IMG/VR virus record: IMGVR_UViG_3300022698_000267
Location: 62,001-126,000 of that record
Direction: 5' to 3' (one strand)
Length of the DNA stretch: 64,000 nt
Shown here: one piece after another, positions 1-64,000 of the stretch
How the letters are laid out: every line of letters begins with the position of its first letter
How positions within the stretch are numbered: the first letter of the stretch is position 1
Notes under the pieces: generated by a model
What the model was told of the DNA's origin: nothing
The model's database searches: none
What the model saw: only the letters and a program-made list of their open reading frames with translations
Translations under genes and position numbers: made by a program

Positions 1-19
1 CCACATTCCTGAGAAGGAG

Positions 20-1555
20 ATGAAGGACTTTGGAAAGAAAGTTATCTCCCTTATGAATTTGGCCGGTGTGAACACAGGTAGAGCAACTCATTACAATACC
101 AAAGAGGAGAAGGAAGAGATGGAAAAGAAAGTCCATCATGAGATCTTCTCAAAGGACCGTGGGGTCTATGCGGCTGTTCATTGTATGCCAGGGGTAACGG
201 ACTATTCCATACAACGAGCCACAATGGCAATGCTTGGAAATACATGGGAACAGCATAACAAGTCTGCCCTGACTCAGGACGTTGAAACCTTTATATTGAA
301 GAAATTGGTTGCTAATCTTCCTGCAAACAGGATGTTAAATTTGTTTTCCGATATTCGAGAAAATCGAATTAACAACTCAAGGGCGAAGAAAAGGATTATC
401 CTTGAGACCCTGTTGAATGCTAAAGGCATTGATTGGTGGGCTGTTAAATACAGAAACAAAATGCGGAAAGCCCTTGAACATGCCTTGGGAAAGAGAAGAA
501 CCGGAATTTTGAAATCAATTCTTTCTCAGGACAGGATGACTGCCGATGGATTCGCAATCGTCAAGGACTTCATTTTGCAGTATGTAGATTTAGCGGAAAG
601 ACATGTTCTGGTTTTGGACAGTCTACGGTTTATTCTGGGATGTCCAATCGGCGAATCGGAATCAAAACTTTTCAAAGCGTTTAATGACGCCAAGAAAGAT
701 CTCAAAAAAGGTAAGGGTCTTCCAATGGAGGTTTTGGAAGGAATCAGATCAACTTACCATAAAGAGGTTCCTCAGGAAGCTATTCTTGAGCTGACTAAAA
801 AGACCATGACGAATAAGCAGAAACGTCAGGTTCAGAAGAAAGCTCAGAAAGCTGGTGTAGAGGTTAAGTTTGATCCAATGAAGTCCAATACCGTCGACCT
901 TTACATTTATGCTTTTGAAATGGGAATGACTGATGCTGTTGCCAAAGCCTTAAAAGTGAAGGCGGAAAAGATTGCAGCAAGTTTTCCATATTCATTCAAA
1001 CGACTTGGAATTTTGGTGGACGATTCACATAGCATGTCTGGTCATGACACTCAAAAGTTACGACCAATGGCTATCACATTTGCTATCAGAGATGTTCTGA
1101 GAAAAACTGCTGATAAATGTGATATTGAATATGCAACCGGAACCAAACTGAATTTCCATAAGCCAAGGGGAGGAACAGACCTTGCTACTGGTTTGGTTAA
1201 CTTGGCCATGAAAGATCCAGACGCCATTTTTATAATCTCCGATGGTTATGAAAATCAGCCAAGTGGAAGGGTTAATGAAATCCTTATGGCGTTTGAGCGT
1301 GTTGGTTTTAAAAGACCAATTTACCAGATTAACCCTGTGGTTGCATCTGAGACCGGAAAGGGTTTGCGTTCATTAAGTGAATCGATGATTGTAATACCTG
1401 CTTCCAAACCAGAGTCTTTGGTTTCCAATATGTTAATTCCAATGTTGGAAACGGATCCAGTTCGAGCACTTTCCAACATTGTTAACAGTGCCATTAAGTT
1501 GATTGGACAAGGTGATAGAGCTGTGAAAAGATTCTCAGAAGAAGAAATGCTTTAG
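20..1555 (+). CDS. Ro60/TROVE-like helical domain plus C-terminal vWA domain protein
   Basis: C-terminal MIDAS motifs LVDDSHSM, GGTDL, IISDG; basic helical N-terminus with WAVKYR, resembling the conserved KY motif of Ro60/Rsr; SD AAGGAG. Confidence 0.65.
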   Translation: MKDFGKKVISLMNLAGVNTGRATHYNTKEEKEEMEKKVHHEIFSKDRGVYAAVHCMPGVTDYSIQRATMAMLGNTWEQHNKSALTQDVETFILKKLVANLPANRMLNLFSDIRENRINNSRAKKRIILETLLNAKGIDWWAVKYRNKMRKALEHALGKRRTGILKSILSQDRMTADGFAIVKDFILQYVDLAERHVLVLDSLRFILGCPIGESESKLFKAFNDAKKDLKKGKGLPMEVLEGIRSTYHKEVPQEAILELTKKTMTNKQKRQVQKKAQKAGVEVKFDPMKSNTVDLYIYAFEMGMTDAVAKALKVKAEKIAASFPYSFKRLGILVDDSHSMSGHDTQKLRPMAITFAIRDVLRKTADKCDIEYATGTKLNFHKPRGGTDLATGLVNLAMKDPDAIFIISDGYENQPSGRVNEILMAFERVGFKRPIYQINPVVASETGKGLRSLSESMIVIPASKPESLVSNMLIPMLETDPVRALSNIVNSAIKLIGQGDRAVKRFSEEEML

Positions 1556-1570
1556 AAAGGAGGAAATGTA

Positions 1571-2581
1571 ATGAACATTCGAGAAATTTTAAAAGGAACG
1601 ACACCAGGAAAAATTCAGCAAGTCGGGTACATGTCTATCATTCCTGTCCTTCGGGAACCAGAGGATGTGAATGAAAATGTATGTGATCCAACCAAGATTC
1701 TTATCGGTACCAGAAATTATGGTGAAATGGATATGGAAAATCCAACCGATAAAATTGGAATTGTTCCTTTCGGTACTGGAGTATTGACCAAACAGAGAGC
1801 ACAGAATCATGCCACCCCAAAAGCCAAGATTCTGAGATCCAAGGCTTTGGAGAGCATAGACTACGGTGCTTGCATTCAGGAAACTCAAGGTGGATTAATT
1901 TCTAGGGGAGAACATGAATTTACTATTCTTCCTTGGTCTTTGAGAGAAGCCGGAATTCTAACACGTAACAAGAAGGAGTATTCAAAACTTTGGGCGCCAA
2001 TTCGAGAATTCAATAATTCTTTGGGTGTCCGGATAACCGGACACTTGGAAGTTTATTTAGATCATTTTAAGGACGACCTGGATAGTTTTGTTGCGCAGTT
2101 TGAAGTGGTTCCAAATCAAGTCGGTGCCATTATCTTAATGAATGGCTATGTGATGGGGATCGAACTTACCCCAAATTACAGTTACTTCCGGTCCATTTGG
2201 AAACCTTTGATTCGAGAATCTTATGGTTCATTAGTGCTTCAGTACCAGAAACAATTTGGAGAGGATGCTCCTATTCCAAGAACCCGAGTTGCTTTGCAAA
2301 CCAATGTGAAAGACATGAAATCATTGCAAAAGGAATTAGTTCGGACTCAAGAAGCTGAAGATGAAAAGGTTAAAGACGTCATTCGGAAGTTCGTGAATGA
2401 TAAATTTACCTGTACATCGGAAGAGATTGCAGATGGTTACAAAGTTCAGACTGTAACTAATAAGCAATTTATTGGACAGGTGGTAACCAAGGATTCAGAT
2501 GTTCAATATGCTTCTTTGGTAACTTCTGCTAGGGGAATTCGTGAGCAACAGAAGTTCGAAAAGGATGACTTTGTAATCTAA
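1571..2581 (+). CDS. ARPP-like (DUF6569-type) protein, partner of the upstream vWA gene
   Basis: MSIIPV, AQNHA, ACIQETQG, QVGAIILMNG..GIE and W..LIRESYG pattern recalled for the ARPP family; SD AAGGAGG; directly downstream of the vWA gene. Confidence 0.55.
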   Translation: MNIREILKGTTPGKIQQVGYMSIIPVLREPEDVNENVCDPTKILIGTRNYGEMDMENPTDKIGIVPFGTGVLTKQRAQNHATPKAKILRSKALESIDYGACIQETQGGLISRGEHEFTILPWSLREAGILTRNKKEYSKLWAPIREFNNSLGVRITGHLEVYLDHFKDDLDSFVAQFEVVPNQVGAIILMNGYVMGIELTPNYSYFRSIWKPLIRESYGSLVLQYQKQFGEDAPIPRTRVALQTNVKDMKSLQKELVRTQEAEDEKVKDVIRKFVNDKFTCTSEEIADGYKVQTVTNKQFIGQVVTKDSDVQYASLVTSARGIREQQKFEKDDFVI

Positions 2582-2604
2582 ATAACAGCGTAATTTAATA
2601 GAAT

Positions 2605-2643
2605 AAAACCTCTCATTAATACAATTTTAATGAGAGGTTTTTT
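2605..2643 (+). terminator. Intrinsic terminator
   Basis: AAAACCTCTCATTAA / TTAATGAGAGGTTTT inverted repeat followed by T run. Confidence 0.8.
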
Positions 2644-2683
2644 GTTAATTCTCCAAATCTAAAACATTGAATGAAGGGAGGAT

Positions 2684-2956
2684 TTGATTATGAAAAATAT
2701 TTTGAGTATTAAAGTAATCATAAATACCTTGATAGCCGTTTTACTAGGCGGTCTTTTGGGTTGGGGAATTTGGGCTACAGATTCTGCTTATTGTGCAAAT
2801 CAGAATAAAGAGAGGATTCAAGAAAACAAAGAACATATAGAAAGATTACAAGATAGCATCAGTTCCGATCTAAAAGAAATGAAGAAAACACAAAAGCAAG
2901 ATACCGATAGAATAATGGATAAGTTAATGCAGATTCAAAGGGAAATGAAAAAGTAA
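2684..2956 (+). CDS. Small membrane protein (N-terminal TM plus coiled coil)
   Basis: Hydrophobic LIAVLLGGLLGWGIWA then charged heptads; SD GGGAGG. Confidence 0.6.
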   Translation: MIMKNILSIKVIINTLIAVLLGGLLGWGIWATDSAYCANQNKERIQENKEHIERLQDSISSDLKEMKKTQKQDTDRIMDKLMQIQREMKK

Positions 2957-2962
2957 TTTTAG

Positions 2963-3115
2963 ATGGATCAAGATATTAAAGATTTAGTAGTTTCTCCGGC
3001 TGTATCCATTATGATGACTATTGCTATCCCGTTCAGTTTCCTTATGGCGGTTGGCTGGACTTTATGGGAAAAATGGAAGAAACTAGAACCTTTTTTTATG
3101 AGGTTTGTGAGGTAA
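2963..3115 (+). CDS. 50-aa membrane peptide (not in ORF track)
   Basis: MDQDIKDLVVSPAVSIMMTIAIPFSFLMAVGWTLWEKWKKLEPFFMRFVR; fills the gap between neighbours. Confidence 0.5.
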   Translation: MDQDIKDLVVSPAVSIMMTIAIPFSFLMAVGWTLWEKWKKLEPFFMRFVR

Positions 3116-3120
3116 ATATT

Positions 3121-3822
3121 ATGTCTAAATTTAAATTTTCGTTGATTCTAATTGTTTTACTTTTCCCTTTGACTGTTTATTGCACTGAACCAACTTCTCA
3201 GAATTATATGACCAGAACAGAAGTCAAGGATTTGATCAAAGACTACAACACAATCACATGGAAGCAGTACGTTGATGCAAGATTTAAAGAACTGCAAGAT
3301 GAAATAAAACTTAGGTCAGACTCTATAACCAAGTCCACTGAATTGGTTAAAGAAGGAATGGACATTCGATTCTATGCCGTCAAGGAAGCAACTGATAATG
3401 CAAGAGTGGCTATGGAAAAACGTTTGGATGGAATGAATGAATTCAGATCCGCACTTAAAGATCAGGCGGTTCAATTTGTAAACAAAGATGAGTATGCTGC
3501 AAGGGGAACGCAGTACGGAGCAGATATAGCCCGACTCAGGGATCAGATTTCAGGTACAGTTACACAAACAACATTCAAAGCAACTCTGGCACAGAGGGAT
3601 GAAATTAATAAACGGAACACGGACGACATTAAAAGCCTGTTGTTGTCCAGAGCAGAACTTGAAGGGAAAGCAACTCAAACTCAGGCGTTGATCGCTATGG
3701 CAATGGGTTTGGTTGGAACATTACTATCCGGAATCAGCATATTTGTTTCAATAGTTAGACGTTCTCGCAATAATAATCAGTACAGGGCTACAGACAGTAT
3801 AGATAAACAGCGATCTGCATAA
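3121..3822 (+). CDS. Coiled-coil protein with N-terminal signal/TM and C-terminal TM
   Basis: Start moved to ATG 3121 (SD GAGGT); FSLILIVLLFPL and ALIAMAMGLVGTLLSGISIFVSIV hydrophobic segments. Confidence 0.6.
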   Translation: MSKFKFSLILIVLLFPLTVYCTEPTSQNYMTRTEVKDLIKDYNTITWKQYVDARFKELQDEIKLRSDSITKSTELVKEGMDIRFYAVKEATDNARVAMEKRLDGMNEFRSALKDQAVQFVNKDEYAARGTQYGADIARLRDQISGTVTQTTFKATLAQRDEINKRNTDDIKSLLLSRAELEGKATQTQALIAMAMGLVGTLLSGISIFVSIVRRSRNNNQYRATDSIDKQRSA

Positions 3823-3909
3823 TCGATAGAAGATGTATTAGCAATCCTTCCAAATATAACTCTACTATATTTCATTACAATCTACTAAAATTAGTACTAG
3901 AGGTGACTT

Positions 3910-4623
3910 ATGATCTACGTTTGTGGTGACGTTCACGAATTTAAAGACAAAGATAAACTGTCTTCCAAAAATTGGCCTGAAGGAAAACTTCTTTCCAAAG
4001 ATGATTATTTAATAGTTCTTGGAGACATGGGACTAATCTGGGATGCTATATCCTCCCCAAGAGAAAAAAGATTAATTGAATGGTATAATCAAAAATCATG
4101 GACCACTTTATTCATAGATGGTAACCATGAAAACTTTGATCGTCTATTCTCAGATGAGTTTGGCAATGTACCAAAATTTGGATCGACTGTCAAACAAATA
4201 TCCGATTCTATATACTATTTAAAAAGAGGAAATGTATACAAAATAGATAATCGAAAGGTCTTTACCTTTGGAGGTGGGGAATCCATTGATAAAAATAGAA
4301 GATTAACCAGGATTAGTTGGTGGTATCAAGAGATTCCAAATTATCGAGAAATGGATAAAGCTATTGATAAATTGAAAAATTTTGATAATTGTGTCGATTT
4401 TATCCTCACACATGCTTGCTCAAATCTTGCATTTGAGATGTTAATGCAAAGAGCCGACCTAGGATATAAAAGAGATGCTGAAAGGGCATTACGGTCCTTC
4501 TTAGACTGGATAGAAAGGAATGTGCAATTTAAACAATGGCATTTTGGCCATTATCATGATGATTTTAAATTAGATAATAAGCATTTTCTGCATTATGAAA
4601 ATAAACCAATGCGAATTGTTTAA
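3910..4623 (+). CDS. Calcineurin-like metallophosphoesterase
   Basis: GDVH, LGDMG, DGNHE, LTH, FGHYH motifs. Confidence 0.9.
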   Translation: MIYVCGDVHEFKDKDKLSSKNWPEGKLLSKDDYLIVLGDMGLIWDAISSPREKRLIEWYNQKSWTTLFIDGNHENFDRLFSDEFGNVPKFGSTVKQISDSIYYLKRGNVYKIDNRKVFTFGGGESIDKNRRLTRISWWYQEIPNYREMDKAIDKLKNFDNCVDFILTHACSNLAFEMLMQRADLGYKRDAERALRSFLDWIERNVQFKQWHFGHYHDDFKLDNKHFLHYENKPMRIV

Positions 4624-4635
4624 AAAATACTAATA

Positions 4636-6152
4636 ATGTATGAAAGGAATAAGATGGATACAATACCTGAAAAGGGAAAAAGGTACAATATCAAATCTCG
4701 TCCTTGGGACGCAAGCTATCTCGATATTATAGAATCTGAGGAAGGAGATTGGATTTATGATCCTATAAATTCTGAAACAGATTCTGAAACAGAATATGGT
4801 TATGGAAATTGTCCTGATTGTGGATGGTACAAAGAACCACAAGGTTGTAACGTACCAAGAGATAGTCCGGGATGTAATCTAAACAGAACAGAAAGAAAGG
4901 AAGTAAAAAATGAACGACTTCGTTAAAGAAGCTGAAAAGAATTGCGTAAATGTTGCTAAAAATATGTCTGATATGCTCAATGTTATTAAAGCCCTAGAAA
5001 GGTTTGGCAGTAAATTCTTCAGTTATGATAGCATAGAAAAATCCGCTTATCAAAAAGGGGTTAATCTAATAAGGGAAGCTATTTACGCTCGATACATAGA
5101 ATCCATTAGTAATTGTTTTCTATTTGTTGGTGTCGGTGGTGAAGATGCTGCAGCATACTCCAAAGAAAAATTTAAAGAACTGTTTGGAAAAGAAGAAAAT
5201 GCTATTATGCAACTTCTAGACGAACATGGCACTTATCCTTCTTGGTATGAATCTGATAAAGAAGAAAAATTTCGTGAACAAGCAAAGAAGAAATTAGAAG
5301 AAGTGGAAGTTGGAAAAAAGTAAAATGGAACTGAAAGAATTTAAGGCATATTTCAAAAAAAGTCTAGAAGTATTTGAAGAGATATTTCCAGCTGCTACTA
5401 AAAATAAACAACTTGATTTAGCTCTTGATGATTTATTCTTAAAAGTACATACTCCAGTATGTTCCAATTGTGGAATGCTTGTCAGTGAATCTGAAGTTCT
5501 TTGTACAAATTGCGATCCTTATTATTGTGATAGCTGTGGAAAACCTTCAGATTTTCTTAAATGTTCTAAATGTGTCGACAAAATTGTTGAAAGAACAGTT
5601 GCAGATAAAATGAAAGAACATAGAAATATGCAAGCCGATGTGATACATGCAGAAAAGGGTTTATTGGCAGCGCTCAAAAGAAAATATGAGAAGGAGTAAC
5701 TTATGGAAAACACAATTCAATACATTGTATGTAAAAAATGTGGAGAGACCCTAAATCCTGCAGTAAATTATTGTCCCAATTGTGGCCTTTCTGTTCCAAA
5801 GCCTCCAAAGAAGAAATATTCTGGTACTTGTATAGAAGATGGAATTTACGAAGTAACTTTTAGACCTGTTCGTGGTCACTTTAGTACTATGGATGGAGCT
5901 AAAGAAGCTGCTATAAATTCTTGTTGGAATGAAGATGAAGAAATGGCAGAGGGTTTCGAGATTAAAAGAATTCATTCCAATTGTAATATAAAAGTCTTCC
6001 CCTATATCTGCGGAGATTGTTATGATACAGTAGCAAAAAAAGATGAAATTGATGGACATTGCTCTTTTTGTGATGCAATAAACTGGATTGAACGGGATGG
6101 AACAGAGAGTGAAGGAGAAATCCATTACAATTCTAAAAAAGGAAGGTCATAG
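4636..6152 (+). CDS. Four tightly packed hypothetical genes (4636, 4910, 5310, 5703), several with CxxC zinc ribbons
   Basis: Overlapping stop/start junctions; CxxC pairs; 5310..5699 is a paralog of 21724..22029. Confidence 0.6.
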
Positions 6153-6632
6153 ATGTACTTTTTTACGGCAGATGAGCATTATGGACACAAGAACATAATC
6201 AGATTTTGTGACCGCCCATTTTTATCTATCGAAGAAATGGATAGAACCATTATTGATAGAAATAATCAAATGGTTGGCAATAACGATACAGTGGTTCATG
6301 TTGGTGATTTTACATTGAAAAATACATCCATTGCTAAGCGTTACATTTCACAGCTAAATGGAAACCACATTTTTATAAGAGGGAGTCACGATTACTGGTT
6401 GAAAGGGACTCAAAAACTAGTAACCATGTGGGAAAAGAAGATTGAAGGACAGTATATAGTAGCCTGTCATTATGCCATGCGGCATTGGCCCAGATCTTAT
6501 CATGGGAGTTGGCAAGTTCATGGACACGCTCATGGAGGTATGAAGTCTATCGGATTGCAATATGATGTGGGTGTGGATAAAAATAATTTTTATCCAGTAT
6601 CATTTACTAAATTGTGTAGTATACTTGCTTAG
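6153..6632 (+). CDS. Phage metallophosphoesterase
   Basis: TADEHYGH, VGDF, RGSHD, CHY, HGHAHG, DVGVD motifs. Confidence 0.9.
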   Translation: MYFFTADEHYGHKNIIRFCDRPFLSIEEMDRTIIDRNNQMVGNNDTVVHVGDFTLKNTSIAKRYISQLNGNHIFIRGSHDYWLKGTQKLVTMWEKKIEGQYIVACHYAMRHWPRSYHGSWQVHGHAHGGMKSIGLQYDVGVDKNNFYPVSFTKLCSILA

Positions 6633-6820
6633 GAGCGAATCATGCAATGGGTATCAATCAAAGCTGAGTTCACTTACGATAAAGCACAAGAATTAATAAA
6701 ATTCTTGGTGTCTGAAGGTTTCTCAACTGTAGCAAAGGCAAAAGGTAAAGAATGGGAAATCTATGGAATGAAAAATGAGCATTTTCAAATTAATCCTAAT
6801 ACGGCAAATATAGAAAAATT

Positions 6821-7078
6821 GTGAGGAGGATAGTCATGTTAAGAATAATTTTTTCCACTGTTATAGTGGCATTTGTGTTATTGTTTCAAATTTTGTGGTG
6901 GGCTTTTTCAACTTCGTTCACAGCTTCAGTTGCAGTTGCACAAGTTGAAGATGGAATTGTTCAATATTCTTTGGTACAGAAGTTGATTAATACTTCATCT
7001 CCGGCTGCTGTAATTTTGGTAGGAGTTGTCATTCTTGTTTTAATTTGGATTAAACCCTTGATGAAAAAATGGAGGTAG
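6821..7078 (+). CDS. Two-TM membrane protein preceding the SPFH gene
   Basis: Two hydrophobic stretches; adjacent to SPFH gene. Confidence 0.6.
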   Translation: MRRIVMLRIIFSTVIVAFVLLFQILWWAFSTSFTASVAVAQVEDGIVQYSLVQKLINTSSPAAVILVGVVILVLIWIKPLMKKWR

Positions 7079-7084
7079 TAAAAG

Positions 7085-8071
7085 ATGTTGATGTCGATGA
7101 AGAAGTTTATCATTCTGGTATTATTGGTGATGGTGCTTGGTCTTACTGCTTGTGGACCTGCAAAAACAGACAGATTCAAAACAATCAAACCAAATGAGAC
7201 AGCTTTTGTCATTCCAGTTGAAGGAGTAACCAAAGCAGGCCAAAAAGCATTTATGTCCGTTGAATTCCTCAATCAACAAAAGGTCGCTACCAAACGAATT
7301 TATCTGCCCCTTCGTGAAATTAGTACTGGGAGATGGTGGTGGGAGTATGAATGGATTCCTACTGTAGACATCATTACGGTTGATAGATCACCCATTACAC
7401 GAGAATGGACGGGTGATGCAAAAACTGGATCAACAAATAAAAATCAAGCCCTATGGGTTGAATCATCTGATTCAATCGGGTTTGGAGTTGGTGTAAATCT
7501 TACCGCTATGATTCTTGAAGAAGATGCAGCTTTATTTCTTTATAAGTATGCAGGAAAATCACTTTCAGCAATTGTAGATAATAATGTTCGTGGAAGAGTC
7601 AATGCCATTTTAAGTAGAGAATTTGCCAAATATACCCTTGAGGTTGGCAGAGACAAGAAAAATGACATTATCGATAAAGTCGAAAAAGACACAGTGGACT
7701 ACTTCAAGAAGATGGGAGTGACCATTTCCAATGTCGGCCTTTCAGAAGGTCTTGTATATGAAGATAAAGAAATTCAAAACAAGATTAATGAAAATTTTGT
7801 TGCTGAAATGGATATTTCCATTAAGGAGAATCAACGACTTTCACAGGCCAAGACCAATGCTATGAATATTGAGATAGCAGAAGCAGAAGCTGTAGCTGCA
7901 AGTAAATGGGCTGCGGCGGCAGAAGATCGTAAAAAACAAATAGATGTTAAAATTGCACAAATGCTGGCTGAAGCAAAATTGACAATGGCCAAGAAATGGG
8001 ATGGCAAGCTTCCTGCCAATCTAATCCCACAAGACAATCCACTGATTATGGATTTTACAGGAGCCAAATAG
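7085..8071 (+). CDS. SPFH/band-7 domain lipoprotein
   Basis: Lipobox LTAC; GVTISNVG; AEAEA coiled coil; terminal KWDGKLP typical of phage SPFH proteins. Confidence 0.85.
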   Translation: MLMSMKKFIILVLLVMVLGLTACGPAKTDRFKTIKPNETAFVIPVEGVTKAGQKAFMSVEFLNQQKVATKRIYLPLREISTGRWWWEYEWIPTVDIITVDRSPITREWTGDAKTGSTNKNQALWVESSDSIGFGVGVNLTAMILEEDAALFLYKYAGKSLSAIVDNNVRGRVNAILSREFAKYTLEVGRDKKNDIIDKVEKDTVDYFKKMGVTISNVGLSEGLVYEDKEIQNKINENFVAEMDISIKENQRLSQAKTNAMNIEIAEAEAVAASKWAAAAEDRKKQIDVKIAQMLAEAKLTMAKKWDGKLPANLIPQDNPLIMDFTGAK

Positions 8072-8279
8072 AGATGCAAAGATTCCTGGTACCATTATTT
8101 ACTTTTATCTGGTGGAATAGATTGAGCCATGAAAGACAATTATATGATTTTCGGATAAGAGCAAGAGATCATGTGGTTAAAGTAAAAGGATGGAGAACTG
8201 CTCTTATTGATACATTTGGTTCTGGAAGACAAACAGTTTCTTTTTGTTTCTGGTGGTTTAAGTAGTATGGAGGGATACA

Positions 8280-10948
8280 ATGAAAATAGATGAAAGTATG
8301 ATTGCTGATGGTATCAGGGAAAAAATTGCCAGTGATGTCGTCAATTCATTGGATGAAGAGACCAAGGTAAAAATCATTTCAAAATCTGTAGAAGAGCTTA
8401 TTGGTAACTACAAATTCCAAAACGTATTACGAGATGAAATCAATTCGGTAGCCATAAATGATATGCGACAATATTTAAAAAGGGGAGACATTAGAGAGAG
8501 GATCCTCGAAGAAGCAGTAAAGGCTGTCGAATTATATATTCAGACATTACACAAAGGATTACTGCAGGTTTTACTAAAAAGTATTGATGGAAATAAGGGA
8601 TACGATAGACCAGATTTATCTGAAGCAATTAAAAAGATTCTTGGTGATAAATTTTTTGAGGAATAATAGAATGTTGGTGCAAGTCGATTACTACAAAGAT
8701 ACGGGTAAATGGTATTCTGGTGGCAGAGTTGAGATTGATAAAATGCCATGGGAAAGTGGTATAAGAGATGAAATTGAAAAGAATCAAAAAATTCTGTCTT
8801 CTTCTGGACATGATTTTTTCATGGTAGTGTCAGATATTCCAGAATCTGAAAATGATCCAAATTATCGAATGACTTATGCTAGATTGTATCATCCAAAGTA
8901 ACATTAATTGAGGGGAAGGTGGCCTTAAAAGTAGGAATCCTTTAAAGAGTGGCGTTAAATTGAACTGTATGAAAGAAGACAGTTGCCTTTGGTGTAACAA
9001 CACACCCCTCACATTTTAAGGAGAAATAATGGAAAAGATGATCATGTGGCTAGCAGTTGGTGATGAAGGAAAGCATTACTATTGGCCTTCATTATCTGTT
9101 AATAAGATGGATTGCAAAGCAAAGATATACGATGATTTGTATAAACCTTTTGGTGATAAGCCCGATTGGTCAAAAATAGAATTTATAAAGGTTCGGATAT
9201 CACCGGTTGGATGGGAAACCATTACGTATGGAAGTGGAACTCATATAGTGACAAGGAATGATTTTGAAAAGCCTCATTACTATGTGTATGCAGACAAACG
9301 TTATGAAGTATGTAAAGAATTGGAAGCTTGGTTGAATGGTGGACCAGATCCAAGATGGAGATTTAAATTAGTTCGTTGGACGGATGAAAGTGTAAAGGGA
9401 CCGGAAGGAATTCACATTTATACAACTGGACCTTTTATTCTACCACCAGATGATAATGGAGCCTTAAATTGGCAGGTAGATCCAGATAAAAAACAGGAAC
9501 GCATGGCTTTGATTGACAAACTTCTTGAGTGAAGATTTGAAACATATTGAGATTGTAAGATGGAAAAATTATATTACAAAATGTACGAAGATGTTAAAAG
9601 TATTCCTGGTAAATCAGTTGTGATTGAACCAGATCAAATGATTGATGAAATAAATGCTTCTAGGGAATGTGGTTGTGATATGCCTGTTTTTGAACCCGTA
9701 TTCATGACAGAGAGTGAATTTAACGAATTGCCTGAATTTACTGGGTTCTAAAGTTGTAGTAGTTAAGGAGATAGAGAGTGAAGGTTATTAAAACTTCAGG
9801 TCATTGTTACGATGGAATGGGTTGGACAGACTGTGATTTCTGGAAACATGGGGATTCTGAAGAGACTTCCAGTAAATGTACGCTTTTCGGTATAAATGGT
9901 GTGTCAAAGGATGCTAGTAAATCTTTAATACTTTGCGATAGAATCTATGGTTTAGATTATGAAGGAGAAGTGTAGATGGACTTCACCTACAAACAAGCAA
10001 AAGCTCTTCTGGAATTTTTCGGTGGAGATGAAGAAACAGAAGTGACAGTGGTGGAAGTTAAAGAAGGTGAACTAAGTCATTCTGGTCCTGGATTATATGT
10101 TTATTATACTGAGTATCCAGAAGATGGTTCATTTCTTTTACTAGATGGGGTTTAGGTTCCAATGTTTAAATGGAAGAAAAGTGATTTGAAATTGCCCCAT
10201 ATAAAAAACCCATTAACTTGAGCTCGCCGAGAGTTCCTCCACCGCCTCCAAAACGAATAATTCAAGAAGATATTAAATTTGGAAGGAGAAAAGCAATGTC
10301 TTTAGATTGGATTTCAATAGATGATTATCTTCCAGGTTATAAAGTAATGGAGGCTTTGGTTAGATTAGAAAACGGTGAACATAAACTTTGGAAAAGAATA
10401 GAAAAGCAATCCTTAACTGGAGAATGGGTAGTGAAAGATGGAAATGGAATGAATACAATTTCTACAGCAAAGAAATGGATTAGATTAAAGTGAAAAAGGA
10501 AATGGTAAAAAGGATAGTTCAATTGCTTCCAGATTGGATAAAAGATCCTCAACCTGGTCTCGATCCAACAATGTATGGAACAGGAACTTATGAAGGAGAT
10601 TTGGAAGAACACAAGAAAATTTTCAATTTTTTAAGAGAACAGGATTCTAAATTAAATCTTAAAAACATCAAATAAAGTAATTTCAATTTGAGGAATAAAA
10701 TGGGTAGAGGAAAAATCAGAATCTCAGAATCACTTTATAATTCCAGTTTATTTGATAAAAAAGAAATCTTTCGACAGATAGGATTCCTTGAAGAGTCTAT
10801 GGATTTTGAGGAAGGGGTGTATATTTTCACAGGTCAATCTATCCAATTTCTTGATTTAGAAGAAGAACAAGAACTACCCACCTATTTAATTCTTGGCAGA
10901 AAACTTTCTGATGGAGAGATTCGATATTCTGTCAAGTCAATTCTTTAA
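8280..10948 (+). CDS. Run of small hypothetical phage genes, including an unlisted 59-aa ORF at 9976..10155
   Basis: Consecutive + ORFs with GGAG-type SD; no recognisable motifs. Confidence 0.55.
8909..9011 (+). ncRNA. Possible structured (tRNA-like) ncRNA
   Basis: Intergenic; TGAGGGG/CCCCTCA closing stem, GGC/GCC plus AACTGT/ACAGTT hairpin, GTAACA loop before the 3' strand. Confidence 0.35.
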
Positions 10949-11048
10949 AATTCAAAAAATTATTGAAGTTTTTTAATTTTTAATACTAAAATAACTTTAG
11001 ATGTTACTTTGTTATTTGTTTTAAAACCTTGAACTAGGAGAAGCAAAA

Positions 11049-11528
11049 ATGACAGATTACTATAGATTACAGAACGATATGACTGGAAAAGATGAATTAC
11101 ATTACCCAATCGGAGTTTTTATTCATCAGATAGATCTTCCTAAAGAATTTGAAGATAGAATATATGGAAGGCTAACAGATATTCTTGTTTCTGTAATAGA
11201 AACTTATCCAGAAATGAAAGATGGACATTTTGATATCTTTACCCCAAGTCTATATCAGTTACATGATTTTGTAGATCAATTAGATAATGTAAAATTGTCC
11301 TATGTGGATGACATAAAAGATTTTGACTTGAATCCATCTTTGTTAAGTTTTCATGTCTGGGCAACGAAAGATTCTTTAGAAAGCTGTTATAACGTTTACA
11401 GATACGTTACAGATAATTTTGGGTTACATTCCACCTTTGAAGTTCTTGGAACAGAGAAAGACCAGAAGGAGCTAGAAGAGATTGCTAGGAAATATAGACT
11501 TTTACAAAGTACTGGAGCCAATAACTAA
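11049..11528 (+). CDS. Hypothetical protein
   Basis: SD AGGAG; TACTAAA motif upstream. Confidence 0.7.
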   Translation: MTDYYRLQNDMTGKDELHYPIGVFIHQIDLPKEFEDRIYGRLTDILVSVIETYPEMKDGHFDIFTPSLYQLHDFVDQLDNVKLSYVDDIKDFDLNPSLLSFHVWATKDSLESCYNVYRYVTDNFGLHSTFEVLGTEKDQKELEEIARKYRLLQSTGANN

Positions 11529-13245
11529 TGTTGGTCGTTCGAAAGGTACTAAGAAAGTAAGGAAACCAGAAACAAAAGCTCCAAAACAAGGAAGACCACG
11601 AAGGGAAAAGTCAGAACCACCCACCATTTCTCAGAAAGTATCTGGAAAATCTAGATTAATTCCTACGCCGATTTCAACCTCTTCTGGACATGTCCAAAAG
11701 TATTGGGTAGATGTCAATAAAAATCTTAAATCTAAAATTAATACAATAAGAGGTGCTGATAAAGGTAAAGAGGGTCTTCGGGATGCTAGTTCTTCTGGTA
11801 TAAATAATATTGTAAAGCAAGCAAGTAAAGATTTTATTGGGCAGGCAAATATTCCAAAGATTGTTGATTCTCTTAGACCAATACAAGGCAATTACTTTAG
11901 AAGATCGATAAAAGAAGAGCCTGATGTTGAAACATTTAGTAAATCTTGGGCCTATAAACCAGGATCTTCTTACTCTAAAGAGGTTTTTTCTCCTACCGGA
12001 AGGAGATCAGGGGTTACTTCTAAACAGGTTCATGACAAAGTCACTAACAAAACTAAAGCACAGAAGCATGTATATCGATATGAGCATACTTTAGATACTG
12101 GAGAAAGTGTTAAAGAAAGTGCTTTAGAAGTATTTAAAAGACATAATGCCGGAGGAGCAACAGATCAAGAGGTGGAGGCTTATGCAGCTTTAACTTTAAA
12201 TATGGCTAAAGATTTAGGTTGGGGAATGCCTGATGCTATTATAGTTCCTCCAAAGACCCTTACACCTGAAGCTAAAGAGAGAGGAGAATCGTCAAGCCAG
12301 AAGGATTCTCAATCTTTACACATTAGGGTTGCAAAGACTCTTTCAGAAAGAGTTCATATGGCTGTAGATAAAAAGACTGGAAAGCATTATGATGGACTTG
12401 AAGGTCCACAGAAGATTGTTAGTGGTGAAGCTGATCATCGACAGATTGCATTTGATCCAGATTTGTTAGATCCAAAGGATGCGAAAGTTCAAAATATTGC
12501 AGGTTGGGCTCATAAAGATGATGTAATTCCTTGGAGTAAAGATAAAGCAGAAAAATTTGAAAGTAACATGCGACAGAGAAGTAGTAGATACAGAGTTCCA
12601 GCTGCTGAAAATATGTTTCGTCAGGTTATGGGTGTTGGTGGAGTAGATAAAGCTGGAAAACAGAAATTTGATCGTGGAAGTCCAGAAGAGAGAGCAGCTT
12701 TAAAAGATCAACGTGATATGATGGAAATTCAACTTGGTTTGGATGAGAAACAAGGACTGAAGAGTGCTTGGATTTTAAATCATAATTTAGATACGGGAAG
12801 CACATTATTTGCTATGAGTAAAATCATGGAAGAGATGGGCATAAAAACTGAAATCATTGGTTTATTTGATATGAAGAATTCTACAAATAATCTAAAGTCA
12901 GAGTCTACAGAAGCTTTAAGTGGAAAAATTGCACAAGGGAAGGGACAAGCACAAGCTAGAAAGCAGGGAAAGGTGGAATCTAAAGAAGGTACAGATATTT
13001 GGATTACTCAGGATTATTTTAGGAATGTTGAAAAAAGAAATCTTCAAAGAGATGCACTCAAGAAACAAAAAGAACTTCAGCAGAAGGCTGCACAACGTGC
13101 TGTTAAAAAGATAGAACCAAGAGTACAGAGAAAAGTTGCGTCTATAGATAGTGGTGGTGGAGGAGGTGGAATGACTGCTGCACAAAGGCAAAAGTTACAA
13201 AGAAAATTGCAGTTCCAAGAAGACAAAAGAAGACGTGGTTTTTAG
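11482..13245 (+). CDS. Large basic protein with a degenerate phosphoribosyltransferase-like domain (putative virion-packaged protein)
   Basis: DAIIVPP and WILNHNLDTGSTL..M..IMEEMG..TEIIGL resemble type I PRTase core; K/R-rich termini; start uncertain (TTG). Confidence 0.45.
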   Translation: MLGNIDFYKVLEPITNVGRSKGTKKVRKPETKAPKQGRPRREKSEPPTISQKVSGKSRLIPTPISTSSGHVQKYWVDVNKNLKSKINTIRGADKGKEGLRDASSSGINNIVKQASKDFIGQANIPKIVDSLRPIQGNYFRRSIKEEPDVETFSKSWAYKPGSSYSKEVFSPTGRRSGVTSKQVHDKVTNKTKAQKHVYRYEHTLDTGESVKESALEVFKRHNAGGATDQEVEAYAALTLNMAKDLGWGMPDAIIVPPKTLTPEAKERGESSSQKDSQSLHIRVAKTLSERVHMAVDKKTGKHYDGLEGPQKIVSGEADHRQIAFDPDLLDPKDAKVQNIAGWAHKDDVIPWSKDKAEKFESNMRQRSSRYRVPAAENMFRQVMGVGGVDKAGKQKFDRGSPEERAALKDQRDMMEIQLGLDEKQGLKSAWILNHNLDTGSTLFAMSKIMEEMGIKTEIIGLFDMKNSTNNLKSESTEALSGKIAQGKGQAQARKQGKVESKEGTDIWITQDYFRNVEKRNLQRDALKKQKELQQKAAQRAVKKIEPRVQRKVASIDSGGGGGGMTAAQRQKLQRKLQFQEDKRRRGF

Positions 13246-13363
13246 CCATACTGCAAGAAGTGAAAACTCTCCTTTTTAATATCCAAATCTTGTAAACTAC
13301 TAGAGTGAATTTTCAACCTTTTAAAAATCCTCTTTCTACTAATAATATTAAAGGAGGAGTAAA

Positions 13364-13729
13364 ATGGATATCCATATTCAAGGTTTAGTTGTTCGAGTTG
13401 ATGAGAAGAAAAACTCGTACATGGATGGACTTTTCAAAGGATTTCGAGTTAGGGTGGTGGATATAGATCAGGATTTCTTTCAGAAGTTTGGTGTGGATAC
13501 TCCAACTACTGATGATTTCCACTCTTGGTATGCAGATTCTATAATAAGTCCAGCAGAGGCTATTGGAAATTTTGTTTTAAAGATGACTGGAAATCATCAG
13601 TACATTGATAATCATGTAAACCCGGAAGAAGATCCTGATCTGGAGCCATATCATGACGAAGAGGAGGATTCAGATTTAATTGTGATTTCTAAAAATCCAA
13701 GACCAATTAGTGGAAATCCTTTTGAATAA
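13364..13729 (+). CDS. Acidic hypothetical protein
   Basis: SD AAGGAGG; D/E-rich C-terminus. Confidence 0.7.
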   Translation: MDIHIQGLVVRVDEKKNSYMDGLFKGFRVRVVDIDQDFFQKFGVDTPTTDDFHSWYADSIISPAEAIGNFVLKMTGNHQYIDNHVNPEEDPDLEPYHDEEEDSDLIVISKNPRPISGNPFE

Positions 13730-13737
13730 GGAAGGAA

Positions 13738-14160
13738 ATGAAAAAAAGAAAACCAATTCTATGTTTAGATTTCGATGGTGTGATTCATAGTTATACAAGT
13801 GGATGGAAGGGAGCAGATATTATTCCTGATCCTCCAATGGAGGGAGCATTCGAAGCAATAACCGATTATAGTTATAGATTCGATGTTCATATATTTTCAT
13901 CACGTTCACATCAGGAAGGTGGTATTGAGGCTATGAAGAAATGGTTTATTCATTATGGATGGCCAGTCGGCCCGAGTGGAGATCCATTAAATCTTTGGTT
14001 TCCTACATACAAGCCTCCAGCGTCGGTCACACTAGACGATAGAGCCCTGACCTTTGCTGGGACATTCCCAAATACAGAAAATCTAACAGAATTTATCTCA
14101 GCTAAGAAGACAGGAATTTTCGATAAAATTAAAGTCGCTGTTTTAAAGTCGCTGTTTTAA
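13738..14160 (+). CDS. HAD-superfamily phosphatase
   Basis: LCLDFDGVI motif I, SSR motif II, KP..LDDRA motifs III/IV. Confidence 0.85.
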   Translation: MKKRKPILCLDFDGVIHSYTSGWKGADIIPDPPMEGAFEAITDYSYRFDVHIFSSRSHQEGGIEAMKKWFIHYGWPVGPSGDPLNLWFPTYKPPASVTLDDRALTFAGTFPNTENLTEFISAKKTGIFDKIKVAVLKSLF

Positions 14161-14177
14161 AGTCGCTGTTTTAAAGT
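14129..14177 (+). repeat. 14-nt tandem repeat TTAAAGTCGCTGTT x3.5
   Basis: Read directly; spans the HAD stop codon. Confidence 0.95.
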
Positions 14178-14898
14178 ACGAGGTTAATGATGCCTGTCCA
14201 AAAGATGATTGAATTAAATATTAAACTTGTTCGAAGACTTGCAAAGATTATAGGTCCTAGTAGTGCTGCACAGGCTGCTTTGAATAAAGCTGAAGAACTT
14301 GATAATCCTAGATTTTTTAGAAAGGGAGATACTATCATTGTTATTGACTCTTCCATTCTAGAAGAAAATTCTTAGAGGTAGTTTAATGCAATGTACTTGG
14401 AAAGATTGTAAAGAAAAAGCAACAAATCCACAAATTGCCAAAGATGGTGAGCAATGGGCAAATCTTTGTGACAAACATCGTAAACAGTTGGATGATTCAA
14501 TTGGTAAAGATCCTTCTATTATGTTATGGGCTTGGACTAAAGCAGGTGGTGGATCTGAAAAAATGGCAAATCGCATGATGAAAAAGATTGATCTTGTCAT
14601 GCTGGATAGATTATTGAAAAGGTTAAAGAAATGAAATGTCCAGATTGTTTTTCTGAGAAGTATAGTGTTATAGAAACTGATCCAATTATTATGTCTTGTG
14701 ATGATTGTCATTCCTTTCATTCTGTTTCATGGTCTATAGGATTTTGGATCGGTTATTTACAAAAGGGAAATGAACTTTTAACTGCAAAATGTTTTGTCTG
14801 TGGTAAAGAGTTGAAAGTTAAAGTTGAAGATTTTGTATTAGCTGACGCCGGTATAAATCCAATAGCATGTTTTGAACATGCAAATAAGGAAGATATAA

Positions 14899-15156
14899 AT
14901 GAGAGTTAAAACAATTTATAGAAAAAATTTAAAAATGTCGGTTGGTAAGATAGCAGCTCAGGTTGCACATGCTGTTATTGGTTTAGGAATAACTGATCCT
15001 CTTTGTACGATAGTTGTGCTTGGTGTAAGTGATAAGAAGTTCTTTGAAATAACAACGGAAAAGGAGAATGTTTACATTCATAATGACTTTGGTTATACAG
15101 AAGTTAAAGAAGGAGAATTCACCTGTGCTGCATGGGTAGAGGAAGGAGTTTATTGA
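14899..15156 (+). CDS. pth2: Peptidyl-tRNA hydrolase type 2-like protein
   Basis: RKNLKMSVGKIAAQVAHA signature, IVVLGV, and DFGYTEV..G..T (variant of DAGxTqi..GxxT); shorter than cellular Pth2. Confidence 0.75.
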   Translation: MRVKTIYRKNLKMSVGKIAAQVAHAVIGLGITDPLCTIVVLGVSDKKFFEITTEKENVYIHNDFGYTEVKEGEFTCAAWVEEGVY

Positions 15157-15157
15157 A

Positions 15158-17013
15158 ATGGACATATTACCGGTTTCACACGGTGACAGAGATTCAAAAT
15201 TACCGCATTATGCAGTTGTTGACTTGGACAAGTTTCCGGAAGGATCCACTTCTATGTCGGTATTTTGGAAAGTTCCTTTTATAAAACGTGTAAAATTGTT
15301 GTTTACCGGCAACTTGGAAACCAGTTTCCAAGCTAGTTCAGTTCCAAGCATGAGGATTGATACATAAAATGAGAACTTACTACATAGGATTTAATGACTA
15401 TTTCCATACAGCATCAATTCATTTGAGTGAAGTTTCAACTGGTTTGTATTACCTTTACATGCTTACAATGTGGATTTGTGATAAGATTCCAAGTATTCCA
15501 TTTCCAAAATGTATTCCCTGGAAGAGTTCAGAAGGTTGGATGTCAATGAATGAATGGTTTGGTGATTTACAACAATGGTTTCATATGGTTGTTTGTGAAT
15601 CTGTTGCTAATTTTTCTTTTAAACATACCAAGTCCATTATAATTCCTTTACCCTATGGATATTTAGAAGAGTTATTTCCTGAATACTGTCAACATAGTTC
15701 AGAATGGGATGATGACGATAGAATGTTTCGACAGCTATCTAAAGAACTATCTTGGAAACATACAGATGAATTCAAACAATTTTTGAAGAAACTTGGTTAT
15801 GAACACATCAAACAATTATGCGATTCACAAGTTTCTTGGTACGAACGAAAGATGAAAGGATCTTAATGAAAGACTATGAAATGAAGCAATGTAAACTTCG
15901 AAGGGGTGATGTCATCACCACTACTTGGATACCTATTAAATTTGCAATCAAAGGAAAATTTCTAAAATTAAAAGATGAAGGAATATGGACCAATGGTTGG
16001 CAGGTTATATCAGTATATGGACCAACGAAACTGTACAGTGATGTTAAAGAAAGAAGTCAGGAGTACAAACATAATCGTTCTATAACCGATATTTAGATTC
16101 TAAATTCTTAGAAAATACTAATATTAATTATAGTTTGCTAGAATACAAGGAATATGATGATGACTGAAGAAGAACTTATTCTATTGGCCCAAATACGAAA
16201 AAAGGTAAAAGAAAAGCCAGATTTTATCAATGTCATAATGGCTACGGCAACTCAAGGAGTGGTTGATGCAGTGGATCAATATCGTGAGATGGCAGCTGAT
16301 ATGGAAACTCTTGCTTCAACGGCTATATTCATGGCAGGACAAAAAAGAGTTACAAAGAAAACCAAAGAGAAATTTGAACAATTAGCTTTATCCAAATTGA
16401 CTAAGTATGAAGACAAAACTTTCTTTAAATGGGATTGGGCTTTGAAGGATAAAGAATGTTCGAAGGAAGAGTAAAATGTTTGCAAAAGTTTCTACATTTG
16501 AAGAACAGTACGAACAGCTTTCTCAAAAATACAGAGGACTTCGAAAAGAAGATTTAGAGGAATTAAATCCTTCGTATTCTTGTGTTCTATGTAAAAAGTT
16601 TGCAGTGTGTGGAAGGATAGGTCGTGCTTGTTTTGAAGCTGAACCAATGACAGAAGAACAATTTTCTTTGACTTACAATTTCGAGGGGTTTTAATGTGGA
16701 TATACAAGACAAAATAGAGCAATGGCTTGATAGAAACGTGCCTAGATGGACGAAAGAACAATTTAAAGAGCTTGTTTCATTGTTTCGTAGTTGTGAGTCT
16801 AGGACTAAAATAAGAATTTCTGGTCCTATAGTTAAAGAAGAAACTCTGGCTGATATTCTGTTAAATTTGGCTGACTGTTTTCAGAAAGCAGGTGGTGCGA
16901 TTCCATCGCTGGAAGTTCTTAAAGATCAAACAGCATGGGAATTCATTCGTATTATTGCACCTAATGAAATTCGTTTTCATGTAAAGGAAAAGGATCAAGA
17001 AGATAACCAGTAA
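15158..17013 (+). CDS. Run of small hypothetical genes
   Basis: Six closely spaced + ORFs; no recognisable motifs. Confidence 0.55.
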
Positions 17014-17073
17014 TGATCCAGACATTTAAATGTGGTGGATGAATTCACTATGAAAAATAATAAGGAGCATGTT

Positions 17074-17973
17074 ATGGAACTGACAGTTTATGGTTGCAGG
17101 GGCAGCATTCCAACACCGTCAACAAAGGAACATAGCACAATTATATATGGAGGAGACACGACTTGTTTTAAAGTCTCTTTCGAAGGTCTCAAAACTCACC
17201 TTATTCTCGATTGTGGTTCCGGAATGCGTCAATTGGGAAATGATTATATTCCTAGTCATGTTCTACAAGGCAATCCAGTACAAGCAGTCATTTGTTTGAC
17301 TCATTTTCATCACGATCATATTCAGGGAATTCCTTTCTTCGCCCCACTGTATATGAAGCAGAATCATTTCCTTTTTATTGGTCCTGTTTTCGATGGAATT
17401 ATTGGTGAGACAAGGAAACAAGTGCAGGATTATCTGCGACATGAACAACTGCCTCCATTTTTTCCTGTGTATCATGATTGCATGCCCTCCCAGAAAAAAT
17501 ATTTGGATGTTATTCCTGGTGAACAAGTTTTGATTTCACCAGATCTTATGGATTCATTTGATTTCTCATCTTTTCATGATAAAGTCGAGATTACAACCTT
17601 TGCTTTGAATCATCCGAATGGGGCTTGTGGTTATCGAGTAGAGTATCGTGGAAAGGTCATTTGTTTCTGTGGTGATCATGAACATTTAGGCTCTCCTTAT
17701 GTGCTATTTGAAAAATACTGTCAAGATTCTGATCTTTTGGTTATGGATGCTGCATATACTGAAGAGGAGTATATGAATTCAAACAATCCTAAGCAGGGAT
17801 GGGGACATGGAACAATTGGTAGTTGTATTGCTGAAGGGGAGAAATTAAATGCGAAGCAAGTTATGCTTTCACATCATGATCCTTTACATGATGATGTATT
17901 TCTTGCTAATGCTGAGGATAAACTTCCAGAAAATTTCTTCTTTGCAAAACAAGGAATGGTAATAGACATATGA
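17074..17973 (+). CDS. MBL-fold metallo-hydrolase (RNase Z / cyclic-nucleotide phosphodiesterase-like)
   Basis: GCRGSIP, LDCGSG, THFHHDHIQG, HP..ACGYR, GDHE, WGH, SHHDP; start at ATG 17074 with SD AAGGAG. Confidence 0.9.
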   Translation: MELTVYGCRGSIPTPSTKEHSTIIYGGDTTCFKVSFEGLKTHLILDCGSGMRQLGNDYIPSHVLQGNPVQAVICLTHFHHDHIQGIPFFAPLYMKQNHFLFIGPVFDGIIGETRKQVQDYLRHEQLPPFFPVYHDCMPSQKKYLDVIPGEQVLISPDLMDSFDFSSFHDKVEITTFALNHPNGACGYRVEYRGKVICFCGDHEHLGSPYVLFEKYCQDSDLLVMDAAYTEEEYMNSNNPKQGWGHGTIGSCIAEGEKLNAKQVMLSHHDPLHDDVFLANAEDKLPENFFFAKQGMVIDI

Positions 17974-19105
17974 GAGGGCGATATCCACAACTTTTTCCAA
18001 AATTAGAAGATTTATGGTTTCAAATTGCCGTCGTTTACCTAATCTTGGTAGCTTTTGTTTTTATTCTTTTCTTTAGTCTTTCATATGGTTACCGGGCCTA
18101 TCGAACGAAGAAATTCACTGGTAAAGATTGTGATTGGAAAGGCAGGCTTAAAAAGCGTTTCAAATTATCTAAGTTCAGATTCGAATGGGGCAGATGGTGT
18201 TATATCATTCATCCTATTGAAGGTGGAACACATATAACTTGGTGGGAATGGGAGAAGTAAAAGGAGGATACAATGTTTATCGATAATCGAGAAAATCTTA
18301 GAAAAAATATTGAATTGATTCAACGGAGAATGTGTTCTTACGATAATTTTTCATTTGATCCAGAATGTGAACCACCCAGATTTTGTGATTGTAAGTACGG
18401 TGCTAGTGGACGTGGAGAACAAACAGGTTGTCCTGAATTGCGTTGTATGTTGGTTCTTCTTGAAAATATGACGGATGAAGAGTTCTCAGAACTTGTTAAC
18501 AGAGCAAATCCACATATTATATTGAAGGAGTCAGACGATGAAACTTGAAGAATGTCCAGAATGTGAAAGTAGAGTTTTGAATAGGAGATGGTGTTCAGGT
18601 CGTAGATTACAACAATTCTGTGAAACTTGTGGATGGGAGGGTGAAAAAGAAATTCCAGAACAACGAGAAATAGAAACCACCAAAAGAGTAATTGTGAATC
18701 ATCATGGTGGTTTTCAATATACCATTTATGACAAGTATGGACATACTTATATGTATTCTAAATCTTTTGTTGAAAAAGCATTGGCAATAGAGGAATTAGA
18801 AAAGGATTTAAAAATAGGTGAAAATAAAGATTATGGACCTTTTACAGCAGTTCTATGGCCTAGATTTGTAGAGGTACATGGAGAAATTTTTACCAAGACA
18901 GTTCCAAAACCAATTGTGAGAGTACCTCCTCAACCTTACTTTTCTTGCGAAAGAATGAAATTTTGCAATGATAGAAATAGTTCGAATTGTAATGAAGAAT
19001 GTGTCGATTATGTCAAGAATACATATTGATAGATTCTTTGGGTTGAAAGAAATCGGAGAAAGATGCTACATGTCCTGGCTTCATAGACAATGTTCGAGGA
19101 GATAA

Positions 19106-19402
19106 ATGTTGAATAGGCGAGATTTTATAAGAAAGACCATTATAGCTTTGTTAAGTCTTCCTTTTATCACTTTACTTTCAAAGAAAAATGTAAAATTTCA
19201 TACAATAGATGAGAATCTTTCTGTGGGTTTTCCAGAAGCAGAAGGAACTTATTCAATAAGTACTTGGGTAAAACCAGTTAATGGAGATTGGAAACCTATT
19301 GATTTGAAATTTCTATCTGAAAAGAAGAAGACTTATATTCTTCAAAAACTCCTTAAATTCAAAGGACATGTGGATTCTATTACTGTATGGAGGGAGGTAT
19401 AG
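19106..19402 (+). CDS. Protein with twin-arginine (Tat)-like signal
   Basis: MLNRRDFIRK followed by hydrophobic TIIALLSLPFITLL. Confidence 0.55.
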   Translation: MLNRRDFIRKTIIALLSLPFITLLSKKNVKFHTIDENLSVGFPEAEGTYSISTWVKPVNGDWKPIDLKFLSEKKKTYILQKLLKFKGHVDSITVWREV

Positions 19403-19932
19403 AATGTCTTGGTTCTACAGAAGAAGTAATAAAAATGTCTACATTCCCTCTTTTCAGATGGATTGTGACCATGTTCAACATCAATGGTTGAGTCTTCTCC
19501 ATTGGAAAATGCAGACAGTAGTTAATCAAGGCCTCCGTGCTCCAGATACTCATTTCTGTAAGAATATCAAGACTGTCTGTCGATGGATGAGGAGCAATAC
19601 TTTACAAAATGCAGACGAACATCACACTTTTATGTGTAGAAAAGCTGACCTTCCAGACATAGAAGATATTGAAAATGAAATCAATTACTGTTCTGTTCAT
19701 TTTGCTACCCATTTTGTATATGCTTTGGAGATAATTGGTTACAAACATCCTCATGCGGCTGTTAGAGATGTTGCAATGAATTACTATCGAGGTATTGTTT
19801 CTGAGTTATGGCATTTTAATCTTGAAACACCTAAAGAATTGGAAATAAGATTGGCTGATGTTGGAAGAGTTCCAAAGGTTCAGAAATGTCCAGCCAATGA
19901 ACAAGACGACCCTTATTTAAGGAAATAGCATT

Positions 19933-20505
19933 ATGAGAGAGCAATTACCACAATTTGATCTTGGAGCACATATCAATATCCCTAAAGATAAACAAATTTT
20001 TACTGAAGAAGATCTGCCGGCCATCATCCTTACCAATCCGAAGTATCCTCATAATGTTGGAGCTGCTGTTCGTGGAGCATCATGTTATGGTGCTAAAACA
20101 GTAATTTTTACTGGAGATAGACTCCTTACTAGTCTAGCCTTGGTTTCTAAAACCAAGAAGGGTTGGCGACTTCCAAGAGAGGAGCGAATGAAGGGATACA
20201 AAGACGTCAGAATTTTCAATGATGACAAACCATTCAATCGATTTCCAGCAGATACCAGTTTCGTAGCCATTGAGGTTAAACCAAATTCCGAATGGCTCCC
20301 GAATTTTGCACATCCAAATAAAGCAGTTTACATTTTCGGTCCTGAGGATGGTTCAATACCATCAGTTTATTTGCGTCATTGTCATCGATTTGTCATGATT
20401 CCAACTAAGCATTGTTTGAATCTTGCTGTTGCAGTGAATACTGTTCTATACCAAAGGAATTGTTCTTTCGGTGTTGTAACAGCGGATGATATCGATATGA
20501 TCTAA
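19933..20505 (+). CDS. SpoU/TrmH family RNA 2'-O-methyltransferase
   Basis: NPKYPHNVGAAVR, YIFGPEDGSI, IPTKHCLNLAVA SPOUT motifs. Confidence 0.9.
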   Translation: MREQLPQFDLGAHINIPKDKQIFTEEDLPAIILTNPKYPHNVGAAVRGASCYGAKTVIFTGDRLLTSLALVSKTKKGWRLPREERMKGYKDVRIFNDDKPFNRFPADTSFVAIEVKPNSEWLPNFAHPNKAVYIFGPEDGSIPSVYLRHCHRFVMIPTKHCLNLAVAVNTVLYQRNCSFGVVTADDIDMI

Positions 20506-20519
20506 GAAAGGAGATTTTT

Positions 20520-21695
20520 ATGGACAATACAATCGATGTTTGTTTTACCTTTGATACTACTGGATCAATGTACCCTTGTCTAACACAGTTGCGACGATAT
20601 CTTAGTGAGACCTGTGAGCAATTATTTAAAGACATACCTGACCTTCGGATAGCATTCATTGCCCATGGCGACTATGATGATGCACCGTACACGTATGTAA
20701 CCAAGGTCTTTAACTTTTCCAGAGACAAGAATAAGATTGTCAATTTTGTTCGTACAGTTGGTCCGACGGATGGATATGACAGACCAGAATGTTACGAGCT
20801 GGTCTTACATAAGGCTAGGACTGAACTTGATTGGCGATCTGGTCGTTCCAAAGTTTTGGTTATGATTGGTGATGATGTTCCTCATGGTCCAGATTACAGG
20901 AAAAATCGTGATCGTATTGACTGGAGGAATGAATTGGGACTTCTTCTTGAAGCACAAATCAATGTTTATGGTGTGCACTGTATGCCTGGAACCAGATGGC
21001 ATTCTAAACCTTTTTATACAGAGATTGCTAAAAAAACTGGAGGGTTTTACCTGACTTTAGATCAATTCTCTTATATTCGTGATTTGGTTATGTCCATTTG
21101 TTATAAGCAGGAAAGTCCTGAGGCTTTGGATCGTTTTGTAGATGAGATTAAAGTTCAAGGTCGTATGAATCGAAATCTTGCTTTTTCAATCAGTGTCATG
21201 ACCGGAGAAGCTACATATTCGGAAGAGGAGGAAGTGTACGAGGCTCCAACATACAAAAGACCTCCAAGAACAAGGAAGTATGCTTTTGAAAAGGATGGAC
21301 TTATACCTGTTCCATCTGGTCGTTTTCAGGTTCTTCCTGTTGATGATGAATGTACAATCAAAAATTTTATTGCTGAGCAGGGTGTATCATATGAAAAGGG
21401 CCGGGGATTTTATGAACTGATAAGACATGGCAGAAAAAGATACAAAGTACAACCATACAAAGAAATTATCCTTATGGACCGTGAATCTGGTGATCTTTTT
21501 ACTGGTGCAGAACCAAGGAAGATGCTGGGTTTACGTCCTTTCATGGCTAGGAGTGATTACAAAGGAGAAGTATACGATACTTTACCTCCTAATCAATTGC
21601 CAAATTATCGGGTATTCATTCAATCGACATCTTATACCAGGAAACTTGTTCCTGGAAGCAGCTTGTTATATGAAGTGGAGGATTGGAAATACTAA
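20520..21695 (+). CDS. vWA domain protein with conserved C-terminal domain
   Basis: FTFDTTGSM MIDAS, GDYDD, ECYE, IGDDVPH; C-terminal GRGFYE...FIQSTS..RKL. Confidence 0.85.
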   Translation: MDNTIDVCFTFDTTGSMYPCLTQLRRYLSETCEQLFKDIPDLRIAFIAHGDYDDAPYTYVTKVFNFSRDKNKIVNFVRTVGPTDGYDRPECYELVLHKARTELDWRSGRSKVLVMIGDDVPHGPDYRKNRDRIDWRNELGLLLEAQINVYGVHCMPGTRWHSKPFYTEIAKKTGGFYLTLDQFSYIRDLVMSICYKQESPEALDRFVDEIKVQGRMNRNLAFSISVMTGEATYSEEEEVYEAPTYKRPPRTRKYAFEKDGLIPVPSGRFQVLPVDDECTIKNFIAEQGVSYEKGRGFYELIRHGRKRYKVQPYKEIILMDRESGDLFTGAEPRKMLGLRPFMARSDYKGEVYDTLPPNQLPNYRVFIQSTSYTRKLVPGSSLLYEVEDWKY

Positions 21696-21723
21696 TTATA
21701 TCTATAACTATCGGACTAAAGAC

Positions 21724-22029
21724 ATGCAATTTCAAAATGTTACGGATTTTAAAGATTATTTTAAAAGATCTTTTGGAGTGTTTCAAGATCTATATCCACA
21801 CGATATAGATAAGCAGATTGATTTGGCTTTAGATGATACCTTACGGATGGAATTCTTGGGAATCGAGGTTTACTGTACAAGTTGTGGTTGTCCTCAACAA
21901 GCAGATGATATTCTTTGTTATGAATGTCAGGAAACATTACTTGTACCTAAATGTGATTCTTGTAAAGCACTGATTCCAAGATCTTTATGTTGGAATTGTT
22001 TTAAGGTTGAATCTGGAATTCAATCCTAA
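21724..22029 (+). CDS. Zinc-ribbon protein, paralog of 5310..5699
   Basis: FKDYFKRS..F...P....KQIDLALDD shared with 5310; CxxC pairs; start moved to ATG 21724. Confidence 0.65.
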   Translation: MQFQNVTDFKDYFKRSFGVFQDLYPHDIDKQIDLALDDTLRMEFLGIEVYCTSCGCPQQADDILCYECQETLLVPKCDSCKALIPRSLCWNCFKVESGIQS

Positions 22030-22794
22030 AGATTTTGAATCGAAACCTAGAAGGTTTTCTGCTAAAAATACTAAATAATAATTGAATGATTTGCTTTTGT
22101 GTATAAAAGGGGAGGTCGAAGGTGTCTAAATCTACGAAACTTCTTTACTTACGTGAAAGAAAGGAAAAAATTCCTTGTGGAAATGAAGATTGTCCTTTTT
22201 GGTCTTCAGAAGCAGCAACACATTGTGATGATGCTGAGCATGGTGGGGATGCAACATCAGAATGTACTGTGTATTTTCCACAACCGGAAAAATCAAATAT
22301 TTTCAATGCAGAACAAACCGTGACTATTGGAACAATAACATCGGATTCTGCTTTTTCTTTGACCGAGCTTCTGCTGAATAAAGGTTTCTCAATGAATGTT
22401 ACCACTATCAACTCTTTGTGGCATATCGAGGCCTGGAAATAGTGACAAAGGTTATTCCTTTTAAATATGTTCCAAGCCTTTATTATCGGGAATGGATGCA
22501 AGATTGTGGTGCAGGAGTTATGCTTGGTTATGATGTTGTTGAAGCCAAGAACCGGTCGCGTGCAAAAGATTTTCCCGCTTATAATATGTATAATCAAGGG
22601 AAATTCACAAAGATTGTTCGAGTAAAAAACAAACATCGTGCATTATCTGAGGTTCAATTATCTACGATTTATGGAATGAAACCTTACGAAAAAAAGTTAA
22701 AAACAACAGTTCGATTTGCAGAAATAATTGCTTGGATTCTAACTTTCATTATTTTAGGAGTACTTCTCGGACTGATAGGTAAGAATATTTAGAG

Positions 22795-23442
22795 ATGTCC
22801 GGAATTTTATCTGGTCCTCAGGAGCTTGACTATAGACATAAATTGAGTAAAACACCTCCACCTGATAAGACAGTTGAGGAATTAGCGGAAGAGAATCAAT
22901 TAACCCTTATGAACTGTGATAGGAGGAAGTGTAAACTTCTTCCAAAAGCCTGTGCTAGAATTTGGTGGGAGGTTAATAAGTTAAAGAAGAATGGAGGAAA
23001 ATTCAACAGTTGCTATCGATGTTCTGTTGGTCAAAAACTGGCAGATGAACTCGAGGCAGTAAGACTTGTCAATCAACATTTTCTTTGTGTTCAATGTGGA
23101 AATGAACCAGCCATGTTACACCCGGCTACTAAAAGACCTTTTAAGCATGGTCTAGGAAAGGAATGTTTCAAGTTAAGAATGGCTGAGAGAAGGAAGAAAA
23201 AATTGGAGGAAAAAGGGAAAGTGTCTGAGGAAAAAGGGAAAGTGTCTGAGGAAAAAGGGAAAGTGTCTGAGAAAAAAGCTGCAAAAGCTAAGGATAGTGA
23301 TAATATTTTGAATATTGATTTTAACTCCCATCCTTATCTTCTAAGAAAACTACACGAGCAAGCAGTTCTTGAAATGCGAACAGATGAAATGCAAGCTCTC
23401 TGGATTTTAAAGACAGTCCTGGAAGATGTTAACAATGGATGA
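22795..23442 (+). CDS. Cys-rich protein with EEKGKVS repeats and possible C-terminal ribbon-helix-helix
   Basis: CxxC motifs; LLRKLHEQAVLEMRT..MQALWIL is Arc/RHH-like. Confidence 0.45.
   Translation: MSGILSGPQELDYRHKLSKTPPPDKTVEELAEENQLTLMNCDRRKCKLLPKACARIWWEVNKLKKNGGKFNSCYRCSVGQKLADELEAVRLVNQHFLCVQCGNEPAMLHPATKRPFKHGLGKECFKLRMAERRKKKLEEKGKVSEEKGKVSEEKGKVSEKKAAKAKDSDNILNIDFNSHPYLLRKLHEQAVLEMRTDEMQALWILKTVLEDVNNG
23206..23268 (+). repeat. 21-nt in-frame tandem repeat x3 (EEKGKVS)
   Basis: GAGGAAAAAGGGAAAGTGTCT repeated three times. Confidence 0.95.
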
Positions 23443-23879
23443 AAAATATAAAGATATTGGATTCCCTCCAGATCAGCTTATTGAGGAATGCTCAGAAGTA
23501 ATTACTGAATGTTCAAGTCTTATCAAGTTGATTTGTAAAGCCAGGAGGTTTGGTTGGGATTCAAACCATCCAGCTGAGGTTGAGACTAATTTGCAACGGG
23601 TTTCATCTGAGTTAGGTGATTTAGAGATTCGAATTTATGAGTTTCGAAAATGGTTGGAGGAAAAAGGAAATGCACGTTGAATTTACGTCCGATGGATCTT
23701 TATACATAGCTTCTAGTAATTCTATGGAAGATTTTACTTTAGAAGCCTGGTGGGAGCGTTTTCAAGATGGAAAGGTAATATTTGGAATTAGAACTGAAAA
23801 TGATGGACCTCCAAATTCTAGCAAAATTAAGAAGACAGACAGTAAAGGTTTGCACTTTAACAACTAGGAGATTCTTTCT

Positions 23880-24233
23880 ATGAAAAGTTCACTTCCAATT
23901 AATCTAGAAGACTTGAGAGTAGAACATCCTATGTATCCAACTCCCAAAAAAGGAAGTATAGAGGGAGCTTTTTTGATCCCATATGCTGATACAGATTTAA
24001 GGATTCTTTCTGGTTGTGGAGATGGATGGGATCATGTTTCCGTTTCTGTTGCACATCGTTGTCCAACTTGGAATGAGATGTGTTTCGTCAAAAATTTGTT
24101 TTTTGAAAAAGAAGAATTGGTTTTACAATTTCATCCACCAGAAAGCAAATATAAAAATTGTCATCCCTATGTTTTGCATCTTTGGAGACCATGGAATCAA
24201 AAAATTCAACTTCCACCAGCAAATATGATTTAA
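23880..24233 (+). CDS. Conserved phage protein (WDHVSVS..CPTW.EM family)
   Basis: WDHVSVS, CPTWNEM, QFHPP, HPYVLHLWRP pattern recalled from phage hypothetical proteins. Confidence 0.7.
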   Translation: MKSSLPINLEDLRVEHPMYPTPKKGSIEGAFLIPYADTDLRILSGCGDGWDHVSVSVAHRCPTWNEMCFVKNLFFEKEELVLQFHPPESKYKNCHPYVLHLWRPWNQKIQLPPANMI

Positions 24234-25924
24234 AATGACAACAGAGTCAGAATCAATAGAACACAGAATACATAAGGAATATGATAGGGTCTATCAACTT
24301 CTAGGACAAAATCCAACCATTTTATTTCTTGGAAGAAAAGAGATGTACGAATTTCGACAATTTGTATCTAATCTACCTGTAAAGCATAATGAGGATGAGA
24401 TAGAAATGTTTCTTGGTATGACAATTCGTTTTTTAGGTCATAAACTCTCACATCTTGAGGCAGCTTTTTAAGGGGGTATAAATGAAGAATAGATTTAGCA
24501 ACAATGTTTTGATGATATTTTTGGGAGTTGCAATAGTATACCTTGTAGTCTTGTATTTAATTAACTGAGAAAGGTAGATAAAATGGCTACATTGCTTGTA
24601 GTAATGTTGATTTTTCAGATTATTATTTGTGCAAGTCATGGGGGTGTACCAACTAACGGCTACGATTTTATCGAACCAGATAATGAAGATACTATAAGGA
24701 AACGTAATCCTGAAATGTCTGATGAAGAAATTGAGTACTGTTTACAAGAAGAGGCCAATTACTTTATGGTTGATATTGATTCTTTAAGGAAATAAAATGT
24801 CTAAACGATACGGTCGAAATCAGAAAAGGCGACATCGAGAAAAAATTGCAAAATTACAGGATGATTTAAAGGTATGTGAACAGACTTTAGATGCATCTAA
24901 AAGAATTATTAATGACACTGCTTGGCATCTTCGTGAACTTACTCAAACCATTGAAAAATTCTGTATTAATTCTATATTACTACCTCCAAAAAAGATTAAA
25001 CTTTCTATAATTCCTGAAAGGGTCCAATTGGAACTAATGAATCCTTTTGATCTAAACTTCGATCCAGATAACTTTGCTCCAAATGCATCTATAGAAATTA
25101 TAGATCTACTTAGTTTGGAAGTATTTATGGAATCCAAGTACGATTTTCTTAAACATCAAGTTCATGTAATAGTGGAGGCCGGTAAGGGAAGAACATCTTA
25201 TGCCATATCTCAAGAAGGTTTAGTAAATTACCCAATCGATTATCTTGTACGAAATTTGGCTCCAGATATTGCATTAAAACTAGCAAAAATCCTGAAGATG
25301 GAATTGAAATGAAATTTTGTGATAATGAGAAATGTTTTTGTCATCGAGAAGTTGATAAAAATACTAATAATAATATGACACTTACCTTTAATGGGATAAA
25401 AAGAAAGATAGCTAGATACGAATATATCATGGATGGCAAATGCAAATTCTTCTGTGAAATTTGTAAGAATGCTATTGATATGTTTGGTGAGGATTAAAAT
25501 GCTGAAGGTTAAGCAAATAAGAAACGATATATACTCCATACTTAATGGCAAGGGAAGTATTCGCCGTGAATATGGAGAAACTCCTGCTGGAAATGCTATG
25601 AATGGTCGATGGGTTTTTCGTGATGAAAATGGTAGAATGATTGACTATGACCAATATCGACACGATTTGTTTGAAAGACATGATATAGAGGAGGATCATG
25701 GCAGCAACTAATCTTCAAAAGATGAGTTGTGGAGCTTGTGGAGTATCCAAATTCATGATTTATAAGAAAAAGGATGCTGAAGAGTTACATGTAGAATGTC
25801 AGGGATGCAAAAGCACATCTATAATTTCTTGTTCGAAACCTGCCTTACGGATTGATTGGGGTGAGAAATCTGATGGTTTGTTGGTAGTATTTCCAGAAAA
25901 CCTTTAATCTAGGAGGACCTACAA

Positions 25925-27244
25925 ATGAAACAAGTGGCAAAGACTTTAAAGGAAATGAAAGATGATTCAGTAATGGGTCAGGTTCTTGATCGGACAATGC
26001 TTCTAAGTGATGATGTGATCGATGAAATTTTGGGTTGGTGGTCATTCGATCTGTTGAAAAGAAAAGCCGGCTTGGCATTGGACGGAATTGCTTATGGATT
26101 GGATTTATCCACTGTTCTATATGAATTTGCAAAAAGGAAAATGGTTGTAAATTTTCCAACGTATCATAGTATGAGAGGATCTACCATTACGGAAGGACAG
26201 AACGTTGTGTCTAAGGAGAACCGTCATGGTCCCATTCTACGGTTGAATGCAAATAAGGATATGTTCTCCTTCAGTGTCTTGACAAATGACGCAAATGTAA
26301 TGGGTACAGACAGTGTTGGAGCATTCAGGTCTTTTGCTGTTGTAGGTTTGACCGGAGAATTCGATGCCACATGGGAAAGAATCGAATTTATGCCTCCAAA
26401 AGATATCAAAGACCATTTTAATGATGAAGGTCTTGGAAATCACATTACCGTTAAGCATTTTGTTCATCCGGCTAGGAGATCACAGGTTTATGGTCAATAT
26501 TATGTGAAAACAAGGGCTGCATATCAAAGGTTGCAAGAGGAACTTGAACACCTGTCATTTTTGAAAAAACGTTTCGAGCATGAGGGAATAGTTCGTGATG
26601 AGGGTGAGAAAAAAGAGTGGCCCAAATCCACTACGGATTACAGCACAACCAAGAAGGTTTCTGTTCCGGCCTTTGAAATGATACTACATATTCCGAATAT
26701 GCTTCCACATCCGGTGGCAAAATTTGTGGGCAAGCAGAAGTCACCCTCACAATGGGAGAAGTTTAAAGGAAAACAACATGCTTCCAGATGGGATGAATGG
26801 GTTGATAAAAGGAATAAGTTGATGGATGCCTTTTCTGACGTTCCTTGGTTTCCAGAGCTTGATGCAAATGACCTGGATTTTATTGAAGATCGCATTAAAT
26901 ACTTGCGATATGATTTGCTTCCTACCCTGAATTTTTTGCTTCGGTCAGCAGAGCTTGCCTTTTGCAAATATGGTAAGGGTGCAACTGCTGACCCAGTAAT
27001 GCCTCCTTGGATTAAAACAACAAGGGTCAGGGATGCATGGAATCCTGGTTTTACTATACCAGCACTTGATCGTGAAATTGAAGGCTTCAAATCTACAAAA
27101 CCAAAAGTTTCGTGGGATAGATTAGTTCTATTTCAGGATAAGATTGGTGAGTACGGAACCTCATTGCTGAAGAGGACTTTTGAGAAGAATCAAACAGTGA
27201 ATGTCAATTACGATTTCACATACCCAGAATGGTTTCGGGGTTAA
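25925..27244 (+). CDS. 439-aa hypothetical protein
   Basis: Long ORF with SD AGGAGG; no motif recognised. Confidence 0.8.
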   Translation: MKQVAKTLKEMKDDSVMGQVLDRTMLLSDDVIDEILGWWSFDLLKRKAGLALDGIAYGLDLSTVLYEFAKRKMVVNFPTYHSMRGSTITEGQNVVSKENRHGPILRLNANKDMFSFSVLTNDANVMGTDSVGAFRSFAVVGLTGEFDATWERIEFMPPKDIKDHFNDEGLGNHITVKHFVHPARRSQVYGQYYVKTRAAYQRLQEELEHLSFLKKRFEHEGIVRDEGEKKEWPKSTTDYSTTKKVSVPAFEMILHIPNMLPHPVAKFVGKQKSPSQWEKFKGKQHASRWDEWVDKRNKLMDAFSDVPWFPELDANDLDFIEDRIKYLRYDLLPTLNFLLRSAELAFCKYGKGATADPVMPPWIKTTRVRDAWNPGFTIPALDREIEGFKSTKPKVSWDRLVLFQDKIGEYGTSLLKRTFEKNQTVNVNYDFTYPEWFRG

Positions 27245-28108
27245 TATTCAGCGATACTGAAAATGATAGTTCATCCTTGCGACACGTATCCAACTTGTGA
27301 TACGTGTCCAACATATACAAGTACTACTGAAGCAACAGATTCAGTACGAATATATGTTGGAAATTCATTCGTTAGTGAAACTAAACGTGATGAAGAAAAG
27401 GCATTCAAGGATTATAAAGAATTACAACATTTAATGCATGTTGCAGAAAGGCATGCAGAACAAAAAGCATGGTGGTATGCTGGTTTTGGAAAAGTTCATC
27501 TTTACGACGTTAAACCAAAAAGTCATTTAATTCATAGACGAATGATGTCCTGTAATAGATTTGATTAAGAAGCAGAATTTTAAAGTGAAAAGGGAATTAG
27601 AATGCCAATCGTAATTATTCATGAAGAAGTTTTTAGTTCCAAAGACGCTAACCCAGGTTTATATGGATCAGTTGACTTTCCTGGGGAAATGTTAATCAAA
27701 ACTCATTCAGGATTATGGTTTAATACTGCAGGTACGGAATTAAATCCCAAAGAAATTTTTCTTACTAATGTCTACACAGATCCTGATGAAGAAGAGATAA
27801 ATCCAAGTGGAGAGAAGTATAAAGAAACAAGTCTAACAGATTGTAAGCATGATTTTTTCATGGCTGTTTGTAAGAAATGTAAACAAGTTGTTCCACTTTA
27901 AAATGATAGAACCCATTATACATAAACAAGGTAGGGAAACTGCTACAAAATATGTAGGGTTTGGTCAGTACGAAGAGATAAAAGCTCCTCTATGTGTGGG
28001 TGCCAAAATGTTGTATAAGGGTTTCTCTTATTATATACATAGAAACTGGAAGTATGTGACATGTAAACATTGTTTGAAGAAAAAGAGGATTAGAAAGTGA
28101 TTAAAAAT

Positions 28109-28246
28109 AGCTGGCAGCGGCGCTGGAGCGAAAGCGCACCGTATCGAGCACGGGAGTAATTGGGTGGATGTCCAGGGCTCGACCGATGGGGTACTAAACG
28201 ATCCGTCAAATTGCTCATAGCCGGGGTAGCGTCCGGTCTGCCAGTT
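28109..28246 (+). ncRNA. tRNA-like structured ncRNA with very long variable arm
   Basis: GC-rich intergenic island; CTGGCAG/CTGCCAG acceptor-like stem, GCGC D-like stem, CCGT/ACGG stem with 7-nt loop, 15-bp variable-arm helix, GCCGGG-GTAGCG-TCCGGT T-like arm; no CCA. Confidence 0.75.
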
Positions 28247-29795
28247 AAAATAACTACTAGAAGTGAAATACAGGGATAATTGAATGAGACGTTGCTATTT
28301 TTGTAAAGAACCAATCTCATTACTAGCAACTTATTATATAGTAAAGGTTCCTACGAAACCAAAAGGTGTGTCAAATAGATGGAAACAAATTGGAGTTGCT
28401 TGTGAAAGATGTCAGGATAAGACACCTATAAAGGATAAAAGGAAAGATAATGACAAATATAGTCTGTACTCGGACTGAATGTTTTTACAATATACTGTGT
28501 GTAGGTTATTTTGGATGTAAAGCAACTGCTATTGGAATTACTGAGAAAGGATGCGATACTTATTTTAATTACTCTGAAACTCTAAAAGAAATTGAAGAGG
28601 AATTTCAAGTTGCTTCAGATTCTGAAAAGGTCGATTGATGAACATTGAAAAAGCTCGTAAGATTATAGGAAAAACTGAATATTTTCGTTCATACTTTCGG
28701 AAAGATATAGTTGATGCAATTAATTGGGTACTTGACACTTATCCGAATTGTGACAATTCCATATGCAGCAAACACCTATATCATGAATCAGGATGTAAAC
28801 TTTGCGAAGCAATTACTGTGGCTGAGTTAATCATAATTGATAAGAGAGGAGAGACAATGAAAGATACTAATATAAGGGAAAAATTAAAGAAGGAATCAGC
28901 CCGTCTAGAGAGTCTGAAGAAGTCTATAGACGCTGTTCTGGCAGAACCCATAGAGGAATCAGAACCATCGGATGTTAGTATAACTCTGGTTGGAAATCCC
29001 GAATGGTTACAAAAGCTTCAAGAACTTCATGAGCTTCATGAAGAGTTGGTTGCGGAGGCTATTGTCAAATGAAATTAGAAGATTACATCGAGAAGGCTAA
29101 AAAAGAATTAGATGATCTACAAAACCAATTTGTGGAAAGCAATAAGAAAGATCCTGATATGTGGCCTTTGGAAATGGAAGAGACTGATTGGGGCGATCAG
29201 GAATTGGCCGCAAGGTTTGGACAGATTTAAATTATGAGTAGTGCAATCGATATAAATGATTTTTTAAAATCTACAGAATCTAATGTCTGTATGGGTCATT
29301 TCATGGATATGCCAGATTGTCCTGGTAAAATTGATAGTAAACTCCCTATCTGTAAAGATTGTGTTGCTCAAGCAATGGAAGCAATGGAGCAGTCAATATG
29401 GCAACAATAAGTCCAGCAATTAAAGAAATTTCTGAGTTGATTATCAAAGAGGGAAATATCAGATCCAATACTGACCAATACCAAAATACTAATTCTGCTA
29501 TTCATTCTGTATTAATGGATCTGGTTCCAATATTATGTGGAACTATGGAAAAGAATGTTAAAAGAAAAAAGAAAACTGGAAGCAATGATGAAATTGCGAA
29601 CTGTTTGTGAAAGAGAAATATGGTCTGGTTTCTTTGGAATAGATGAATATGGTACTCAGCCTGAATGTGGACAAGAGATTGAAATAGAAGTAGAAGAGGA
29701 TTGTATAATCAATGACAAATATGGAATTCGACCCTCATTTTCAGTGGAATGTCCAAAATGTCATGGAACTATAGCATGGCCTCAACAGTGGGAAG

Positions 29796-30779
29796 TTGTG
29801 GAGAATGATAATGATAATAAATGAAAAACTAACAGTTAATGAAAAAATAATAGTGTATATGATCTTTGGTTCTCATCTATATGGAACTAACACACCTGAT
29901 TCTGACACAGATTACAAAGGGGTTTTCTTTCCAACTAAAGAACAGATATTTCTTGGAAGAATCCCAAAATCTTATTCCACCAGCCCAAAGAAAACAGGAC
30001 AGGGACAAAAAAATACCTCTGATGATACTGATATAGAAATCTATTCTCTCCACTACTTTTTAAAATTAGCATGTGAAGGACAAACTGTTGCTATAGACAT
30101 GCTTCACGCTCCAAGTCATATGCTTTTGGAATCTTCTGAGATTTGGGATTTCATTGTAGGAAATAAACATAGATTCTACAGCAGAGATATGGATTCTTTT
30201 ATTCGCTATGCTAGGAAACAGGCGGCTAAATATGGAATAAAAGGTAGTCGTTTAGCCGTAACCAAAGAATTTATAGATTTACTAAATTCTGTTCCAGATG
30301 ATACAAGACTTTCTGAGTTATGGAATAAACTTCCAGATGGTGAACATTGTTATTTTGTGGAAGATGACCCAAAAGGAATTGCTCAATATCAAATCTGTGG
30401 AAAAAAGTTTCAAGCTACTAGTAAAGCATTGTATGTTAAGAAAATAGTTCAAAGTTTCTATGATCGTTATGGTGAACGTGCTAAACAGGCTGAATTAAAT
30501 CAAGGGATTGATTGGAAAGCAGTTTCACATGCTTTAAGAGCCGCTTATCAAACCAGGCAAATTTTAACAGAAGGAACCATAACTTATCCTCTAAAAGAAT
30601 CTGGTTTTCTACGGGATGTGAAGCAGGGTTATTTTCACTACACTAAATACGTTGGTCCTGTTTTAGAAGCTCTTATGGATGAACTTGAAGAGCTTTCTAA
30701 AAATAGTGATCTTCCTGCAACAGCCGATAGAAAGTACTGGGATACCTTCCTCATAGATCTCATCGATGCAACTCTTTAA
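29796..30779 (+). CDS. Pol-beta superfamily nucleotidyltransferase (T4 NrdC.11 / RlaP-like)
   Basis: FGSHLYGTNTPDSDTDYKGV and DWKAVSHALR. Confidence 0.85.
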   Translation: MWRMIMIINEKLTVNEKIIVYMIFGSHLYGTNTPDSDTDYKGVFFPTKEQIFLGRIPKSYSTSPKKTGQGQKNTSDDTDIEIYSLHYFLKLACEGQTVAIDMLHAPSHMLLESSEIWDFIVGNKHRFYSRDMDSFIRYARKQAAKYGIKGSRLAVTKEFIDLLNSVPDDTRLSELWNKLPDGEHCYFVEDDPKGIAQYQICGKKFQATSKALYVKKIVQSFYDRYGERAKQAELNQGIDWKAVSHALRAAYQTRQILTEGTITYPLKESGFLRDVKQGYFHYTKYVGPVLEALMDELEELSKNSDLPATADRKYWDTFLIDLIDATL

Positions 30780-31136
30780 TTTCTAAAACATTTGTAGACG
30801 TAAAGATTATTTTTATGATAGGTCTACAAATGTATTGGATTTCTGAAGAAGCTTTACAACAAGTTGATGAATTAATCAAATCCTATAATCAACAACCAGG
30901 GTTACAGGAATTTGTAGTTGAGGATGATCATGAAATCTCAAGCGATACTAGAAATAAAACAGGCACTACTGGAAGAGGCAGGACGTAGATATAAACAATC
31001 AAAACATTCATATTTCGGAGCTGCAGTTTATTCTACATTTCTTGATTTAGGAGAAGAGCTTCATAATTTAATGTTTGGAACTCCATCGGAAAGAAAGAAA
31101 TTCGAGAAAGAAAATTCATAAGACTTAGGGATCAGA

Positions 31137-31688
31137 ATGTTGCTACGTTTAATAAAATCAATTTTAGATTACTTAAAGGAAAGCATAAATCTTATAACCT
31201 CTCATTTCATGCAACACCCTCATTCTATTGAAAGGAGTATATCATTGTCTAGAAATATTAACAAAGCAGGTTTGGAATTGATAAAAGATTTCGAGGGTTT
31301 TTATGCCGAAGCTTATATTTGTCCAGCTGGAGTTTGGACTATTGGATATGGACATACCAAAGATGTGCATAAAGGACAATGGGTTTCAAGACAACAGGCA
31401 GAGGAACTTCTACAAGAGGATCTGGAGGAAGCACAAGAGGCAGTAGAAAGGTATATAGAGGTTCCTTTGACAGACAATCAGTTTGCTGCATTGGTAAGTT
31501 TTACCTTTAATCTTGGTGCTGGAAATTTAAAGACCAGCACACTCCTGAGAAAATTAAATGCAGGTGATTATGATGCTGTCCCTTCCGAATTGGCTCGTTG
31601 GATTAAGGCTGGTGGAAAAACGCTGACGGGATTAGTCAGACGACGTGCTGCCGAAACTGAACTGTTTATGCAACCAGATGAAGTTTAG
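31137..31688 (+). CDS. Endolysin, GH24 phage lysozyme
   Basis: IKDFEG..AYICPAGVWTIGYGHT, QFAALVSFTFNLG, GLVRRRAAE; alternative in-frame TTG at 31245 with SD AAGGAG. Confidence 0.95.
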   Translation: MLLRLIKSILDYLKESINLITSHFMQHPHSIERSISLSRNINKAGLELIKDFEGFYAEAYICPAGVWTIGYGHTKDVHKGQWVSRQQAEELLQEDLEEAQEAVERYIEVPLTDNQFAALVSFTFNLGAGNLKTSTLLRKLNAGDYDAVPSELARWIKAGGKTLTGLVRRRAAETELFMQPDEV

Positions 31689-31714
31689 CCAATTCTATAA
31701 GTGAAGCAACTAGG

Positions 31715-31816
31715 ATGAAAAAATTAAGCAAATTAAAAACTCTACTGTTAGTTCTCAGCTACATTTTACCGATTATAATAGCTTTGGCTCTTATTTATTA
31801 TATCAAACATTCTTAA
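31715..31816 (+). CDS. 33-aa single-TM peptide in lysis cluster (not in ORF track)
   Basis: MKKLSKLKTLLLVLSYILPIIIALALIYYIKHS. Confidence 0.45.
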   Translation: MKKLSKLKTLLLVLSYILPIIIALALIYYIKHS

Positions 31817-31870
31817 AAACCTTATTAAAAACTTTAGTAATAATTTAACTTTATTTGCAGGAGGTCGGTC

Positions 31871-32368
31871 ATGAGAAAATTTTTTCTGTTTTTAATCGTT
31901 AGTGCAGTCTTGGCAATGCTTGCCGGATGTGCTGGAACTCCAACACCTTGGAATCAACCTTGTACGATTTATGATGACGTCGGAGCAACTCCGGAAAATA
32001 GTGTGATCGCAAAGTTGATTAAAAATCCTTGCGTTGCCCAAAAAATGCTTGTAACAGCAGCCAAGGCTCCATACCTCTGGAAGAAACAAGAATATATTGA
32101 TATGTTCAATAAATGGGAAACCTACATTGAAGAAATTGTTAGAGGGGGTGTAACATATTCCCAATTACAAACGATTGTTATTGCTCAAGTTTCAAAGTTA
32201 AATGAGGAGGCTGGTGTTGTTCTGCTTATACTATCGGATGGAATTTTTGTTTTCAATGGAGAAACCGCTTTAATTAGTGAAATCGATCAGACACTAATTT
32301 TAATGTCGTTGGAAGATTTGAAAACAAATGTCAATCAGTTGACGTTGATTGGTCGACAGCTGGAATAA
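31871..32368 (+). CDS. Lipoprotein (spanin candidate)
   Basis: Signal peptide with lipobox LAGC; SD AGGAGGT; next to endolysin. Confidence 0.65.
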   Translation: MRKFFLFLIVSAVLAMLAGCAGTPTPWNQPCTIYDDVGATPENSVIAKLIKNPCVAQKMLVTAAKAPYLWKKQEYIDMFNKWETYIEEIVRGGVTYSQLQTIVIAQVSKLNEEAGVVLLILSDGIFVFNGETALISEIDQTLILMSLEDLKTNVNQLTLIGRQLE

Positions 32369-32393
32369 AAGTATAGTACAATTGTTTAATTAG

Positions 32394-32432
32394 AAAAGAG
32401 GGTGTCAAATCATAAAATTGACACCCTCTTTT
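32394..32432 (+). terminator. Intrinsic terminator
   Basis: AAAAGAGGGTGTCAA / TTGACACCCTCTTTT perfect 15-bp inverted repeat. Confidence 0.85.
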
Positions 32433-32498
32433 AGTTTAACTACGTAATTTCTTCACAAATCACTTTTCTTTAAAATTTTAAACTATTTCTAGAATAAA

Positions 32499-32507
32499 TA
32501 CTAAATA
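32499..32507 (+). promoter_or_regulatory. Candidate late promoter TACTAAATA (motif also + at 3883, 10984, 13337, 16116, 22069, 37886)
   Basis: TACTAA(A/T) in AT-rich gaps upstream of operon-leading ORFs, no -35. Confidence 0.55.
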
Positions 32508-32774
32508 ATAGGAATGGAGTGAGAATAATATGAAAGTAAAAAAAGTCAAAGGCTACTTTTACACTTATCGTGGAAATGGATATGGTCCGTTTATTAGTAA
32601 AGAGATTTGTACTGTTGAAATAGTAAATAGAATGTATAGTGATACTTCGGATATTGGAAGGAGTCTACTATTGAAGTACCAAGAAGGTAGATACAAACCT
32701 AGGATTTACTTTGGAACAGTACGTGTCAGTGGAGCTAAAGAGTTACTAAAATCTACATTAAAGGTTGTGCTAAA

Positions 32775-33308
32775 ATGAAATTGATGAGTGAAGGAACAAA
32801 ATCGTATCTGTTTGGATGTCATCATTTTATTCTACATCCTTACTCAGTTTTGAAAGCGTGGAGAAAAGAATATAAATCCTGGCCTACTTGGTGGGAACTA
32901 ATTTGCATTCTCCTTCATGATATTGGGATTTGTGGAAGGGAATATTTATCTGATGGTAAAGCCAAACGAGGGCACTGGGAAAAGGGAGCAGATTTATCTT
33001 TTAATGTAATTCTTCTCTTGGCTCCACGAAGAAGGCAATTTTATCTGGCTTATAGGGCTTATATATTCTGTGCTGGACATTGTCCAAGTGAGTCTGATTA
33101 TACAATGAGTAGATTGTATAGAGCAGATAAAAAATCTTGGTTGGAAGCTCCAATGTGGTGGTTAAGGAGTAATGCCAGAATAGAAAAGTTTGTAATCTCT
33201 GCAGAAGAATGGGTTGCAATTGTTAGAAAACAATTAGAACATAAAGGTTACAATGGAGATGGTGCACATTCAATGTATATGAATATCAGGAGTTTAAAGA
33301 ATGAGTGA
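32775..33308 (+). CDS. HD-domain-like protein
   Basis: H..LLHDIG, HWEKG, GH, ADK pattern. Confidence 0.55.
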   Translation: MKLMSEGTKSYLFGCHHFILHPYSVLKAWRKEYKSWPTWWELICILLHDIGICGREYLSDGKAKRGHWEKGADLSFNVILLLAPRRRQFYLAYRAYIFCAGHCPSESDYTMSRLYRADKKSWLEAPMWWLRSNARIEKFVISAEEWVAIVRKQLEHKGYNGDGAHSMYMNIRSLKNE

Positions 33309-33530
33309 TGTAGAAATCGATTTGGAACTTATACGAAAAAGTCCTGCAGCGTATTTAGTTTCAGATGGTGAAATAGAAGAGTGGTTACCAAAATCTCAGG
33401 TAGAAGTAGATTCTAATGACGATTTAGAAGAAGGACAAACTTATCTTTTCATTATTCCTGAATGGTTGGCATTTAACAAGGGTTTCGTATAATTTCTTAA
33501 AGAAGTGCACAGCAATAAAATCCTTTCTTT

Positions 33531-33866
33531 TTATATCTTTATCTTCATAACTTTCATTTTAATTCTAAGACCATAACCATCTTCAACATCATCAGGTAGC
33601 CATACTTGCACTTCTTGTTTAATTTCTTGAATGATATTTTTTTCATCTACAACAACAGTAACTCTCCATCTTTGGGAATCAACAGTTAGTGCAGTACCAG
33701 GTGTAATTACTCGAATCATATTAGGTCGTAGAGCATGAACAAAACCCAAAGCAGTAGAATCCCATTCTAATCCTTTTAGAAATTCTAATACTGGAATACT
33801 AGTACTACCAAAACGAATACTTTCTGGCATATAGGTTTTCCCTTGCATACTTCTATAATCTTTCAT
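33531..33866 (-). CDS. Hypothetical protein with potato-inhibitor-I / I78-like motif
   Basis: RVITPGTALTVDSQRWRVTVVVDEKNIIQEI. Confidence 0.4.
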   Translation of the reverse strand: MKDYRSMQGKTYMPESIRFGSTSIPVLEFLKGLEWDSTALGFVHALRPNMIRVITPGTALTVDSQRWRVTVVVDEKNIIQEIKQEVQVWLPDDVEDGYGLRIKMKVMKIKI

Positions 33867-34580
33867 TTACTTCTCTCCTTTATTTATCACAAACCATTTG
33901 CTATTTTTACCTCTTTTATCATTTTTTCAAGGGCAAACACATCAACTCGGCCTCCCCAATCGGCAATGGTTTGTTTATCTTCTTTTGAAACATATCCACT
34001 TACAATAGATGCTCGTAATTGTAATTCCCCATTCACTTCTACAGTACCAATACCTAAAGTTCCTCTGGCTCCACTAACCCATGTAACATCTTTAAGAATT
34101 GTAGACATTACCACCTCCTTATGAAGAAATAATTAAAATTGGTTTTACATCATGAATAGGATTGTTGCAGAATTTTCCTTTTTCCTTAGTCCAACCACAT
34201 GAACATTTTTCCCAACAATCGCACTCCTCCATTTTAGCACCACACTTTACACAATGAACACTTTTATCAATTAATTTATCAAGCAATGTATCCATTTTAA
34301 TCCTTTTTAGGGTATAGAACAGATTGTTGCAAGGCCAGTGAATTCTCTAGCCATTTTTCAAGCATCAACCACTCAGTATTTTTGCCTTTTCTTTTTACAA
34401 CTTGCATTGTAGAGCGACATAGTTCATTTGCTGATTTGAGAGTTTTTTCAAGTTTATCTATTCTTTCCTGCATTAATTCAATGTACTCACATCTTGAATT
34501 AATTTTAGTTGTTTCTGAACGCATATTTTTGATAATAGTTTCTGTATTTTCTTTAGACACTTCCATTTTCAAATCATCCT

Positions 34581-35030
34581 TTAACTCAAAGTTCTACGTT
34601 TTTTAGATCTTTCACCCATGAATTCCCGTTTGTGTTTCTTTAGAAGACGAATAACATTTCCTTTAGTAGTTTCACATTTCTCAGCTATTTGTTTTATTGT
34701 CATATCCCGCATTTTTTTAGGAGGTATCTGCAAAAAGTTCTCTTGCTTTACTCCAGGATGTATAGAAAATCTTCTTCCACCCCTTGGTTTCTGTACAAAG
34801 ATGTTTATCTCTTTTAGATACCGTGTAACTCCATGTGGTGAAAGTCCCAATTTTCTTGCTAGAGGTCTTACATAAAACTCGCATTCTTTATAGAGATCAG
34901 CAATCCATTCCTCTGCCGTTTTGTAATTGGTTTTATTCCAAGTGTTGTAAGTGTCTTTAAAACTTTCCCAATCTATACGAGTATACACATTAATCCTCCG
35001 TTTTAGTAGTAACTGGTTCCCAACAATCAC
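34581..35030 (-). CDS. Putative double HTH DNA-binding protein
   Basis: VRPLARKLGLSPHGVTRYL and TIKQIAEKCETTKGNVIRLL. Confidence 0.55.
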   Translation of the reverse strand: MIVGNQLLLKRRINVYTRIDWESFKDTYNTWNKTNYKTAEEWIADLYKECEFYVRPLARKLGLSPHGVTRYLKEINIFVQKPRGGRRFSIHPGVKQENFLQIPPKKMRDMTIKQIAEKCETTKGNVIRLLKKHKREFMGERSKKRRTLS

Positions 35031-35212
35031 ATTGCTTTACAGGAGCAAATTGGTCGTCTCGTTGAACAATATATCCCATTTTTCTTTTGATTGGAGCAGG
35101 TAGTGGATAACGACAAATACCATCTCTAGTAAATTTTTCGGGGTTTAATTCGGAAATAACTGTTTTCCATTCTGACCAGATTGGTTCCCATTTACAAGTC
35201 AGACACTTAAAC

Positions 35213-36022
35213 TCAATTTGATTCTTCGATGATTGGGTCTTCTCCATTGAAAATAACTCCTACTCTATTGGTTACTTTAGAAAATACAGGCATATCTAGT
35301 CTTCTAACTTCTGTTCTTTCAATTTCTAGATCAGGATTCTCTCTTGCTTCATGTTTTGGTGGAAGTTTTTCAATTTCTTTAGTATCAAACTTCCTAAGGA
35401 CTGTTCTTTTTTGGAAGTACATTCCTCGTTTAAAATTAGCAGGATAATCATTCCAGTTCACACCTTTTTCAAATAACATTTCCTGCATATCTTTTCCATT
35501 TTTCTTGTGTAATTGTTTGTGGGAATAGTATACTCTTGCTGCCATTGAAATACTATTTTTGGTAGCATCAAATTCTCTCCACAAAATAACATTGGCTGCT
35601 TCTTGTTTAGTCGGGACTTCCCATGCTCTACAATCGAATAGAGCAACTCTGTGTGCTTTTTCAGGAATCATCTTACTTAAATAAGCATTAAAGGTTGCAG
35701 TGGTCACAGAAGTTAAAACAGAAACCATTTTCAATATTTTTCTATCAAAAAATATTTGGCTTTTCAAATTGTCACTGTAATATACCAGACTAATTTCATC
35801 TGATTGTGTATGACCAATACAGGCATTAGTTTCTTTAACAAGAGTATCAACAACAATACCCATTAATTCTGATAGTCTTACATCATAAGGACGTTCTAAT
35901 CCTTTTGTAAATTGACTGAAATTTTTACCATCAATTCGTACACAGATTGGAACCATAGGAAGAAACTTTCGTTTACTTTCACGTCCTTCATACATTTTCA
36001 TTCTGTCGCCTAAATCATCCAT
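35213..36022 (-). CDS. thg1: Thg1-like 3'-5' nucleotidyltransferase (tRNA-His guanylyltransferase family), intact active site
   Basis: DRMKMYE, RIDGKNF, QSDEISL, FDCR, WR..DA.KNSI, GVNWNDYP..FKRG. Confidence 0.93.
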   Translation of the reverse strand: MDDLGDRMKMYEGRESKRKFLPMVPICVRIDGKNFSQFTKGLERPYDVRLSELMGIVVDTLVKETNACIGHTQSDEISLVYYSDNLKSQIFFDRKILKMVSVLTSVTTATFNAYLSKMIPEKAHRVALFDCRAWEVPTKQEAANVILWREFDATKNSISMAARVYYSHKQLHKKNGKDMQEMLFEKGVNWNDYPANFKRGMYFQKRTVLRKFDTKEIEKLPPKHEARENPDLEIERTEVRRLDMPVFSKVTNRVGVIFNGEDPIIEESN

Positions 36023-36036
36023 TTATCATTTCCCTC

Positions 36037-36855
36037 TTATTTTGTATCAACAATTGGGTCTTCTCCATTGAAAATAACTCCTACTCTATTGATTACTTCG
36101 GAAAATGGAGGCATGTCTAATCTTCTGACTTCCGTTCTTTCAAATTTCAGATCAGGATCTTTTCTTGCTATGTGTTTTGGTGGAAGATCTGTAATTTCCT
36201 CTTTATTGAACTTTTTGGAAACTTTTCTTCTTTGGAAAAAAGTTCCTCGTTGAAAACTAACAGGATAATCGTTTTTCCAATCCATATCTTTTTCAAGTAA
36301 CATTGCTAATCTATCTTCTTCATTCTTTCCCAACAATTGTTTATGTGAGTAATATTGTCTTGCTGCTATTGAAATACTTTTTTCAATTGCGACAGTTTCT
36401 TCCCATAGAATAATATTGGCTGCCTCTTCCAATGTTGGGACTCCCCAAGCTTTGCAAGAAAACACAGCAACACGGTGTGCTTTTTCTGGTATTACTTCTG
36501 GAAGGTATCTATTAAATGTTGCAGTAGTTACAGAAGAGATGACAGAAATCATTTTCATTATTTTTCTATCGAAAAATATTTGACCCTTCAAATCGTCATT
36601 GTAATAAATCAGATTGATTTCATTTGATTGTATATACCCAATGCAAGCATTAGTTTCTTTGACAATGGCTTCAGTAACAATCCACATCAAATCTCGCATT
36701 CGTGTATCGAAGGGTTTATCTAATCCTTTTGTAACTCGCTTCCAATCTATACCAGTAACTTGTATACAAATTGGAATCAAGGGCATAAATCTTCGATTAC
36801 TTTCACTACCTTTGTAAAGTCTCGTTCTTTCAAATAAATCGTCTAATTTGTTCAT
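36037..36855 (-). CDS. Thg1-like paralog lacking catalytic residues
   Basis: Collinear with 35213..36022 but QVTG for RIDG, QSNE for QSDE, FSCK for FDCR. Confidence 0.88.
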   Translation of the reverse strand: MNKLDDLFERTRLYKGSESNRRFMPLIPICIQVTGIDWKRVTKGLDKPFDTRMRDLMWIVTEAIVKETNACIGYIQSNEINLIYYNDDLKGQIFFDRKIMKMISVISSVTTATFNRYLPEVIPEKAHRVAVFSCKAWGVPTLEEAANIILWEETVAIEKSISIAARQYYSHKQLLGKNEEDRLAMLLEKDMDWKNDYPVSFQRGTFFQRRKVSKKFNKEEITDLPPKHIARKDPDLKFERTEVRRLDMPPFSEVINRVGVIFNGEDPIVDTK

Positions 36856-37110
36856 TTTAATCTCCTATAAAATGTCTTTATTCCAGCCGGGTTTTGTGTT
36901 ATCAAGTCTTTTATACCAATCTTGATTGGCTAAGGTTATTGATGTACTCTTATTTTCATTCTGATCTTTCATGAAAGTCAAAGCTCGTAGAACGTAAAGA
37001 TCTTTTTCTAGATATTCTTGTGCTACGTCAAGATGACAATGCTTTTTTACTACTTCCCTCATTGTCATAGAAACTAATAGTCCGTCAATGATTTGTGAAG
37101 CATCCATTTA

Positions 37111-37596
37111 TCATTTCCTTTCTTTCCAATCAGTTATTTTAAAGGCTCTATCTTCGGTTATGTGAACAGAAAATAATTTATCAAAACCTTCATTCATACT
37201 TGGTATTTCTAATCTTTGATAGCTGGCTATTACAGCTACTTTTGGAAGATTTTTATCAAGTCGTTTTTCATTTCTTTTTATACAGATATCTAAATTTGCC
37301 TGAAAATAAAAACCAATAATCGGCATTTTTACTTTCTTCAATAAGGGAAAGTATTTTTCTCTTTCTTTTTTAGAGGGATTGGTATTATCGATAACCATTG
37401 GTTGTTCTGTTTCAATACAAAATTGAATTAATTTTGATTCTCGATTTCTGGTTTTCAACATATCCAGATTGACTCTTATATGCGTATCTGCAAAGTTCTT
37501 CTGATAGAAGGTTGATTTTCCGGTGGCTGGGATTCCAATAAAAATTATGTTATTCCTTTTCCAAGAAGCTGTTGACTTGTTTGAACTGCTTTCCAT
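37111..37596 (-). CDS. P-loop polynucleotide-kinase-like protein (AAA_33 type)
   Basis: GIPATGKST Walker A, VNLDML, VIDNTN...R, RN..R, EGFD. Confidence 0.88.
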   Translation of the reverse strand: MESSSNKSTASWKRNNIIFIGIPATGKSTFYQKNFADTHIRVNLDMLKTRNRESKLIQFCIETEQPMVIDNTNPSKKEREKYFPLLKKVKMPIIGFYFQANLDICIKRNEKRLDKNLPKVAVIASYQRLEIPSMNEGFDKLFSVHITEDRAFKITDWKERK

Positions 37597-37865
37597 TTTA
37601 TATCAAACCCTCCATCTTTAACAAAAATTGACAAGCTTTTAATCTAGTTTTAAATCCATCAGTCCCATTAAGAGGATGAGGTTTTCTCCACACAGCAGAC
37701 CATCCAGAATATTTACCTAAATTAAAAACCTGTCCAATTAACTTGCCCCCAATGTAGAAAGCATAATGACTATTTTGTAACTTCTTAAAACCATAGTCCT
37801 CAACTTTTCCATTTACATTTAAAGAATACTTCGACATTTTTTCTCCAATAAAATCTTAAACTAAT

Positions 37866-37872
37866 TTTAGTA
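37866..37872 (-). promoter_or_regulatory. Candidate late promoter TACTAAA for the kinase/Thg1 operon (motif also - at 41112, 42769, 49646)
   Basis: TTTAGTA on + strand upstream of minus-strand starts. Confidence 0.55.
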
Positions 37873-38205
37873 TATTTTCAGGAAATACTAAAAATAATCG
37901 AACTTAAATTTTAGGGATGCAACCAGGTAAAAAATTATATAGGTTTTGAAGATGCTGTTGCTGAACAATTCATAGAAGGTGCTTAAAGATGAAAGACTGG
38001 TTGTGGTTATATTTTACAGGTATTATTCTTGGAATTTATGCTTTTTTAATTATAACCCTTCGGATTTTGAAACGATATCGTGAAAAGAAATTGGAAAATT
38101 GTCCCATGTGGATAAGAACCAATATTCCCAAATGGAATACTGGCAACAAGAAGAAAGATAAATACAAGAAGTGGAATCTAAAGTGATGTAAATGGAGAAT
38201 TCAAA

Positions 38206-38376
38206 TCACTTCTTCTTTGGCTTCAATTTTGTTTTTGTTTCACCAGAATAGGTCTTCCCACCCTTTGAACAAAATTTCCTGTACTGATTTTTCTTCAAAC
38301 CGAACTTTTTGTTTGGTCCAGTAACAGTCCAAATCTTACCACCATCGGAAATGCATTTCATAAAATCAGCTGGCAT
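38206..38376 (-). CDS. 56-aa basic protein (not in ORF track)
   Basis: MPADFMKCISDGGKIWTVTG...GETKTKLKPKKK with SD AGGAGG. Confidence 0.65.
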   Translation of the reverse strand: MPADFMKCISDGGKIWTVTGPNKKFGLKKNQYRKFCSKGGKTYSGETKTKLKPKKK

Positions 38377-38725
38377 AGTAAAACCTCCTCATATAACCAA
38401 GGTTTTCTAAATAAAACAAAAACCTCTGAATAAAAGGATAGAAAAATGATAACTATAAACCCACTTTTATACTTTGTAGTGCTCTTGTTAATCGTTGTAC
38501 TAATTGCAATACATCTTAGCAAAAAATTCCATATGAAAATTCAAAAGTCGTTAGAGAACGTCCAAACCACAAACGTTAGAATCCTTGGAGTCGTGGAAGA
38601 CACCCTAGCTGGTATTGAGTATCTAAGAGAAGATATTAGAACACAATTCCATAAATGACAGATAAAAATTTAAGGACGCTGGAAGAAATTAAGTTCCTGA
38701 TGGAAAATCCAGAAGAGGATTAAAA

Positions 38726-39322
38726 ATGAAACTTAAAGCACCAAGAGCCCTAATAGAATTAACCGGCCACATTTACTTCCACAAACTTCCCGGTTTTATA
38801 CTATACAGGCCTCATATGCATAAAGTAAGAGGTGAGGACGTACGAAAAGTTTTAGATGTAGTAGAAACCGGTGACATACTACTAAGACGATTCGATGGAT
38901 ACCTCAACACAATTCTAACTCCTGGATTCTGGGGACATGCTGGAACCTACATAGGAGAAAACGATGTTGTCCATTCATTAAGCCAAGGAGTAACTCAAGA
39001 AGACATTCTAAACTTCTGTAGAGCCGATGCAATATCAATCCTTAGACCACTCAATGGTCCAATCCCAAACGTAAGAGAAATTGCTATAGCCCTTGCAGAT
39101 GAACACGTCCCATACGATTACGACTTCTGCTCAGGCAATAAAGCCTACTATTGCACAGAACTGGTCGACTACTTATCAGGATGGATATTCAAAAACGATT
39201 ACCAAATGATAGGAGGAAATTTGATACTAACTCCGGATGGGATTTTCAATAGCACACAAGCATATAAAAAACTAACGATTAACTACAGGAATCCTTCTAG
39301 AAGTCTTATTTCAACTTATTAA
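38726..39322 (+). CDS. Permuted papain-like (YiiX/YebB-type NlpC/P60) amidase
   Basis: GDILLR, WGHAG (His before Cys), PYDYDF, YYCTELV, TPDG. Confidence 0.85.
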   Translation: MKLKAPRALIELTGHIYFHKLPGFILYRPHMHKVRGEDVRKVLDVVETGDILLRRFDGYLNTILTPGFWGHAGTYIGENDVVHSLSQGVTQEDILNFCRADAISILRPLNGPIPNVREIAIALADEHVPYDYDFCSGNKAYYCTELVDYLSGWIFKNDYQMIGGNLILTPDGIFNSTQAYKKLTINYRNPSRSLISTY

Positions 39323-39906
39323 AACTGTCTTTTCAACCTCCAAGAATTTTGTATATTCGAGTATAATAGAAATTCGTCCTCAATTAAATCTTGCAAAGAA
39401 GATTTCAAAGTAGCATCAAAATCTTCAACACTAATATCCCACCCCATCTTTGCCAGAGCATAAGAAACTCCATTAAAAGTTAAGGAACCTCTCTCCTGCT
39501 CAAAAATCTTCTTCAAATCTTTTTTCAAAGCCTTGTAAGGAGGTTCCTTAAATTCTACCAACTTCCAAACCATTTGAATATTAGAATACGATAAATAACC
39601 TTCATCAACCAAGGCAAGTAGATTACGCCGAATCTCACGTTCGAAATCCTTTCTGTCATGAATCGTCCAACCACTCCTAAGCAAGATCGTCACCAAATCA
39701 GTAGTATACAAAGGTCTCAACTCAGACTTAAAAATTTCAAGCAAAACATCTTTTAAATTCGGATCTTCAACAGGATCTTCAACAGGATCTTCAGCTAATC
39801 CTAACAAATCAGACATTTCATCAAGACTTTTTCGAATGGAATTCAAAGAACGACGAAAAATTTTACTAACTTCCTTGTCCATAATCCTCTCCTCATACGA
39901 TTGCAT
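39319..39906 (-). CDS. Two-repeat winged-helix-like protein (paralog family)
   Basis: Repeated IF..E...L.....L...GW.I....F...I...L..L..EG.L.YS unit. Confidence 0.55.
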   Translation of the reverse strand: MQSYEERIMDKEVSKIFRRSLNSIRKSLDEMSDLLGLAEDPVEDPVEDPNLKDVLLEIFKSELRPLYTTDLVTILLRSGWTIHDRKDFEREIRRNLLALVDEGYLSYSNIQMVWKLVEFKEPPYKALKKDLKKIFEQERGSLTFNGVSYALAKMGWDISVEDFDATLKSSLQDLIEDEFLLYSNIQNSWRLKRQF

Positions 39907-40531
39907 AAGTCAAAACATTTCCCTTACTAGAGTAAGTCAAAAATCCTTCTCCAACCAAAATGGATAAAGTATTACTAACTTTACGTTTAAAATTGGCATT
40001 GTCAACCAACCACCCCTCTTCAGCCAAAATCTTTATCAAATCTTCGAAATGTATAATTCCCGGTCCCTCCTTAAAAATTCTAATCAAATTCTTTTTCAAC
40101 GCTCTATAAGGAGCAACATCTTCGGCCCCACGAAACTTCCAAACATCCTTGGAATTAGTAGTGATTTTATTTGAGCAATCGAAATACTCCAAAATCCCGT
40201 CCTCAACCAAGCTGGACAAAGCAGTACGAATATTCTTCTTAAATCCAGCATTACTAATCGGCCACCCCTGCTCAAACAAAATCACCAGCAAATCATTAAA
40301 CGATAAAGTACCCTGTTCCCTTTTAAAAATCGTAATCAAATTCCTCCTTACCGTACTAACAGGAACAAGAATAGACGTCATCTTCTTGCCCTCCTCCCTC
40401 TCTTCCTCCTCCATCTTCTTATGCTCCTCAACTACCATACTCCACTCAAGCCAACCAACTACTTCATCAAGACTTTTTTGCATCGAAACCAAAGAAGAAC
40501 GAATCTTTTCAACATCTTTTCCACTAATCAT
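39893..40531 (-). CDS. Two-repeat winged-helix-like protein (paralog family)
   Basis: Same repeated unit; N-terminal SL.S..KSLDE helix shared. Confidence 0.55.
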   Translation of the reverse strand: MISGKDVEKIRSSLVSMQKSLDEVVGWLEWSMVVEEHKKMEEEEREEGKKMTSILVPVSTVRRNLITIFKREQGTLSFNDLLVILFEQGWPISNAGFKKNIRTALSSLVEDGILEYFDCSNKITTNSKDVWKFRGAEDVAPYRALKKNLIRIFKEGPGIIHFEDLIKILAEEGWLVDNANFKRKVSNTLSILVGEGFLTYSSKGNVLTYAIV

Positions 40532-40809
40532 GACTTATCTCCTCTCTCCAACCACGTACGAATCCTCTGTTTAAAATTCTTCCCATGAATATCCCATCCC
40601 CTCCTAGCAAGAAGAATCATCAAATCCTCAAACGTCAAAGGCTCATCCTCCTCATGAAAAATCTCCTTCAAATCTTTATGCAACGCCTTATAAGGAAGAC
40701 ACTTACCCACCTCAAAAGAAACCCCTCTCTCCTCTGCAACCACATCAATCACAGCATCAAGACTATTTCTAACAGAAACCAAACAAGAATGCAAAACTTC
40801 CAAATCCAT
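40528..40809 (-). CDS. Single-repeat member of the same family
   Basis: PYKALHKDLKEIF..E...LTFEDL..LL...GWDI; start at MDLEVL with SD GGGAGG. Confidence 0.55.
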   Translation of the reverse strand: MDLEVLHSCLVSVRNSLDAVIDVVAEERGVSFEVGKCLPYKALHKDLKEIFHEEDEPLTFEDLMILLARRGWDIHGKNFKQRIRTWLERGDKS

Positions 40810-40822
40810 AAAAATACCTCCC

Positions 40823-41074
40823 CTACTGAACCGGTAAAGTAACAGGAGGAATATCCATACCACCTTCCAACCTGTCAGCACACTCCCTCAAAGCAGTTAC
40901 CATATCACCACGCTCAGCATTCGAAATATAGTTACTAACACCAGGCCTACCAAAATCAAAAACCAACAAAGCAAATCCCATCTCCCCAACAGTCTGATTT
41001 ATAACCTCCTCAATAGACAAACCCAAAATCTTCATAAATTCTTCTGTCTTCCTCTGCTTCTCAATATCATCCAA
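40823..41074 (-). CDS. Conserved small hypothetical protein
   Basis: GFALLVFDFG...NYISNAER.DM..ALRE pattern; SD GGAGG, TTG start. Confidence 0.6.
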   Translation of the reverse strand: MDDIEKQRKTEEFMKILGLSIEEVINQTVGEMGFALLVFDFGRPGVSNYISNAERGDMVTALRECADRLEGGMDIPPVTLPVQ

Positions 41075-41099
41075 AACAAATCCTCCAAAAATATTCAGT

Positions 41100-41770
41100 A
41101 GTAAATCATAGTTTAGTAGATTTTCGACACAAGTTACAGACCGAAATCAAGACGATCCAAAAAAATCCTGAAGAAAAGAAAGTAGAATTTCGACAAAAGA
41201 AGAAGAACGAGTCTTAACCAAAAAAACAGAAAAGAAGAAAAAGAAACCTTACCTAAAGAAAAAATTCTAAAACAAAAAGAAAGTAAAGAAAAAGAAACCT
41301 AATAAGGAAAGGTAAACAAAAAGAAAGGAAGTACCTTATTTGAAAGTAAGGAAAGGGGTAGTCTAGAAGGACTGTATTGATTAGAAGAGAAAGTCTATAA
41401 AGTTTGTTCTAGATATTTTTATAGGTAGAATAGGAGATTTACTTGTATTGTAGGCAGAAAAAACCTCTAGTTTTGTGTAGTGGATGTATTCTAGATGTTT
41501 TTCTAGGAAGTAATGAGGCATTACTTGTATTGTAGGCAGAAAAAGTCTATAGAGTTTACTCTAGATGTTTTTATAGGAAGTAATGAGGGTATTCTACTGT
41601 TTATTGACAGAAAAAACCTCTATTTTAGGAAGACTCATCGAAAAAATTAAAAGTTGCTAAAACCCCATACTGCGGCTTCAAACAATCCCTTCCTCATTTA
41701 TAAGAAGAAATCTGCTATAAAGGCTCTGGAAGTGGACATGAAAATTCTAGAGTCGTTCTAGAAGGAGTCT
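41100..41770. repeat. Non-coding block: A-rich tract then imperfect direct repeats (origin or terminus candidate)
   Basis: TTACTTGTATTGTAGGCAGAAAAA at 41439 and 41521; TCTAGATRTTTTTMTAGG at 41408, 41490, 41560; C/G skew flips here. Confidence 0.7.
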
Positions 41771-42430
41771 AAAGTCATTCTAGAATTTCTGATAGTACTT
41801 CCCAAAAAGATTTTTTAACACTATACTAACGTAAAGTCCCTCAGAGAAGGTGGCAGAGGATTTGGCAAGTTCGTATATAACGAAGGCACATATTACGAAG
41901 GGTAGAAGCAATGCTGTAAAGAATTTTTCCATAGCTTCTGCAACTAAAGGATTATTCCTCACGAAATTCTTTAATAAAAGTTTCATCGTGGGAATTTCCT
42001 TTCCACAGGTTCGAATCTTTTACAATCGAACTTCTTTACTTTACCAGTTGAGAGGTACGTTGTCCCCATATAGTCTGGACATTTCTTTGGATCTATCTGG
42101 TAATTCTTATTTTTATTCTTTCTACATCGTTCACAAAGATCATTTTCATCAAACATACTTTAATCCTCCTTTAACGATGTTTTTCTATTTCGATTCGAAA
42201 GATAAACAATCGAAGTGGAAGATTCCATTTCTTTCGTAACTCTTTTCCTTACATTTTGGGCAGTTTTGTGGAGTGAGTGTATAAAGACCCTTTTTATTAT
42301 GCTTACATTCTGGGCAGACTTCGTTTACTATTTGATTAACTTCCATTTTATACATCCTTTCTTCTAAATGAGGGATTTATTCGCAGTATGTAGGCTAATG
42401 AAGATGCTTCCCAATACCCTTATATACCTT

Positions 42431-42745
42431 TTACCCTTCATTAGCCTGTACATCAGTCTTACTAAATGTAACGCCGTCTTTTTCATTTATATGTTCTCGC
42501 AATTGTTCGATTGCAGATTTATAACCATAAATTGTATCGATAACATCATTAACTTCTTGTTCTGGATATCCTTCATCGATGAGTATTTGTCTAGTCATTT
42601 CAAGAAAGACCTTTGCCTCTTTACTGTTAAAAGCTTTAAGGAAAGCTAGTGTGGATAGAGTACCAGTGGTTTCAGTTAAGATTTGTTGTCTAACTGAAGG
42701 AGTGACTGTTTTGTTTTCAAATAGATTTTTAAGAAGATTTTTCAT
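42431..42745 (-). CDS. Hypothetical protein
   Basis: SD GGAGGT; TACTAAA upstream. Confidence 0.7.
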   Translation of the reverse strand: MKNLLKNLFENKTVTPSVRQQILTETTGTLSTLAFLKAFNSKEAKVFLEMTRQILIDEGYPEQEVNDVIDTIYGYKSAIEQLREHINEKDGVTFSKTDVQANEG

Positions 42746-42780
42746 TGCTACCTCCTCTTCTTCTTTAGTTTAGTATCTTC

Positions 42781-43025
42781 TTTCGATAATTAGTAACTTG
42801 CGTTAACTTAATGCTCAAAGCGACCGCAGGTTACTACGTAACCTGTATATAGAAGATTTCTTCTTTGTCTTTCGAAAATGCGAAAGCTGCGTTAACTATA
42901 TTTCCAAGGCTTTCGAAAATGCGAAAGCTGCGTTAACTAGGTAGAACAAAACTCGGACGAACACTTCGACCGTAAGTTACTACGTAACTTATATATAGGC
43001 GAAAATGAGATAACTGCGTTAACTT
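42781..43025. repeat. Non-coding block with iteron-like repeats and two covarying palindromes
   Basis: 30-nt perfect repeat at 42869 and 42910; TGCGTTAACT x4; CAGGTTAC-TAC-GTAACCTG and TAAGTTAC-TAC-GTAACTTA. Confidence 0.85.
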
Positions 43026-43178
43026 AGGAGAGACAATCTTCTTTATGCCAGACAACAATCTTCTTGCTTTCTCTCAGGTACCTTTCTTTTTCTTCTTCAG
43101 CTTTGTGATGCTCGATTATTGCAAGGATGATTAAAGTTGTACAGATGATGGCAGCAATTATTGTAAAAGTGATGAACA

Positions 43179-43805
43179 TTACCGAACCCTCCTGGAACTA
43201 GCAAGTGAAGATCTTATTAGGTATGAACTTGCGACTAACACATCTAGCGCTTGTAATGCTCGATACGTTTTAAATGGCAGTTTAGTGTATTGATAACTAG
43301 TCTTTATTTTTGTTCCATCTGAAATTTCTTGTTTGATTTTTAGACGATTTCCTTCCATAACCATGGTTTGTGAACCAATACCTCTTCTACCATCTTCGAG
43401 AATTAGTTCAATGGAACCAATAGGTTTATACGTTAACTGTATTGTGTTTGAATTCGTTAACAATTCCTCTTTATATAGTTTTGTTGTTGTATCAATTCCT
43501 AAATCCCCAGCTTTTCTGGCTTTGTTTAATGTTGTTAGTATTCGAATCATGTAGTCAGATTTTTTACTTTCTTTCTCATCGAATATTTTTTGTACAGCAG
43601 CACTGAACCCACTTACAAAACAATCGTTAAAAGCATTATTTGTTCTTAATCTATACTTTGTGATGTTTTGTTCTGTATTGAGTTTTGAAATCAATTGTTT
43701 TATTTTGGGTTCTTGCTCTGTTCCATTCCAATTTGCAAGTAAGAATTCCCACCATATTTCTGCACTTTGAATTTTGGTAGGCATTACAAAATCTACTTCA
43801 GCCAT
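43179..43805 (-). CDS. Hypothetical protein
   Basis: SD AAGGAG; 208 aa. Confidence 0.7.
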   Translation of the reverse strand: MAEVDFVMPTKIQSAEIWWEFLLANWNGTEQEPKIKQLISKLNTEQNITKYRLRTNNAFNDCFVSGFSAAVQKIFDEKESKKSDYMIRILTTLNKARKAGDLGIDTTTKLYKEELLTNSNTIQLTYKPIGSIELILEDGRRGIGSQTMVMEGNRLKIKQEISDGTKIKTSYQYTKLPFKTYRALQALDVLVASSYLIRSSLASSRRVR

Positions 43806-43865
43806 GATTTTCTCCTTTCATTTCTTATGTTTTAATATTTTTTAAGAATAATGTCAAAAACTCTC

Positions 43866-43894
43866 TTGACTTTCCATTACAAAACCTATATAAT
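43866..43894 (+). promoter_or_regulatory. Early sigma70-type promoter
   Basis: TTGACT-17-TATAAT. Confidence 0.8.
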
Positions 43895-44243
43895 ATTCGT
43901 AAGTTAAATATAATTTAAATAGTAGCAAGAGGAGGTGAAAATGATACATGATTAATGCTAATCTGGCAGCTCTAATTTCTAGTGGACTTACAACTCTACT
44001 TTCTAAAAACATAGATAATGGGGAAGTCATAGATTCTCAGACCCAAGGATGTACACAGGGATGGAATAAACCCAAGTCAAAATCTAAGGGACGACCTGGA
44101 ACATGGGCCTACGTCGAGAAAGAAGCTCTTGCAGATTTGGATAGAAGCAATGCTCTCAGTGATGAAGAGATGGAAGAAATCTATGCTGCAGCTCGTGCTA
44201 GGGGATATGAACTCTAATTGAATGTGAAGGAGGTAACTAGTGT

Positions 44244-44702
44244 ATGCCAGATGTCTATGTGGAGTACTTAACTAACTACAAGAAGAAAGAATGGGGACCT
44301 TTAACTTATGCCAAACCCGGTGACGCTTGTTTTGATCTTCGTGCTGCCATTAAGAATTCGCAAGTTTTAATGAAGGACCAAGTTGCTGTAATTTCTACGG
44401 GTGTAAAGTTTGCTATTCCGGAGGGTTATGAAATACAAATCCGTCCCAGGTCTGGCTTTGCATCTAAGAATAGTGTCATTATTGTTAACTCGCCTGGAAC
44501 CATTGACAGTGGTTATCGAGGTGAAGTAAAAGTGGCTCTACTTTCTTGCTCCCGTTCGGGGGTTGTTATACAACCTGGTGCCAGAATTGCTCAGGCGAAA
44601 TTGGCAGAAGTTCTTCAACTCAATTTTATTGAGACCAATGATGTTGCCACATCATTTGAGTCTGAAAGAGGTGAAGGGGGATTTGGATCAACTGGTAACT
44701 AA
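44244..44702 (+). CDS. dut: Trimeric dUTPase
   Basis: ACFDL, RPRSG, GTIDSGYRGEV, RIAQ, RGEGGFGSTG. Confidence 0.97.
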   Translation: MPDVYVEYLTNYKKKEWGPLTYAKPGDACFDLRAAIKNSQVLMKDQVAVISTGVKFAIPEGYEIQIRPRSGFASKNSVIIVNSPGTIDSGYRGEVKVALLSCSRSGVVIQPGARIAQAKLAEVLQLNFIETNDVATSFESERGEGGFGSTGN

Positions 44703-44722
44703 CTAAACCGGGAGATAACTAA

Positions 44723-45754
44723 ATGACTTCGGATTTAACTATAATAGCAAATGACAGTTTGGTTCTAGAAAAGAAGATGTTGGGTTTTTTAAAGCATACC
44801 AGATTATTCTTCGAGAACATCATCACTTATCTAAAAGGAAAACGGTTAACTAAAAGCAATTTTCGTATTGAAGACACTTCAGTTGTTCCTAACTACATAA
44901 CTGACATTGAAGAAATTTTGGATAGAGGTGAAGAACTTGTTGTTCTGGAGCATATTGTTAACGAACTTCATCCAAAAAGATGTTTCCTTTTTGATATGAT
45001 GCAGGAGCTAATGAAGAGTGAAGTTCTTTCTGATGAAGAGAGAAACAAGGCTAAATCCATTTGTGATGATTATTTACAGAAAGTTGTTTGGAGACTTTGT
45101 AACTCAGAATTATCTTTGGTAAAGAAAAAAGCTGGAAGTATTGCTCGTGGAGTAACTAGTGTTTCTTTCCAGGATAAAGTGGGTTATGGTTATGAAGGAT
45201 TGTTAAAGGCAGCTCATAAATTTGATTTCGAAAAGGGGATCAAATTTAATACCTATGCTTCTTGGTGGATTTGGGAAAGTATTTTGAATGGATGTAACAA
45301 TGAAATGTACTTTTTGAAGGTTGAAAGTCCAAAACAACAGAAGTACATAAAATTTCTATCATCCAGTCGAAAAAGAGATGGAAAAGAATCCACTCATTTG
45401 TCTTCATCTGAACTATTAGAGATTTATGCAGCATGTAACATTGCTTCTGTATATGGCGAAGATGGTGAAGACCATTCTGATTTGAAGATCGATGATAGTA
45501 ATTCAGAAGTTTTCTACCATAGTAATCCCGAAAACATTTTAAATATTTCTCAGAATCCCAGATCAATGTTAGAAGATACAATAAATACTAAATTGAATAA
45601 GGATGAGAGAAAGATTTTAACTCATTACTATGGTATTTTGGATTGTAGAAAACGATCAGAGAGTCAATTATGTCGTTCCTTTGGTTTTACGATAACACAA
45701 TTGAGAGATAAAATTCAGGAAATTCTCTCTAAGATAAGGGAAGACATGATATAA
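44723..45754 (+). CDS. Phage-encoded sigma70-family RNA polymerase sigma factor
   Basis: Region 2 GLLKAAHKFDFEKGIKFNTYASWWI; degenerate region 4 (L...ERKIL..YYG...IL.KIR). Confidence 0.88.
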   Translation: MTSDLTIIANDSLVLEKKMLGFLKHTRLFFENIITYLKGKRLTKSNFRIEDTSVVPNYITDIEEILDRGEELVVLEHIVNELHPKRCFLFDMMQELMKSEVLSDEERNKAKSICDDYLQKVVWRLCNSELSLVKKKAGSIARGVTSVSFQDKVGYGYEGLLKAAHKFDFEKGIKFNTYASWWIWESILNGCNNEMYFLKVESPKQQKYIKFLSSSRKRDGKESTHLSSSELLEIYAACNIASVYGEDGEDHSDLKIDDSNSEVFYHSNPENILNISQNPRSMLEDTINTKLNKDERKILTHYYGILDCRKRSESQLCRSFGFTITQLRDKIQEILSKIREDMI

Positions 45755-46439
45755 CTACGTGGAGGACACTATGGAAGAAACAAGTAACCCCGCATTCTTT
45801 GTCCCGGTTAATTTTTTGGGTTTTGTAACTATGATGGGAAAAGGAACGGAAGAGGAAAGAGATTCTTTAACAAAATCTCTTACAGAAGTTAGGAAGTCAG
45901 AGGAAGTTCAACGTAAATTCTTCGAAATTTCCAAATTTATATCCGAAAGGTTTGGAATAAATTTCCTTATGGTTCCTAGGTTCTTAGAAATTAGTGATAA
46001 AAATGAACATAAGGACCATATATCTAGCTTTTTAGCCTTTCTTGCAGAGGCAGAAGGTTCTTATGAGGAAGATGATGAAGCAAGTTTGATTCCAAAATGA
46101 CAGATTTAACTAACTCAGATTCTAATCTTCCCGCCACTACTAACTCGGATTCCGAATTAAGTACCGAGTTTTCAGAATCCCTTTCTTATGTTAAGAAAGA
46201 ACTTCTAGATACTCTAGAATATATTGATGGCCAATTGGACGACATCGCAGAGAAGACAAAAGGTGTAACTAGGTTTTCTCGAAATATTTTTGAAATGAAG
46301 AAACTATTTGTTGAGCAGAGATTAAATTTATTGAAACAACTGTCAAGTTTAGCAGTTGATAAGAAGCGTAATGAAAAAGAAGGGGATAAAGATTTACCTA
46401 ATATTTCTGAAATTTTAGGTGCAAAGTAGGAGGTGAGAT

Positions 46440-46904
46440 ATGGCTGATGCCCATCGTTATGAAGATGTAACTCCAGATGTTGTGGAGTTAGTAAATGTAG
46501 TATTAGAAGAGCATTTTGATGAGTTAATTGGAGCTAAAATAAAACCAATTTTCGATACCAAGAAAAGGACTCACGGGGGACGTGTTGTTCTTGGTAGAAT
46601 GCAGAAATGCAACGAGTTGGTAAAGTTTCTAACTAATGATCAAGCAATTTCTCCAGAGGGTTTCGACTTTTTCTTGTATCTCGACAAAAACATTTACCAA
46701 GCAATGCATGAAGAACAGAGAAAAGAATTGGTTTTTCATGAACTTTGTCATTGTGGCGTCGATTTTGATCGAAGCGATCCTTATTATGTAGTACCACACG
46801 ACGTGGAAACGTTCTACAAAGAGATTGAATTTCACGCAGATGATCCACGGTGGTACGAGAAGTTGTCGGTTATAGCGGAGGCCGTTTATGTTGAAACGGA
46901 CTAA
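46440..46904 (+). CDS. Putative phage metallopeptidase
   Basis: LVFHELCHC (HExxH) followed by PHDVE.F. Confidence 0.8.
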   Translation: MADAHRYEDVTPDVVELVNVVLEEHFDELIGAKIKPIFDTKKRTHGGRVVLGRMQKCNELVKFLTNDQAISPEGFDFFLYLDKNIYQAMHEEQRKELVFHELCHCGVDFDRSDPYYVVPHDVETFYKEIEFHADDPRWYEKLSVIAEAVYVETD

Positions 46905-47145
46905 TTTATGCAACTAAAGATTATACCTGTGGAAAACATTAAATCTTTGGATACAGTACTTCTATTTACTGAAGACAAACCGGAAGACTACGTTTTTTCA
47001 CACCTACTATCTTTGGTTGTAGACAAGGAAGATGAAAATGATTTCTTACAGAAGTCATACAAGACTCTTCCAGATTCTACTTTGGTAACTGAAAGAGGTT
47101 GCCATTTTCAAATTGACACTTTAAGTTTATTGGGAGGTTTTACAG

Positions 47146-47454
47146 ATGAAGGACAAGAACAGTTTTTCAGAGGAGTTGTTTAGAAGAATCGAAGAAAAGT
47201 ATCCATCCATGGCCACCAATTTTACAAAAAAGGACGCTGCAACATTGACGAATGAATTCATCGATTGTTTGAAGGACGTCATCAAAGATGGGGAGCCCAT
47301 TCGGTTTCATGGTTTTGGTATTTTTGAATTGTACGCTTCTAAACGAAGAAAGGGGCGAAATCCCCAAACCGGCGAATCGATTGATATTCCGCCAAGAAAG
47401 AAAGTTAAGTTTCGTACATCCAAAAGCTTTGCTGATCAAGTTATCAATCTCTAA
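47146..47454 (+). CDS. hup: HU/IHF family DNA-binding protein
   Basis: GFGIF, RKGRNPQTGESIDIP, VKFRTSK. Confidence 0.95.
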   Translation: MKDKNSFSEELFRRIEEKYPSMATNFTKKDAATLTNEFIDCLKDVIKDGEPIRFHGFGIFELYASKRRKGRNPQTGESIDIPPRKKVKFRTSKSFADQVINL

Positions 47455-47485
47455 CAGAGTTTCCATTTTCCCCTTCCTATTTAAT

Positions 47486-47513
47486 CCCCTGGTAAGCATC
47501 TCCAGGGGTTTTT
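47486..47513 (+). terminator. Intrinsic terminator after hup
   Basis: CCCCTGG/CCAGGGG stem plus TTTTT. Confidence 0.7.
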
Positions 47514-47537
47514 ATATTCCCCCTTAACTTGGTTCAT

Positions 47538-47566
47538 ATTATATAGTCTTGTACATTTTTTGTCAA
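47538..47566 (-). promoter_or_regulatory. Early-type promoter pointing antisense into hup
   Basis: Minus strand AAATAGTTC-TTGACA-17 nt-TATAAT. Confidence 0.8.
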
Positions 47567-47596
47567 GAACTATTTGTATATTTTTTCATAAAATAC

Positions 47597-47625
47597 TTGA
47601 CTTTTCTACACCTTTATTATATATT
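47597..47625 (+). promoter_or_regulatory. Early sigma70-type promoter
   Basis: TTGACT-17-TATATT. Confidence 0.7.
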
Positions 47626-47825
47626 AGTTTACATTTGGAAATCAGAGAGGTTAATTTACTAATGAAAGAAAAGAAACCATCATTGGCACCAGAGACAAAA
47701 GAGTATATACGAAATAAGGTTAAGGAGCTTGGTTCATTGGCAGCAGTTAAGAGATTGTACAAAGAAGACTGTTTGGTTGATAACTTTGCTAACAATTTTG
47801 CCAAACGTTTTTATAAGGATGAAGA

Positions 47826-48179
47826 ATGAAATGTCTACAGTGTGGTCGATGTTGTTTCTATGCTGTAATCATTATTAAGCCAGAATCTATATCAGAAGAT
47901 CTTGATATGGACTGTTTAACTGATGATGACTTAATGGCTTTGGATGGTACAGAGAAATGTCCTCATTTAACTTGGGAAGGACGTAAAGCTTTTTGTAACA
48001 TTCATCATTACGATTGGTTTCCAGATACACCTTGTGGACAGTTTACACAGATCGAAGCATCACCTCATAGTTTTTGTCGTATTGGGAAGAATATGTTAGA
48101 TCCAAAGAATGAAGATTTATGGCGAAGGATTACTTTTAGAACCTGGGAAGATGAAATAGAGGAGACAAATGAAAAATAA
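47826..48179 (+). CDS. YkgJ-like CxxCxxCC cysteine-cluster protein
   Basis: CLQCGRCC, CPHL, CNIH, PC. Confidence 0.7.
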   Translation: MKCLQCGRCCFYAVIIIKPESISEDLDMDCLTDDDLMALDGTEKCPHLTWEGRKAFCNIHHYDWFPDTPCGQFTQIEASPHSFCRIGKNMLDPKNEDLWRRITFRTWEDEIEETNEK

Positions 48180-49080
48180 ATATCAGTCTTTAACTAAAGA
48201 AGAAAGATTTAAGGGATCTTTGGTTGGTTTGGCAACAGGAGACGCATTGGGTGCTTCTCTAGAGTTTATACATACGATACCAAATCCTCCTTTAACTGAA
48301 ATGACAGATGGTTATTGGACTGATGATACATCTATGGCTCTTTGCACTGTTCATAGTCTTATCGACAGAAGGACTTTTGATTTAAGAAATCAAATGGAAA
48401 ATTTTGTCAGTTGGTACACCAGAGGCTTTCTTAGCAGCAGAGGTTACTGTTTTGATATTGGCAACAGAACAAGAGAAGCTTTAGAAGATTACATGTTGCT
48501 TGATCAAATAACTGAAGGAGTAGATCCCCATGATGACAATTTGAGCAATGGTTCATTGATGCGATTGGCTCCAGTACCTTTATTTTATTACAATAATGTA
48601 GAATTAGCAGCAAAGAGAAGTAAACAGCATACATTACTAACTCATCCTAGTCAAATGTGTGTTGATGCGTCTGCATGTCTTTCAACTTTCATAACTTGTT
48701 GTTTTCATGATCATCTAGGGAAACATGCTTTGGTAGAAGATGTTGCTAACTATCGTAACGACCTTTTTCCAAGTTTAAGTAACTGGTTTGATGATTACTT
48801 ACTTAATCCAAGGAAACCAGATACCAGCAAACATGTTGGTTACGTAATGACATCTTTAGAGATGGCCTTGTGGGCTTTTTTAACTACACCTAACTTTGAG
48901 GAAGGATGTATATTATGTGTTAACAATGGTGGTGATACTGATACCTATGCAGCTATATATGGACAGTTAGCTGGTGCCTACTATGGTTACAAAAGTATAC
49001 CAGAGAGGTGGACAAAGAAACTTATTCAACACAAGATTATTTGTGATTATGCTAAGATTCTTTGTGATATAACTGCTTAA
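48169..49080 (+). CDS. ADP-ribosylglycohydrolase (DraG/ARH family)
   Basis: GDALGA, WTDDT, FDIG, NGSLMRLAP, TH, GGDTDT.AAI.GQLAGA.YG. Confidence 0.95.
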   Translation: MKNKYQSLTKEERFKGSLVGLATGDALGASLEFIHTIPNPPLTEMTDGYWTDDTSMALCTVHSLIDRRTFDLRNQMENFVSWYTRGFLSSRGYCFDIGNRTREALEDYMLLDQITEGVDPHDDNLSNGSLMRLAPVPLFYYNNVELAAKRSKQHTLLTHPSQMCVDASACLSTFITCCFHDHLGKHALVEDVANYRNDLFPSLSNWFDDYLLNPRKPDTSKHVGYVMTSLEMALWAFLTTPNFEEGCILCVNNGGDTDTYAAIYGQLAGAYYGYKSIPERWTKKLIQHKIICDYAKILCDITA

Positions 49081-49622
49081 AATATTTGAAATATAACTTC
49101 TGATATGAATTCAATTCTAACTACGTTCTTTGGTAAGTTATCATGTGTATTCCATTCAGGATGATTAATTAGAAAAACTTTTTCCATCCCTTCACTACAT
49201 TGCAAAGCAACATCGATTCTATCATCCGTCCAGAATTTGATGTTGTTTTTCATTAGATACTCAAACTTCTCATGATTGTCTTTCAGAACTAATGCAACAT
49301 CATCACCAAATTGCTTATTACACCATTTCTGTGTAACTTCTTGTAACCCTGGGTACCTAGCAGTAACTATTGGAACAGGTTGACTTGTTAACTTTCGAAT
49401 GGTTTTGATGGCTGTTTTAACTTCTATTTCAGGTTCCAAGTGATTTTTGGTAAGATGTGTTAAAGCATCCCTGATTTCTTGTTTAATCTCCTCCTCAGAA
49501 ACTCCTGGAATAACTATTCTTTCGATAGGACTTTTTATTTCATAGCCCAATCGATTCTTTAACTCAATTTTCATGTAGTCATATGTGTTGACTATTGTAT
49601 CGTCCAAATCAAAAGCAATCAT
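49077..49622 (-). CDS. HAD 5'(3')-deoxyribonucleotidase-like phosphatase
   Basis: IAFDLDDT, IVTAR, K, DDR, WN. Confidence 0.85.
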   Translation of the reverse strand: MIAFDLDDTIVNTYDYMKIELKNRLGYEIKSPIERIVIPGVSEEEIKQEIRDALTHLTKNHLEPEIEVKTAIKTIRKLTSQPVPIVTARYPGLQEVTQKWCNKQFGDDVALVLKDNHEKFEYLMKNNIKFWTDDRIDVALQCSEGMEKVFLINHPEWNTHDNLPKNVVRIEFISEVIFQIF

Positions 49623-49674
49623 AAAACCTCCATTTTTATTAATATTTTAGTATATAAAAATATTCAAATAGTAC

Positions 49675-49703
49675 TTGACTTTTCACCTAATATACTATAT
49701 AAT
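49675..49703 (+). promoter_or_regulatory. Early sigma70-type promoter
   Basis: TTCAAATAGTAC-TTGACT-17-TATAAT. Confidence 0.88.
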
Positions 49704-49731
49704 GGTTTAAATTTAAAAGGGAGGTAGCAAA

Positions 49732-49860
49732 ATGGTCGACAAAGGTAAGGTCTGGTTGAGGTGTATGGAGTGTGGTAATAAGTTTTCACGATCACTTTCC
49801 AAAAGTCTTTACAATGTCAAATGTCCCAAATGTAAATCCTATGATGTGGAGGTGGACTGA
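49732..49860 (+). CDS. 42-aa zinc-ribbon protein (not in ORF track)
   Basis: CMECG...CPKCKS; SD GGGAGGT; first gene behind promoter 49675. Confidence 0.75.
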   Translation: MVDKGKVWLRCMECGNKFSRSLSKSLYNVKCPKCKSYDVEVD

Positions 49861-50076
49861 TGAGAGACCCAAATAGAACAGCATTTTTTATTTTGGACGA
49901 AAGAGAAGAACGTCGAGTTGCCAATCGGGGCATTGCCGCTAGAAACCGGGATTATCGAGAAACCCTCCGGCTTACCGGAGACCGGCGTGCTGCCACCAGA
50001 GCGTACTGTGCCGGTAACAAATGGCTCATGGAGAATGCACGAGCCTGTGGAAATCTTCCCTAACATCCCCTCCCCC

Positions 50077-50104
50077 TACGGGCTCCCGGAAACGGGGGTC
50101 CGTA
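50077..50104 (+). terminator. GC hairpin with GAAA tetraloop
   Basis: TACGGGCTCCCG-GAAA-CGGGGGTCCGTA. Confidence 0.65.
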
Positions 50105-50232
50105 CCCCTCTAAAGTACCTCTATTTTTCCTCATATGAACCTCATTCTATATGCTCTAAGACACAACGACGCATATTTTATCGTCTGTCTTTTCTTTCGC
50201 AAAATAAAGCAGAAATTTTCTTCAAATAATAC

Positions 50233-50261
50233 TTGACTTTTAGTTCAACACCTTATATAAT
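50233..50261 (+). promoter_or_regulatory. Early sigma70-type promoter
   Basis: TTGACT-17-TATAAT. Confidence 0.88.
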
Positions 50262-50288
50262 ATAGGAAATTTAAAAGGGAGGTAGTAA

Positions 50289-50498
50289 ATGGGAGATACA
50301 TCGTATCAGGAAAAAGATTTTGGTGATGAGGAAATATGGGCCAAATGTGAAACCTTGGAACAGTTTGAAGATTGGTGCATCGATGGTTTCTGGGAGGATC
50401 CAGAGGATTTTGAAAGTGATACTGGAATCACATTCGAGGATATCGAAGGCAGATGGTTCCAGTTTGTTCATGATCGGGTCTATATTAAGACAGATTAA
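50289..50498 (+). CDS. Highly acidic early protein
   Basis: 22 D/E vs 5 K/R in 69 aa; SD GGGAGGT. Confidence 0.75.
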   Translation: MGDTSYQEKDFGDEEIWAKCETLEQFEDWCIDGFWEDPEDFESDTGITFEDIEGRWFQFVHDRVYIKTD

Positions 50499-50985
50499 GG
50501 AGGATTAAATGCGACATCTCACAGCAAAAAACAAAGATAATTTTTTCTCTCGTTTGAAAGTTGGTGACAAGTTTACATCTTCTCCAGATGACTTTATTGG
50601 TAAAGATGTTCATCGACTTGCTAAACAGCAGGGCGTTCTGGTTCGGTATTTTCGGCCGGGAACACTAGAATACAAAGAATTTGGCTGCTTCACTTATCAA
50701 GTTACAAGTTACTTGTGTTCCTTGCAGAAACTTAAAGGGTTAACGGTGGATTGTGTACGTGGCATTCGTACTGATCAGAGAATTAAGAGTGGATTTTCAC
50801 CACAATACATTCTATTTACGGATGAGAAAACGTACATGGCATTGGAGGAACAAGATTATTATACTTATCATGATTGTAATTTCAATGCACGTTGCCTTCG
50901 AATAGAAGAAGATGAACGTATGTGGAAAATAATTAAGGAAGATTTGAAACGTTACCCGGAAGCAGACATCGATTAGAGGTTAACT

Positions 50986-51486
50986 ATGGATTATACCATT
51001 GGTCCTGTGAAAAAATGCGTGGGTTGTGGGTTCTGTTGCATGCAAGCACCATGTGCTGCTTCTGTCAGGCTTTACCCTGGAGCTAAGATTTGTCCTCAAC
51101 TTATCTGGGATGAAGCATTGGAGAGGTATTTATGTGGTCTTATGCAACTTCCTGGTTCGGTTGGCCTGGCTTACAAACAGGAGTTGTATGCGGGAGCTGG
51201 TTGCTGTAGCAACTTGAATTCTTGGAGAAGGAACGTAAAGAATAGACATCCAGTTGACAAGAAGGATAAGCTGTTAACTATAGATCCAATGTTTCAACTG
51301 TTTCTTAACTGCCTTGGACGTGAGTGGATAAGCAGTGATGTATTGGTATTAACAGTTTCGGCTTTCATGTTGAAATTAGTTAATCATATGGATATGACTG
51401 AAGATGAAGCACAGAGGTACGGTGAGCTGGTTACCCATTATATGAAAGATAATACACCAAGTTACCTGAAAGAATTTATGGGATAA
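50986..51486 (+). CDS. CxxCxxCC cysteine-cluster protein
   Basis: CVGCGFCC..APC, CPQL, CGL, GCC. Confidence 0.65.
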   Translation: MDYTIGPVKKCVGCGFCCMQAPCAASVRLYPGAKICPQLIWDEALERYLCGLMQLPGSVGLAYKQELYAGAGCCSNLNSWRRNVKNRHPVDKKDKLLTIDPMFQLFLNCLGREWISSDVLVLTVSAFMLKLVNHMDMTEDEAQRYGELVTHYMKDNTPSYLKEFMG

Positions 51487-51500
51487 TATTCAAAAAGTAC

Positions 51501-51529
51501 TTGACATTTTCAAATTTATACTATATAAT
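51501..51529 (+). promoter_or_regulatory. Early sigma70-type promoter
   Basis: TTGACA-17-TATAAT. Confidence 0.9.
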
Positions 51530-51584
51530 ATGAACAAGTGGTTGGGGATAGGGTAAATGTAAATTTTAGAAAAGGAGAAAGGCT

Positions 51585-51869
51585 ATGCTGTTAGATGAAT
51601 TGACTGCGTATTTCGATCTTAAAGCTCAGGCCGAAGAGATTAAGAAACAGATGACTGAGATTCGGGCGTCTATTCAATCTCAATTACCGGGAAATTCCAC
51701 CAAAACGTTGGTTCATACAGAGGATGGTTTAGTGACACTGCAGACGAGATCCCGTCTTAACAGAAAATGTAAGTGGGATGCTTTTGCAGTAGCAAACCCG
51801 GAACTTTACAACCAGGTGGTCACTGAATCTGAAACCACGTATTTCACCATTTCCAAAAAGCAACATTAA
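51585..51869 (+). CDS. Early hypothetical protein (coiled-coil N-terminus)
   Basis: SD AAGGAG; own promoter. Confidence 0.7.
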   Translation: MLLDELTAYFDLKAQAEEIKKQMTEIRASIQSQLPGNSTKTLVHTEDGLVTLQTRSRLNRKCKWDAFAVANPELYNQVVTESETTYFTISKKQH

Positions 51870-51881
51870 AAGGAAGGAGAT

Positions 51882-51899
51882 TAGGGGCTTCGGCCCCTA
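51882..51899 (+). terminator. GGGGC-TTCG-GCCCC hairpin (family also at 52890, 54104, 54865, 55303, 59266)
   Basis: cUUCGg or cUUCAg loop hairpins right after stop codons. Confidence 0.75.
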
Positions 51900-51927
51900 T
51901 TTCTATGTAAAAATATTCAAATAGTAC

Positions 51928-51956
51928 TTGACATTTTTATCAAATTCTGTTATACT
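51928..51956 (+). promoter_or_regulatory. Early sigma70-type promoter
   Basis: TTGACA-17-TATACT with extended -10 TG. Confidence 0.9.
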
Positions 51957-51999
51957 ATAGTTAATGGTTAAGGAGAAAGTTTTAAGAAGGAGATAACAG

Positions 52000-52347
52000 A
52001 TGGAACCAAATATGATTAATGTTGATGAAATTACTCCAACGGCAAAAGATGTCGAAAGAGCAGAAGGTCTTCGATGGCAGCGGAATACTTTCCATGGAGA
52101 TAATTCTCCGTTCAGGGGTCAGGCTGCTAAGATGGCGAAGTTAATCAGGGACCCAAAGAAGCTTGTGCGTAGAGCTAAGGCAGTCTATAACTTATATGGG
52201 TGCAATGATTATTTTGGCGACTTACCCCCTGGACAATGGATAGATCCGGAGTGGAAAGCAACGAAGGATGCTTGGAGACCATTTGCTAATGCTTTGAAGA
52301 AAATGGGATTCTCCTGGACGCAGATCAGGTCCATTTGCAATCGATAA
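52000..52347 (+). CDS. Early hypothetical protein
   Basis: SD AAGGAG; own promoter. Confidence 0.7.
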   Translation: MEPNMINVDEITPTAKDVERAEGLRWQRNTFHGDNSPFRGQAAKMAKLIRDPKKLVRRAKAVYNLYGCNDYFGDLPPGQWIDPEWKATKDAWRPFANALKKMGFSWTQIRSICNR

Positions 52348-52372
52348 TTTTTAAAAAATCTTCATAAAGTAC

Positions 52373-52401
52373 TTGACATTTTATTAAAATTTTGTTATAC
52401 T
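52373..52401 (+). promoter_or_regulatory. Early sigma70-type promoter
   Basis: TTGACA-17-TATACT with TG. Confidence 0.9.
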
Positions 52402-52455
52402 ACTTTTAAGTGGTTAGGGAAATTAAACGTTAATTTTAAAGAGGGAGGTAACAAA

Positions 52456-52884
52456 ATGGTTTTAAATGAAATGTCTGTTCAGGCCCTGAAGAAGTTCCAG
52501 GAGAAGAAAACCAGCAACAAAGATGTGGACAAGCGGTTTGAAGCAATGGGTGAGCTGGTCCAAGAATTGTCGGAGGTTTATGAGATTGCTTGTCCTCGGC
52601 TTCGTATGAAAGATATCGACGGTTCCTATTCCGGTGGGTCTACGTTCGATCCTGATGAGAATATCATCACCATGCGTGGAAAACTCTCCATTATAACCCT
52701 TCTTCATGAATTTGCTCATGCTTTGCTGCATTCTTCTGCACCGGATTTGCATGATACCAACCGCCGGGATTCAGAAGGGTTCTGCCGAATTTGGAGCGTT
52801 CTCCTTTTCAAAACCGTCTACCCCGAACAATTTGCCAAGCTTTACTATAATGGTGGAAGTTACATTCGCCAGAGAGCAGCTTAA
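52456..52884 (+). CDS. Zincin-like HExxH metallopeptidase domain protein
   Basis: TLLHEFAHAL and downstream E. Confidence 0.65.
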   Translation: MVLNEMSVQALKKFQEKKTSNKDVDKRFEAMGELVQELSEVYEIACPRLRMKDIDGSYSGGSTFDPDENIITMRGKLSIITLLHEFAHALLHSSAPDLHDTNRRDSEGFCRIWSVLLFKTVYPEQFAKLYYNGGSYIRQRAA

Positions 52885-52919
52885 CTTTATGGGGGCTTCG
52901 GCCCCCAATGGAGACAACA

Positions 52920-53573
52920 ATGCTACTGAATATTGATGAAGCAAGAAAAAAAGCGGCAAGTAAACTGTTGTCGTTGTCCTCTTTGAATGAATCCTTTACC
53001 TGTGATGTTTGTGGAGCCCCTTACAAAAGAAAGATTGCAGCCATTAAACATCTTTACAGGGAACATCCAGATGTGATACAACGACTTACTGAAACGGTGA
53101 TGCGAGAACATGCAGAACAACAAAGAGATAATTTTATTCGGGAACTTGCAATGCTTCCCTCTAGGGCCATTGAGAAGTATGAAAAAGACAAAAAAGATTT
53201 TATCGATAAGGTTAAAGATGATTACACCTTTATCTATTACGCTCGCCAGAGACTAGAAAAACTTATAAAGTTGGAAGCAACAGTTGCATTACACAAAGAA
53301 ACCTCCGAATTTATTCGAAATGCTCATTGTTCCTGGAGAGAATTGTTGGCAGATCTGGAGGCAGAGAGAGACAAAAAAATATATGAACTCATCATCTTTC
53401 CAGCGGAGCACAATTCCACTTCGGCGATCAGTAATGTTATAGAAATGTGGAGGTACAAAGCACAATGTAACTTCTACAAGAAAGATGTTTCCAGTGCAAT
53501 GGGAGATTACATTCATACTCTGAGAAAGATAATTGAAGCAGATTCCTTCTTAGCTTTCGCCCCTGTCCAATAA
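52920..53573 (+). CDS. C2H2 zinc-finger-containing protein
   Basis: FTCDVCGAPYKRKIAAIKHLYREH. Confidence 0.65.
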   Translation: MLLNIDEARKKAASKLLSLSSLNESFTCDVCGAPYKRKIAAIKHLYREHPDVIQRLTETVMREHAEQQRDNFIRELAMLPSRAIEKYEKDKKDFIDKVKDDYTFIYYARQRLEKLIKLEATVALHKETSEFIRNAHCSWRELLADLEAERDKKIYELIIFPAEHNSTSAISNVIEMWRYKAQCNFYKKDVSSAMGDYIHTLRKIIEADSFLAFAPVQ

Positions 53574-53590
53574 TAATCAGGAGGTAACAA

Positions 53591-56300
53591 ATGGATTTAA
53601 TAATTGAATTAGAAAGAAACGATGACTTTTCGATTAATGATTGGGGATCAGCTCAGTATTGTGGAGCCAAAGCATTTTTCGATTTACTCGATAAATATCG
53701 TAAAGATTCTTCTTTGGATGATTTGTTAGCGGAGTTTGGAATCGTTGTTGGTTATGACCATAAACTTCCGTTCGAACAAGTTAAGATGGAAATTCGTACG
53801 TCGTTTGATTTCGATGATCCCACAATTCAGGATATTCGTAATGCTGAGACCATTGAGGATATTTTCGAAGCTTTAAAGGATGCAAGTTGGGATCTTTGGT
53901 CGGCTGCTTCCTTCGTAGCACAACATTGTTTTCTTAACTTAACTGTAACTGGTGTTCCAACAGCACATAGTGTTGGTCCTGTTGGCAACCAAATGGTGCA
54001 ATCTGAAAATTATCTCACTGGTCTTTACTGTGCTCTTCTAGTCGAGTTTGAGTACGTAACTGATTCCAGTTGTTTCGCTAATTTCGATACCTAGAACTCA
54101 AGGATAGGGGCTTCAGCCCCTATTTCTATGTAAAAATATTCAAATAGTACTTGACAAATCCTCCAAATTCTGTTATACTATGTTTAAGTGGTTGGGAGAA
54201 CCTTTTACAGGAGGGTACTATGGAAGATTGGAAACTGGAGAAAATGATCGAGCTTTCAGACATTCTCGAGACACCTGATGGTTTTCGTCGGGAAGAGGAT
54301 TTTGGATGTGATAATTCTAAGAATCCTTGGATGTCGGAACCACCTTCGATCAAATTTTTTGCAGAAGATGGCAGTGTCGAGGTGTTTTTTCGTTTCGATT
54401 TCAGCGATTACGATAGAAAACAGGAGCTGACGATTTGTGGGACGACGAATTTCGTGATGCCGAATGGCAAGCGATTCACCTTCGATCGGCGCGGAATCAG
54501 CGATTCTTTTTATTTTGGCACACAATCGTACAATGAGCCGCTCAGTTCTGCTAATAAAATTTTGGCAGAGCAGATTGAATTGGCGCGGGATGGCATCATT
54601 CGCAGAGCAGACGCTGAAGACGTTCCTGGTCTTCAAGGTTTCAACATCACTCAGGAGAAGAAGAAGAGGATGACAGAGGAGTTGAAAGCGGGAAGAGTCG
54701 TTCAACTTGCCCCTGGAGGTATGGGAATTGGTTATCATCTTTCGAAACTGAAGAGCAATTTGAATCCTGGTCGATGGGGTGCTAGAAAGGCTGCTGACGC
54801 GATGGCAAAATTTTTCAATTGTACGACTCTCTGGATTGAGGAATTTGATCACGATTAAAATTTAAGGGGCTTCGGCCCCTATTTCTATGTAAAAATATTC
54901 AAAAAGTACTTGACAAAACGAACAAAATCTGTTATACTATATTTAAGTGGTTGGGGAGAACATTTAAATAGGGGGTACTAAAATGGGAGTTAATATCGAA
55001 GTTAAATTTACTGGTGAAAATGGTTTGGATTTGGTGGTACCAGTATCTGGTCCCGGCAATTGGAAGCTTCGTACCCAGACCGATTTTGGTTACGTGCTTC
55101 AAGGATACAATATGCACCGAGAACTTTTTATCCTTCTCAATGTTGACGATTGGAGAGTTAATATTGTTACCACCATTGTTGCCCACGGAGAGGGTATTTT
55201 CAGCAGAGGTGTAGACTTGGATCCCGAAGCAGATGATTTTGATGATAATTACTCCAATGTCGTGAATGAGATGCTCGCTAATTTGCCCTATGTTTAAGAT
55301 TAGGGCTTCAGCCCCATCTAAAGGAGGAGTAAACAGATGAGAGGAACCGTAAACGTTACCACAACTATTGGTTGGAGAGTAGTTGAGCACAAAAGTAAAG
55401 CTGGTGGGTTTGTTGGGTATATCGACGCAACTTACGATCGGTTGATTGAGCTTCTGGGTAAACCAAAGGGTTCCAATCCTTTTGGTAAAGTGAAAGCCGA
55501 GTGGGTTGTTCGTTTTACTACGGGAGACGAGTTTTACATTTACGATTTTAAAAGTAACAAAGAACCAGAGGATAGAACTTACTGGCATGTTGGTGGTAGT
55601 CGAAAGGCTGCTGAATGGTTTTTCAATAGTCTGGGAATTACAATGTATCGGGATCGATAAAATATTCAAATAGTACTTGACAAAACGAACAAAATCTGTT
55701 ATACTACATTTAAGAGGTTAGGGGAAAATACATAATAAAGGGAGGTAGCAAATGAGAAGAGAATGGAATGGAACGATGAACGTTGGAAATATGGAGCAGA
55801 AGATAATTTTCCTTACGGAGATGCAGGGTCAGTTGTCGGATGGTATGTGGGAGAATACAGAACCTTTTGACCATTGGCATCCGTGGTGTTCGTTGAATTG
55901 GGATACAGTCCACGTTGAACCCAATAACACAGGTGTAACCGGAAACCTTACTGCTGCTCGCAAACGGGGTTATCGATTTAACAGTACTGAGCTGTTGGAG
56001 ATTGTGGGCGAACGCATCATCGTCAAGATCAACCTGTGGAAGAAGCTTGGCGATAAATTCCTGGAGATTCTGGAAAAGAATCATTGGCTTATTCCGGATG
56101 ACGGCCGGCTTCCAACATCCAAAGATGAATATTGGACCAAGAAACGAGAAAAGTTGATCGAGCTTGGATTGACTGAAGAAGTAATGAGGGACGCCCTGGA
56201 AAATGGATCTTATACCATGAAGGATCTTCGAAATGACTGTGCTGCGTTAACTAAGGTTCTCAAAGCTAATGCAAAGGAACCTGCACAAGAAGCTGCTTAA
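53591..56300 (+). CDS. Early hypothetical genes (53591, 54220, 54983, 55337, 55752)
   Basis: Each with a strong SD; most behind their own promoter; ORF 54151 should start at ATG 54220. Confidence 0.65.
54151..54179 (+). promoter_or_regulatory. Early sigma70-type promoter
   Basis: TTGACA-17-TATACT with TG. Confidence 0.9.
54910..54938 (+). promoter_or_regulatory. Early sigma70-type promoter
   Basis: TTGACA-17-TATACT with TG. Confidence 0.9.
55677..55705 (+). promoter_or_regulatory. Early sigma70-type promoter
   Basis: TTGACA-17-TATACT with TG. Confidence 0.9.
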
Positions 56301-56376
56301 CCTCCCTCAAGGGGTGGCCTCCCCAGCCACCCCTCCTTCCTTCCACTTAAAAAATTCAAAAATATTCAAAAAGTAC

Positions 56377-56405
56377 TTGACAAAACGAACAAAATCTGTT
56401 ATACT
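56377..56405 (+). promoter_or_regulatory. Early sigma70-type promoter
   Basis: TTGACA-17-TATACT with TG. Confidence 0.9.
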
Positions 56406-56458
56406 ATATTTAAGTGGTTGGGGAGAGACCACAAATAAAATAAACGGGGGTAGAAATC

Positions 56459-57502
56459 ATGTGTTGGTTATATTTAAGGACGACGCAAAAAACAAGGCCA
56501 GTATCGAACCATTATTTAAGGAAGTTTTACAGTAAGGGTGGGGACCTTAACCCGGATGGTTGGGGAATCACCTCTTATATGGCAAAAGCCAAAGACTTCA
56601 CTCTGATGAAAGAGCCCACTAATGCTTCCGATAGCATGGTAGCCCATGCAGTTTCGGTTCAAAGTGGACTTCCAAAGACCAGAGCGGTCATTGCTCATGT
56701 TCGGAAAAAATCATGTGGCAAAGTTTCTTATCGGAATACACAGCCCATGTTGAAGAGAAGTGAAGTTACCGGAGAGATGTGGGCTTTTGCACATAATGGT
56801 AGTGCAACTCAGGAACAGATTGATGAGTTGAAAGAAGATGTAAAGGAAAATTGCTCTTACAAACCTGTTACACAGCTGGACAGTGAACTCCTTTTCATTG
56901 AATTTATGGATTGCATAGATAGGATAATGAAACCCAAAGATGAGAGTCGAGAAACCTTCAAGGTGATTCATGAATTTCTCAAAACCCTTAATGAGTATAC
57001 CAAAATGTGTGTGGTTGCTACAAACGGCGAGCTGTGCTTTGCTTACAGGGATATGAAGGGACAAAGATTCCTTCATTTACTCAAAGATAAGGTAGGCTAT
57101 GTAACCAGCACCCAACCACTTACCAGTGGTCCTTGGAAATCATTGTCACCTGGACAGATGTTGGTTTTTAAACGTGGAAAATTGATTTACAATAGCCATT
57201 ACAAACAAGATGCAGGAAAGAAGGTTGTTGCACAATCATCAAGGTCTGGTGGATATCAGTTATCTCCATACAAACAATCTTCTTACAAATATGATTTTGC
57301 CTTTCCCAAAGACGAGTATCTTATGGGTCGTGATAATTTTCATGATGAAGCAGAGGAGATGGGTCTTTGGGATGATTTGGATCAGGCAACCCGTTCCGAT
57401 GGGCGACGAGATTATGATGCCGTTCTGCTGGAAGATGGTCAGGATGGTCATTCGTTTACAACGATCGGTGAACATGTAGCAAATAAGTTTTCTGAATTCT
57501 AA
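56459..57502 (+). CDS. Class II glutamine amidotransferase (YafJ/EgtC-like Ntn hydrolase)
   Basis: N-terminal MC nucleophile, NPDGWG, AHVR, NTQP, FAHNG, DSE. Confidence 0.85.
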   Translation: MCWLYLRTTQKTRPVSNHYLRKFYSKGGDLNPDGWGITSYMAKAKDFTLMKEPTNASDSMVAHAVSVQSGLPKTRAVIAHVRKKSCGKVSYRNTQPMLKRSEVTGEMWAFAHNGSATQEQIDELKEDVKENCSYKPVTQLDSELLFIEFMDCIDRIMKPKDESRETFKVIHEFLKTLNEYTKMCVVATNGELCFAYRDMKGQRFLHLLKDKVGYVTSTQPLTSGPWKSLSPGQMLVFKRGKLIYNSHYKQDAGKKVVAQSSRSGGYQLSPYKQSSYKYDFAFPKDEYLMGRDNFHDEAEEMGLWDDLDQATRSDGRRDYDAVLLEDGQDGHSFTTIGEHVANKFSEF

Positions 57503-57600
57503 TCTAACCTCCCAACAACCCCCGACTGATGTAGCGGCTTCCCCCGGCCGCTACATCTATGTAATAACAGAAGATTTTTATATAATTATTCAAATAGTAC

Positions 57601-57629
57601 TTGACTTTTTAGTTCGTAGCCTATATAAT
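57601..57629 (+). promoter_or_regulatory. Early sigma70-type promoter
   Basis: TTGACT-17-TATAAT. Confidence 0.88.
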
Positions 57630-57675
57630 ACGTTTAAGTGGTTGGGGAAATGGATACGAAAAATTGGAGGTACTT

Positions 57676-57957
57676 ATGGAAGCAAATGAATTCGAAAGAG
57701 AGGAAATTTTAAATCAGGCTTACAACTTCGAGAAATTTGCAGTGAGGGATGGTGTGGTTGTTATTAAACATCCAGATGGTCGGATCCGGCTTACGGAAGA
57801 GGCTGGTCTTGGGCTTATACTTATTACTTCCTTTCCAGATGATGATACAGAGGGAGTTAAGACTTTTTGGATGAACATAAGCTCACTTCATGATTTGGGT
57901 AATAAATTGCGTGTTTCTGATCAAAGGAGAGTTTCACCAGATACAATTTGGATATAA
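57676..57957 (+). CDS. Early hypothetical protein, paralog of 62934..63236
   Basis: REEILN.A.NFEKFAV and FW.N.SS...LG.KLR shared. Confidence 0.7.
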   Translation: MEANEFEREEILNQAYNFEKFAVRDGVVVIKHPDGRIRLTEEAGLGLILITSFPDDDTEGVKTFWMNISSLHDLGNKLRVSDQRRVSPDTIWI

Positions 57958-58247
57958 TTTTTGGAGGATAATGTTATGGAAGCTTTAGAGATAGCTGATA
58001 AATGTGTTCGAATTGCAAAATCTTGTTGTCACAATGAACAAGTTGATGTTGCTAAGAATTTTTTTAATCGGGCTATCACAAAATTAGAGGCTAGTGATGT
58101 TCCGGGAAAGATGGAAGCTATAGACATCATAATCACAGCGTGGAATAAACTTTTGAATGATAGGGAACAGGGTGTCTTAGGTACTGGTTTCGAACATATT
58201 GATTCACAAACTATTTTAAATTAAGAACATTTTTCTTCAAATAGTAC

Positions 58248-58276
58248 TTGACTTTTTAGTTCGTAGCCTATATAAT
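58248..58276 (+). promoter_or_regulatory. Early sigma70-type promoter
   Basis: TTGACT-17-TATAAT, spacer identical to the 57601 copy. Confidence 0.88.
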
Positions 58277-58327
58277 ACAAATAAGAGGTTGAGGAATTAA
58301 GAACTTAAATTAAGAAAGGAGATAAAA

Positions 58328-59251
58328 ATGGAGGCAATGGAAACAAGTTTACAGACGATGAATGATGAATCAGTGAATCCTTTTTACGAAGTGGGTCGAT
58401 TCCCACTGGTGGCAAAAACTCGCACACCAGATGGACACTTTGGTCCCACCGTTGAGGCCGGATATGATCTTTTGGTCAATATGGAGGATCATTCCCCAGT
58501 CGGTCTTATCAGCCCTGGTTACAATCTGGTTACCAACAGGGAATTGGATGTGATGATTCAGGAGGCGACAGATGGAATTTCAATTCATTCCATTCAGGAT
58601 CATATGAATGCGAATGGAAGCGCCTGGATTCGGCGAATGATCTTCGATGCGGATAATATGACTTTTGATGTCACCGGCAACAATGACATTGTCAAGATCA
58701 TGCTGGAAATTTCCAATTCCTACAACGGACAGTCTTCCCTGGAAATGAACATGAAATTGTGGCGGAAGATTTGTGTCAATGGTTTAATGGGTTGGACTGA
58801 TTACCAACAACTTCGGTTCAAACATCTGGTGCAGGGAATTGTCGAAAGATTGAAAGATCTGTTTCGATTGAATGTGGATCGTGCAAGTGCTCAGGTAAAC
58901 GTTTGGAGCGATTGGGCCGAGATTACATTTCCACAGCAGATGTTCAATGATTTTATTGACATGCACAAAGTTCCGCTCACCGATGAAGAAGCAGAGACCA
59001 AATCACCGGTTCCCAGAATGTTGAGTGATCGACAGGCCGGATTCATCAAGGACCGTTACGAGCCGATCATGAACGAATATGGTGAGAACGAAACCAAATG
59101 GGGTGCGTACAACGTTCTTACGGCTATTGCAACCCATGATATCAAGACGCGCAAACCTGGGACCTCCCCTCTTTTTACTGCGGCATATGCAAGGATGGAG
59201 AAGTTGATTGGATCCTTCTACAATAACCAACCGGAAAATTTGCTTAACTAA
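58328..59251 (+). CDS. DUF932-like phage/plasmid protein
   Basis: Y.LVTN.E, NSYNGQSS, R.ICVNGL, TKWGAYN.LT..ATH. Confidence 0.75.
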   Translation: MEAMETSLQTMNDESVNPFYEVGRFPLVAKTRTPDGHFGPTVEAGYDLLVNMEDHSPVGLISPGYNLVTNRELDVMIQEATDGISIHSIQDHMNANGSAWIRRMIFDADNMTFDVTGNNDIVKIMLEISNSYNGQSSLEMNMKLWRKICVNGLMGWTDYQQLRFKHLVQGIVERLKDLFRLNVDRASAQVNVWSDWAEITFPQQMFNDFIDMHKVPLTDEEAETKSPVPRMLSDRQAGFIKDRYEPIMNEYGENETKWGAYNVLTAIATHDIKTRKPGTSPLFTAAYARMEKLIGSFYNNQPENLLN

Positions 59252-59298
59252 TAACCCACATAACTAGGGGGCTTCGGCCCCCTTGAAGGAGAGCAATC

Positions 59299-60018
59299 AT
59301 GTTAAACCATCTTATTTCAACAGAAGATAATTCTATTTCTATTTGGCGCCCAGACAATGGTCCTCATCTCATAAAAATCTTGACTTATGTGACTGAAGAA
59401 GGTCCCAGATATACATTCGAATACTTGGGACATTATTTTCCTGAAGATGGTTCAATTGTATGTCCCCGTACCTGGAATGAAAATTGTCCCATATGTGATT
59501 TCATTGAAATCAGTTGCAAAGGTTCTGGTATGGATTTTCTTGACTTTCGTTTTATACGAGCCAAGAAGCGGAGTCTCTACAATGTTGTTGTTTTGGATAC
59601 CAAGAAAGAAGAAAAACTTGGCGTTCAGATACTTGACATTTCAAGTTGGTTTGCAGAACGAAACCTTCTTGATCTTTTTAAAGAACTTATCCAAAGTGAA
59701 CCTCCTGAATTTGATTCACTCACTCCTGAATTAGAAGAAGTATACAATTACATTTCAGATTATGTTGCTTATACTTTAAAAGCAAAAGAAGTGGCTGACC
59801 CTATTCAAATTCTACAAGAAAATTATGTGCGGTTTTATGTTCGAGGAAAACGAACTTTTACTATGCAGATGGATCATTGGGGATTGGAACCTGATGAACG
59901 GAAATGCAAATGTAATGAACTTGTCCCTCATAACTTGGAGAATCTGTTGGTAAAATCAACGTTCGAAGAAGTTTATGCTAAACTCCGGAATTATTTCAAG
60001 AAAGATTGTAAATGTTAG
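59299..60018 (+). CDS. T4 gp32-like single-stranded DNA-binding core, divergent
   Basis: IWRP, HY...CPRTW.E.CPICD, K.R.LYNVVV, terminal KSTFEEV. Confidence 0.55.
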   Translation: MLNHLISTEDNSISIWRPDNGPHLIKILTYVTEEGPRYTFEYLGHYFPEDGSIVCPRTWNENCPICDFIEISCKGSGMDFLDFRFIRAKKRSLYNVVVLDTKKEEKLGVQILDISSWFAERNLLDLFKELIQSEPPEFDSLTPELEEVYNYISDYVAYTLKAKEVADPIQILQENYVRFYVRGKRTFTMQMDHWGLEPDERKCKCNELVPHNLENLLVKSTFEEVYAKLRNYFKKDCKC

Positions 60019-60037
60019 TAAAAAGTTCAAAAAGTAC

Positions 60038-60066
60038 TTGACAAATCCTTCAAATTCTGTTATACT
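60038..60066 (+). promoter_or_regulatory. Early sigma70-type promoter
   Basis: TTGACA-17-TATACT with TG. Confidence 0.9.
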
Positions 60067-60468
60067 ATGTTTAAGTGGTTGGGGAGAACATTTAAATAGG
60101 GGGAAGCAAAATGGGAGCAACGAATTTTTATTGTGAAGCAGTTGGAAAAACAGTGCAGGAAGCCTTTAATCGGGCCATCGAAGATGCGAGGCATGAGTAC
60201 GGTCATCGAAGCTATACTGGTTCGATTGCTGAAAAAGCAGGGCATGGCTTTCGAAAGGCTAATTTCCCAAAACGGCCGACCAAGAAGAATTTTGGCGATC
60301 AGGTCTATGAACTTTCAGACAAGTCGGACAAATATGGTCCGGCCCTTTATCATGAATTTACCGGCGTTATGCGTACCGAAGCCTGTCGTCGCCACGGCGT
60401 TAAAAAAGGTTCTCGGTCTAAGGTCTTTGCGTTCTTCGGTATAGCGTCTTGTTAAAGGGGGTCTAAAA

Positions 60469-60972
60469 ATGAAAAAGAAAATAACAACCAACATTTTTGT
60501 CTACGGAACATTGCGAAAGGGTTTTGGGAATAATAGGTTGCTGAAAGATTCCAGGTTCGTTGGAGATGCTGTTACGGTAAGAAGATATGGAATGTATGCA
60601 TCTGGAATCCCTTACGTTCATGAAGACGAAGCCTTTTGCACTGTAGTTGGAGAGGTTTACGAAGTTGACATTGATACTCTTCTGAAGCTGGACAGGTTGG
60701 AAGGACACCCGAATTTTTACCGGCGAAAGACTGTCGACGTTTGTTTGGCCACCGGCAATTCTATCCGAGCCGATATTTACTTCCATCAAGGAGGTGTTGG
60801 GGACCATATGCATAAAGTTGTAAATGGTGATTACAAATACCAGGAGAAAGAGGAGATTGAGAAAGTCTCTACACCTACGGTCTGGGAACCAAAAATTTGG
60901 ACATCGAAATCATACGTTTCACCAGTTAAGAAATCTCTTCTTGCAGCCTTCCGGGCTAGAGTATTTAATTAA
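60469..60972 (+). CDS. Gamma-glutamylcyclotransferase family protein
   Basis: FVYGTLRKG, P, V.GEVY.V, LDRLEG...Y.R. Confidence 0.9.
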   Translation: MKKKITTNIFVYGTLRKGFGNNRLLKDSRFVGDAVTVRRYGMYASGIPYVHEDEAFCTVVGEVYEVDIDTLLKLDRLEGHPNFYRRKTVDVCLATGNSIRADIYFHQGGVGDHMHKVVNGDYKYQEKEEIEKVSTPTVWEPKIWTSKSYVSPVKKSLLAAFRARVFN

Positions 60973-60991
60973 TAATTTCTTCAAATAGTAC

Positions 60992-61020
60992 TTGACAAAT
61001 CCTCCAAAATCTGTTATACT
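60992..61020 (+). promoter_or_regulatory. Early sigma70-type promoter
   Basis: TTGACA-17-TATACT with TG. Confidence 0.9.
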
Positions 61021-61061
61021 ATGTTTAAGTGGTTAGGGGAAATAGAATATAGGGGGAACAA

Positions 61062-62642
61062 ATGGGGACAAAGACGAGAAGTTACTTAGGGGTTGAGGGT
61101 CGTCACATGAAACCTACGCCCAGTCATCGTCCGGCGATTTGGGAATGTATGCTGGGCACGGTTTATGCATTGAACGATAAGGGTAAGGTTAGATATTTCG
61201 ATTTTGATTATGATGCAGCCAAAGAGTTTGCTGGAATTGATGAGAAACGGGATTTGAGAATCTGGAAGAATAAACGTTGGGTTCGTTGGGGTAATGGTGG
61301 TTCCTGCGAGCAGCCGAGAATGAACCAATTGGTTCTTTGGATCAAGGAGGCCGCATAATGTTCGATAAAGATGAGATTGAAGAATTGAATCGAAGATTTC
61401 CTCCTGAGATGACTGATGATCAATTCAAGGAATTGAGGCAAGAGATTATTGATGCCATAAACAGATTGAACTATCTGCAACGAATTCATTATCGAGAAGA
61501 AGGAAAATCTTATAAACCTTTCATATAATACTTGACAAAATCTTTAAAATCTGTTATAATGTATTTAGATTTGAGGAGGGAACATGAAAAATTCAGAGAA
61601 ACGAGATTTGGTCAGGCGTTTGATGCGAGTAAGTGTGTTTGAGAAATTTGATGGTCCTTATTCACATCACAATAGGGTTACAGCAAGGTTTCAAGAGAAT
61701 TCAGCCGTTGTGGTAACCAGAACCTTAGAAGCTTTATTTCCCAAGAATAAAGTTACTTGTCAACCCACCAGAGTTTGGGGAAGACTTTCTGTTCTTCGTC
61801 GGGTCACTATTTACATTCCAGTCAAGGAGTAACAAAATGAAACCAGGAATTTTTGGATGGTCTTATCCACCGGGGGTAACTTCGGTTCCCGGTGATTATG
61901 ATGAACCTTGTGAAGTTTGTGGTGGGATGCCTGATGATGATTGTATATGCCCTGAATGCCCTGAATGTGGGGCTTACGGCGATCCCTTTTGTTATGAAAA
62001 CCATGGTATGATAAAGACCCAAATGCAAAAGGATTATCTGGCGGTCAAAGAGAAAGAATGGGAAGAAGCTGCTAGGGCAATGGAAAAGGACATGGAAGAA
62101 GCCTATGGCGAAGCAGATTCTATCTTGGAGGAAGACTAATGCAAAGCCCCTACTATATTCAGAGAATGAAAAGAGTTGAAAACCCATCAGAGAACCCGTC
62201 TGTCGATGACCTTTATCGAATGGACTATATGGGTTCGGCAGAGTTTGAGTTTGGAGCTCTGCCCAAGTCATTGAAACGTATGACCAAAGTTTTCGATGAG
62301 CTTGTGGTTCAGATATCAGTAATCAAGGATTTCAAAAAGAAACCTCTTTACCTGCTTGGAACAGCAAAAAATGTTCATGAATATCAAAATTTTATTCCAG
62401 AATTGTTTTATGAAAAGATTCATTTGAAAGAAAGGCTGGAGCATACGTATGCTTGGAAAGGTAAAGGTGGTTATGGTATTACCAAGTATCCTTTCAAAGA
62501 GTTTTATCATCCAACGGCCTGGTGGGACATTGACAATGATGTGATGTTCACTTTCGGAAAGAAGCACGCTGAAAATTTGCGAAAAGCTATTGGTGTCGTT
62601 CGGGACAAGAAGATGGCACAAGGGAAATCCGAATGGTACTAA
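61062..62642 (+). CDS. Early hypothetical genes (61062, 61358, 61584, 61837, 62139)
   Basis: SD sites and promoter cassettes; 61837 is Cys-rich and acidic; 62139 has DYMGSAEFEFGALP. Confidence 0.65.
61532..61560 (+). promoter_or_regulatory. Early sigma70-type promoter
   Basis: TTGACA-17-TATAAT with TG. Confidence 0.9.
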
Positions 62643-62753
62643 TTGTATTTCTTCAACACCTCCCCCCCAACACCTTTCTCATGAGAGGTGAGGTCCCCTC
62701 CCTCACCTCTCCCTACCTATCACATAAATTATTCTGAAAAGTTCAAATAGTAC

Positions 62754-62782
62754 TTGACATTTCTATCAAATTCTGTTATACT
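62754..62782 (+). promoter_or_regulatory. Early sigma70-type promoter
   Basis: TTGACA-17-TATACT with TG. Confidence 0.9.
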
Positions 62783-62826
62783 ATGTTTAAGTGGTTAGGG
62801 GAAATAGAATAAAGGGGGGATAGCAA

Positions 62827-62934
62827 ATGATGAATGAAGCCGAATATGATTTTTACATGGAAGCACAGAGACAGGCGTGGGAAGTAGAGCAAGAGCTGGA
62901 AAAAGAAGAAGCGGAAGAGGAGGTGATAGAATAA
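62827..62934 (+). CDS. 35-aa very acidic peptide (not in ORF track)
   Basis: MMNEAEYDFYMEAQRQAWEVEQELEKEEAEEEVIE; first ORF behind promoter 62754; TAATG overlap with next gene. Confidence 0.7.
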   Translation: MMNEAEYDFYMEAQRQAWEVEQELEKEEAEEEVIE

Positions 62935-63236
62935 TGGAAATGGCTTTCGAATGGCAGCGGGAAGAGATTTTGAATAAGGCTAACAATTTTGAGAAGTTTG
63001 CAGTAAAGGGAAAGACAGTCACTCTTATCTGTTCGGATTGTACAATTGTCCTTCAAGTTGGAGTTGTACAAAGGGTGGAATTGGTTTTTGTTTACTACTT
63101 CCCAAAGGCTGCAGATGAGAAACCTTTGGAATTTTGGATCAATAAATCGTCTATGTCACAGTTGGGTGATAAGCTTCGAAGTTCTGCTTTTAAACGGGTC
63201 CCATGGACTGAAGTTCCAGTACTGAAGTTCCAGTAA
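62934..63236 (+). CDS. Early hypothetical protein, paralog of 57676..57957
   Basis: Start moved to ATG 62934 (SD GGAGGT). Confidence 0.7.
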   Translation: MEMAFEWQREEILNKANNFEKFAVKGKTVTLICSDCTIVLQVGVVQRVELVFVYYFPKAADEKPLEFWINKSSMSQLGDKLRSSAFKRVPWTEVPVLKFQ

Positions 63237-63300
63237 AAACTATTCCTTTACTTAGATTAAAACCTTTTTAAAATCATTTGAATCTACGTAGAGGACATTG

Positions 63301-64000
63301 ATGGGAAAGAGTAGGTTAAAACCCAAGGTTAAGAAAGAAATTGCAGTTGTTCCACATTCTCGTGTGGATCCTAAGAAGGGAGTTGAAGAAGTTGAAGGAC
63401 ATCAACGTAGTATGGATGTTAATGCTGCTGTTTCTGATGTACATAAATCGAAGGAAAATGCAGCAAATCCTGATAGACAAAGACGAGAGTTTGTGGATGA
63501 TATGAATCAGAAGTTTTCTGAGATGAATAGTAGGGAAGAAACACATGATGACTTTAGAAAAAAGACTGGACAAAGAGAACAAGCAAAGCGTCTTACCAGT
63601 GAAGAAATAGGAACTATTGATAAGTACACAGAGGAAGTTGGATTCAATGAAAAGTTGCGAAAGTCTATCAAGGATGGACATACCAATGATCCAGACGTAA
63701 AGCTTCTGGATTCTGTGGTTTCTAAAGCAGAACCACTAGCAAATGATACGTTAGTAGTTAGAGGATCCAGAAGAGATTTTCATAAAACCATTGGTAGAGA
63801 GTTGAAAGTTGGTGAAGTCATCACAGACCATGGATTTATGTCTACCACTACACAACCGGATGTAGCTTCTAATTTCATGTGGAAGCAGAATAAAGATACC
63901 GGAAAGATCAAGATGGGAACCTTCTATCAAATAAGTTTGCCGAAAGGAACGAAAGCATTTCCTATAAATGCTAAGGAGCATGAATATCTTCTTTCCAGAA
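63301..64000 (+). CDS. ADP-ribosyltransferase, R-S-E (VIP2/C3/Alt-like) class; truncated by window end, not in ORF track
   Basis: Manual translation: KYT...N.KLR, LVVRG, GFMSTT, I.LPKG.KA, KEHEYLLSR. Confidence 0.88.
   Translation, partial: MGKSRLKPKVKKEIAVVPHSRVDPKKGVEEVEGHQRSMDVNAAVSDVHKSKENAANPDRQRREFVDDMNQKFSEMNSREETHDDFRKKTGQREQAKRLTSEEIGTIDKYTEEVGFNEKLRKSIKDGHTNDPDVKLLDSVVSKAEPLANDTLVVRGSRRDFHKTIGRELKVGEVITDHGFMSTTTQPDVASNFMWKQNKDTGKIKMGTFYQISLPKGTKAFPINAKEHEYLLSR

What the first reader, a model, noticed from the sequence alone, without database searches (positions are those of the whole stretch)
35213..37596. Kinase + catalytically dead Thg1 + active Thg1 operon: an enzyme/pseudoenzyme 3'-5' polymerase pair
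Seen: two full-length tandem Thg1 paralogs. The downstream copy keeps RIDG, QSDE, FDxR and WR..D...N. The upstream copy has lost all of them (QVTG, QSNE, FSCK, WEETVAIEK) yet is an intact 272-aa ORF with a strong SD, well-conserved scaffold and a 39-nt identical 3' segment (35232-35270 = 36053-36091). Known: Thg1 needs two metal-binding aspartates, works as an oligomer, and a PNK supplies the 5'-phosphate it activates. Inference: loss concentrated on catalytic residues implies selection as an RNA-binding/specificity subunit of a hetero-oligomer, a regulator, or a decoy for host inhibitors. I know no described phage system of this kind.
Basis: partly seen in the sequence, partly recalled or inferred. 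Interest (0 to 1): 0.85.

Follow-up and report, generated by a model that had tools for sequence, protein, structure and literature searches.

The report
Jumbo-phage reverse polymerase with dead twin
A large uncultured phage carries, next to an RNA 5'-kinase gene, two side-by-side copies of a tRNA 5'-end repair enzyme (a Thg1-like 3'-5' polymerase); one copy has lost nearly all its catalytic residues but still looks selected for, and this was seen in no other genome searched, so it rests on this one contig.

Summary
Window 36037-36855(-) and 35213-36022(-) are tandem Thg1-like protein (TLP) genes, 62% identical. A PNK-type P-loop kinase lies upstream at 37111-37596(-).

The downstream copy keeps every family-invariant residue. 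The upstream copy alone has replaced both metal-binding Asp (D34T, D78N), the NTP-binding residues R32, D133, R135, R152, D155 and E15, and the RNA 5'-end contacts K158 and N159. No other TLP among about 400 lacks these residues, and none is in tandem.

The dead copy is not decaying:
- The ORF is intact with an AGGAG ribosome-binding site.
- The AlphaFold2 model has pLDDT 97.
- Its branch has omega 0.27 (omega=1 rejected, p=0.016; variable columns alone p=0.006).
- Conserved columns changed twice as often as the rest.
- Under neutral drift the ORF would stay open in 2% of simulations or fewer.

It keeps the lysine that completes the partner's NTP site in trans, and the hairpin arginine. This fits the non-catalytic "B" protomer of the naturally asymmetric TLP dimer.

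The closest relative has a single active TLP, so this is a lineage-specific singleton. Neither expression nor complex formation could be tested. The kinase-TLP link is real (adjacent or fused in bacteria) but was published in 2010. Verdict: a new variant of a known kind, of moderate interest.

The parts
37111..37596 (-). PNK-type P-loop kinase (161 aa). It has Walker A GIPATGKST and the Asp of VNLD, which aligns to VNRD of PNKP. Predicted RNA 5'-OH kinase that makes the 5'-phosphate the TLP needs.
   Evidence: Pfam AAA_33 at 46.5 bits. PDB phmmer finds the PNKP kinase domain at E 5.5e-10, then PSTK and Cth Pnkp. NCBIfam matches to PSTK, PNK-3'Pase and Pnkp are all far below their equivalog cut-offs. 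The protein is 44% identical to a kinase that ends 3 nt before a TLP gene in L195. Homologues lie next to a TLP in 12 of 80 bacterial loci and are fused to a TLP in P0151 and P0077.
36865..37107 (-). 80-aa ORF of unknown function between the kinase and the dead TLP.
   Evidence: No hit in Pfam, PHROGs or NCBIfam. No useful lead from the ESM Atlas. No homologue in any other fetched locus.
36037..36855 (-). Catalytically dead TLP paralogue (272 aa, P0001). Changes relative to the family: E15K, R32Q, D34T, F38W, D78N, D133S, R135K, R152E, D155V, K158E, N159K. Kept: S77, E79, D50, K47, K101, R21/R22, R240 and the C-terminal NRVGVIFNGEDP.
   Evidence: PF04446 at 73.9 bits. It is the unique deviant at invariant columns. 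AF2 model pLDDT 97.2 and Foldseek match to 4KGM with TM 0.89. Omega 0.27 on its branch. AGGAG ribosome-binding site.
35213..36022 (-). Catalytically intact TLP (269 aa, P0002), predicted 3'-5' RNA polymerase for 5'-end repair.
   Evidence: PF04446 at 101.9 bits. Of the 36 columns at least 97% conserved across the other 136 members, the active copy matches all of them; measured against the 135 members excluding both window copies, it has one non-catalytic change, Y71H. It is 70% identical to P0003. The best PDB relative is BtTLP 4KGK.
36053..36091 (-). 39-nt segment identical to 35232-35270. It encodes NRVGVIFNGEDPI and contains AGGAG-N9-ATG.
   Evidence: In the active copy this ATG (35247) starts the 85-aa ORF. 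In the dead copy the same ATG (36068) opens a 17-codon ORF whose TGA (36017-36015) lies just after the active TLP's ATG (36022). This was read directly from the sequence and its function is untested.
34990..35247 (-). 85-aa Cys-rich ORF that overlaps the 3' end of the active TLP by 35 nt. Function unknown.
   Evidence: No family hit.

Best explanation
The locus is an RNA (probably tRNA) 5'-end repair module of a jumbo phage.

Proposed pathway: the PNK-type kinase phosphorylates the 5'-OH ends left by a nuclease. The intact TLP then activates the 5'-phosphate and fills in the missing 5' nucleotides, reading the 3' strand of the acceptor stem as template.

Proposed role of the upstream paralogue: it is a pseudoenzyme that cannot bind the two Mg2+ ions, the NTPs or the RNA 5' end. 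Its fold, basic charge, dimer-facing lysine and tRNA-elbow hairpin are maintained. It most likely pairs with the active TLP as the non-catalytic 'B' protomer of the dimer, within a dimer-of-dimers. Solved TLP-tRNA complexes are already asymmetric: one protomer supplies the active site, while the other holds the tRNA elbow and completes the NTP site in trans. A fixed heterodimer would make this asymmetry permanent and could change substrate choice or regulation.

Shown: the sequence features, their uniqueness, the selection signal, the predicted fold, and the kinase-TLP linkage in bacteria.
Inferred: loss of activity, the RNA-repair role, and the heteromer.
For: Family and fold:
- Both are TLPs.

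Residues lost. BtTLP mutagenesis and structure (PMC3701042) identify these as acting in cis, and all are replaced in the dead copy (mapped):
- D30 and D75: metal binding.
- R28 and R131: incoming NTP.
- E12 and R147: positioning those arginines.
- Also replaced are K158E and N159K, the counterparts of MaTLP R136/N137. Those two residues bind the tRNA 5' nucleotide and alpha-phosphate in molecule A (PMC4820378).

Residues kept:
- K101, the counterpart of BtTLP K99', which contacts the partner's NTP from the adjacent monomer.
- R21/R22, near the position of R16'.
- The invariant R240 in the second strand of the predicted beta-hairpin. MaTLP uses its hairpin Arg in molecule B to bind the tRNA elbow.

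Known asymmetry:
- The TLP:tRNA stoichiometry is 4:2, with one tRNA per dimer (PMC4820378).

Selection:
- Dead-branch omega is 0.27 against a background of 0.06. Omega=1 is rejected at p=0.016 and omega=background at p=2e-4.
- In the 231 variable columns omega is 0.22, and omega=1 is rejected at p=0.006. In the 36 conserved columns neutrality cannot be rejected.
- There are 51 amino-acid changes on the dead branch against 23 on the active branch. Conserved columns changed in 12 of 36 cases against 39 of 231 elsewhere (p=0.037).
- The simulated chance of keeping the ORF open under neutral drift is 0.02 at 0.1 substitutions per site and 0.001 at 0.2. Pairwise dS is 0.5-1.45.

Other:
- pI and net charge are kept: 8.79/+4 against 8.92/+5.
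- Both genes have good ribosome-binding sites and are 14 nt apart.
- Kinase homologues lie next to TLPs in 12 of 80 bacterial loci and are fused in P0151 and P0077. The published prediction of this link is in PMC2904730.
Against: - Singleton. No orthologue of the dead copy turned up in 5.8 billion clustered proteins, in 1.84 billion representatives, or in the 79 viral, 76 metagenome and 80 genome loci fetched from IMG/VR, JGI metagenomes and GTDB genomes. Long-term retention across lineages is therefore not shown.
- The closest relative manages with one active TLP.
- Omega below 1 is an average over the whole branch, and part of that time may predate inactivation. Synonymous sites are near saturation for the outgroups. 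The codon model is my own four-taxon implementation, without a parametric bootstrap.
- Uneven dS along the gene (0.62 / 1.45 / 0.50) hints at gene conversion, which could mimic scaffold conservation at the two ends.
- No physical contact, expression or activity was tested: no sequencing run was listed and no multimer prediction was possible.
- The 'trans residues kept' argument rests on two or three residues, which could equally be structural.
- The active copy keeps all B-role residues too, so it does not need a partner.
Confidence: 0.4

Rival explanations
1. Non-functional relic. A tandem duplicate lost activity and is drifting towards deletion, and the intact ORF and residual similarity reflect limited time and/or gene conversion from the active copy.
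For: - It is absent from all relatives and is a singleton.
- Its branch is 2.4 times longer than that of the active copy, and omega is raised 4-fold over background.
- The lower dS at both ends of the gene and the 39-nt identical run are compatible with conversion tracts.
Against: - Omega=1 is rejected (p=0.016 for the whole gene, p=0.006 for variable columns).
- Changes are not uniform: invariant columns changed twice as often as the rest.
- Nearly all cis-catalytic residues have turned over, several through 2-3 nucleotide changes. That implies a long time since inactivation, during which a neutral ORF in this AT-rich, Lys/Glu/Arg-rich gene would have acquired stops (P<=0.02).
- There are no frameshifts and only in-frame length differences.
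- A strong ribosome-binding site is kept.
- Phage genomes generally purge useless DNA (general knowledge).
Confidence: 0.17
2. A stand-alone RNA-binding protein or decoy that does not act through a heteromer with the active TLP. For example, it could sequester 5'-damaged tRNAs or tRNA halves, compete with the active TLP as a brake, or soak up a host factor that targets TLPs.
For: The fold, basic charge and hairpin are kept while the chemistry is lost. The active copy appears self-sufficient, since all its residues are intact and its relatives work alone.
Against: - The residues that hold the RNA 5' end and the NTPs are gone (K158E, N159K, R32Q, R135K), so binding of damaged ends by the dead copy alone would be weak.
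- TLPs are obligate oligomers whose active site lies at the dimer interface (PMC4820378). Two co-translated paralogues that are 62% identical are therefore likely to mix.
- No host inhibitor of TLPs is known (my own knowledge).
Confidence: 0.2
3. Neofunctionalised protein. The remodelled pocket (Q32, T34, W38, N78, S133, K135, E152, V155, K159) binds a new ligand or carries out metal-independent chemistry unrelated to 3'-5' addition.
For: Conserved columns changed faster than the rest of the protein (12 of 36 against 39 of 231). The changes cluster in four short motifs. This pattern is also expected under directional selection on the pocket.
Against: - Omega in the conserved columns is 0.25, not above 1, so there is no positive-selection signal.
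- No known family shares the new motif set.
- Foldseek finds only Thg1/TLP structures at significant scores.
- With a singleton there is no recurrent new motif to point to.
Confidence: 0.08

Closest known systems
Bacterial/archaeal Thg1-like proteins (TLPs), e.g. Bacillus thuringiensis TLP (PDB 4KGK/4KGM) and Methanosarcina acetivorans TLP (5AXK-5AXN)
   Same: - Both window proteins belong to this family by sequence and fold.
- The active copy keeps all catalytic and NTP-binding residues.
- The family forms a dimer of dimers and binds one tRNA per dimer asymmetrically (PMC3701042, PMC4820378).
   Different: All characterised TLPs are homo-oligomers of active subunits. Here a second, catalytically stripped paralogue is encoded directly upstream. 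I found no described inactive TLP or Thg1 paralogue in the paper library.
[quoted passage not shown]
   Same: It is a tandem duplication of the Thg1 module in which one copy is degenerate (the N-terminal module lacks the DxR motif), with a proposed division of labour between the copies.
   Different: - The plant modules are fused, are of the eukaryotic Thg1 type, and are both predicted to keep the metal-binding acids.
- The phage copies are separate genes of the bacterial TLP type.
- One phage copy has lost both metal ligands and most NTP and RNA-end contacts.
PNK-family kinase + Thg1/TLP gene neighbourhoods in bacteria (PMC2904730)
   Same: A P-loop polynucleotide-kinase-family gene lies next to a TLP. 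The window kinase is 28-44% identical to kinases that abut TLPs in Myxococcota, Planctomycetota and Lentisphaerota genomes, and it is homologous to the kinase domain fused to a TLP in P0151 and P0077.
   Different: - In the window the kinase is separated from the active TLP by an 80-aa ORF and the dead TLP.
- None of the other 78 distinct phage contigs has this kinase within 5 kb of its TLP, and none of the 75 other metagenome contigs has it directly adjacent: the one hit, L130, lies 589 nt downstream on the opposite strand.
Enzyme/pseudoenzyme paralogue pairs in tRNA modification (Trm61-Trm6, ADAT2-ADAT3, METTL3-METTL14) - analogy from general knowledge
   Same: A homo-oligomeric nucleic-acid enzyme is duplicated. 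One paralogue loses its catalytic residues and is retained as an RNA-binding or scaffolding subunit.
   Different: Those pairs are conserved across large clades and have been shown biochemically to be heteromers. This pair is known from one contig and nothing has been shown biochemically. No membership is claimed, only a working analogy.
Jumbo-phage Thg1/TLP genes (phage 201phi2-1, fHe-Yen9-04, Serratia BF and others; Iyer et al. 2021, PMC7824862)
   Same: A TLP encoded by a large phage, interpreted as part of an RNA-repair counter-defence. 156 deposited phage records carry a homologue.
   Different: Those phages show one copy each: 157 places in 156 records, and one TLP per locus in the other 78 distinct IMG/VR loci.

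Membership tests
Thg1/TLP superfamily (Pfam PF04446) | Significant match to the Thg1 catalytic-domain profile | tested here: met
   The active copy scores 101.9 bits and the dead copy 73.9 bits, against a gathering cut-off of 29.2. Both also match PHROG 4717.
Thg1/TLP superfamily (Pfam PF04446) | Palm-like fold matching solved Thg1/TLP structures | tested here: met
   The AF2 model of the dead copy has pLDDT 97.2. Foldseek finds 4KGM_A at E 1.5e-19 with a target-normalised TM of 0.89, and all 32 significant hits are Thg1/TLP structures. The active copy was not modelled.
Thg1/TLP superfamily (Pfam PF04446) | Two metal-binding carboxylates (hTHG1 D29/D76; BtTLP D30/D75) | tested here: not met
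   The dead copy has T34 and N78 at these positions, so the feature is not met for it. The active copy has D31 and D75, so the feature is met for it. The dead copy is therefore a structural member of the family but not a catalytic one.
Thg1/TLP superfamily (Pfam PF04446) | NTP-binding and positioning residues (BtTLP R28, R131, R147, E12, plus K99' in trans) | tested here: not met
   The dead copy has Q32, K135, E152 and K15 at the cis positions, while K101 (= K99') is kept. The active copy keeps all of them (residue roles from PMC3701042).
Thg1/TLP superfamily (Pfam PF04446) | 3'-5' nucleotide addition activity on 5'-truncated RNA | not testable with these tools
   This needs an in vitro assay.
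Bacterial-type TLP (as opposed to eukaryotic tRNA-His-specific Thg1) | Closer in sequence and structure to BtTLP than to eukaryotic Thg1 | tested here: met
   A profile search of the PDB gives BtTLP at E 6e-58, against yeast, human and Candida Thg1 at E 1e-22 to 1e-18. Foldseek ranks 4KGM/4KGK first.
Polynucleotide 5'-kinase family (P-loop; T4 Pnk / PNKP / Pnkp kinase domain) | Walker A motif, the catalytic Asp, and homology to PNK kinase domains | tested here: met
   GIPATGKST and VNLD align to GFPGAGKST and VNRD of PNKP at E 5.5e-10. AAA_33 scores 46.5 bits against a cut-off of 27. PHROG 505 'polynucleotide kinase' matches at E 4.5e-10.
Polynucleotide 5'-kinase family (P-loop; T4 Pnk / PNKP / Pnkp kinase domain) | Reaches the curated equivalog score of a named kinase (PSTK, PNK-3'Pase, bacterial Pnkp) | tested here: not met
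   The scores are 47.8, 40.1 and 29.4 bits, against cut-offs of 290.5, 502.8 and 750. It is a stand-alone kinase domain, not any of those named proteins.
Polynucleotide 5'-kinase family (P-loop; T4 Pnk / PNKP / Pnkp kinase domain) | Conserved genomic or architectural linkage to TLP (the published PNK-Thg1 neighbourhood) | tested here: met
   Homologues lie directly adjacent to a TLP in 12 of 80 bacterial loci, with gaps of -4 to +30 nt. AAA_33+Thg1 fusions occur in P0151 and P0077. A full Pnkp lies 127 nt upstream of a TLP in L214.
Polynucleotide 5'-kinase family (P-loop; T4 Pnk / PNKP / Pnkp kinase domain) | RNA 5'-OH kinase activity | not testable with these tools
   This needs an enzyme assay.
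Enzyme/pseudoenzyme hetero-oligomer | A paralogous pair in which one member lacks the catalytic residues | tested here: met
Enzyme/pseudoenzyme hetero-oligomer | The pseudoenzyme is under purifying selection | tested here: met
   Omega is 0.27, and omega=1 is rejected at p=0.016, or p=0.006 for the variable columns. The ORF-survival simulation agrees. Caveats: one lineage only, saturated dS, and a home-made model.
Enzyme/pseudoenzyme hetero-oligomer | The pseudoenzyme is conserved in related genomes | tested here: not met
   No orthologue was found in any collection searched, and the closest relative has one active TLP.
Enzyme/pseudoenzyme hetero-oligomer | A physical complex between the two paralogues | not testable with these tools
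   No multimer prediction is offered, and a read-through of the two genes is not accepted by the tools.
Pseudogene (decaying duplicate) | Frameshifts or stop codons, or dN/dS near 1 spread evenly over the gene | tested here: not met
   The ORF is intact at 272 codons and indels are in-frame only. Omega is below 1. Changes are enriched at invariant columns rather than spread evenly.

The most novel reading that the evidence does not exclude
The dead TLP is a dedicated, obligate non-catalytic subunit. It would form a fixed asymmetric heterodimer (2+2 heterotetramer) with the active TLP, supplying the tRNA-elbow hairpin and the trans lysine while leaving a single active site per dimer. That would retune which damaged RNAs the phage repairs after host nuclease attack. 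It would be the first natural pseudoenzyme partner of a 3'-5' polymerase, and a natural dissection of the two protomer roles seen in TLP-tRNA crystal structures.
Probability: 0.3. Interest if true: 0.7.

Novelty: new variant of a known kind. Interest (0 to 1): 0.5.

Why it matters
- Thg1/TLP enzymes are the only known polymerases that work 3'-5'. Their dimers use only one of two active sites per bound tRNA. A natural pair in which one protomer has given up catalysis while staying under selection would give direct genetic support to that structural asymmetry.
- It would also provide a ready-made system for separating the 'catalytic' and 'tRNA-holding' roles.
- It adds a case to the recurring pattern in which RNA-modifying homo-oligomers evolve into enzyme/pseudoenzyme heteromers, here inside a phage.
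- For phage biology, it suggests that the RNA-repair counter-defence of jumbo phages can be elaborated by subunit specialisation.
- The limits are severe. There is one contig and no expression or biochemical data. The kinase-TLP module and phage TLPs were already known.

Tried and rejected
- Orthologues of the dead copy. I ran a word-indexed search of 5.8 billion clustered proteins, a full HMMER scan of 1.84 billion representatives, IMG/VR scans with the single protein and with a family alignment, two metagenome scans, one GTDB genome scan and a tblastn of 50,697 deposited phages. None found anything closer than the co-resident active copy, and none found another dead or tandem TLP.
- Population variation and expression. 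Two sequencing-run searches listed no run, so read laying was never used.
- Synteny with the closest relative. Its 161-aa and 83-aa ORFs upstream of the TLP have the same lengths as the window's kinase and roughly the 80-aa ORF, but they are not homologous. The similarity is a coincidence of length, not synteny.
- Conserved neighbours of phage TLPs. Clustering ORFs within 3.5 kb of the TLP in all fetched loci then held (mostly the 79 viral loci, plus L002 and L005) gave no dominant partner: UDG in 10 loci, RNA ligase in 8, NAD-salvage genes in about 8 and a phosphoesterase in 4. The largest 'clusters' were shadow ORFs that overlap the TLP gene itself and were discarded.
- tRNA and Rfam scans of the window, looking for a substrate RNA, found nothing. 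The GC-rich structure at about 28105-28255 folds only modestly better than shuffles (z = -2.0) and was not pursued.
- Promoter and terminator scans were no better than shuffled sequence.
- Biopython's YN00 method failed with a maths error. ML pairwise dS values against the outgroups are saturated, so I used NG86 together with my own branch model.
- The 80-aa ORF had no family hit and no useful ESM Atlas lead.
- Heterodimer prediction was not possible, because the tools offer no multimer mode and accept no read-through of the two genes.


Full report
**What is there.** The window is part of IMG/VR contig IMGVR_UViG_3300022698_000267, 273.5 kb long (JGI contig Ga0248662_100005). Its GC content is 32-42% per 2-kb bin, about 37% on average. 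Its genes are those of a jumbo phage: lysozyme, a sigma-70-like factor, RlaP, phosphoesterases and an ADP-ribosylglycohydrolase.

Between roughly 33.5 and 44 kb most ORFs, including all those described here, run on the minus strand. In transcription order the relevant genes are:
- a 79-aa ORF (37598-37837);
- a 161-aa kinase (37111-37596);
- an 80-aa ORF (36865-37107);
- a 272-aa Thg1-family gene (36037-36855);
- a 269-aa Thg1-family gene (35213-36022);
- an 85-aa ORF that overlaps the end of the second Thg1-family gene (34990-35247).

The gaps between these genes are 1, 3, 9 and 14 nt, followed by a 35-nt overlap. No convincing promoter or terminator lies between them.

**Checking the observation.**
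- Both long ORFs hit Pfam Thg1 well above threshold and are 62% identical.
The downstream copy has RIDG, QSDE, FDCR and WREFDATKN. The upstream copy has QVTG, QSNE, FSCK and WEETVAIEK.
- The 39-nt identity 35232-35270 = 36053-36091 is exact. It is moderately unlikely by chance: P=0.002 when codon columns are permuted, and P=0.017 when the amino-acid pattern is held fixed.
- That segment contains AGGAG-N9-ATG. In the active copy this is the ribosome-binding site and start of the overlapping 85-aa ORF. In the dead copy the same ATG opens a 17-codon ORF that ends just after the active TLP's start codon. I read this from the sequence and did not test it.
- Both TLP genes have good Shine-Dalgarno sequences.

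**Which family.** The closest solved protein is the Bacillus thuringiensis Thg1-like protein (4KGK/4KGM), far ahead of eukaryotic Thg1. These are therefore bacterial-type TLPs, the template-dependent 5'-end repair enzymes, not tRNA-His guanylyltransferases. An AlphaFold2 model of the upstream copy is very confident (pLDDT 97.2). It matches 4KGM with a target-normalised TM of 0.89, and every significant hit is a Thg1/TLP structure.

**How dead is the upstream copy, and how unusual.** I aligned 137 distinct family members: 66 database proteins plus the TLPs of 79 IMG/VR loci.
- All 136 others carry R32, D34, F38, D78, D133, R135 and R152, and 135 of 136 carry D155 and N159. The upstream copy differs at every one of these positions.
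- Of the 36 columns that are at least 97% conserved, it has changed 12. The downstream copy has changed none of those 36 (it has one non-catalytic change, Y71H, when conservation is measured without both window copies).
- Widening the set to 214 proteins, including 148 representatives of 50%-identity clusters from 15 billion proteins, gave no other full-length deviant.
- The same held for 162 TLP hits in the 161 loci then held (viral, metagenome and contig look-ups) and 78 in 80 bacterial genome loci.

Published work on BtTLP and MaTLP lets the residues be mapped by role (PMC3701042, PMC4820378; alignments):

| Role in solved TLPs | Reference residue | Dead copy | Status |
|---|---|---|---|
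| Metal ligand | BtTLP D30 | T34 | lost |
| Metal ligand | BtTLP D75 | N78 | lost |
| Incoming NTP | BtTLP R28 | Q32 | lost |
| Incoming NTP | BtTLP R131 | K135 | changed |
| Positions the arginines | BtTLP E12 | K15 | lost |
| Positions the arginines | BtTLP R147 | E152 | lost |
| tRNA 5' nucleotide / alpha-phosphate | MaTLP R136 | E158 | lost |
| tRNA 5' nucleotide / alpha-phosphate | MaTLP N137 | K159 | lost |
| Reaches the partner's NTP site in trans | BtTLP K99' | K101 | kept |
| Near the trans residue R16' | BtTLP R16' | R21/R22 | kept |
| Third carboxylate | BtTLP E76 | E79 | kept |
| Base-contacting residue | BtTLP D46 | D50 | kept |
| Hairpin Arg; MaTLP uses its hairpin Arg, in the other protomer, to hold the tRNA elbow | MaTLP R215 | R240 (predicted hairpin, second strand) | kept; equivalence to R215 inferred, not aligned |

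So the residues that act within the catalytic protomer are gone, while those that act on behalf of the partner are retained. Loss of activity is a strong inference from the published mutagenesis. It was not tested here.

**Is it decaying?**

*Phylogeny.* The two window copies and two metagenomic proteins (P0003, P0004) form a well-supported clade (99/98). The order within the clade is unresolved. The dead copy's terminal branch is 0.67 against 0.28 for the active copy.

*Synonymous divergence.* Pairwise dS between the two copies is 0.76 (NG86) to 1.2 (ML), so the duplicate is not young. By thirds of the gene it is 0.62, 1.45 and 0.50. The middle third is as diverged as the outgroups, so the ends may have been partly homogenised by gene conversion.

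*Codon model.* I wrote a four-taxon branch codon model (GY94-type, F3x4 codon frequencies).
- The background omega is 0.06 and the dead-branch omega is 0.27.
- Equal omega is rejected (p=2e-4), and so is omega=1 (p=0.016).
- In the 231 variable columns omega is 0.22, and omega=1 is rejected at p=0.006.
- In the 36 conserved columns omega rises from 0.018 to 0.25, and neutrality cannot be rejected.

*Parsimony.* There are 51 amino-acid changes on the dead branch against 23 on the active branch. The invariant columns changed at twice the rate of the rest: 12 of 36 against 39 of 231 (p=0.037). Several catalytic replacements need two or three nucleotide changes (D34T, D133S, R152E). The catalytic sites have therefore turned over almost completely while about 80% of the scaffold stayed put.

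*ORF survival.* I simulated neutral substitution on this AT-rich, Lys/Glu/Arg-rich gene. The ORF stays open in 2% of runs at 0.1 substitutions per site and in 0.1% at 0.2. Both values are below the divergence implied by dS.

*Charge.* pI and net charge are unchanged.

Together these argue that the protein has been kept for something other than catalysis. The caveats are:
- there is only one lineage;
- outgroup dS is saturated;
- the omega estimate averages over the time before and after inactivation;
- gene conversion is possible;
- the model is home-made and has no bootstrap.

**Relatives.** The nearest relative of either copy outside this contig is P0003 (70% identical to the active copy, 62% to the dead copy). 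It occurs on several 8-25 kb marine or lake contigs, where a single active TLP is followed directly by an RlaP nucleotidyltransferase. In the window, RlaP lies 5 kb away at 29796-30779. None of the other 78 distinct IMG/VR loci or the 75 other metagenome loci (those not from P0003's contig) has two TLPs. The identical protein is recorded on a second, 10-20 kb contig, which argues against an assembly artefact.

**The kinase.**
- It is a stand-alone PNK-family P-loop kinase. The Walker A motif and the catalytic Asp align to PNKP.
- It falls far below the equivalog scores for PSTK, PNKP and Pnkp.
- No other phage or metagenome TLP locus has it directly alongside. The only hit there is L130, 589 nt downstream of the TLP on the opposite strand.
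- In bacterial genomes, however, homologues (28-44% identical) sit directly against the TLP gene in 12 of 80 loci, mainly in Myxococcota, Planctomycetota and a Lentisphaera MAG.
- Two protein clusters are kinase-TLP fusions (P0151 and P0077).
- One locus, L214, has the full Pnkp repair enzyme 127 nt upstream of a TLP.
The same association and inference were published in 2010 (PMC2904730), so it is confirmation rather than discovery.

**Most likely mechanism.** The kinase converts the 5'-OH ends left by a nuclease to 5'-phosphate. The active TLP adenylylates or guanylylates that end and refills the missing 5' nucleotides against the 3' strand.

In MaTLP-tRNA crystals each dimer binds one tRNA: protomer A provides the active site, protomer B provides the hairpin on the elbow, and the active site is completed at the dimer interface (PMC4820378). 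The dead copy has exactly the residue profile of a permanent protomer B. I therefore think the most likely role (about 0.4) is as a non-catalytic subunit of a mixed TLP oligomer. Being encoded immediately upstream of the active copy would favour co-assembly.

The alternatives are:
- a stand-alone RNA binder, brake or decoy (about 0.2);
- a relic on its way out (about 0.17);
- a remodelled pocket with a new ligand (about 0.08).

**Comparison with what is known.**
- Phage TLPs are known (PMC2904730, PMC7824862; 156 phage records).
- The PNK-TLP neighbourhood is known (PMC2904730).
- A tandem Thg1 duplication with one partly degenerate module is known in seed plants, as a fusion in which both modules keep their metal ligands (PMC2904730).
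- Enzyme/pseudoenzyme heteromers are a familiar theme in tRNA modification (general knowledge).
- I found no description of a catalytically dead Thg1/TLP paralogue in the paper library. Absence from that library is not proof of absence.

The finding is best rated as a new variant of a known kind. It is interesting to specialists in 3'-5' polymerases and pseudoenzymes, but it rests on a single metagenomic contig and on inference.

Noticed in passing
Its MFE is -60.2 kcal/mol with z = -2.0 against shuffles. There is no Rfam hit even at E<=1 and no tRNA or tmRNA. It is a possible non-coding RNA of unknown kind.
   Followed up: partly
window 29796-30779 (+); L002 10840-11859: The window has an RlaP-family RNA-repair nucleotidyltransferase 5 kb from the TLP pair. 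In the closest relative contig, RlaP sits 14 nt downstream of the single TLP. A metallophosphoesterase (3910-4623) and an MBL-fold protein (17032-17973) also lie in the window.
   Followed up: partly
window 36015-36068 (-): Inside the 39-nt identical segment of the dead copy, AGGAG-N9-ATG opens a 17-codon ORF. Its TGA (36017-36015) lies immediately after the start codon of the active TLP (36022). It may be a translational-coupling device or simply a leftover of the duplication.
   Followed up: no
P0151, P0077; L214 652-2874; L228, L229, L231: Bacterial proteins that fuse an AAA_33 PNK-type kinase domain to a TLP (P0151 at 426 aa and P0077 at 465 aa). A full Pnkp (kinase-phosphatase-ligase) lies 127 nt upstream of a TLP in a Desulfatiglandales MAG. 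In three Kofleriaceae loci the kinase lies directly downstream of the TLP or in one ORF with it.
   Followed up: partly
window 35213-36855 (-): Synonymous divergence between the two TLP copies is uneven: dS is 0.62 for codons 1-90, 1.45 for codons 91-180 and 0.50 for codons 181-267 (Fisher p=0.048). This suggests partial gene conversion at both ends of an old duplicate.
   Followed up: partly
L002 3166-5008: The closest relative contig carries a resolvase gene plus an OrfB_IS605/TnpB-like gene (Cas12f-like TNB domain) about 5 kb upstream of its TLP, and an integrase further downstream.
   Followed up: no
window 1571-2581, 44723-45754, 48169-49080 (+): An ARPP-family protein, a sigma-70 region-2 protein and an ADP-ribosylglycohydrolase are encoded in the window. 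These are accessory and conflict-type genes typical of jumbo phages.
   Followed up: no
window 39319-40531 (-): Two adjacent ORFs (195 and 212 aa) have internally repeated, similar sequence modules. Only a weak wHTH hit was found.
   Followed up: no

What the first reader, a model, noticed from the sequence alone, without database searches (positions are those of the whole stretch)
38400..41770. Extreme C/G skew that flips at a repeat-rich non-coding block
Seen: + strand becomes very G-poor approaching 41.1 kb (6 G vs 23 C in 40681-40740), even in the + strand gene 38726..39322, then after an A-rich tract turns G/T-rich (15 G vs 6 C in 41461-41520) with 70-82 nt spaced repeats and clustered TCTAGA. 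Inference: bidirectional replication origin, or the physical genome end/terminal-repeat boundary, since the early-promoter region starts about 2 kb downstream as in SPO1/T5-type layouts.
Basis: partly seen in the sequence, partly recalled or inferred. Interest (0 to 1): 0.6.

Follow-up and report, generated by a model that had tools for sequence, protein, structure and literature searches.

The report
Strand-specific mutation gradient beside phage control region
In an uncultivated 274-kb phage, a 3.5-kb run of genes next to a conserved non-coding block carries an extreme one-strand base bias that fades with distance and ignores gene direction, which looks like the mark of DNA held single-stranded where copying starts in one direction.

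Summary
The 1-kb window at 40101 has the lowest GC skew (-0.53) of the 273,563-bp genome, and the seven TCTAGA sites form its densest cluster. It is not ordinary coding-strand skew: at third codon positions the - strand is 88% G/T beside the non-coding block (41075-41780) and falls steadily to 62% over 2.8 kb, through four - strand and two + strand genes alike. Homologs of the C92 amidase in other phages have ordinary composition, so the bias arose in place, mainly as A->G and C->T on the - strand. A second, mirror-image gradient lies at genome 163.4-165 kb. In both, the biased strand runs 5'->3' away from a non-coding block, as expected for a strand displaced by outward RNA or DNA synthesis. 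Best reading (0.4): a one-directional R-loop/D-loop-type initiation zone, like T4 oriF or ColE1. A replichore-dividing bidirectional origin is not supported, because the bias never switches sign genome-wide. A physical genome end is not supported either: the polarity is wrong and related contigs read through. The block itself is a conserved regulatory module. No sequencing run was listed, so coverage could not be tested.

The parts
37598..41100 (.). Zone of strand-specific substitution gradient. The - strand is G/T-rich at synonymous sites, strongest at about 40500-41100 and fading leftward, irrespective of gene orientation.
   Evidence: Fraction of third positions that are G/T on the - strand, in 400-nt bins leftward from 41100: 0.88, 0.84, 0.74, 0.74, 0.66, 0.70, 0.62 (baseline 0.44-0.49). 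Spearman rho -0.77, p = 6e-9.
38446..38658 (+). 70-aa membrane protein (possibly holin-like, since it sits next to the amidase). Third-position bias reversed relative to its own coding strand.
   Evidence: ORF and hydrophobic N-terminus; keto3 -0.24.
38726..39322 (+). Peptidase_C92 (YiiX/YycO-type permuted papain amidase). Its coding strand is C/A-rich at third positions (GC3 skew -0.60).
   Evidence: Pfam 8.8e-11. Homologs in other phages have GC3 skew -0.10 to +0.16. Synonymous differences from the 74% homolog: 48 toward A/C against 13 toward G/T, p = 8e-6.
39319..39906 (-). Winged-helix paralog 1 (195 aa; the JGI gene call starts at 39882).
   Evidence: 32-46% identity to the other two paralogs; GC3 skew +0.69.
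39893..40531 (-). Winged-helix paralog 2 (212 aa): a long N-terminal helix plus two winged-helix domains. Orphan family.
   Evidence: AF2 model, pLDDT 71. Tandem-WH and generic wHTH structural matches. No relative among 1.84 billion representatives apart from its own paralog.
40528..40812 (-). Winged-helix paralog 3 (94 aa, one domain). It has no C at any of its 95 third codon positions.
40823..41074 (-). 83-aa protein (phrog_35296, function unknown), the first gene after the block. 88% G/T at third positions.
   Evidence: PHROG 4.7e-8; composition.
41115..41210 (.). Two copies of AGTAGAWTTTCGACA, 66 nt apart, at the point where GC skew changes sign. The (A)AGTAGA motif is shared with the relatives' modules.
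   Evidence: Repeat family D10; AGTAGA seen 8 times against 0.9 expected across three lineages' modules.
41150..41350 (+). A-rich, purine-rich tract (T/C-rich on the - strand) carrying repeated AAAGAAACCT motifs. Only moderately easy to melt.
   Evidence: 118 A of 201; duplex stability z up to 2.0 only; equivalent tracts in L001 4290-4500 and L008 1925-2120.
41386..41626 (+). Three tandem repeat units of about 70-82 nt, G/T-rich on the + strand, each containing TCTAGAT.TTTT.TAGG and a (G/A)ACAGAAAAA..CTCTA core.
   Evidence: Lineage-specific arrays sit at the same place in L001 (4709-5190) and L008 (2240-2490).
41628..41659 (+). Conserved element GGAAGACTCATCGAAAAAATTAAAAGTTGCTA that follows the repeats in relatives as well.
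   Evidence: Alignment of window, L001 and L008.
41742..41788 (.). Triplet of TTCTAGA(A/G) palindromes at 11- and 22-bp spacing, operator-like. They overlap two weak leftward sigma-70-like promoter matches whose -10 is TAGAAT.
   Evidence: The same TTCTAGAAGGAGTCTA...TTCTAGAA arrangement occurs in L008 2750-2790.
42784..43031 (+). Array of CTGCGTTAACT motifs with hairpin GTTAC-TAC-GTAAC. Copy number varies (4 motif copies here, 7 in the same region of the sister contig L006). Probably rightward promoter-like elements.
43866..43894 (+). Near-consensus sigma-70 promoter (TTGACT-17-TATAAT) in the divergent region ahead of the conserved rightward block (small ORF, dUTPase, sigma-like factor).
   Evidence: synteny in all relatives.

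Best explanation
The non-coding block at 41075-41780 is a conserved regulatory module. Its left edge (about 41100-41200) is a fixed start point for nucleic-acid synthesis that moves leftward. The parental - strand is displaced and stays single-stranded for a long time. It accumulates the two hydrolytic deamination changes, A->G and C->T, most heavily next to the start and less with distance. That yields the extreme C>G, A>T composition of the + strand across 37.6-41.1 kb whatever the gene orientation. I take this for a one-directional, R-loop- or D-loop-primed replication initiation zone of the T4 oriF/oriG or ColE1 kind, one of at least two in this genome (the other at genome 163.3 kb, firing rightward). 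SHOWN: the gradient, its independence of gene orientation, its origin in place, its substitution types, its polarity, the second locus, and the conservation of the block. INFERRED: that single-strandedness is the cause, and that DNA synthesis rather than transcription alone starts here.
For: (1) The third-position G/T fraction on the - strand falls from 0.88 to 0.62 over 2.8 kb through four - strand and two + strand genes (rho -0.77, p = 6e-9). (2) - strand A at third positions rises with distance (0.095, 0.116, 0.169, 0.219, 0.256, 0.254; baseline about 0.39-0.41). - strand C is nearly absent (0.024, 0, 0.07, 0.05, 0.065) until it recovers at 0.127. This is the pattern described for the strand left single-stranded in mitochondrial DNA (PMC3269015, PMC9561281). 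(3) The bias is strongest at codon position 3. (4) It arose in place. C92 homologs in three other phage contigs have ordinary composition that matches their neighbours. Differences from the 74% homolog are T->C 31 against C->T 6, and 48 against 13 overall (p = 8e-6). (5) A second island at genome 163.37-165.0 kb has the + strand G/T fraction at 0.86, 0.72, 0.63, 0.55, 0.54, 0.48 through three - strand methyltransferase genes; homologs elsewhere are ordinary. (6) In both islands the enriched strand runs 5'->3' away from a non-coding block, which is the polarity of a displaced non-template strand. (7) No other gene block in the genome comes close; only five ORFs of 80 codons or more are |z|>3 outliers: three at this locus, one at locus 2, and one isolated 83-codon ORF at genome 268.4 kb that was not examined. 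Genes downstream of the consensus promoter at 43866 are ordinary. So strong transcription alone does not produce it. (8) The phage carries a T4 RNase H/FEN-family nuclease, a RecA/UvsX-like recombinase, a DnaB-like helicase and a PolA. [quoted passage not shown] ColE1 leaves a polymerase footprint over at least 1.3 kb from its R-loop primer (PMC3167613). GC skew favours R-loops (PMC3787257).
Against: There is no direct evidence of replication start: no reads, no coverage, no replication assay. The homologous module in relatives casts only a weak gradient (L008) or essentially none (L001), so the module by itself is not sufficient. The A-rich tract is not an outstanding unwinding element (z <= 2). 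No recognisable initiator is encoded nearby: the adjacent tandem winged-helix proteins match no Rep family. The replication genes lie 65-115 kb away. Only weak promoter matches face left. Mutation and selection on DNA composition cannot be told apart from one genome. The two blocks share no significant sequence.
Confidence: 0.4

Rival explanations
1. Transcription only. A very active or R-loop-prone leftward promoter in the block keeps the non-template (- strand) DNA single-stranded. Deamination associated with transcription makes the gradient, and no DNA replication starts here.
For: It predicts the same polarity and a decay away from the promoter. The four most skewed genes are co-oriented with the gradient. 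Leftward promoter-like matches overlap the conserved TCTAGA palindromes. No terminator is predicted between 41.07 and 38.2 kb, and the 195-aa gene and C92 overlap tail to tail, so read-through is possible. In L001 a strong hairpin terminator sits at the module's left edge and there is no gradient. Transcriptional single-strandedness is also said to cause gradients (PMC3269015).
Against: At locus 2 the gradient runs antisense through all three genes, so the strongest transcription-linked signal there would belong to an antisense RNA. Genes behind the near-consensus promoter at 43866, and all other gene blocks, show nothing similar; the highest coding-strand keto3 of any other gene of 150 aa or more is 0.33, against 0.46-0.77 here.
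Confidence: 0.25
2. Selection on sequence, not mutation. The DNA or RNA of this stretch is kept G-poor on the + strand for a function, such as forming R-loops, avoiding a nuclease or restriction motif, or an RNA-level role.
For: The bias is extreme (no C at 95 third positions of one gene). G+C content rises locally to 0.41. Skewed non-coding repeat arrays are kept in relatives: L008 at +0.60, L001 at -0.5.
Against: A smooth decay over 3.5 kb across unrelated genes of both orientations, repeated in mirror image at an unrelated locus, is what a distance-dependent mutation process gives, and is hard to derive from a motif or RNA constraint. The + strand mRNAs and - strand mRNAs end up with opposite compositions, so no single RNA-level rule fits.
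Confidence: 0.12
3. Classical bidirectional (theta) origin that divides the genome into two replichores.
For: The sign of the local flip is correct. The block holds direct repeats, palindromes and an A-rich tract.
Against: Orientation-corrected + strand bias is positive on both sides for the whole genome. The global cumulative-skew minimum is at genome 54.6 kb and tracks gene orientation. The right-hand arm of the local signal is only about 0.3 kb, and the genes to the right are near baseline.
Confidence: 0.08
4. Foreign DNA imported with a pre-existing skew, for example from a replicon with strong strand asymmetry.
For: The cassette (membrane protein, C92 and four small - strand genes) is absent at this position in relatives. 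The winged-helix genes are orphans. G+C is locally higher. The sister assembly breaks inside the cassette at 39958.
Against: The nearest C92 homologs (74% and 73% identity) come from similar large phage contigs, and the 74% copy examined, like the more distant ones, has ordinary composition. The gradient is monotonic and anchored at the block, and it continues into genes beyond the cassette (37598-38376). An unrelated gene cluster at locus 2 shows the same pattern.
Confidence: 0.07
5. Physical genome end, pac site or terminal-repeat boundary.
For: Repeat-rich non-coding DNA lies close to an early-type promoter region. Several relatives' contigs end within a few kb of the equivalent place, and L006 starts at 39958.
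Against: Four assemblies of three lineages read straight through the block. Contig breaks are expected at repeat arrays. 5'->3' resection at an end or double-strand break exposes the strand with its 3' end at the break, which is the opposite of the strand that is biased here. End-primed displacement would need a protein-primed polymerase, but the phage has PolA. The portal and terminase are T4-type. The two gradients point away from each other, not into a shared repeat.
Confidence: 0.04

Closest known systems
Bacteriophage T4 origins oriF/oriG (R-loop-primed)
   Same: Several origins per genome. Each has a non-coding control element with a promoter and an A+T-rich stretch. The non-template strand is held single-stranded, and leading-strand synthesis starts in one direction. 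The phage here has a T4-type portal, a FEN/RNase H-family nuclease and a UvsX/RecA-like protein (PMC3016281).
   Different: T4 minimal origins are about 100 bp, and the T4 review consulted (PMC3016281) does not mention one. Here the block is 700 bp with tandem repeats and palindromes. The promoter is not identified, the A-rich tract is only mildly unstable, and replication from it is untested.
ColE1-type plasmid origin
   Same: One-directional initiation from an R-loop primer. A distance-dependent, strand-specific mutational footprint extends at least 1.3 kb downstream of the RNA/DNA switch (PMC3167613). G-rich RNA pairs with a C-rich template.
   Different: The ColE1 footprint was produced experimentally with an error-prone Pol I. 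Here it is an evolutionary composition gradient of 3.5 kb in a phage, with no RNA II/RNA I homology (no Rfam match).
Deamination gradients of vertebrate mitochondrial DNA and of chloroplast genomes
   Same: A->G and C->T on the strand left single-stranded. Strongest at third codon positions, graded with distance from the start, independent of gene orientation. C->T is near saturation while A->G stays graded (PMC3269015, PMC9561281, PMC2695485).
   Different: In organelles the gradient spans the whole genome. Here there are two local islands of 1.5-3.5 kb in a 274-kb double-stranded DNA phage whose remaining genome shows only a faint uniform bias.
GC-skewed R-loop zones at promoters and terminators (CpG-island type)
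   Same: A kb-scale stretch with strong G>C on the non-template strand, starting just downstream of a control region (PMC3787257).
   Different: That is a eukaryotic phenomenon defined by R-loop mapping. Here the skew covers protein-coding genes of both orientations and includes an A/T component.
Iteron-plasmid initiators (RepE/RepA/pi) with their iterons
   Same: Small proteins with an N-terminal helix and two winged-helix domains, encoded next to direct repeats.
   Different: No sequence match to Rep families. No Rep structure appears among the top structural matches; the matches are generic wHTH. The repeats are 70-82-nt units, not 19-22-bp iterons.

Membership tests
Bidirectional chromosomal-type origin (replichore boundary) | Global extremum of cumulative GC skew at the site | tested here: not met
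   The global minimum is at genome 54,583. This site is only a local minimum inside a 10-kb leftward gene block.
Bidirectional chromosomal-type origin (replichore boundary) | Strand bias, corrected for gene orientation, changes sign across the site over long distances | tested here: not met
   The + strand G/T fraction at third positions is 0.47-0.585 in every 15-kb bin, for both gene orientations, on both sides.
Bidirectional chromosomal-type origin (replichore boundary) | AT-rich unwinding element plus repeated initiator-binding sites | tested here: inconclusive
   Repeats and palindromes are present and conserved. The A-rich tract is only z <= 2 in duplex stability, and 12 other 100-mers in the window are less stable.
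T4-type R-loop origin | Promoter transcribing into a downstream A+T-rich element | tested here: inconclusive
   Only 9-of-12 leftward sigma-70-like matches at 41805-41744. The phage has its own sigma-like factor, whose promoters are unknown. The T/C-rich tract lies downstream of those matches on the - strand.
T4-type R-loop origin | Persistent R-loop with a single-stranded non-template strand | not testable with these tools
   Indirect only: a deamination-type gradient on the strand that would be non-template.
T4-type R-loop origin | [quoted passage not shown] | not testable with these tools
   The gradient is one-sided. No run was listed for a coverage analysis.
T4-type R-loop origin | Phage enzymes to process the primer and load the replisome | tested here: met
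   5_3_exonuc_N (T4 RNase H family) 8.9e-25; RecA-like 2.4e-31; DnaB_C 1.3e-11; PolA 6e-49. No type-1 RNase H and no Toprim_2 match.
Organelle-type single-strand deamination gradient | Excess of A->G and C->T on one DNA strand, seen as G+T enrichment at synonymous sites | tested here: met
   Third positions in the - strand genes: A 0.10-0.22 against 0.39 baseline, C 0-0.07 against 0.13, G 0.28-0.40 against 0.12, T 0.43-0.51 against 0.36. C92 against its homolog: T->C 31, C->T 6 on the + strand.
Organelle-type single-strand deamination gradient | Monotonic dependence on distance from a start point, independent of gene orientation, strongest at codon position 3 | tested here: met
   Replicated at locus 2.
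Physical terminus / direct terminal repeat boundary (T5/SPO1 type) | Coverage step or read-start pile-up; repeat of the terminal segment | not testable with these tools
   No run was listed. The contig has no terminal overlap, and its ends lie in paralogous fibre-like genes.
Physical terminus / direct terminal repeat boundary (T5/SPO1 type) | Independent assemblies end at the site | tested here: not met
   L005, L006, L001 and L007/L008 read through the block. Breaks in other contigs fall in nearby repeat arrays.
Iteron-plasmid Rep initiators | Membership of a Rep sequence family, or a specific structural match to RepE/RepA/pi | tested here: not met
   No Pfam, NCBIfam or PHROG hit. The best structural matches are generic or tandem winged-helix proteins. 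RTP reaches only E 0.1 by sequence and rank 23 by fold.

The most novel reading that the evidence does not exclude
Fixed, one-directional replication start sites of an uncultivated jumbo phage can be read directly from its sequence as kb-scale single-strand deamination gradients. This genome has two, at 103 kb firing leftward and at 163 kb firing rightward. The high local mutation pressure also drives fast divergence of the genes that lie in them, such as the orphan triplet of winged-helix genes. That would give a sequence-only way to map phage origins and their direction, and would describe a natural local hypermutation zone.
Probability: 0.3. Interest if true: 0.75.

Novelty: new variant of a known kind. 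Interest (0 to 1): 0.62.

Why it matters
Replication origins of large uncultivated phages are essentially unknown. Whole-genome GC skew is uninformative in them because it follows gene orientation, as it does here. A local gradient at synonymous sites that ignores gene orientation, has the chemistry of single-strand deamination, and is anchored at a conserved non-coding module would be a new kind of sequence evidence for where and in which direction synthesis starts. It also shows that a few kilobases of a phage genome can sit under a mutation pressure strong enough to remove every third-position C from a gene, which bears on how orphan genes arise. Even if transcription alone is the cause, it marks two exceptional R-loop-prone units worth testing.

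Tried and rejected
- Nearest relatives by DNA or protein in the phage collection and in IMG/VR: none.
- The motif TTCTAGAAGGAGTCTA in IMG/VR gave only two chance hits inside unrelated genes. The longer palindrome pattern in metagenome contigs returned only the contig already held.
- Sequencing runs for a coverage or read-start analysis: none was listed.
- Rfam on both non-coding blocks: nothing above noise. No tRNA in the window.
- Sequence similarity between block 1 and block 2: only chance-level short words.
- An exceptional unwinding element: not found.
- Link of the winged-helix paralogs to the replication terminator protein RTP or to iteron initiators: only generic winged-helix similarity. 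The atlas search gave low-scoring leads only.
- Polymorphisms between the window and sister contig L006, to polarise mutations: the two are identical apart from a 232-bp repeat expansion.
- Ordinary coding-strand skew as the full explanation: rejected, because the + strand genes carry the opposite sign on their own coding strand.
- Wrong-strand gene calls as the explanation: rejected. The - strand ORFs tile with short overlaps, have Shine-Dalgarno sites, are paralogous at protein level and fold as winged-helix domains.


Full report
CONTEXT. The window is bases 62001-126000 of a single 273,563-bp contig with about 36% G+C. It is an IMG/VR virus record that CheckV rates 97% complete and classes as 'linear'. 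The genome encodes a T4-type portal, with a weak T4-type large-terminase match next to it. It also encodes a DnaB-like helicase, a family-A DNA polymerase with an N-terminal uracil-DNA-glycosylase domain, NAD-dependent ligase, gyrase A, ribonucleotide reductase, a FEN/T4-RNase-H-family nuclease and a RecA/UvsX-like protein. It has no close relative in the phage collection or in IMG/VR. Metagenomic contigs share 50-56% identity in the sigma-like factor at 44723-45754 and the same rightward gene block: a small ORF, dUTPase, the sigma-like factor, a metallopeptidase, HU and an ADP-ribosylglycohydrolase. The contig's own ends lie inside a family of paralogous Ser-rich/Laminin-G fibre-like genes, so they are assembly breaks and say nothing about physical ends.

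The 1-kb window starting at 40101 has GC skew -0.531, the lowest in the genome (mean 0.083, sd 0.136; next lowest -0.32). Keto skew reaches -0.334, about 7 sd from the mean. GC skew changes sign between 41001-41200 (-0.35) and 41201-41400 (+0.34), and reaches +0.49 in 41401-41600. The non-coding block 41075-41780 holds, in order:
- two AGTAGAWTTTCGACA copies at the flip point;
- a 200-nt A-rich tract;
- three repeat units at 82- and 70/71-nt spacing;
- a triplet of TTCTAGA(A/G) palindromes at 11- and 22-bp spacing.
Seven TCTAGA in 423 bp, against 0.18 expected, is the densest cluster in the genome. A sister contig from another sample (L006) is 100% identical over 39958-43026, so the sequence is not an assembly error.

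IT IS NOT ORDINARY CODING-STRAND SKEW. The G-poor stretch is covered by four - strand genes (83, 94, 212 and 195 aa) and two + strand genes (a 70-aa membrane protein and a Peptidase_C92 amidase). The - strand genes have the first, second and eleventh highest coding-strand GC skews of 285 genes. The + strand amidase has the opposite sign on its own coding strand, with third-position skew -0.60. So the bias belongs to the DNA strand and not to the direction of transcription.

At third codon positions, the fraction of G/T on the - strand in 400-nt bins leftward from 41100 is 0.88, 0.84, 0.74, 0.74, 0.66, 0.70 and 0.62, against a baseline of 0.44-0.49. In 100-nt windows the correlation with distance is rho -0.77, p = 6e-9. 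The 94-aa gene has no C at any of its 95 third positions. Third-position A on the - strand rises with distance (0.095, 0.116, 0.169, 0.219, 0.256, 0.254; baseline about 0.39-0.41). Third-position C on that strand is almost absent until the far end. The bias is strongest at position 3. Two small - strand ORFs further left (38206-38376 and 37598-37837) are still elevated, and the 161-aa gene at 37111-37596 is at baseline, so the zone is about 3.5 kb long. Genes to the right of the block are near baseline, so the signal is essentially one-sided.

THE BIAS AROSE IN PLACE. The C92 amidase has many homologs. Copies on contigs of 143, 132 and 53 kb sit in ordinary co-directional blocks beside lysozyme, NlpC/P60 and response-regulator genes. 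Their third-position GC skews are +0.14, +0.16 and -0.10, like their neighbours'. At residues identical between the window's copy and the 74% homolog, the third bases differ as T->C 31, T->A 13, C->T 6, A->C 4, G->A 4 and A->T 4. That is 48 changes toward A/C against 13 toward G/T (p = 8e-6). On the - strand this is chiefly A->G. Together with the loss of C and gain of T in the - strand genes, the pattern consists of the two hydrolytic deaminations of one strand. The phage's polymerase carries a uracil-glycosylase domain. By inference, that could explain why A->G outweighs C->T.

A SECOND, MIRROR-IMAGE ISLAND. Genome-wide, only five ORFs of 80 codons or more are |z|>3 outliers for third-position keto bias. 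Three are at this locus, one is a TylF-type methyltransferase at genome 163,373-163,987, and one is an isolated 83-codon - strand ORF at genome 268,417-268,665 that I did not examine. Rightward from a 600-bp non-coding block at genome 162.76-163.37 kb, the + strand G/T fraction is 0.86, 0.72, 0.63, 0.55, 0.54 and 0.48, through three genes that are all on the - strand (TylF methyltransferase, a 303-aa protein, CmcI methyltransferase). The homologous cluster in another phage has ordinary composition. In both islands the enriched strand runs 5'->3' away from the non-coding block. That is the polarity of the non-template strand displaced by an RNA or DNA polymerase moving outward. The two blocks share no significant sequence and match no Rfam family.

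WHAT THE BLOCK IS. Relatives at about 53-55% protein identity carry recognisably homologous non-coding elements in the same order:
- an A-rich tract with AAAGAA(A)CCTTA-like motifs;
- a lineage-specific tandem-repeat array (G/T-rich in L008 with skew +0.60; C/T-rich in L001);
- the element GGAAGACTCATC.AAAA.AT.AAAGTTGCTA;
- in L008, the same TTCTAGAAGGAGTCTA......TTCTAGAA palindrome set.
Short motifs (A)AGTAGA and AGTCTA are 9-15-fold enriched in all three modules. So the block is a conserved regulatory module.

In relatives its left neighbour is the end of an ordinary rightward gene block. The skewed cassette is therefore specific to this lineage, and the relatives show only a weak gradient (L008) or essentially none (L001). 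L001 has a strong hairpin terminator at the module's left edge. Weak leftward sigma-70-like matches overlap the palindromes. The A-rich tract is only moderately easy to melt.

THE GENES IN THE GRADIENT. The three paralogs (32-46% identity) consist of a long N-terminal helix plus one or two winged-helix domains. Structural matches are tandem or generic winged-helix DNA-binding domains. Similarity to the replication terminator protein is not significant, and no iteron-initiator match appears. An exhaustive search of 1.84 billion representative proteins found no relative outside this genome. They may bind the neighbouring palindromes, but that is conjecture.

WEIGHING THE READINGS. A replichore-dividing bidirectional origin is not supported. 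The orientation-corrected strand bias never changes sign along the genome, and the global cumulative-skew minimum, at genome 54.6 kb, follows gene orientation. A physical end is not supported either. Assemblies of three lineages read through the block. Resection at an end or break would expose the other strand. The phage has PolA, not a protein-primed polymerase. The two gradients point away from each other. Import of already-skewed DNA is contradicted by the homolog comparisons and by the anchored, monotonic shape.

Two readings remain, and they share a polarity: an exceptionally R-loop-prone transcription unit, or a one-directional R-loop/D-loop-primed replication start. I prefer the second (0.4 against 0.25), for three reasons. 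At locus 2 the gradient is antisense to every gene. No other transcription unit, including the one behind a near-consensus promoter, shows anything similar. And T4, with which this phage shares a T4-type portal and a weak T4-type terminase match, uses several such one-directional origins (PMC3016281), while ColE1 shows that a kb-scale footprint can follow an R-loop primer (PMC3167613). Organelle genomes provide the chemical precedent (PMC3269015, PMC9561281, PMC2695485). None of this shows replication directly.

NOVELTY. Deamination gradients and R-loop origins are both known. Within the five literature searches run here, I found no description of local, kb-scale, orientation-independent gradients anchored at conserved non-coding modules in a large phage genome. 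I rate it a new variant of a known kind.

Noticed in passing
outside the window: genome 162,760-165,000 (L022 2760-5000): A second strand-specific gradient of mirror polarity, starting at a 600-bp non-coding block with CCACTGATACC-type repeats, an A/C-rich tract and G+C-rich hairpins. The TylF methyltransferase gene next to it has 46% C and 6% G at third positions.
   Followed up: partly
window 42784-43031 (and L006 2845-3292; L001 6570-7630; L008 3200-4220): An array of CTGCGTTAACT motifs with a conserved hairpin AAGTTAC-TAC-GTAACTT. There are 4 motif copies here and 7 in the same region of the sister contig (+232 bp). In the genome the CGTTAACT form of the motif lies almost only on the + strand, between 104 and 144 kb. 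One copy sits just upstream of a tRNA-like sequence at genome 141,407, and L001's copies are paired with TTGACA. It looks like a rightward promoter element, although - strand ORFs lie between the array and the rightward block.
   Followed up: partly
window 51882, 54105, 54865, 55659, 56358, 60018, 60980: A family of intergenic repeats of about 70-117 nt (85-100% identical) scattered through the rightward gene block. Possibly promoter or terminator cassettes.
   Followed up: no
window 35213-36022 and 36037-36855 (- strand), with 37111-37596 and 29796-30779: Two tandem Thg1-like (tRNA-His guanylyltransferase family) genes beside an AAA_33/KTI12-like kinase gene, with an RlaP-type nucleotidyltransferase nearby. 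This suggests a phage RNA-repair or tRNA-editing module.
   Followed up: no
window 39958 (start of sister contig L006): The 71-kb contig from the sister sample begins inside the 212-aa winged-helix gene. The assembly break may reflect population variation in the skewed cassette.
   Followed up: no
outside the window: genome 158,136-162,011: A 1291-aa hybrid sensor kinase (MASE3, several PAS domains, HisKA, HATPase, receiver domain) encoded by the phage at the end of the long rightward block, just before locus 2.
   Followed up: no
outside the window: genome 206,606-209,347: A family-A DNA polymerase fused to an N-terminal uracil-DNA-glycosylase-superfamily domain.
   Followed up: no
window 41983-42156 and 42185-42355 (- strand): Two small Cys-rich zinc-ribbon-like proteins (57 and 56 aa) immediately right of the non-coding block. 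They share a repeated 21-nt DNA segment.
   Followed up: no
genome 1-3000 and 255,000-273,563: Both contig ends lie in a large family of paralogous Ser-rich/Laminin_G_3 fibre-like genes (65-85% DNA identity between copies), which probably stopped the assembler.
   Followed up: partly

What the first reader, a model, noticed from the sequence alone, without database searches (positions are those of the whole stretch)
42781..43025. Two hairpins with compensatory base changes interleaved with four iteron-like repeats
Seen: CGACCG-CAGGTTAC-TAC-GTAACCTG-TATATAG (42821-42852) and CGACCG-TAAGTTAC-TAC-GTAACTTA-TATATAG (42967-42998) differ at four positions, which are exactly two compensatory pairs, so the stem is selected as a structure. 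Around them lie four CGA.AAT..TGCGTTAACT units, two being a perfect 30-nt repeat (42869, 42910) with its own CTTTCG/CGAAAG hairpin. Inference: ssDNA/cruciform signal (primase or nicking site, packaging or injection-stop signal, hairpin promoter) or a repeated-domain ncRNA.
Basis: partly seen in the sequence, partly recalled or inferred. Interest (0 to 1): 0.7.

Follow-up and report, generated by a model that had tools for sequence, protein, structure and literature searches.

The report
Conserved repeat-and-hairpin array in jumbo phage
A 280-base gap between genes of an uncultivated 273-kb phage holds six copies of one short repeat, two of which fold into hairpins. The same repeat and hairpin sit at the same map position in five distant relatives, so it is a real functional DNA signal, but what it does is still unknown.

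Summary
Window 42781-43027 holds four bipartite units (U1-U4: TCGAWAAT, about 10 nt, TGC-GTTAACT) and two 32-nt hairpin units (H1, H2) that differ only by two compensatory pairs.

Both motifs are essentially confined to this locus in the 273,563-bp phage genome. The six units are co-oriented and look like one repeat family, 33-53 nt apart. H reads like a U unit whose spacer has become the complement of its GTAAC box.

The decisive new evidence is comparative. Five metagenomic relatives (sigma factor 50-56% identical) carry both elements at the syntenic spot. They hold 24 further U copies, all on the sigma-gene strand. Their hairpins have an invariant apex TAC-TAY-GTA, and the stems covary (5 of 8 pairs; 0 of 500 shuffles reach the score).

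The CTTTCG/CGAAAG hairpin inside U2 and U3 is not conserved.

Hairpin polarity flips among relatives, which favours a DNA-level element. My best reading is an iteron-plus-extrudable-hairpin protein-binding array. I lean to replication initiation or priming and hold it weakly, at 0.35. No AT-rich unwinding region, DnaA box, helical phasing or known initiator gene was found. A transcription switch or an antisense promoter array is almost as likely.

The parts
42781..42811 (+). U1 unit: TTTCGATAATTAG-TAACTTGC-GTTAACTTAA (5' box, spacer, GTTAACT box)
   Evidence: It matches L014 196-223 at 25 of 28 positions.
42818..42852 (+). H1 unit: GCGACCG, then stem 42827-42834 / loop TAC 42835-42837 / stem 42838-42845, then TATATAG
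   Evidence: Folding energy is -6.5 kcal/mol as DNA and -11.5 kcal/mol as RNA on the + strand. Covariation is shown.
42870..42900 (+). U2 unit: TTTCGAAAATGCGAAAGCTGCGTTAACTATA. It contains a non-conserved 6-bp hairpin, CTTTCG/CGAAAG.
42911..42941 (+). U3 unit, identical to U2 over 30 nt and followed by GAACAAAAC
42954..42972 (-). Second small hairpin. On the - strand it reads CGGUCGAA-GUG-UUCGUCCG and is followed by AGUUUUGUUCU (42940-42953). It is a weak candidate terminator for the gp208-gp51 operon and overlaps the CGACCG flank of H2.
   Evidence: The consensus terminator scan did not list it.
42964..42998 (+). H2 unit: TTCGACCG, then stem 42973-42980 / loop TAC / stem 42984-42991, then TATATAG
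   Evidence: Window 42965-42993 is 29/29 identical to the H element at L018 2575-2603.
42997..43027 (+). U4 unit: GGCGAAAATGAGATAACTGCGTTAACTTAG. It overlaps the stop codon of the 51-aa ORF.
42769..42775 (-). TACTAAA -10-like motif, 24 nt upstream of the ATG of the 104-aa ORF. This is the putative promoter of the next leftward operon. U1 lies directly upstream of it.
   Evidence: Of 127 genome copies, 47 lie in the 11% of the genome that is noncoding, on the gene strand and 20-60 nt before start codons.
42431..42745 (-). 104-aa ORF (orphan) with a strong ribosome-binding site. It is the first gene downstream of the array on the - strand.
43024..43179 (-). 51-aa ORF with a hydrophobic, probably membrane-spanning N-terminus. 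Its start overlaps the stop of the 208-aa ORF (ATG/TAA overlap). It ends at the array.
   Evidence: Small ORFs occupy the same place in L013, L014 and L022 (my reading).
43179..43805 (-). 208-aa ORF. Its whole length resembles a protein in L016. Only its N-terminal ~40 aa recur on otherwise different proteins in L013, L014 and L020. A sigma70-like promoter (TTGACA, 17 nt, TAAAAC) lies at 43829-43857 on the - strand.
41983..42355 (-). Two paralogous Zn-ribbon ORFs (56 aa at 42185-42355; 57 aa at 41983-42156). Their homologues lie next to the array in L013, L016, L018 and L020. They are candidate binders (inference only).

Best explanation
**What it is (shown).** The 278-bp spacer 42746-43023 lies between two leftward operons of an uncultivated 273-kb phage. 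It is a tandem array of six co-oriented units of about 32 bp, 33-53 nt apart. I read all six as one repeat family (my reading of the hand line-up).

Each unit has three parts:
- a 5' box, (T)TCGA(A/T)AAT, whose conserved core is GAnAAT;
- about 10 variable bases;
- the box T(G/A)C-GT(T)AACT(A/T).

In U1-U4 the variable part is unstructured. In H1 and H2 it is the exact complement of the GTAAC box, so the unit is a perfect 8+3+8 palindrome. That palindrome can fold as a hairpin on either strand or extrude as a cruciform.

Both unit types are kept at the same map position in five relatives whose proteins are only about 50-70% identical. The position is just past the small ORF that ends the first leftward early operon, 1.7-3.5 kb upstream of the dUTPase-sigma operon.

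**How it most likely works (inferred).** It acts as DNA. Several copies of an unidentified, lineage-specific, sequence-specific protein bind the bipartite U boxes head-to-tail. The palindromes supply an extrudable hairpin with a fixed apex, TAC-TAY-GTA. The hairpin would be the site where a strand is opened, primed or nicked.

This is an origin-type assembly of iterons plus a hairpin, with replication initiation or priming as my preferred role. The conserved neighbouring Zn-ribbon proteins are my guess for the binder.

**How sure.** I put about 0.7 on 'functional cis element with a selected hairpin'. I put about 0.5 on 'acts as DNA rather than RNA'. I put 0.35 on the origin or priming role specifically.
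For: - **Locus specificity.** Both motifs are confined to this locus in the genome.
- **U conservation.** Twenty-eight U units from five phages share tTGAcAAt, 10 nt, tgC-GTTAACTA with fixed box spacing. All lie on the sigma-gene strand. Copy number ranges from at least 2 to 13, and spacing is irregular.
- **H covariation.** Ten H elements from six phages were aligned. Pairing holds in 92.5% of cells, against 65% in shuffles and 21-34% in slid controls. Five of 8 pairs change on both sides. The covariation score is 0.644 against 0.139, and 0 of 500 shuffles reach it. The apex is invariant.
- **H location.** In 80 kb of relatives' DNA, H-type hairpins occur only in the syntenic arrays: 7 found against 0.48 expected.
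- **Depth of conservation.** Window 42965-42993 (H2) is 29/29 identical to L018. The sigma proteins of the two phages are only 53% identical.
- **DNA-level argument.** H polarity relative to U and to the flanking genes flips in L014, L016 and L020. L014 has a 17-bp perfect stem.
- **Similar known architecture.** A hairpin bearing TACTACG with direct repeats nearby is the layout of the pMV158 origin (PMC1851628).
- **Third copy.** Another H-type hairpin lies upstream of a RecG/UvsW-like helicase gene.
- **Conserved neighbours.** Zn-ribbon ORFs sit beside the array in four relatives.
Against: - There is no AT-rich unwinding region, DnaA box or IHF site in or beside the array. It is 53-75% AT, no richer than the genome.
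- U spacing shows no helical phasing.
- No Rep_3, lambda-O, DnaD, RepB or Y1-HUH domain was found in the genome.
- The DNA polymerase gene is about 100 kb away.
- GC skew only tracks gene orientation.
- The TACTACG of H lies across a 3-nt loop and the stem, not in an open loop as in pMV158.
- The GTTAACTA...GAACAA half of U also occurs singly on the coding strand upstream of genes and a tRNA. That fits a transcription or RNA signal better than an origin.
- Perfect palindromes can be kept by template-switch mutation without selection (established knowledge).
- No binding protein has been identified.
Confidence: 0.35

Rival explanations
1. **Transcription control element.** There are two versions.

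(a) The U units are tandem promoters of a phage-specific class that fire on the + strand. They would run antisense into the gp51-gp208 early operon and on toward the dUTPase-sigma operon.

(b) The U units are operators for a regulator. They form a boundary or switch between the early leftward operon and the TACTAAA-type promoter of the 104-aa gene. In this version H acts as an operator or roadblock.
For: - The 5' box resembles a -35 element. It is a perfect TTGACA in five L013 units, at a fixed distance from the second box.
- Four L013 units carry TATAAT right after GTTAAC.
- U orientation is fixed on the sigma strand in all phages.
- TTGACA, 15 nt, TAACTA sites occur singly in intergenic spacers of the + strand gene blocks of relatives (L014 12631 and 12667). 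A weaker one, AAGACA, sits just before a + strand gene at L014 6350, and another, ATGACA, at L013 17737.
- A GTTAACTA sits 5 nt before a tRNA 5' end in the own genome.
- On the - strand, the array is followed by a TACTAAA motif and a gene in the window. By my reading of the sequences this also holds in L013, L018 and L020.
- U1 covers about -20 to -47 of that promoter in the window.
Against: - The best-conserved bases of the 5' box are GAnAA, not TTG.
- The hexamer after GTTAAC is TA[AT][GA].. and rarely fits TAnnnT. Its distance from the -35-like box would be 19 nt.
- The sigma70 consensus scan finds nothing in the spacer.
- Single sites in the own genome have no -35-like box.
- Both flanking genes are on the other strand.
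- In L013 the nearest U is about 130 nt from the TACTAAA motif.
- The role of H is unexplained, and its polarity flips.
Confidence: 0.3
2. **RNA-level element.** The array would be transcribed and work as structured RNA. On the - strand it would be the 3' UTR or leader of the flanking operons. On the + strand it would come from the U promoters. Possible roles are a terminator or stabiliser hairpin, a protein-binding decoy, or a small RNA.
For: - The hairpins fold as RNA: -11.5 and -7.2 kcal/mol on the + strand, and -9.8 and -5.6 on the - strand.
- The whole spacer folds better than shuffles, with z = -2.2 on the - strand and -3.2 on the + strand.
- On the - strand, H2 is followed by a second hairpin and UUUUGUU.
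- The TAACTWNNNNGAMCAA motif lies in the 5' regions of many early genes on the coding strand.
- The stem changes are all transitions, so intermediates could pass through G-U pairs.
Against: - The loop would read GUA in some phages and UAC in others on the gene strand, because H flips.
- There is no Rfam match.
- No U-tract follows H directly, and no terminator was called.
- U units show sequence conservation, not covariation.
- No promoter is evident upstream on the + strand.
- No RNA run was listed.
Confidence: 0.12
3. **Genome-end, packaging or injection-stop signal.** The array would mark or adjoin the physical end of the linear genome next to the early region. It would act as a recognition or processing site for packaging or for staged DNA entry.
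For: - The array lies at the outer edge of the early region. The divergent early promoters are at 43829-43894, and about 45 early promoters follow rightward.
- In L013 tail-fibre-like LamG genes lie only about 2-3 kb to its left.
- Contigs of three relatives, from independent assemblies, end in or at the array.
- Repeat arrays and hairpins flank the ends of T7- and T5-type genomes (established knowledge).
Against: - Contigs also break at repeats and palindromes for purely technical reasons.
- The window's contig and those of L013, L018 and L020 read straight through the array.
- The record has no terminal repeats.
- Only 2x read depth is available and no read-start data.
- No terminase gene is known nearby.
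Confidence: 0.08
4. **Selfish or neutral satellite.** This would be a fast-evolving tandem repeat with a palindrome maintained by template-switch mutation. It would have no function for the phage.
For: - Copy number and spacing vary freely.
- L013 shows 127-nt higher-order repeats at 94-98% identity and a TGACGAA microsatellite.
- U2 and U3 are identical, which suggests recent duplication or conversion.
Against: - The core boxes and the hairpin apex are invariant across phages whose proteins are about half diverged.
- The position is syntenic in all six phages.
- No transposase or HUH gene was found.
Confidence: 0.1

Closest known systems
Iteron-type replication origins (lambda ori, P1 and plasmid oriV, T4 oriE)
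   Same: Several co-oriented direct repeats with a conserved core in a noncoding stretch. Inverted repeats lie nearby. Copy number varies between relatives.
   Different: The units are 27-30 bp and bipartite, with irregular spacing of 26-140 nt. There is no AT-rich unwinding region, no DnaA box, and no recognisable initiator gene. The array is not next to replication genes.
pMV158-family double-strand origin (rolling-circle plasmids)
   Same: A hairpin carries TACTACG, the pMV158 nick sequence being TACTACG/AC. Sets of direct repeats bound by the initiator lie within about 100 bp (PMC1851628). The H apex reads TACTACGTA.
   Different: In H the sequence spans a 3-nt loop and the stem rather than an open loop. 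Only 7 of 9 bases match. No RepB origin-binding domain or other HUH protein was found. This is a 273-kb dsDNA phage with its own PolA.
Phage N4 early hairpin promoters
   Same: Short perfect stems with a 3-nt loop and conserved loop and flanking bases. Stems differ between copies. The elements cluster beside early genes.
   Different: No T7/N4-type RNA polymerase domain was found. The one giant ORF that gave matches is a tail or baseplate protein. The stem is 8 bp or longer, up to 17 bp. Polarity flips among relatives. The phage uses sigma70-type early promoters and its own sigma factor.
phi29 p4/p6 early-late switch region and similar phage regulatory nucleoprotein sites
   Same: Multiple protein-binding repeats lie between an early unit and a late promoter. 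A histone-like protein (HU homologue, window 47146-47454) is encoded nearby and is the best-conserved protein of the region.
   Different: No p4-like regulator has been identified. Sequence and geometry are unrelated. Binding has not been tested.
Repetitive extragenic palindromes (REP/BIME) and other small palindromic repeats
   Same: Short palindromes with a conserved head, found in either orientation in intergenic DNA. Stems covary between copies.
   Different: There are only three copies in the genome. They are tied to one syntenic locus across phages. No RAYT or Y1 transposase is present.

Membership tests
Iteron-type theta origin | Three or more co-oriented direct repeats with a conserved core | tested here: met
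   There are four U units here and 24 in relatives, all on the + strand.
Iteron-type theta origin | Repeats phased with the helix (about 11, 22 or 33 bp) | tested here: not met
   Start-to-start spacing is 89, 41 and 86 nt here and 26-140 nt in L013.
Iteron-type theta origin | Adjacent AT-rich unwinding element, with DnaA or IHF sites | tested here: not met
   There is no DnaA box and no IHF consensus in the spacer. The one near-match to a DnaA box in 41000-44300 lies at 42658, inside the 104-aa ORF. AT content is 53-75% in 40-nt windows. The nearest A-rich tract is 1.4 kb away, at 41150-41350.
Iteron-type theta origin | Cognate initiator gene (Rep_3, lambda O, DnaD-like) | tested here: not met
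   PF01051, PF04492 and PF07261 have no match in the genome. A novel initiator cannot be excluded.
pMV158-type rolling-circle origin | Nick sequence TACTACG/AC exposed in the loop of a hairpin | tested here: not met
   H has TACTACGTA, but the loop is only TAC and the rest is paired.
pMV158-type rolling-circle origin | HUH initiator (RepB origin-binding domain) | tested here: not met
   PF01719 has no match and PF01797 has no match.
N4-type hairpin promoter | Virion RNA polymerase of the T7-like fold | tested here: inconclusive
   PF00940 has no match, but the control genomes gave no signal either. The 3620-aa ORF is a tail or baseplate protein and the 2442-aa ORF has no match.
N4-type hairpin promoter | Fixed polarity relative to the transcribed early genes | tested here: not met
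   The loop reads TAC on the + strand in the window, L013 and L018. It reads GTA in L014, L016 and L020.
Sigma70-type promoter | -35 TTGACA and -10 TATAAT separated by 16-18 nt | tested here: not met
   The scan finds none in 42746-43023. U has a -35-like box, but the TA-rich hexamer is 19 nt away and rarely fits TAnnnT.
Intrinsic terminator | GC-rich stem directly followed by a T run | tested here: not met
   No site was called in the spacer. H is followed by TATATAG on the + strand and CGGTCG on the - strand. A weak candidate lies at 42940-42972 on the - strand.
Known RNA family (Rfam) | Match to a covariance model | tested here: not met
   There is no match at E up to 1 in 40000-46000. No tRNA or tmRNA was found in the window.
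Site-specific recombination site (att or res) | Recombinase gene in the genome | tested here: not met
   PF00589 and PF00239 have no match.

The most novel reading that the evidence does not exclude
The array would be a new kind of initiation site for a giant phage. A hairpin with the fixed apex TACTACGTA would be extruded and then nicked or primed by an unrecognised enzyme. The conserved neighbouring Zn-ribbon proteins might be part of that enzyme. The enzyme would be loaded by the bipartite GAnAAT...GTTAACTA repeats. This would be a plasmid-like 'hairpin plus iterons' origin logic working in a 273-kb dsDNA virus, with a second site near the helicase gene.
Probability: 0.12. Interest if true: 0.8.

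Novelty: new variant of a known kind. Interest (0 to 1): 0.55.

Why it matters
Origins, switches and other cis-acting signals of uncultivated giant phages are almost unknown, because annotation sees only proteins.

This noncoding element is defined at base resolution. It has a repeat consensus, a hairpin with proven covariation and an invariant apex, a conserved map position, and candidate partner genes.

That gives experimenters concrete DNA probes for finding the binding protein. It also gives genome miners a signature for recognising this phage lineage and for explaining why its contigs break.

If the hairpin proves to be a nicking or priming site, it would link plasmid-type initiation logic to jumbo phages.

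Tried and rejected
- **DNA and protein similarity searches.** blastn of the locus against 50,697 phage records found nothing. tblastn and profile searches of the flanking ORFs found that gp208 and gp104 are orphans. Atlas searches gave only chance-level hits on low-confidence models.
- **Pattern scans of IMG/VR.** Scans for paired TGCGTTAACT and for the hairpin found only unrelated coding or tandem repeats, or nothing.
- **Metagenome scan.** None of the 120 loci returned is a relative.
- **IMG/VR relatives of the sigma factor.** All are below 35% identity.
- **Sequencing runs.** Only one wetland DNA run holds the phage, at 2x depth, and it has nothing over the locus. No RNA run was listed.
- **Complex prediction.** The sigma factor with U2 DNA was not folded by the tool, so it is no evidence either way.
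- **Hypotheses considered and set aside.**
  - Dispersed phage promoter motif: the motif is locus-specific.
  - GTTAAC as a depleted restriction site: 48 copies observed against 56 expected.
  - T7-type promoter.
  - Rolling-circle or HUH origin.
  - att or res site.
  - 'GGACCCCCCAAACA', a motif shared by the relatives' arrays, is absent from this genome.
  - Resemblances that I recalled from memory and did not test: E. coli Ter sites, rrn boxA, SPO1 late -35, and CRISPR repeats.

Full report
**Context.** The window is bases 62001-126000 of a single 273,563-bp virus record. The record is 35.8% G+C, is estimated 97% complete, and has no end repeats. The only other public trace is a wetland metagenome run at about 2x depth. 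The phage encodes its own sigma factor (44723-45754) and a dUTPase (44244-44702) on the + strand.

The finding lies in the 278-bp spacer 42746-43023, between two minus-strand ORFs:
- a 51-aa ORF with a hydrophobic N-terminus (43024-43179), which is coupled to a 208-aa ORF;
- a 104-aa ORF (42431-42745) with a strong ribosome-binding site.

**Checking the observation.** H1 (42821-42852) and H2 (42967-42998) differ at four positions, and these are the two partners of two stem pairs. The positional coincidence alone has probability 7.8e-4.

The four U units carry TGCGTTAACT. That 10-mer has five copies in the whole genome, four of them here. The hairpin motif is unique to the locus. U2 and U3 share a perfect 30-nt repeat.

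All six start with (T)TCGA and carry GT(T)AAC(T/C)T about 15 nt later. They are co-oriented and lie 37, 52, 41, 53 and 33 nt apart. So H appears to be a U-type unit whose spacer has become the complement of its own GTAAC box. This is my reading of a hand alignment and has not been tested statistically.

**Transcription map (my inference from motif statistics).** About 45 host-type promoters (ttcaaaWagtACTTGACa, 17 nt, TATAMT) cover genome 109.6-157 kb on the + strand. A second motif, TACTAAA, sits 20-60 nt before the start codons of many other genes on the correct strand. Of its 127 copies, 47 lie in the 11% of the genome that is noncoding.

One TACTAAA copy (42769-42775, - strand) lies 24 nt before the 104-aa gene, directly beside U1. 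The 208-aa gene has a sigma70-like promoter at 43829-43857. The array therefore separates a leftward early-type operon from a leftward TACTAAA-type operon.

**Relatives.** The flanking ORFs are orphans. The sigma factor, however, has six relatives at 50-56% identity on metagenome contigs. Their loci are L013, L014/L015, L016/L017, L018/L019, L020/L021 and L022. They share the gene order: small ORF, dUTPase, sigma, two small ORFs, metallopeptidase, HU homologue.

In every locus that reaches far enough, a noncoding repeat array occupies the syntenic place. It lies past the minus-strand gene or genes next to the divergent promoter region. The arrays contain U units with the same boxes and box spacing, always on the sigma strand:
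- 13 in L013;
- 6 in L018;
- 3 in L014 and 2 in L022, both cut by the contig end;
- a CTAACTA variant in L020.

The consensus of 28 units is tTGAcAAt, 10 nt, tgC-GTTAACTA. The highest information is at GA.AA and C-GTTAACT-A. U1 matches an L014 unit at 25 of 28 bases.

**The hairpin in relatives.** H-type hairpins occur in the arrays of L013 (two), L014, L016, L018 (two) and L020. Window 42965-42993 (H2) is 29/29 identical to L018. The other phages keep the apex TAC-TAY-GTA but have different stems: TATAC, ATATATAC (17 bp in all), TGGGTAC, and ACGGTTAC (8 of 10 bp).

I aligned ten elements, including a third copy in this genome at 48,858-48,874, and counted pairs:
- 92.5% of cells pair, against 65% in column shuffles and 21-34% when the partner is slid;
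- 5 of 8 pairs change on both sides, in 20 cells;
- the covariation score is 0.644 against 0.139, and 0 of 500 shuffles reach it.

In 80 kb of relatives' DNA such hairpins occur only in the arrays: 7 against 0.48 expected. The elements were found by their apex and stem, so some selection bias exists. All apex matches in the arrays that are not U units have stems of 5 bp or more.

The small hairpin inside U2 and U3 is not shared by any other unit.

**DNA or RNA?** The hairpin has a polarity, set by the loop TAY and a 5' flank (A/G)ACCG in five of ten copies. The TAC strand is the sigma strand in the window, L013 and L018. It is the opposite strand in L014, L016 and L020.

A transcript from a fixed strand would therefore carry different loops in different phages. 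That favours action as DNA, either as a cruciform or as a hairpin on either strand. Other relevant points:
- The U units show sequence conservation, not covariation.
- There is no Rfam match.
- No RNA data could be found.
- Folding energies are modest: -4.4 to -6.6 kcal/mol as DNA, and -5.6 to -11.5 as RNA.

**Which function?**

*Origin features.* Some are met: co-oriented bipartite repeats, palindromes, variable copy number, and a hairpin carrying the pMV158 nick heptamer TACTACG with direct repeats nearby. Others are not met:
- no AT-rich region, DnaA box or IHF site;
- no helical phasing;
- no Rep_3, lambda-O, DnaD, RepB or Y1 domain;
- PolA is about 100 kb away.

*Promoter features.* The 5' box looks like a -35 element, and TTGACA, 15 nt, TAACTA sites occur singly in intergenic spacers of the + strand gene blocks of relatives. 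Against this:
- the conserved bases are GAnAA rather than TTG;
- there is no usable -10 hexamer at 16-18 nt;
- the 18 single TAACTWNNNNGAMCAA sites in this genome lack the 5' box;
- the local genes are on the other strand.

*Other readings.* Recombination sites are unlikely because no integrase or resolvase was found. A genome-end role is suggested only by contigs of three relatives ending at the array and by the array's place at the edge of the early region. Repeats and palindromes break assemblies anyway.

**Verdict.** The element is real, conserved and under selection. The hairpin's structure is supported by covariation.

I read it as a DNA-level array that binds a protein and carries an extrudable hairpin. 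I lean weakly to replication initiation or priming (0.35). A transcription switch or antisense promoter array is close behind (0.30). The remaining readings are:
- an RNA element (0.12);
- a satellite (0.10);
- an end or packaging signal (0.08).

The binding partner is unknown. The Zn-ribbon ORFs that accompany the array in four relatives are the obvious first candidates, but this is inference only.

Noticed in passing
window 41075-41780: A second repeat-rich noncoding stretch lies 1 kb away. It holds three units of about 82 nt containing TCTAGA (41406, 41488, 41558) and a 200-nt A-rich tract (41150-41350). It ends at another TACTAAA motif (41112, - strand) before an 83-aa ORF.
   Followed up: partly
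window 41742-41788: A long imperfect hairpin (AAATTCTAGAGTCGTTCTAGA / TCTAAAGTCATTCTAGAATTT) sits at the end of the 68-aa ORF. The TTCTAGA-rich sequence recurs in L018 and L020. It is probably the terminator of the gp104...gp68 operon.
   Followed up: partly
window 47595-62752 and on to genome 157 kb: About 45 near-identical sigma70-type early promoters (ttcaaaWagtACTTGACa, 17 nt, TATAMT) lie on the + strand. Many are followed by a shared leader, TTTAAGTGGTTGGGGA. The same promoter class and leader occur in the relatives.
   Followed up: partly
window 42769, 41112, 37866, 35002 (- strand); 3883, 22069, 32499 (+ strand); and genome-wide: The TACTAAA motif sits 20-60 nt upstream of the start codons of non-early genes on the gene strand. 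It is probably the -10-like promoter element used with the phage sigma factor.
   Followed up: partly
genome 130,700-157,213, outside the window (L223:157-313 for the tandem copies): A rigid motif, TAACTWNNNNGAMCAA, occurs 18 times, all on the + strand. It often lies between a tRNA 3' end or a GC hairpin and a start codon. Four copies are in tandem, CTAACTTAATGAMCAAA with GC-rich spacers, at 157,057-157,213. It shares the GTTAACTA...GAACAA half of the U unit.
   Followed up: partly
genome 48,858-48,874 (L222:259-275): A third H-type hairpin, CAATTAC-TAC-GTAATTG, is preceded by three TAACTA copies. It lies in the long spacer upstream of a RecG/UvsW-like helicase gene (genome 49,270-51,954).
   Followed up: partly
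window 35213-36022, 36037-36855, 37111-37596 (- strand): Two tandem Thg1-like (tRNA-His guanylyltransferase family) genes and a polynucleotide-kinase/ligase-like gene lie here. The phage also carries a large tRNA cluster. One tRNA begins 5 nt after a GTTAACTA motif (genome 141,408).
   Followed up: no
window 43179-43805 (- strand): The first ~40 residues of the 208-aa protein recur at the N-terminus of otherwise unrelated, larger proteins at the same position in L013, L014 and L020. One of those has a SPRY domain. This looks like a shared N-terminal module on a variable early protein.
   Followed up: no
L013:4275-5191 and 7026-7466: The relative's locus carries further satellites: 8 copies of CAAGTCTCTTCT, about 20-nt TTATTTCC repeats, and a TGACGAA microsatellite inside the U array.
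   Followed up: no
genome 60,334-61,044 (just left of the window) and 131,056-131,856: These spacers hold tRNA-like pieces interrupted by other sequence, so tRNA genes there may be split or intron-bearing. Weak PolA-like fragments with stop codons lie at genome 130,873-131,067.
   Followed up: no
genome 1-800 and 266,000-273,563: Both contig ends fall in paralogous serine-rich, LamG-type tail-fibre-like genes. The record's ends are probably assembly breaks rather than true termini.
   Followed up: no

What the first reader, a model, noticed from the sequence alone, without database searches (positions are those of the whole stretch)
47167..47575. Perfect early promoter, leader, RBS and ATG aimed antisense through hup
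Seen: minus-strand TTGACA-17-TATAAT with the family's upstream AAATAGT.C box and a TTAAGGGGGA leader, back-to-back with the 47597 promoter; then a hairpin, GGAAGGGG and ATG (47466) opening a 99-codon frame fully antisense to hup. It is the only leftward copy I found with both consensus hexamers. Inference: antisense control delaying the dut-sigma-hup operon, a short sRNA ending at the hairpin, a real overlapping gene, or the stump of a lost cassette.
Basis: partly seen in the sequence, partly recalled or inferred. Interest (0 to 1): 0.6.

Follow-up and report, generated by a model that had tools for sequence, protein, structure and literature searches.

The report
Conserved leftward early promoter facing hup
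A real, evolutionarily conserved leftward copy of this jumbo phage's early promoter sits just past the terminator of its HU-like gene and has no gene of its own, so it most likely makes non-coding antisense transcripts, while the 99-codon frame it opens looks like a mirror-image by-product of hup.

Summary
The site is the only minus-strand member, in the whole 273.6-kb phage genome, of a family of about 45 near-consensus early promoters.

- **The hairpin.** It is hup's own intrinsic terminator, with its T-run on the + strand only. It lies inside the leader of the leftward unit.
- **Relatives.** Six metagenomic lineages carry hup at 60-85% amino-acid identity, and synonymous sites are saturated in all pairs but one. 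A homologous back-to-back promoter module occurs in five lineages counting the window. In two of them the leftward arm drives real 2-3-gene cassettes that converge on hup. In the window and two others it abuts the hup terminator with no cargo. One relative lacks the module entirely.
- **The 99-codon frame.** It is the exact codon-register mirror of hup. It is broken in four of six relatives and has no homologues. It shows no excess synonymous or antisense-protein conservation, and hup's TTG-leucine bias explains why it is open.

Best reading: the orphan leftward arm of a conserved bidirectional promoter module, producing convergent antisense transcription over hup. No RNA run was listed, so activity and effect are inferred. 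Modest interest.

The parts
47567..47586 (-). A/T-rich upstream box of the promoter family (AAAAAATATACAAATAGTTC). It overlaps by 10 bp the upstream box of the rightward promoter.
   Evidence: This stretch contributes +17.4 bits of the PWM score, and the flank-only score is unique on the minus strand of the genome. Family consensus.
47561..47566 (-). -35 hexamer TTGACA
   Evidence: GTCAA is invariant across five lineages in alignment A4.
47538..47543 (-). -10 hexamer TATAAT, 17 nt from the -35. The predicted start of transcription is about 47530-47534.
   Evidence: ATTATATA is invariant across five lineages. The start site is inferred, not mapped.
47511..47530 (-). Leader box 1 (AAGTTAAGGGGGAATATAAA). 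It resembles the family leader TTTAAGTGGTTGGGGAAA with a 3-nt shift.
   Evidence: The ungapped PWM gives no credit here (-1.7 bits); the similarity is read from the sequence.
47486..47513 (+). Intrinsic terminator of hup: CCCCTGG, a 9-nt loop, CCAGGGG, then TTTTT. It lies inside the leftward leader. Read leftward it has no U-tract.
   Evidence: hairpin present in both folds; + strand -14.3 kcal/mol. A homologous hairpin plus T-run follows hup in L004, L009, L005 and L003.
47464..47485 (-). Post-hairpin ATTAAATAGGAAGGGGAAA plus ATG. This is an SD-like box and start codon like those of real family cassettes (compare the leader of the 54910 cassette).
   Evidence: ATTAA, a purine-rich SD-like stretch and an ATG follow the hairpin in all five lineages, but the peptides are unrelated.
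47167..47466 (-). 99-codon frame plus stop, in exact codon register antisense to hup codons 9-102. Judged a shadow ORF.
   Evidence: no constraint; no relatives; no family; pLDDT 57.
47146..47454 (+). hup, the HU/IHF-type DNA-binding protein. It is the last gene of the dut-sigma-...-metallopeptidase-x-hup operon.
   Evidence: Pfam PF00216 E=1.4e-23, PHROG 379. The operon is syntenic in L002-L006.
47597..47625 (+). Rightward partner promoter TTGACT-17-TATATT, serving the gene at 47662-47829.
   Evidence: 24.1 bits. Its UP box and -35 are invariant in five lineages.

Best explanation
The site is the leftward arm of a conserved bidirectional (back-to-back) host-type early-promoter module. In related phages the homologous arm transcribes a variable cassette of two or three small leftward genes that converge on hup. 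In this phage, and in the L004/L009 lineage, the slot is empty. The promoter therefore fires straight into hup's terminator hairpin, which cannot terminate efficiently in that direction, and onward antisense through hup.

The likely product is a non-coding convergent/antisense transcript. It would lower or trim expression of hup, the last gene of the operon, by polymerase collision and RNA duplex formation. It might also insulate the downstream cassette from read-through. It would be made at the same time as the operon itself rather than delaying it. The 99-codon frame is the mirror of hup. It may be translated at some level because an SD-like box and ATG are present, but it is not a conserved gene.

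**Shown:** the sequence signals, family membership, uniqueness on the minus strand, homology and conservation of the module, real leftward genes in relatives, and the absence of coding constraint on the antisense frame.

**Inferred:** promoter activity, read-through of the hairpin, and any effect on hup.
For: - **Family membership and uniqueness:**
- **The module is homologous across lineages.** Alignment A4 across the window, L004, L009, L005 and L007 has the minus -10 (ATTATATA) and -35 (GTCAA) invariant, and the plus UP box and -35 invariant. The spacer sequences differ but stay 17 nt long.
- **Divergence is deep.** Codon identity at conserved residues is about 0.45-0.55 in hup, sigma and the metallopeptidase for all pairs except L004-L009.
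- **The leftward arm has a job in relatives.** In L005 and L007/8 it is the only promoter-like site upstream of 2 and 3 called minus-strand genes lying between it and hup. Those genes are real. L005_133 and L007_97 are 62% identical (E=7e-41). L007_59 has a 60%-identical homologue in the window at 49860-50063.
- **The hairpin is directional.** It has a T-run on + only. No minus-strand terminator-like site was found between 41850 and 47500.
- **The unit has a complete cassette head.** Without the A5 run plus hairpin (28 nt) the leader is 43 nt long, with the family's two boxes.
Against: - No transcript evidence: no sequencing run was listed.
- L002 lacks the whole module between the same two genes, so it is dispensable in at least one lineage.
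- Consensus hexamers could be kept by gene conversion from the ~45 plus-strand copies rather than by selection on this copy.
- Sense and antisense promoters are of the same class, so a timing role is unclear.
- An SD-like box and ATG kept after the hairpin in five lineages is not explained by a purely non-coding role.
Confidence: 0.5

Rival explanations
1. Neutral vestige. This is a cassette head (promoter, leader, SD, ATG) left behind when a leftward gene cassette was deleted. It may still fire, but it has no selected role.
For: - Relatives L005 and L007/8 carry leftward cassettes in the same slot.
- One such cassette gene now sits on the plus strand 2.4 kb away in the window. L002 lacks the module altogether. 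Cassettes and modules therefore come and go, as with PeSLs (PMC2839356).
- The unit has every cassette signal but no gene body.
Against: - Hexamers and the 17-nt spacing are intact in the window, L004 and L009, which have no cargo, although synonymous sites between the window and L004 are saturated.
- On the hup tree the cassette-bearing L005 and L007 form one clade (95/96). A single gain is therefore at least as parsimonious as several losses.
Confidence: 0.27
2. Short sRNA. Transcription from about 47532 stops or is trimmed at the hairpin, giving a stable RNA of about 45-50 nt. This RNA is complementary to the 3' end and terminator of hup mRNA, in the manner of lambda oop.
For: - A stable hairpin lies 22 nt from the predicted start.
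- The promoter-hairpin arrangement is conserved in L004 and L009.
Against: - Leftward, the stem is followed by AUUAAAUAGG (L004: UAUUAAAAGG), not a U-tract. The T-run is on the + strand.
- In L005 the same hairpin lies downstream of two leftward genes and is followed by another SD-like box and ATG.
Confidence: 0.1
3. Real overlapping gene. The 99-aa frame is a protein-coding gene overprinted antisense on hup and expressed from an early cassette head.
For: - The promoter, SD-like box and ATG are in the family's arrangement.
- L004 has a 108-codon frame in the same register, and L003's register is fully open.
- Antisense-stop codons in hup are fewer than neighbouring genes' codon usage predicts: P=0.05 (window), 0.015 (L003), 0.023 (L004).
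- Only 4 of 104 similar-sized genes in the genome have a mirror frame at least 90% open.
Against: - The frame is broken in L009 (sister of L004; stops at hup codons 34 and 62, and its ATG is in another frame), in L005 (9 stops), L002 (6) and L007 (1, mid-gene).
- The start codon position and N-termini are not conserved.
- Synonymous codon identity in hup (0.48-0.54) is no higher than in sigma or the metallopeptidase (0.49-0.60).
- Antisense-protein identity equals the simulated expectation: window-L004 39 against 36.6 (sd 4.2); window-L003 41 against 39.2 (sd 4.3).
- With hup's own pooled codon usage (TTG-Leu bias) the openness is unremarkable, P=0.07-0.24.
- No homologue, Pfam, PHROG or Atlas match. 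The single-sequence fold has mean pLDDT 57, and the other four models 36-43.
- SD-to-ATG spacing is only 3 nt.
Confidence: 0.08

Closest known systems
PeSLs (promoter-early stem-loops) of T4-type phages (Arbiol, Comeau & Krisch 2010, PMC2839356; Comeau et al. 2014, PMC4122927)
   Same: - Many repeated composite elements with a strong sigma-70-like promoter, an AT-rich upstream region, a stem-loop terminator, and an SD plus ATG.
- They are packed into a region of small ORFan genes.
- Relatives differ by insertion, deletion or swap of cassettes at these elements. Here L002 has no module, L005 and L007 have cargo, and the L007 59-aa gene is relocated and inverted in the window.
   Different: - Unrelated phage lineage and sequence.
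- In a PeSL the stem-loop lies upstream of the promoter. Here the hairpin lies downstream of the leftward promoter, inside its leader, and belongs to the convergent hup gene.
- This copy is inverted relative to all ~45 others and carries no ORFan.
- Recombination activity was not tested.
Lambda oop RNA (pO promoter, antisense to the 3' end of cII); from general knowledge, not checked in a paper here
   Same: A constitutive host-type promoter just downstream of a gene fires back across that gene's 3' end. It is a model for down-regulating the last gene of an early operon through an RNA duplex.
   Different: - oop has its own intrinsic terminator and a defined 77-nt product. Here there is no leftward U-tract and no terminator-like site for more than 5 kb.
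- No functional data exist here.
Transcriptional interference between convergent phage promoters (e.g. coliphage 186 pR/pL; theory in PMC5001618)
   Same: Face-to-face promoters whose polymerases collide. The stronger one suppresses the other.
   Different: Here the convergent partner lies about 3.7 kb away, at the head of an operon, with a terminator between. Nothing has been measured.
Shadow (mirror-frame) ORFs opposite real genes; debate on antisense proteins (PMC7457138, PMC9927249)
   Same: A long open frame in exact codon register opposite a gene that happens to avoid TTA, CTA and TCA codons. It is longer than the true gene, so a length-greedy ORF picker chooses it.
   Different: This one also has a consensus promoter, an SD-like box and an ATG, so translation cannot be excluded.

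Membership tests
This genome's early-promoter cassette family (host sigma-70/sigma-A type) | TTGAC(A/T), 17 nt, TATA(A/C)T | tested here: met
   12/12 match with a 17-nt spacer.
This genome's early-promoter cassette family (host sigma-70/sigma-A type) | Upstream box aaaaa(g/t)TTCAAAtAGTAC abutting the -35 | tested here: met
   +17.4 bits over the upstream 20 nt. It is the only minus-strand position in the genome with a flank score of 10 or more.
This genome's early-promoter cassette family (host sigma-70/sigma-A type) | Leader TTTAAGTGGTTGGGGAAA followed by an SD box and ATG about 25-55 nt after the -10 | tested here: inconclusive
   Both boxes are recognisable by eye, and the leader is 43 nt if the 28-nt A5 run plus hairpin is removed. 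The ungapped PWM gives -1.7 bits for the downstream 25 nt, and the actual distance to the ATG is 71 nt.
This genome's early-promoter cassette family (host sigma-70/sigma-A type) | Heads a protein-coding gene of its own | tested here: not met
   The only frame is the mirror of hup, with no constraint and no homologues.
This genome's early-promoter cassette family (host sigma-70/sigma-A type) | Active early in infection | not testable with these tools
   No sequencing run was listed.
PeSL-type mobile promoter/terminator cassettes | Composite of a sigma-70-like promoter, an AT-rich upstream region and a stem-loop terminator, ending in an SD and ATG | tested here: inconclusive
   All parts are present, but the order differs: the stem-loop lies downstream of this promoter. 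Plus-strand family members do show terminator then promoter, e.g. 51882/51928 and 54865/54910.
PeSL-type mobile promoter/terminator cassettes | Marks the points of insertion, deletion or replacement between related phages | tested here: met
   The module is absent in L002, cargo-less in the window, L004 and L009, and carries 2-3 genes in L005 and L007/8. One cassette gene is relocated and inverted.
PeSL-type mobile promoter/terminator cassettes | Recombination between copies (mini-circles) shown experimentally | not testable with these tools
   This needs inverse PCR on infected cells.
cis-antisense regulatory RNA (oop-like) | A promoter downstream of the target gene, reading antisense into its 3' end | tested here: met
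   The predicted start lies about 77 nt past the hup stop, on the opposite strand.
cis-antisense regulatory RNA (oop-like) | Its own intrinsic terminator, giving a discrete short RNA | tested here: not met
   No U-tract follows the hairpin leftward. No minus-strand terminator-like site lies between 41850 and 47500.
cis-antisense regulatory RNA (oop-like) | A measurable effect on target mRNA or protein | not testable with these tools
   No expression data are available.
Overlapping antisense protein-coding gene | The frame stays open, with a conserved start, in relatives | tested here: not met
   The frame runs from the post-hairpin ATG in the window and L004 only. L003's register is open but is not reached from that ATG. 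It is broken in L009, L005, L002 and L007.
Overlapping antisense protein-coding gene | Extra constraint on the sense gene's synonymous sites, or on the antisense protein | tested here: not met
Rho-independent terminator (the hairpin) | A GC-rich stem followed by a T-run on the transcribed strand | tested here: met
   + strand: 7-bp stem, 9-nt loop, then TTTTTATATT. The scan tool missed it because its loop limit is 8. This is met for hup and not for the leftward direction.
HU/IHF DNA-binding protein family (hup) | Match to Pfam PF00216 above the gathering score | tested here: met
   83.4 bits against a cut-off of 22.4, E=1.4e-23.

The most novel reading that the evidence does not exclude
The leftward unit expresses a young protein-coding gene born by overprinting on the antisense strand of the phage HU gene. 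It would have been captured by a complete early-cassette head and be present in two deeply diverged lineages (the window and L004) but already lost in L009. A milder version is that translation of the antisense RNA is itself what is selected, which would explain why an SD-like box and ATG follow the hairpin in all five lineages although the peptides are unrelated.
Probability: 0.07. Interest if true: 0.8.

Novelty: new member of a known kind. Interest (0 to 1): 0.35.

Why it matters
If the promoter is active, it gives a clean natural case for studying how a phage sets the dose of its own nucleoid protein, or insulates neighbouring early cassettes. The case is a conserved, cargo-less promoter arm whose only target is the 3' end of an HU gene.

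The comparison also shows that an uncultivated jumbo-phage lineage shuffles small early genes at repeated promoter/terminator elements, much as T4-type phages do with PeSLs. That would extend the mechanism beyond T4-like phages.

Practically, it warns annotators that the 110-codon mirror frame is longer than hup and is easily miscalled.

Tried and rejected
- **Sequencing runs.** None was listed, so read laying was not used and no transcript test was possible.
- **Close phage relatives.** DNA search of the phage collection found nothing. tblastn with hup or sigma found only distant HU and sigma genes.
- **IMG/VR scans.** hup, sigma and the hup alignment gave only one or two distant, non-syntenic loci (L001 context).
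- **Metagenome contig scan.** The hup alignment used patterns that were too generic and returned 80 ordinary HU genes at 45% identity or less. They were not used.
- **Family and look-alike searches for the antisense frame.** Rfam found nothing relevant in 46000-49000. Pfam, PHROGs, the word-based protein search and the Atlas found nothing for the antisense protein. The fold was low-confidence.
- **Big representative search.** It was not spent. Hits to a mirror of HU genes would not be informative, and the verdict does not rest on absence of relatives.
- **Replication-origin idea.** This was the notion of a divergent promoter plus AT-rich DNA serving as an origin. GC skew simply follows gene strand, with no turn at genome position 109.5 kb.
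- **'Delay of the operon'.** The operon's own promoter is of the same host-type class.
- **Polarity of cassette loss or gain.** The hup tree resolves only L004+L009 and L005+L007.

Full report
**Setting.** The window is bases 62001-126000 of a single 273,563-bp virus record with 35.8% G+C. No close relative exists in the phage or IMG/VR collections. The finding lies between hup and a 55-codon gene at 47662-47829. hup (47146-47454, +) is an HU/IHF-type protein with Pfam PF00216 E=1.4e-23. It is the last gene of a dut-sigma-x-x-metallopeptidase-x-hup operon.

**Observation.**
- TTGACA (47566-47561), 17 nt, TATAAT (47543-47538), preceded by ACAAATAGTTC.
- Leader TTAAGGGGGA (47527-47518).
- A 7-bp/9-nt-loop hairpin (47508-47486).
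- GGAAGGGG (47477-47470) and ATG (47466).
- A 99-codon frame ending at 47167.
- Back to back with it, the rightward TTGACT-17-TATATT at 47597-47625.

**Is it more than chance?**
- Near-consensus promoters occur 17 times in the window against 0.91 expected, and 16 of them are on the + strand.
- Genome-wide they form a family of about 45 copies, with a conserved upstream box (TTCAAAtAGTAC) and a conserved leader (TTTAAGTGGTTGGGGAAA). Almost all lie between genome positions 105.8 and 156.7 kb, and all are on the + strand.
- A matrix built from the plus-strand copies alone finds exactly one minus-strand site in 273.6 kb. That is this site, at 36.2 bits against a shuffled maximum of -3.7.
- Without the hexamers its flanks still score +16.1 bits, against a genome mean of -71 (sd 17). 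That is again unique on the minus strand, and is owed to the upstream box.

**The hairpin.** On the + strand the stem is followed by TTTTTATATT. It lies 32 nt after the hup stop, so it is hup's intrinsic terminator. The scan tool missed it only because its loop limit is 8. Read leftward it is followed by AUUAAAUAGG, a poor U-tract. No minus-strand terminator-like site occurs between 41850 and 47500. A leftward transcript would therefore mostly run on into hup and beyond.

**The cassette head.** If the A5 run plus hairpin (28 nt) is set aside, the leftward leader is 43 nt long. It has the same two boxes as real cassettes such as the one at 54910. The unit is thus a complete cassette head with hup's terminator sitting inside its leader.

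**Relatives.** The word-based protein search found six 102-aa hup relatives at 60-75% identity. Their contigs were fetched as L002-L009. The operon is syntenic in them. Divergence is deep: codon identity at conserved residues is about 0.45-0.55 for hup, sigma and the metallopeptidase in all pairs except L004-L009.

| Lineage | Leftward / rightward -35 | What lies between the leftward promoter and hup |
|---|---|---|
| Window | 47566 / 47597 | nothing; abuts the hup terminator |
| L004 | 4461 / 4480 | nothing; abuts the hup terminator |
| L009 | 939 / 959 | nothing; abuts the hup terminator |
| L005 | 5150 / 5210 | two called minus-strand genes (133 and 84 aa) |
| L007 (= L008) | 1812 / 1843 | three called minus-strand genes (87, 59, 97 aa) |
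| L002 | no module | same two flanking genes as the window, separated only by a hairpin |
| L003 | unknown | contig ends 56 nt past the hairpin |

- **The module is homologous.** Across the five lineages that have it, the minus -10 (ATTATATA), the minus -35 (GTCAA), and the plus UP box, -35 and -10 are invariant. The spacers differ in sequence but keep 17 nt.
- **The cassette genes are real.** L005_133 and L007_97 are 62% identical (E=7e-41). L007_59 has a 60%-identical homologue on the plus strand of the window at 49860-50063.
- **The module is a presence/absence polymorphism.** L002 shows this.
- **Polarity is unresolved.** On a hup tree, L004+L009 (100/99) and L005+L007 (95/96) are sister pairs and the rest is unresolved. 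It cannot be decided whether the cassette was lost here or gained in the L005/L007 clade.

**The 99-codon frame.** It is in exact codon register with hup, so its stops correspond to TTA, CTA and TCA codons in hup. The window has one such codon (Ser8), which ends the frame.

Counts of such codons in the relatives:
- L004 has one, at codon 11, giving a 108-codon frame whose ATG lies 48 nt past the hup stop.
- L003 has none, but its post-hairpin ATG opens a separate 82-codon frame that ends before hup.
- L009, the sister of L004, has two, and its ATG is in another frame (20 codons).
- L007 has one, in mid-gene.
- L002 has six.
- L005 has nine, and its post-hairpin ATG opens only 7 codons.

Tests for coding constraint:
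- Against neighbouring genes' codon usage the depletion looks mildly significant: P=0.05 (window), 0.015 (L003), 0.023 (L004).
- hup genes prefer TTG for leucine. With their pooled usage the openness is unremarkable, P=0.07-0.24.
- In this genome 4 of 104 genes of 80-130 codons have a mirror frame at least 90% open.
- hup's synonymous sites are no more conserved than those of sigma or the metallopeptidase.
- Antisense-protein identity matches simulation: 39 against 36.6 (sd 4.2) for window-L004, and 41 against 39.2 (sd 4.3) for window-L003.
- There is no homologue, Pfam, PHROG or Atlas hit. The single-sequence fold is poor, with pLDDT 57.

I conclude it is a shadow ORF, although some translation cannot be excluded.

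**Mechanism.**

*Shown:* a conserved, homologous bidirectional promoter module; a leftward arm that has real cargo in two lineages and none in three; and a unidirectional terminator between it and hup.

*Inferred:* the leftward arm is recognised by the same host holoenzyme as the ~45 plus-strand copies and fires early. Its polymerases pass the hairpin and meet those finishing the operon. This would give antisense RNA over hup and head-on interference strongest on the operon's last gene, and possibly a roadblock against read-through into the next cassette.

The operon's own promoter (43866; homologous sites in L003 and L005) is of the same class. The effect would therefore be dose-setting rather than delay.

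One caution applies to the conservation argument. Gene conversion from the many plus-strand copies could keep the hexamers at consensus without selection on this copy.

**Unexplained.** An ATTAA, SD-like and ATG string follows the hairpin on the minus strand in all five lineages with this hairpin type. In L005 it lies downstream of the cassette genes. The peptides it would start are unrelated and are 7 to 108 codons long. Possible explanations:
- a remnant of a lost leftward gene;
- selection for translation as such;
- a plus-strand constraint just upstream of the terminator.

**Comparison with known systems.** The family as a whole behaves like the PeSLs of T4-type phages, which are repeated promoter/terminator composites at which ORFan cassettes are gained, lost and swapped (PMC2839356, PMC4122927). 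This copy differs in being inverted, cargo-less, and in having the stem-loop downstream of the promoter. As an antisense device it resembles lambda oop in placement, but it lacks a terminator of its own. It is not a member of any curated RNA family.

**Verdict.** This is a new member of known kinds (phage divergent/antisense promoters and PeSL-like cassettes), not a new category. Interest is modest (0.35) and would rise if 5'-end mapping and a -10 knockout showed control of the phage HU dose.

**Tool use notes.** Some loci come from human-gut metagenomes; they are microbial HU genes and were not used further.

Noticed in passing
window 43866-62782 (+); genome 105.8-156.7 kb and 215271: There are about 45 plus-strand copies of one early-promoter family, with a conserved upstream box and a conserved transcribed leader (TTTAAGTGGTTGGGGAAA). 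Each heads a small gene. The role of the conserved leader, whether as a regulator or as an RNA-processing site, is unknown.
   Followed up: partly
window 51882-51956 and 54865-54938 (+): The terminator AGGGGCTTCGGCCCCT is followed by TATTTCTATGTAAAAATATTCAAA and then a family promoter. This is a PeSL-like terminator/promoter composite, and it is repeated.
   Followed up: partly
window 54910, 55677, 56377; and 57601, 58248 (+): These groups have identical 29-nt promoter cores. That suggests recently duplicated (paralogous) cassettes or gene conversion between copies.
   Followed up: no
window 49860-50063 (+) versus L007:1319-1498 (-): A 59-67-aa protein (60% identity, E=2e-16) lies in the leftward cassette next to hup in L007. 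In the window it is on the plus strand 2.4 kb to the right. Cassettes therefore move and invert between relatives.
   Followed up: partly
L002:4310-4405: This relative has hup and the homologue of window gene 47662-47829 with only a hairpin between them and no promoter on either strand. The ~110-bp bidirectional module is a presence/absence polymorphism.
   Followed up: yes
L003:4310-4600: About 270 nt containing several palindromes lie between the hup stop and its terminator. This stretch holds an 82-codon minus-strand frame of low-complexity composition that was not called as a gene. Its nature is unknown.
   Followed up: no
window 47464-47485 (-) and the matching places in L003, L004, L005, L009: An ATTAA, SD-like and ATG string follows the hup terminator hairpin on the minus strand in five lineages, although the frames it opens are unrelated (7-108 codons).
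   Followed up: partly
window 47167-47499 (-): The mirror frame (110 codons from the first ATG) is longer than hup (102 codons). A length-greedy ORF picker chose it instead of hup, so it is an annotation trap.
   Followed up: yes
window 49077-49622 (-) and 49675-49717: This is a real-looking 181-aa minus-strand gene, convergent with the ADP-ribosylglycohydrolase-like gene at 48169-49080. Its only promoter-like site is a weak leftward TTTAAA-17-TATATT that overlaps the plus-strand family promoter at 49675.
   Followed up: no
genome 95-105 kb (window about 33000-43000): GC skew turns negative over a minus-strand gene block just upstream of the early-cassette region. Skew follows gene strand throughout, and there is no turn at the finding.
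   Followed up: partly
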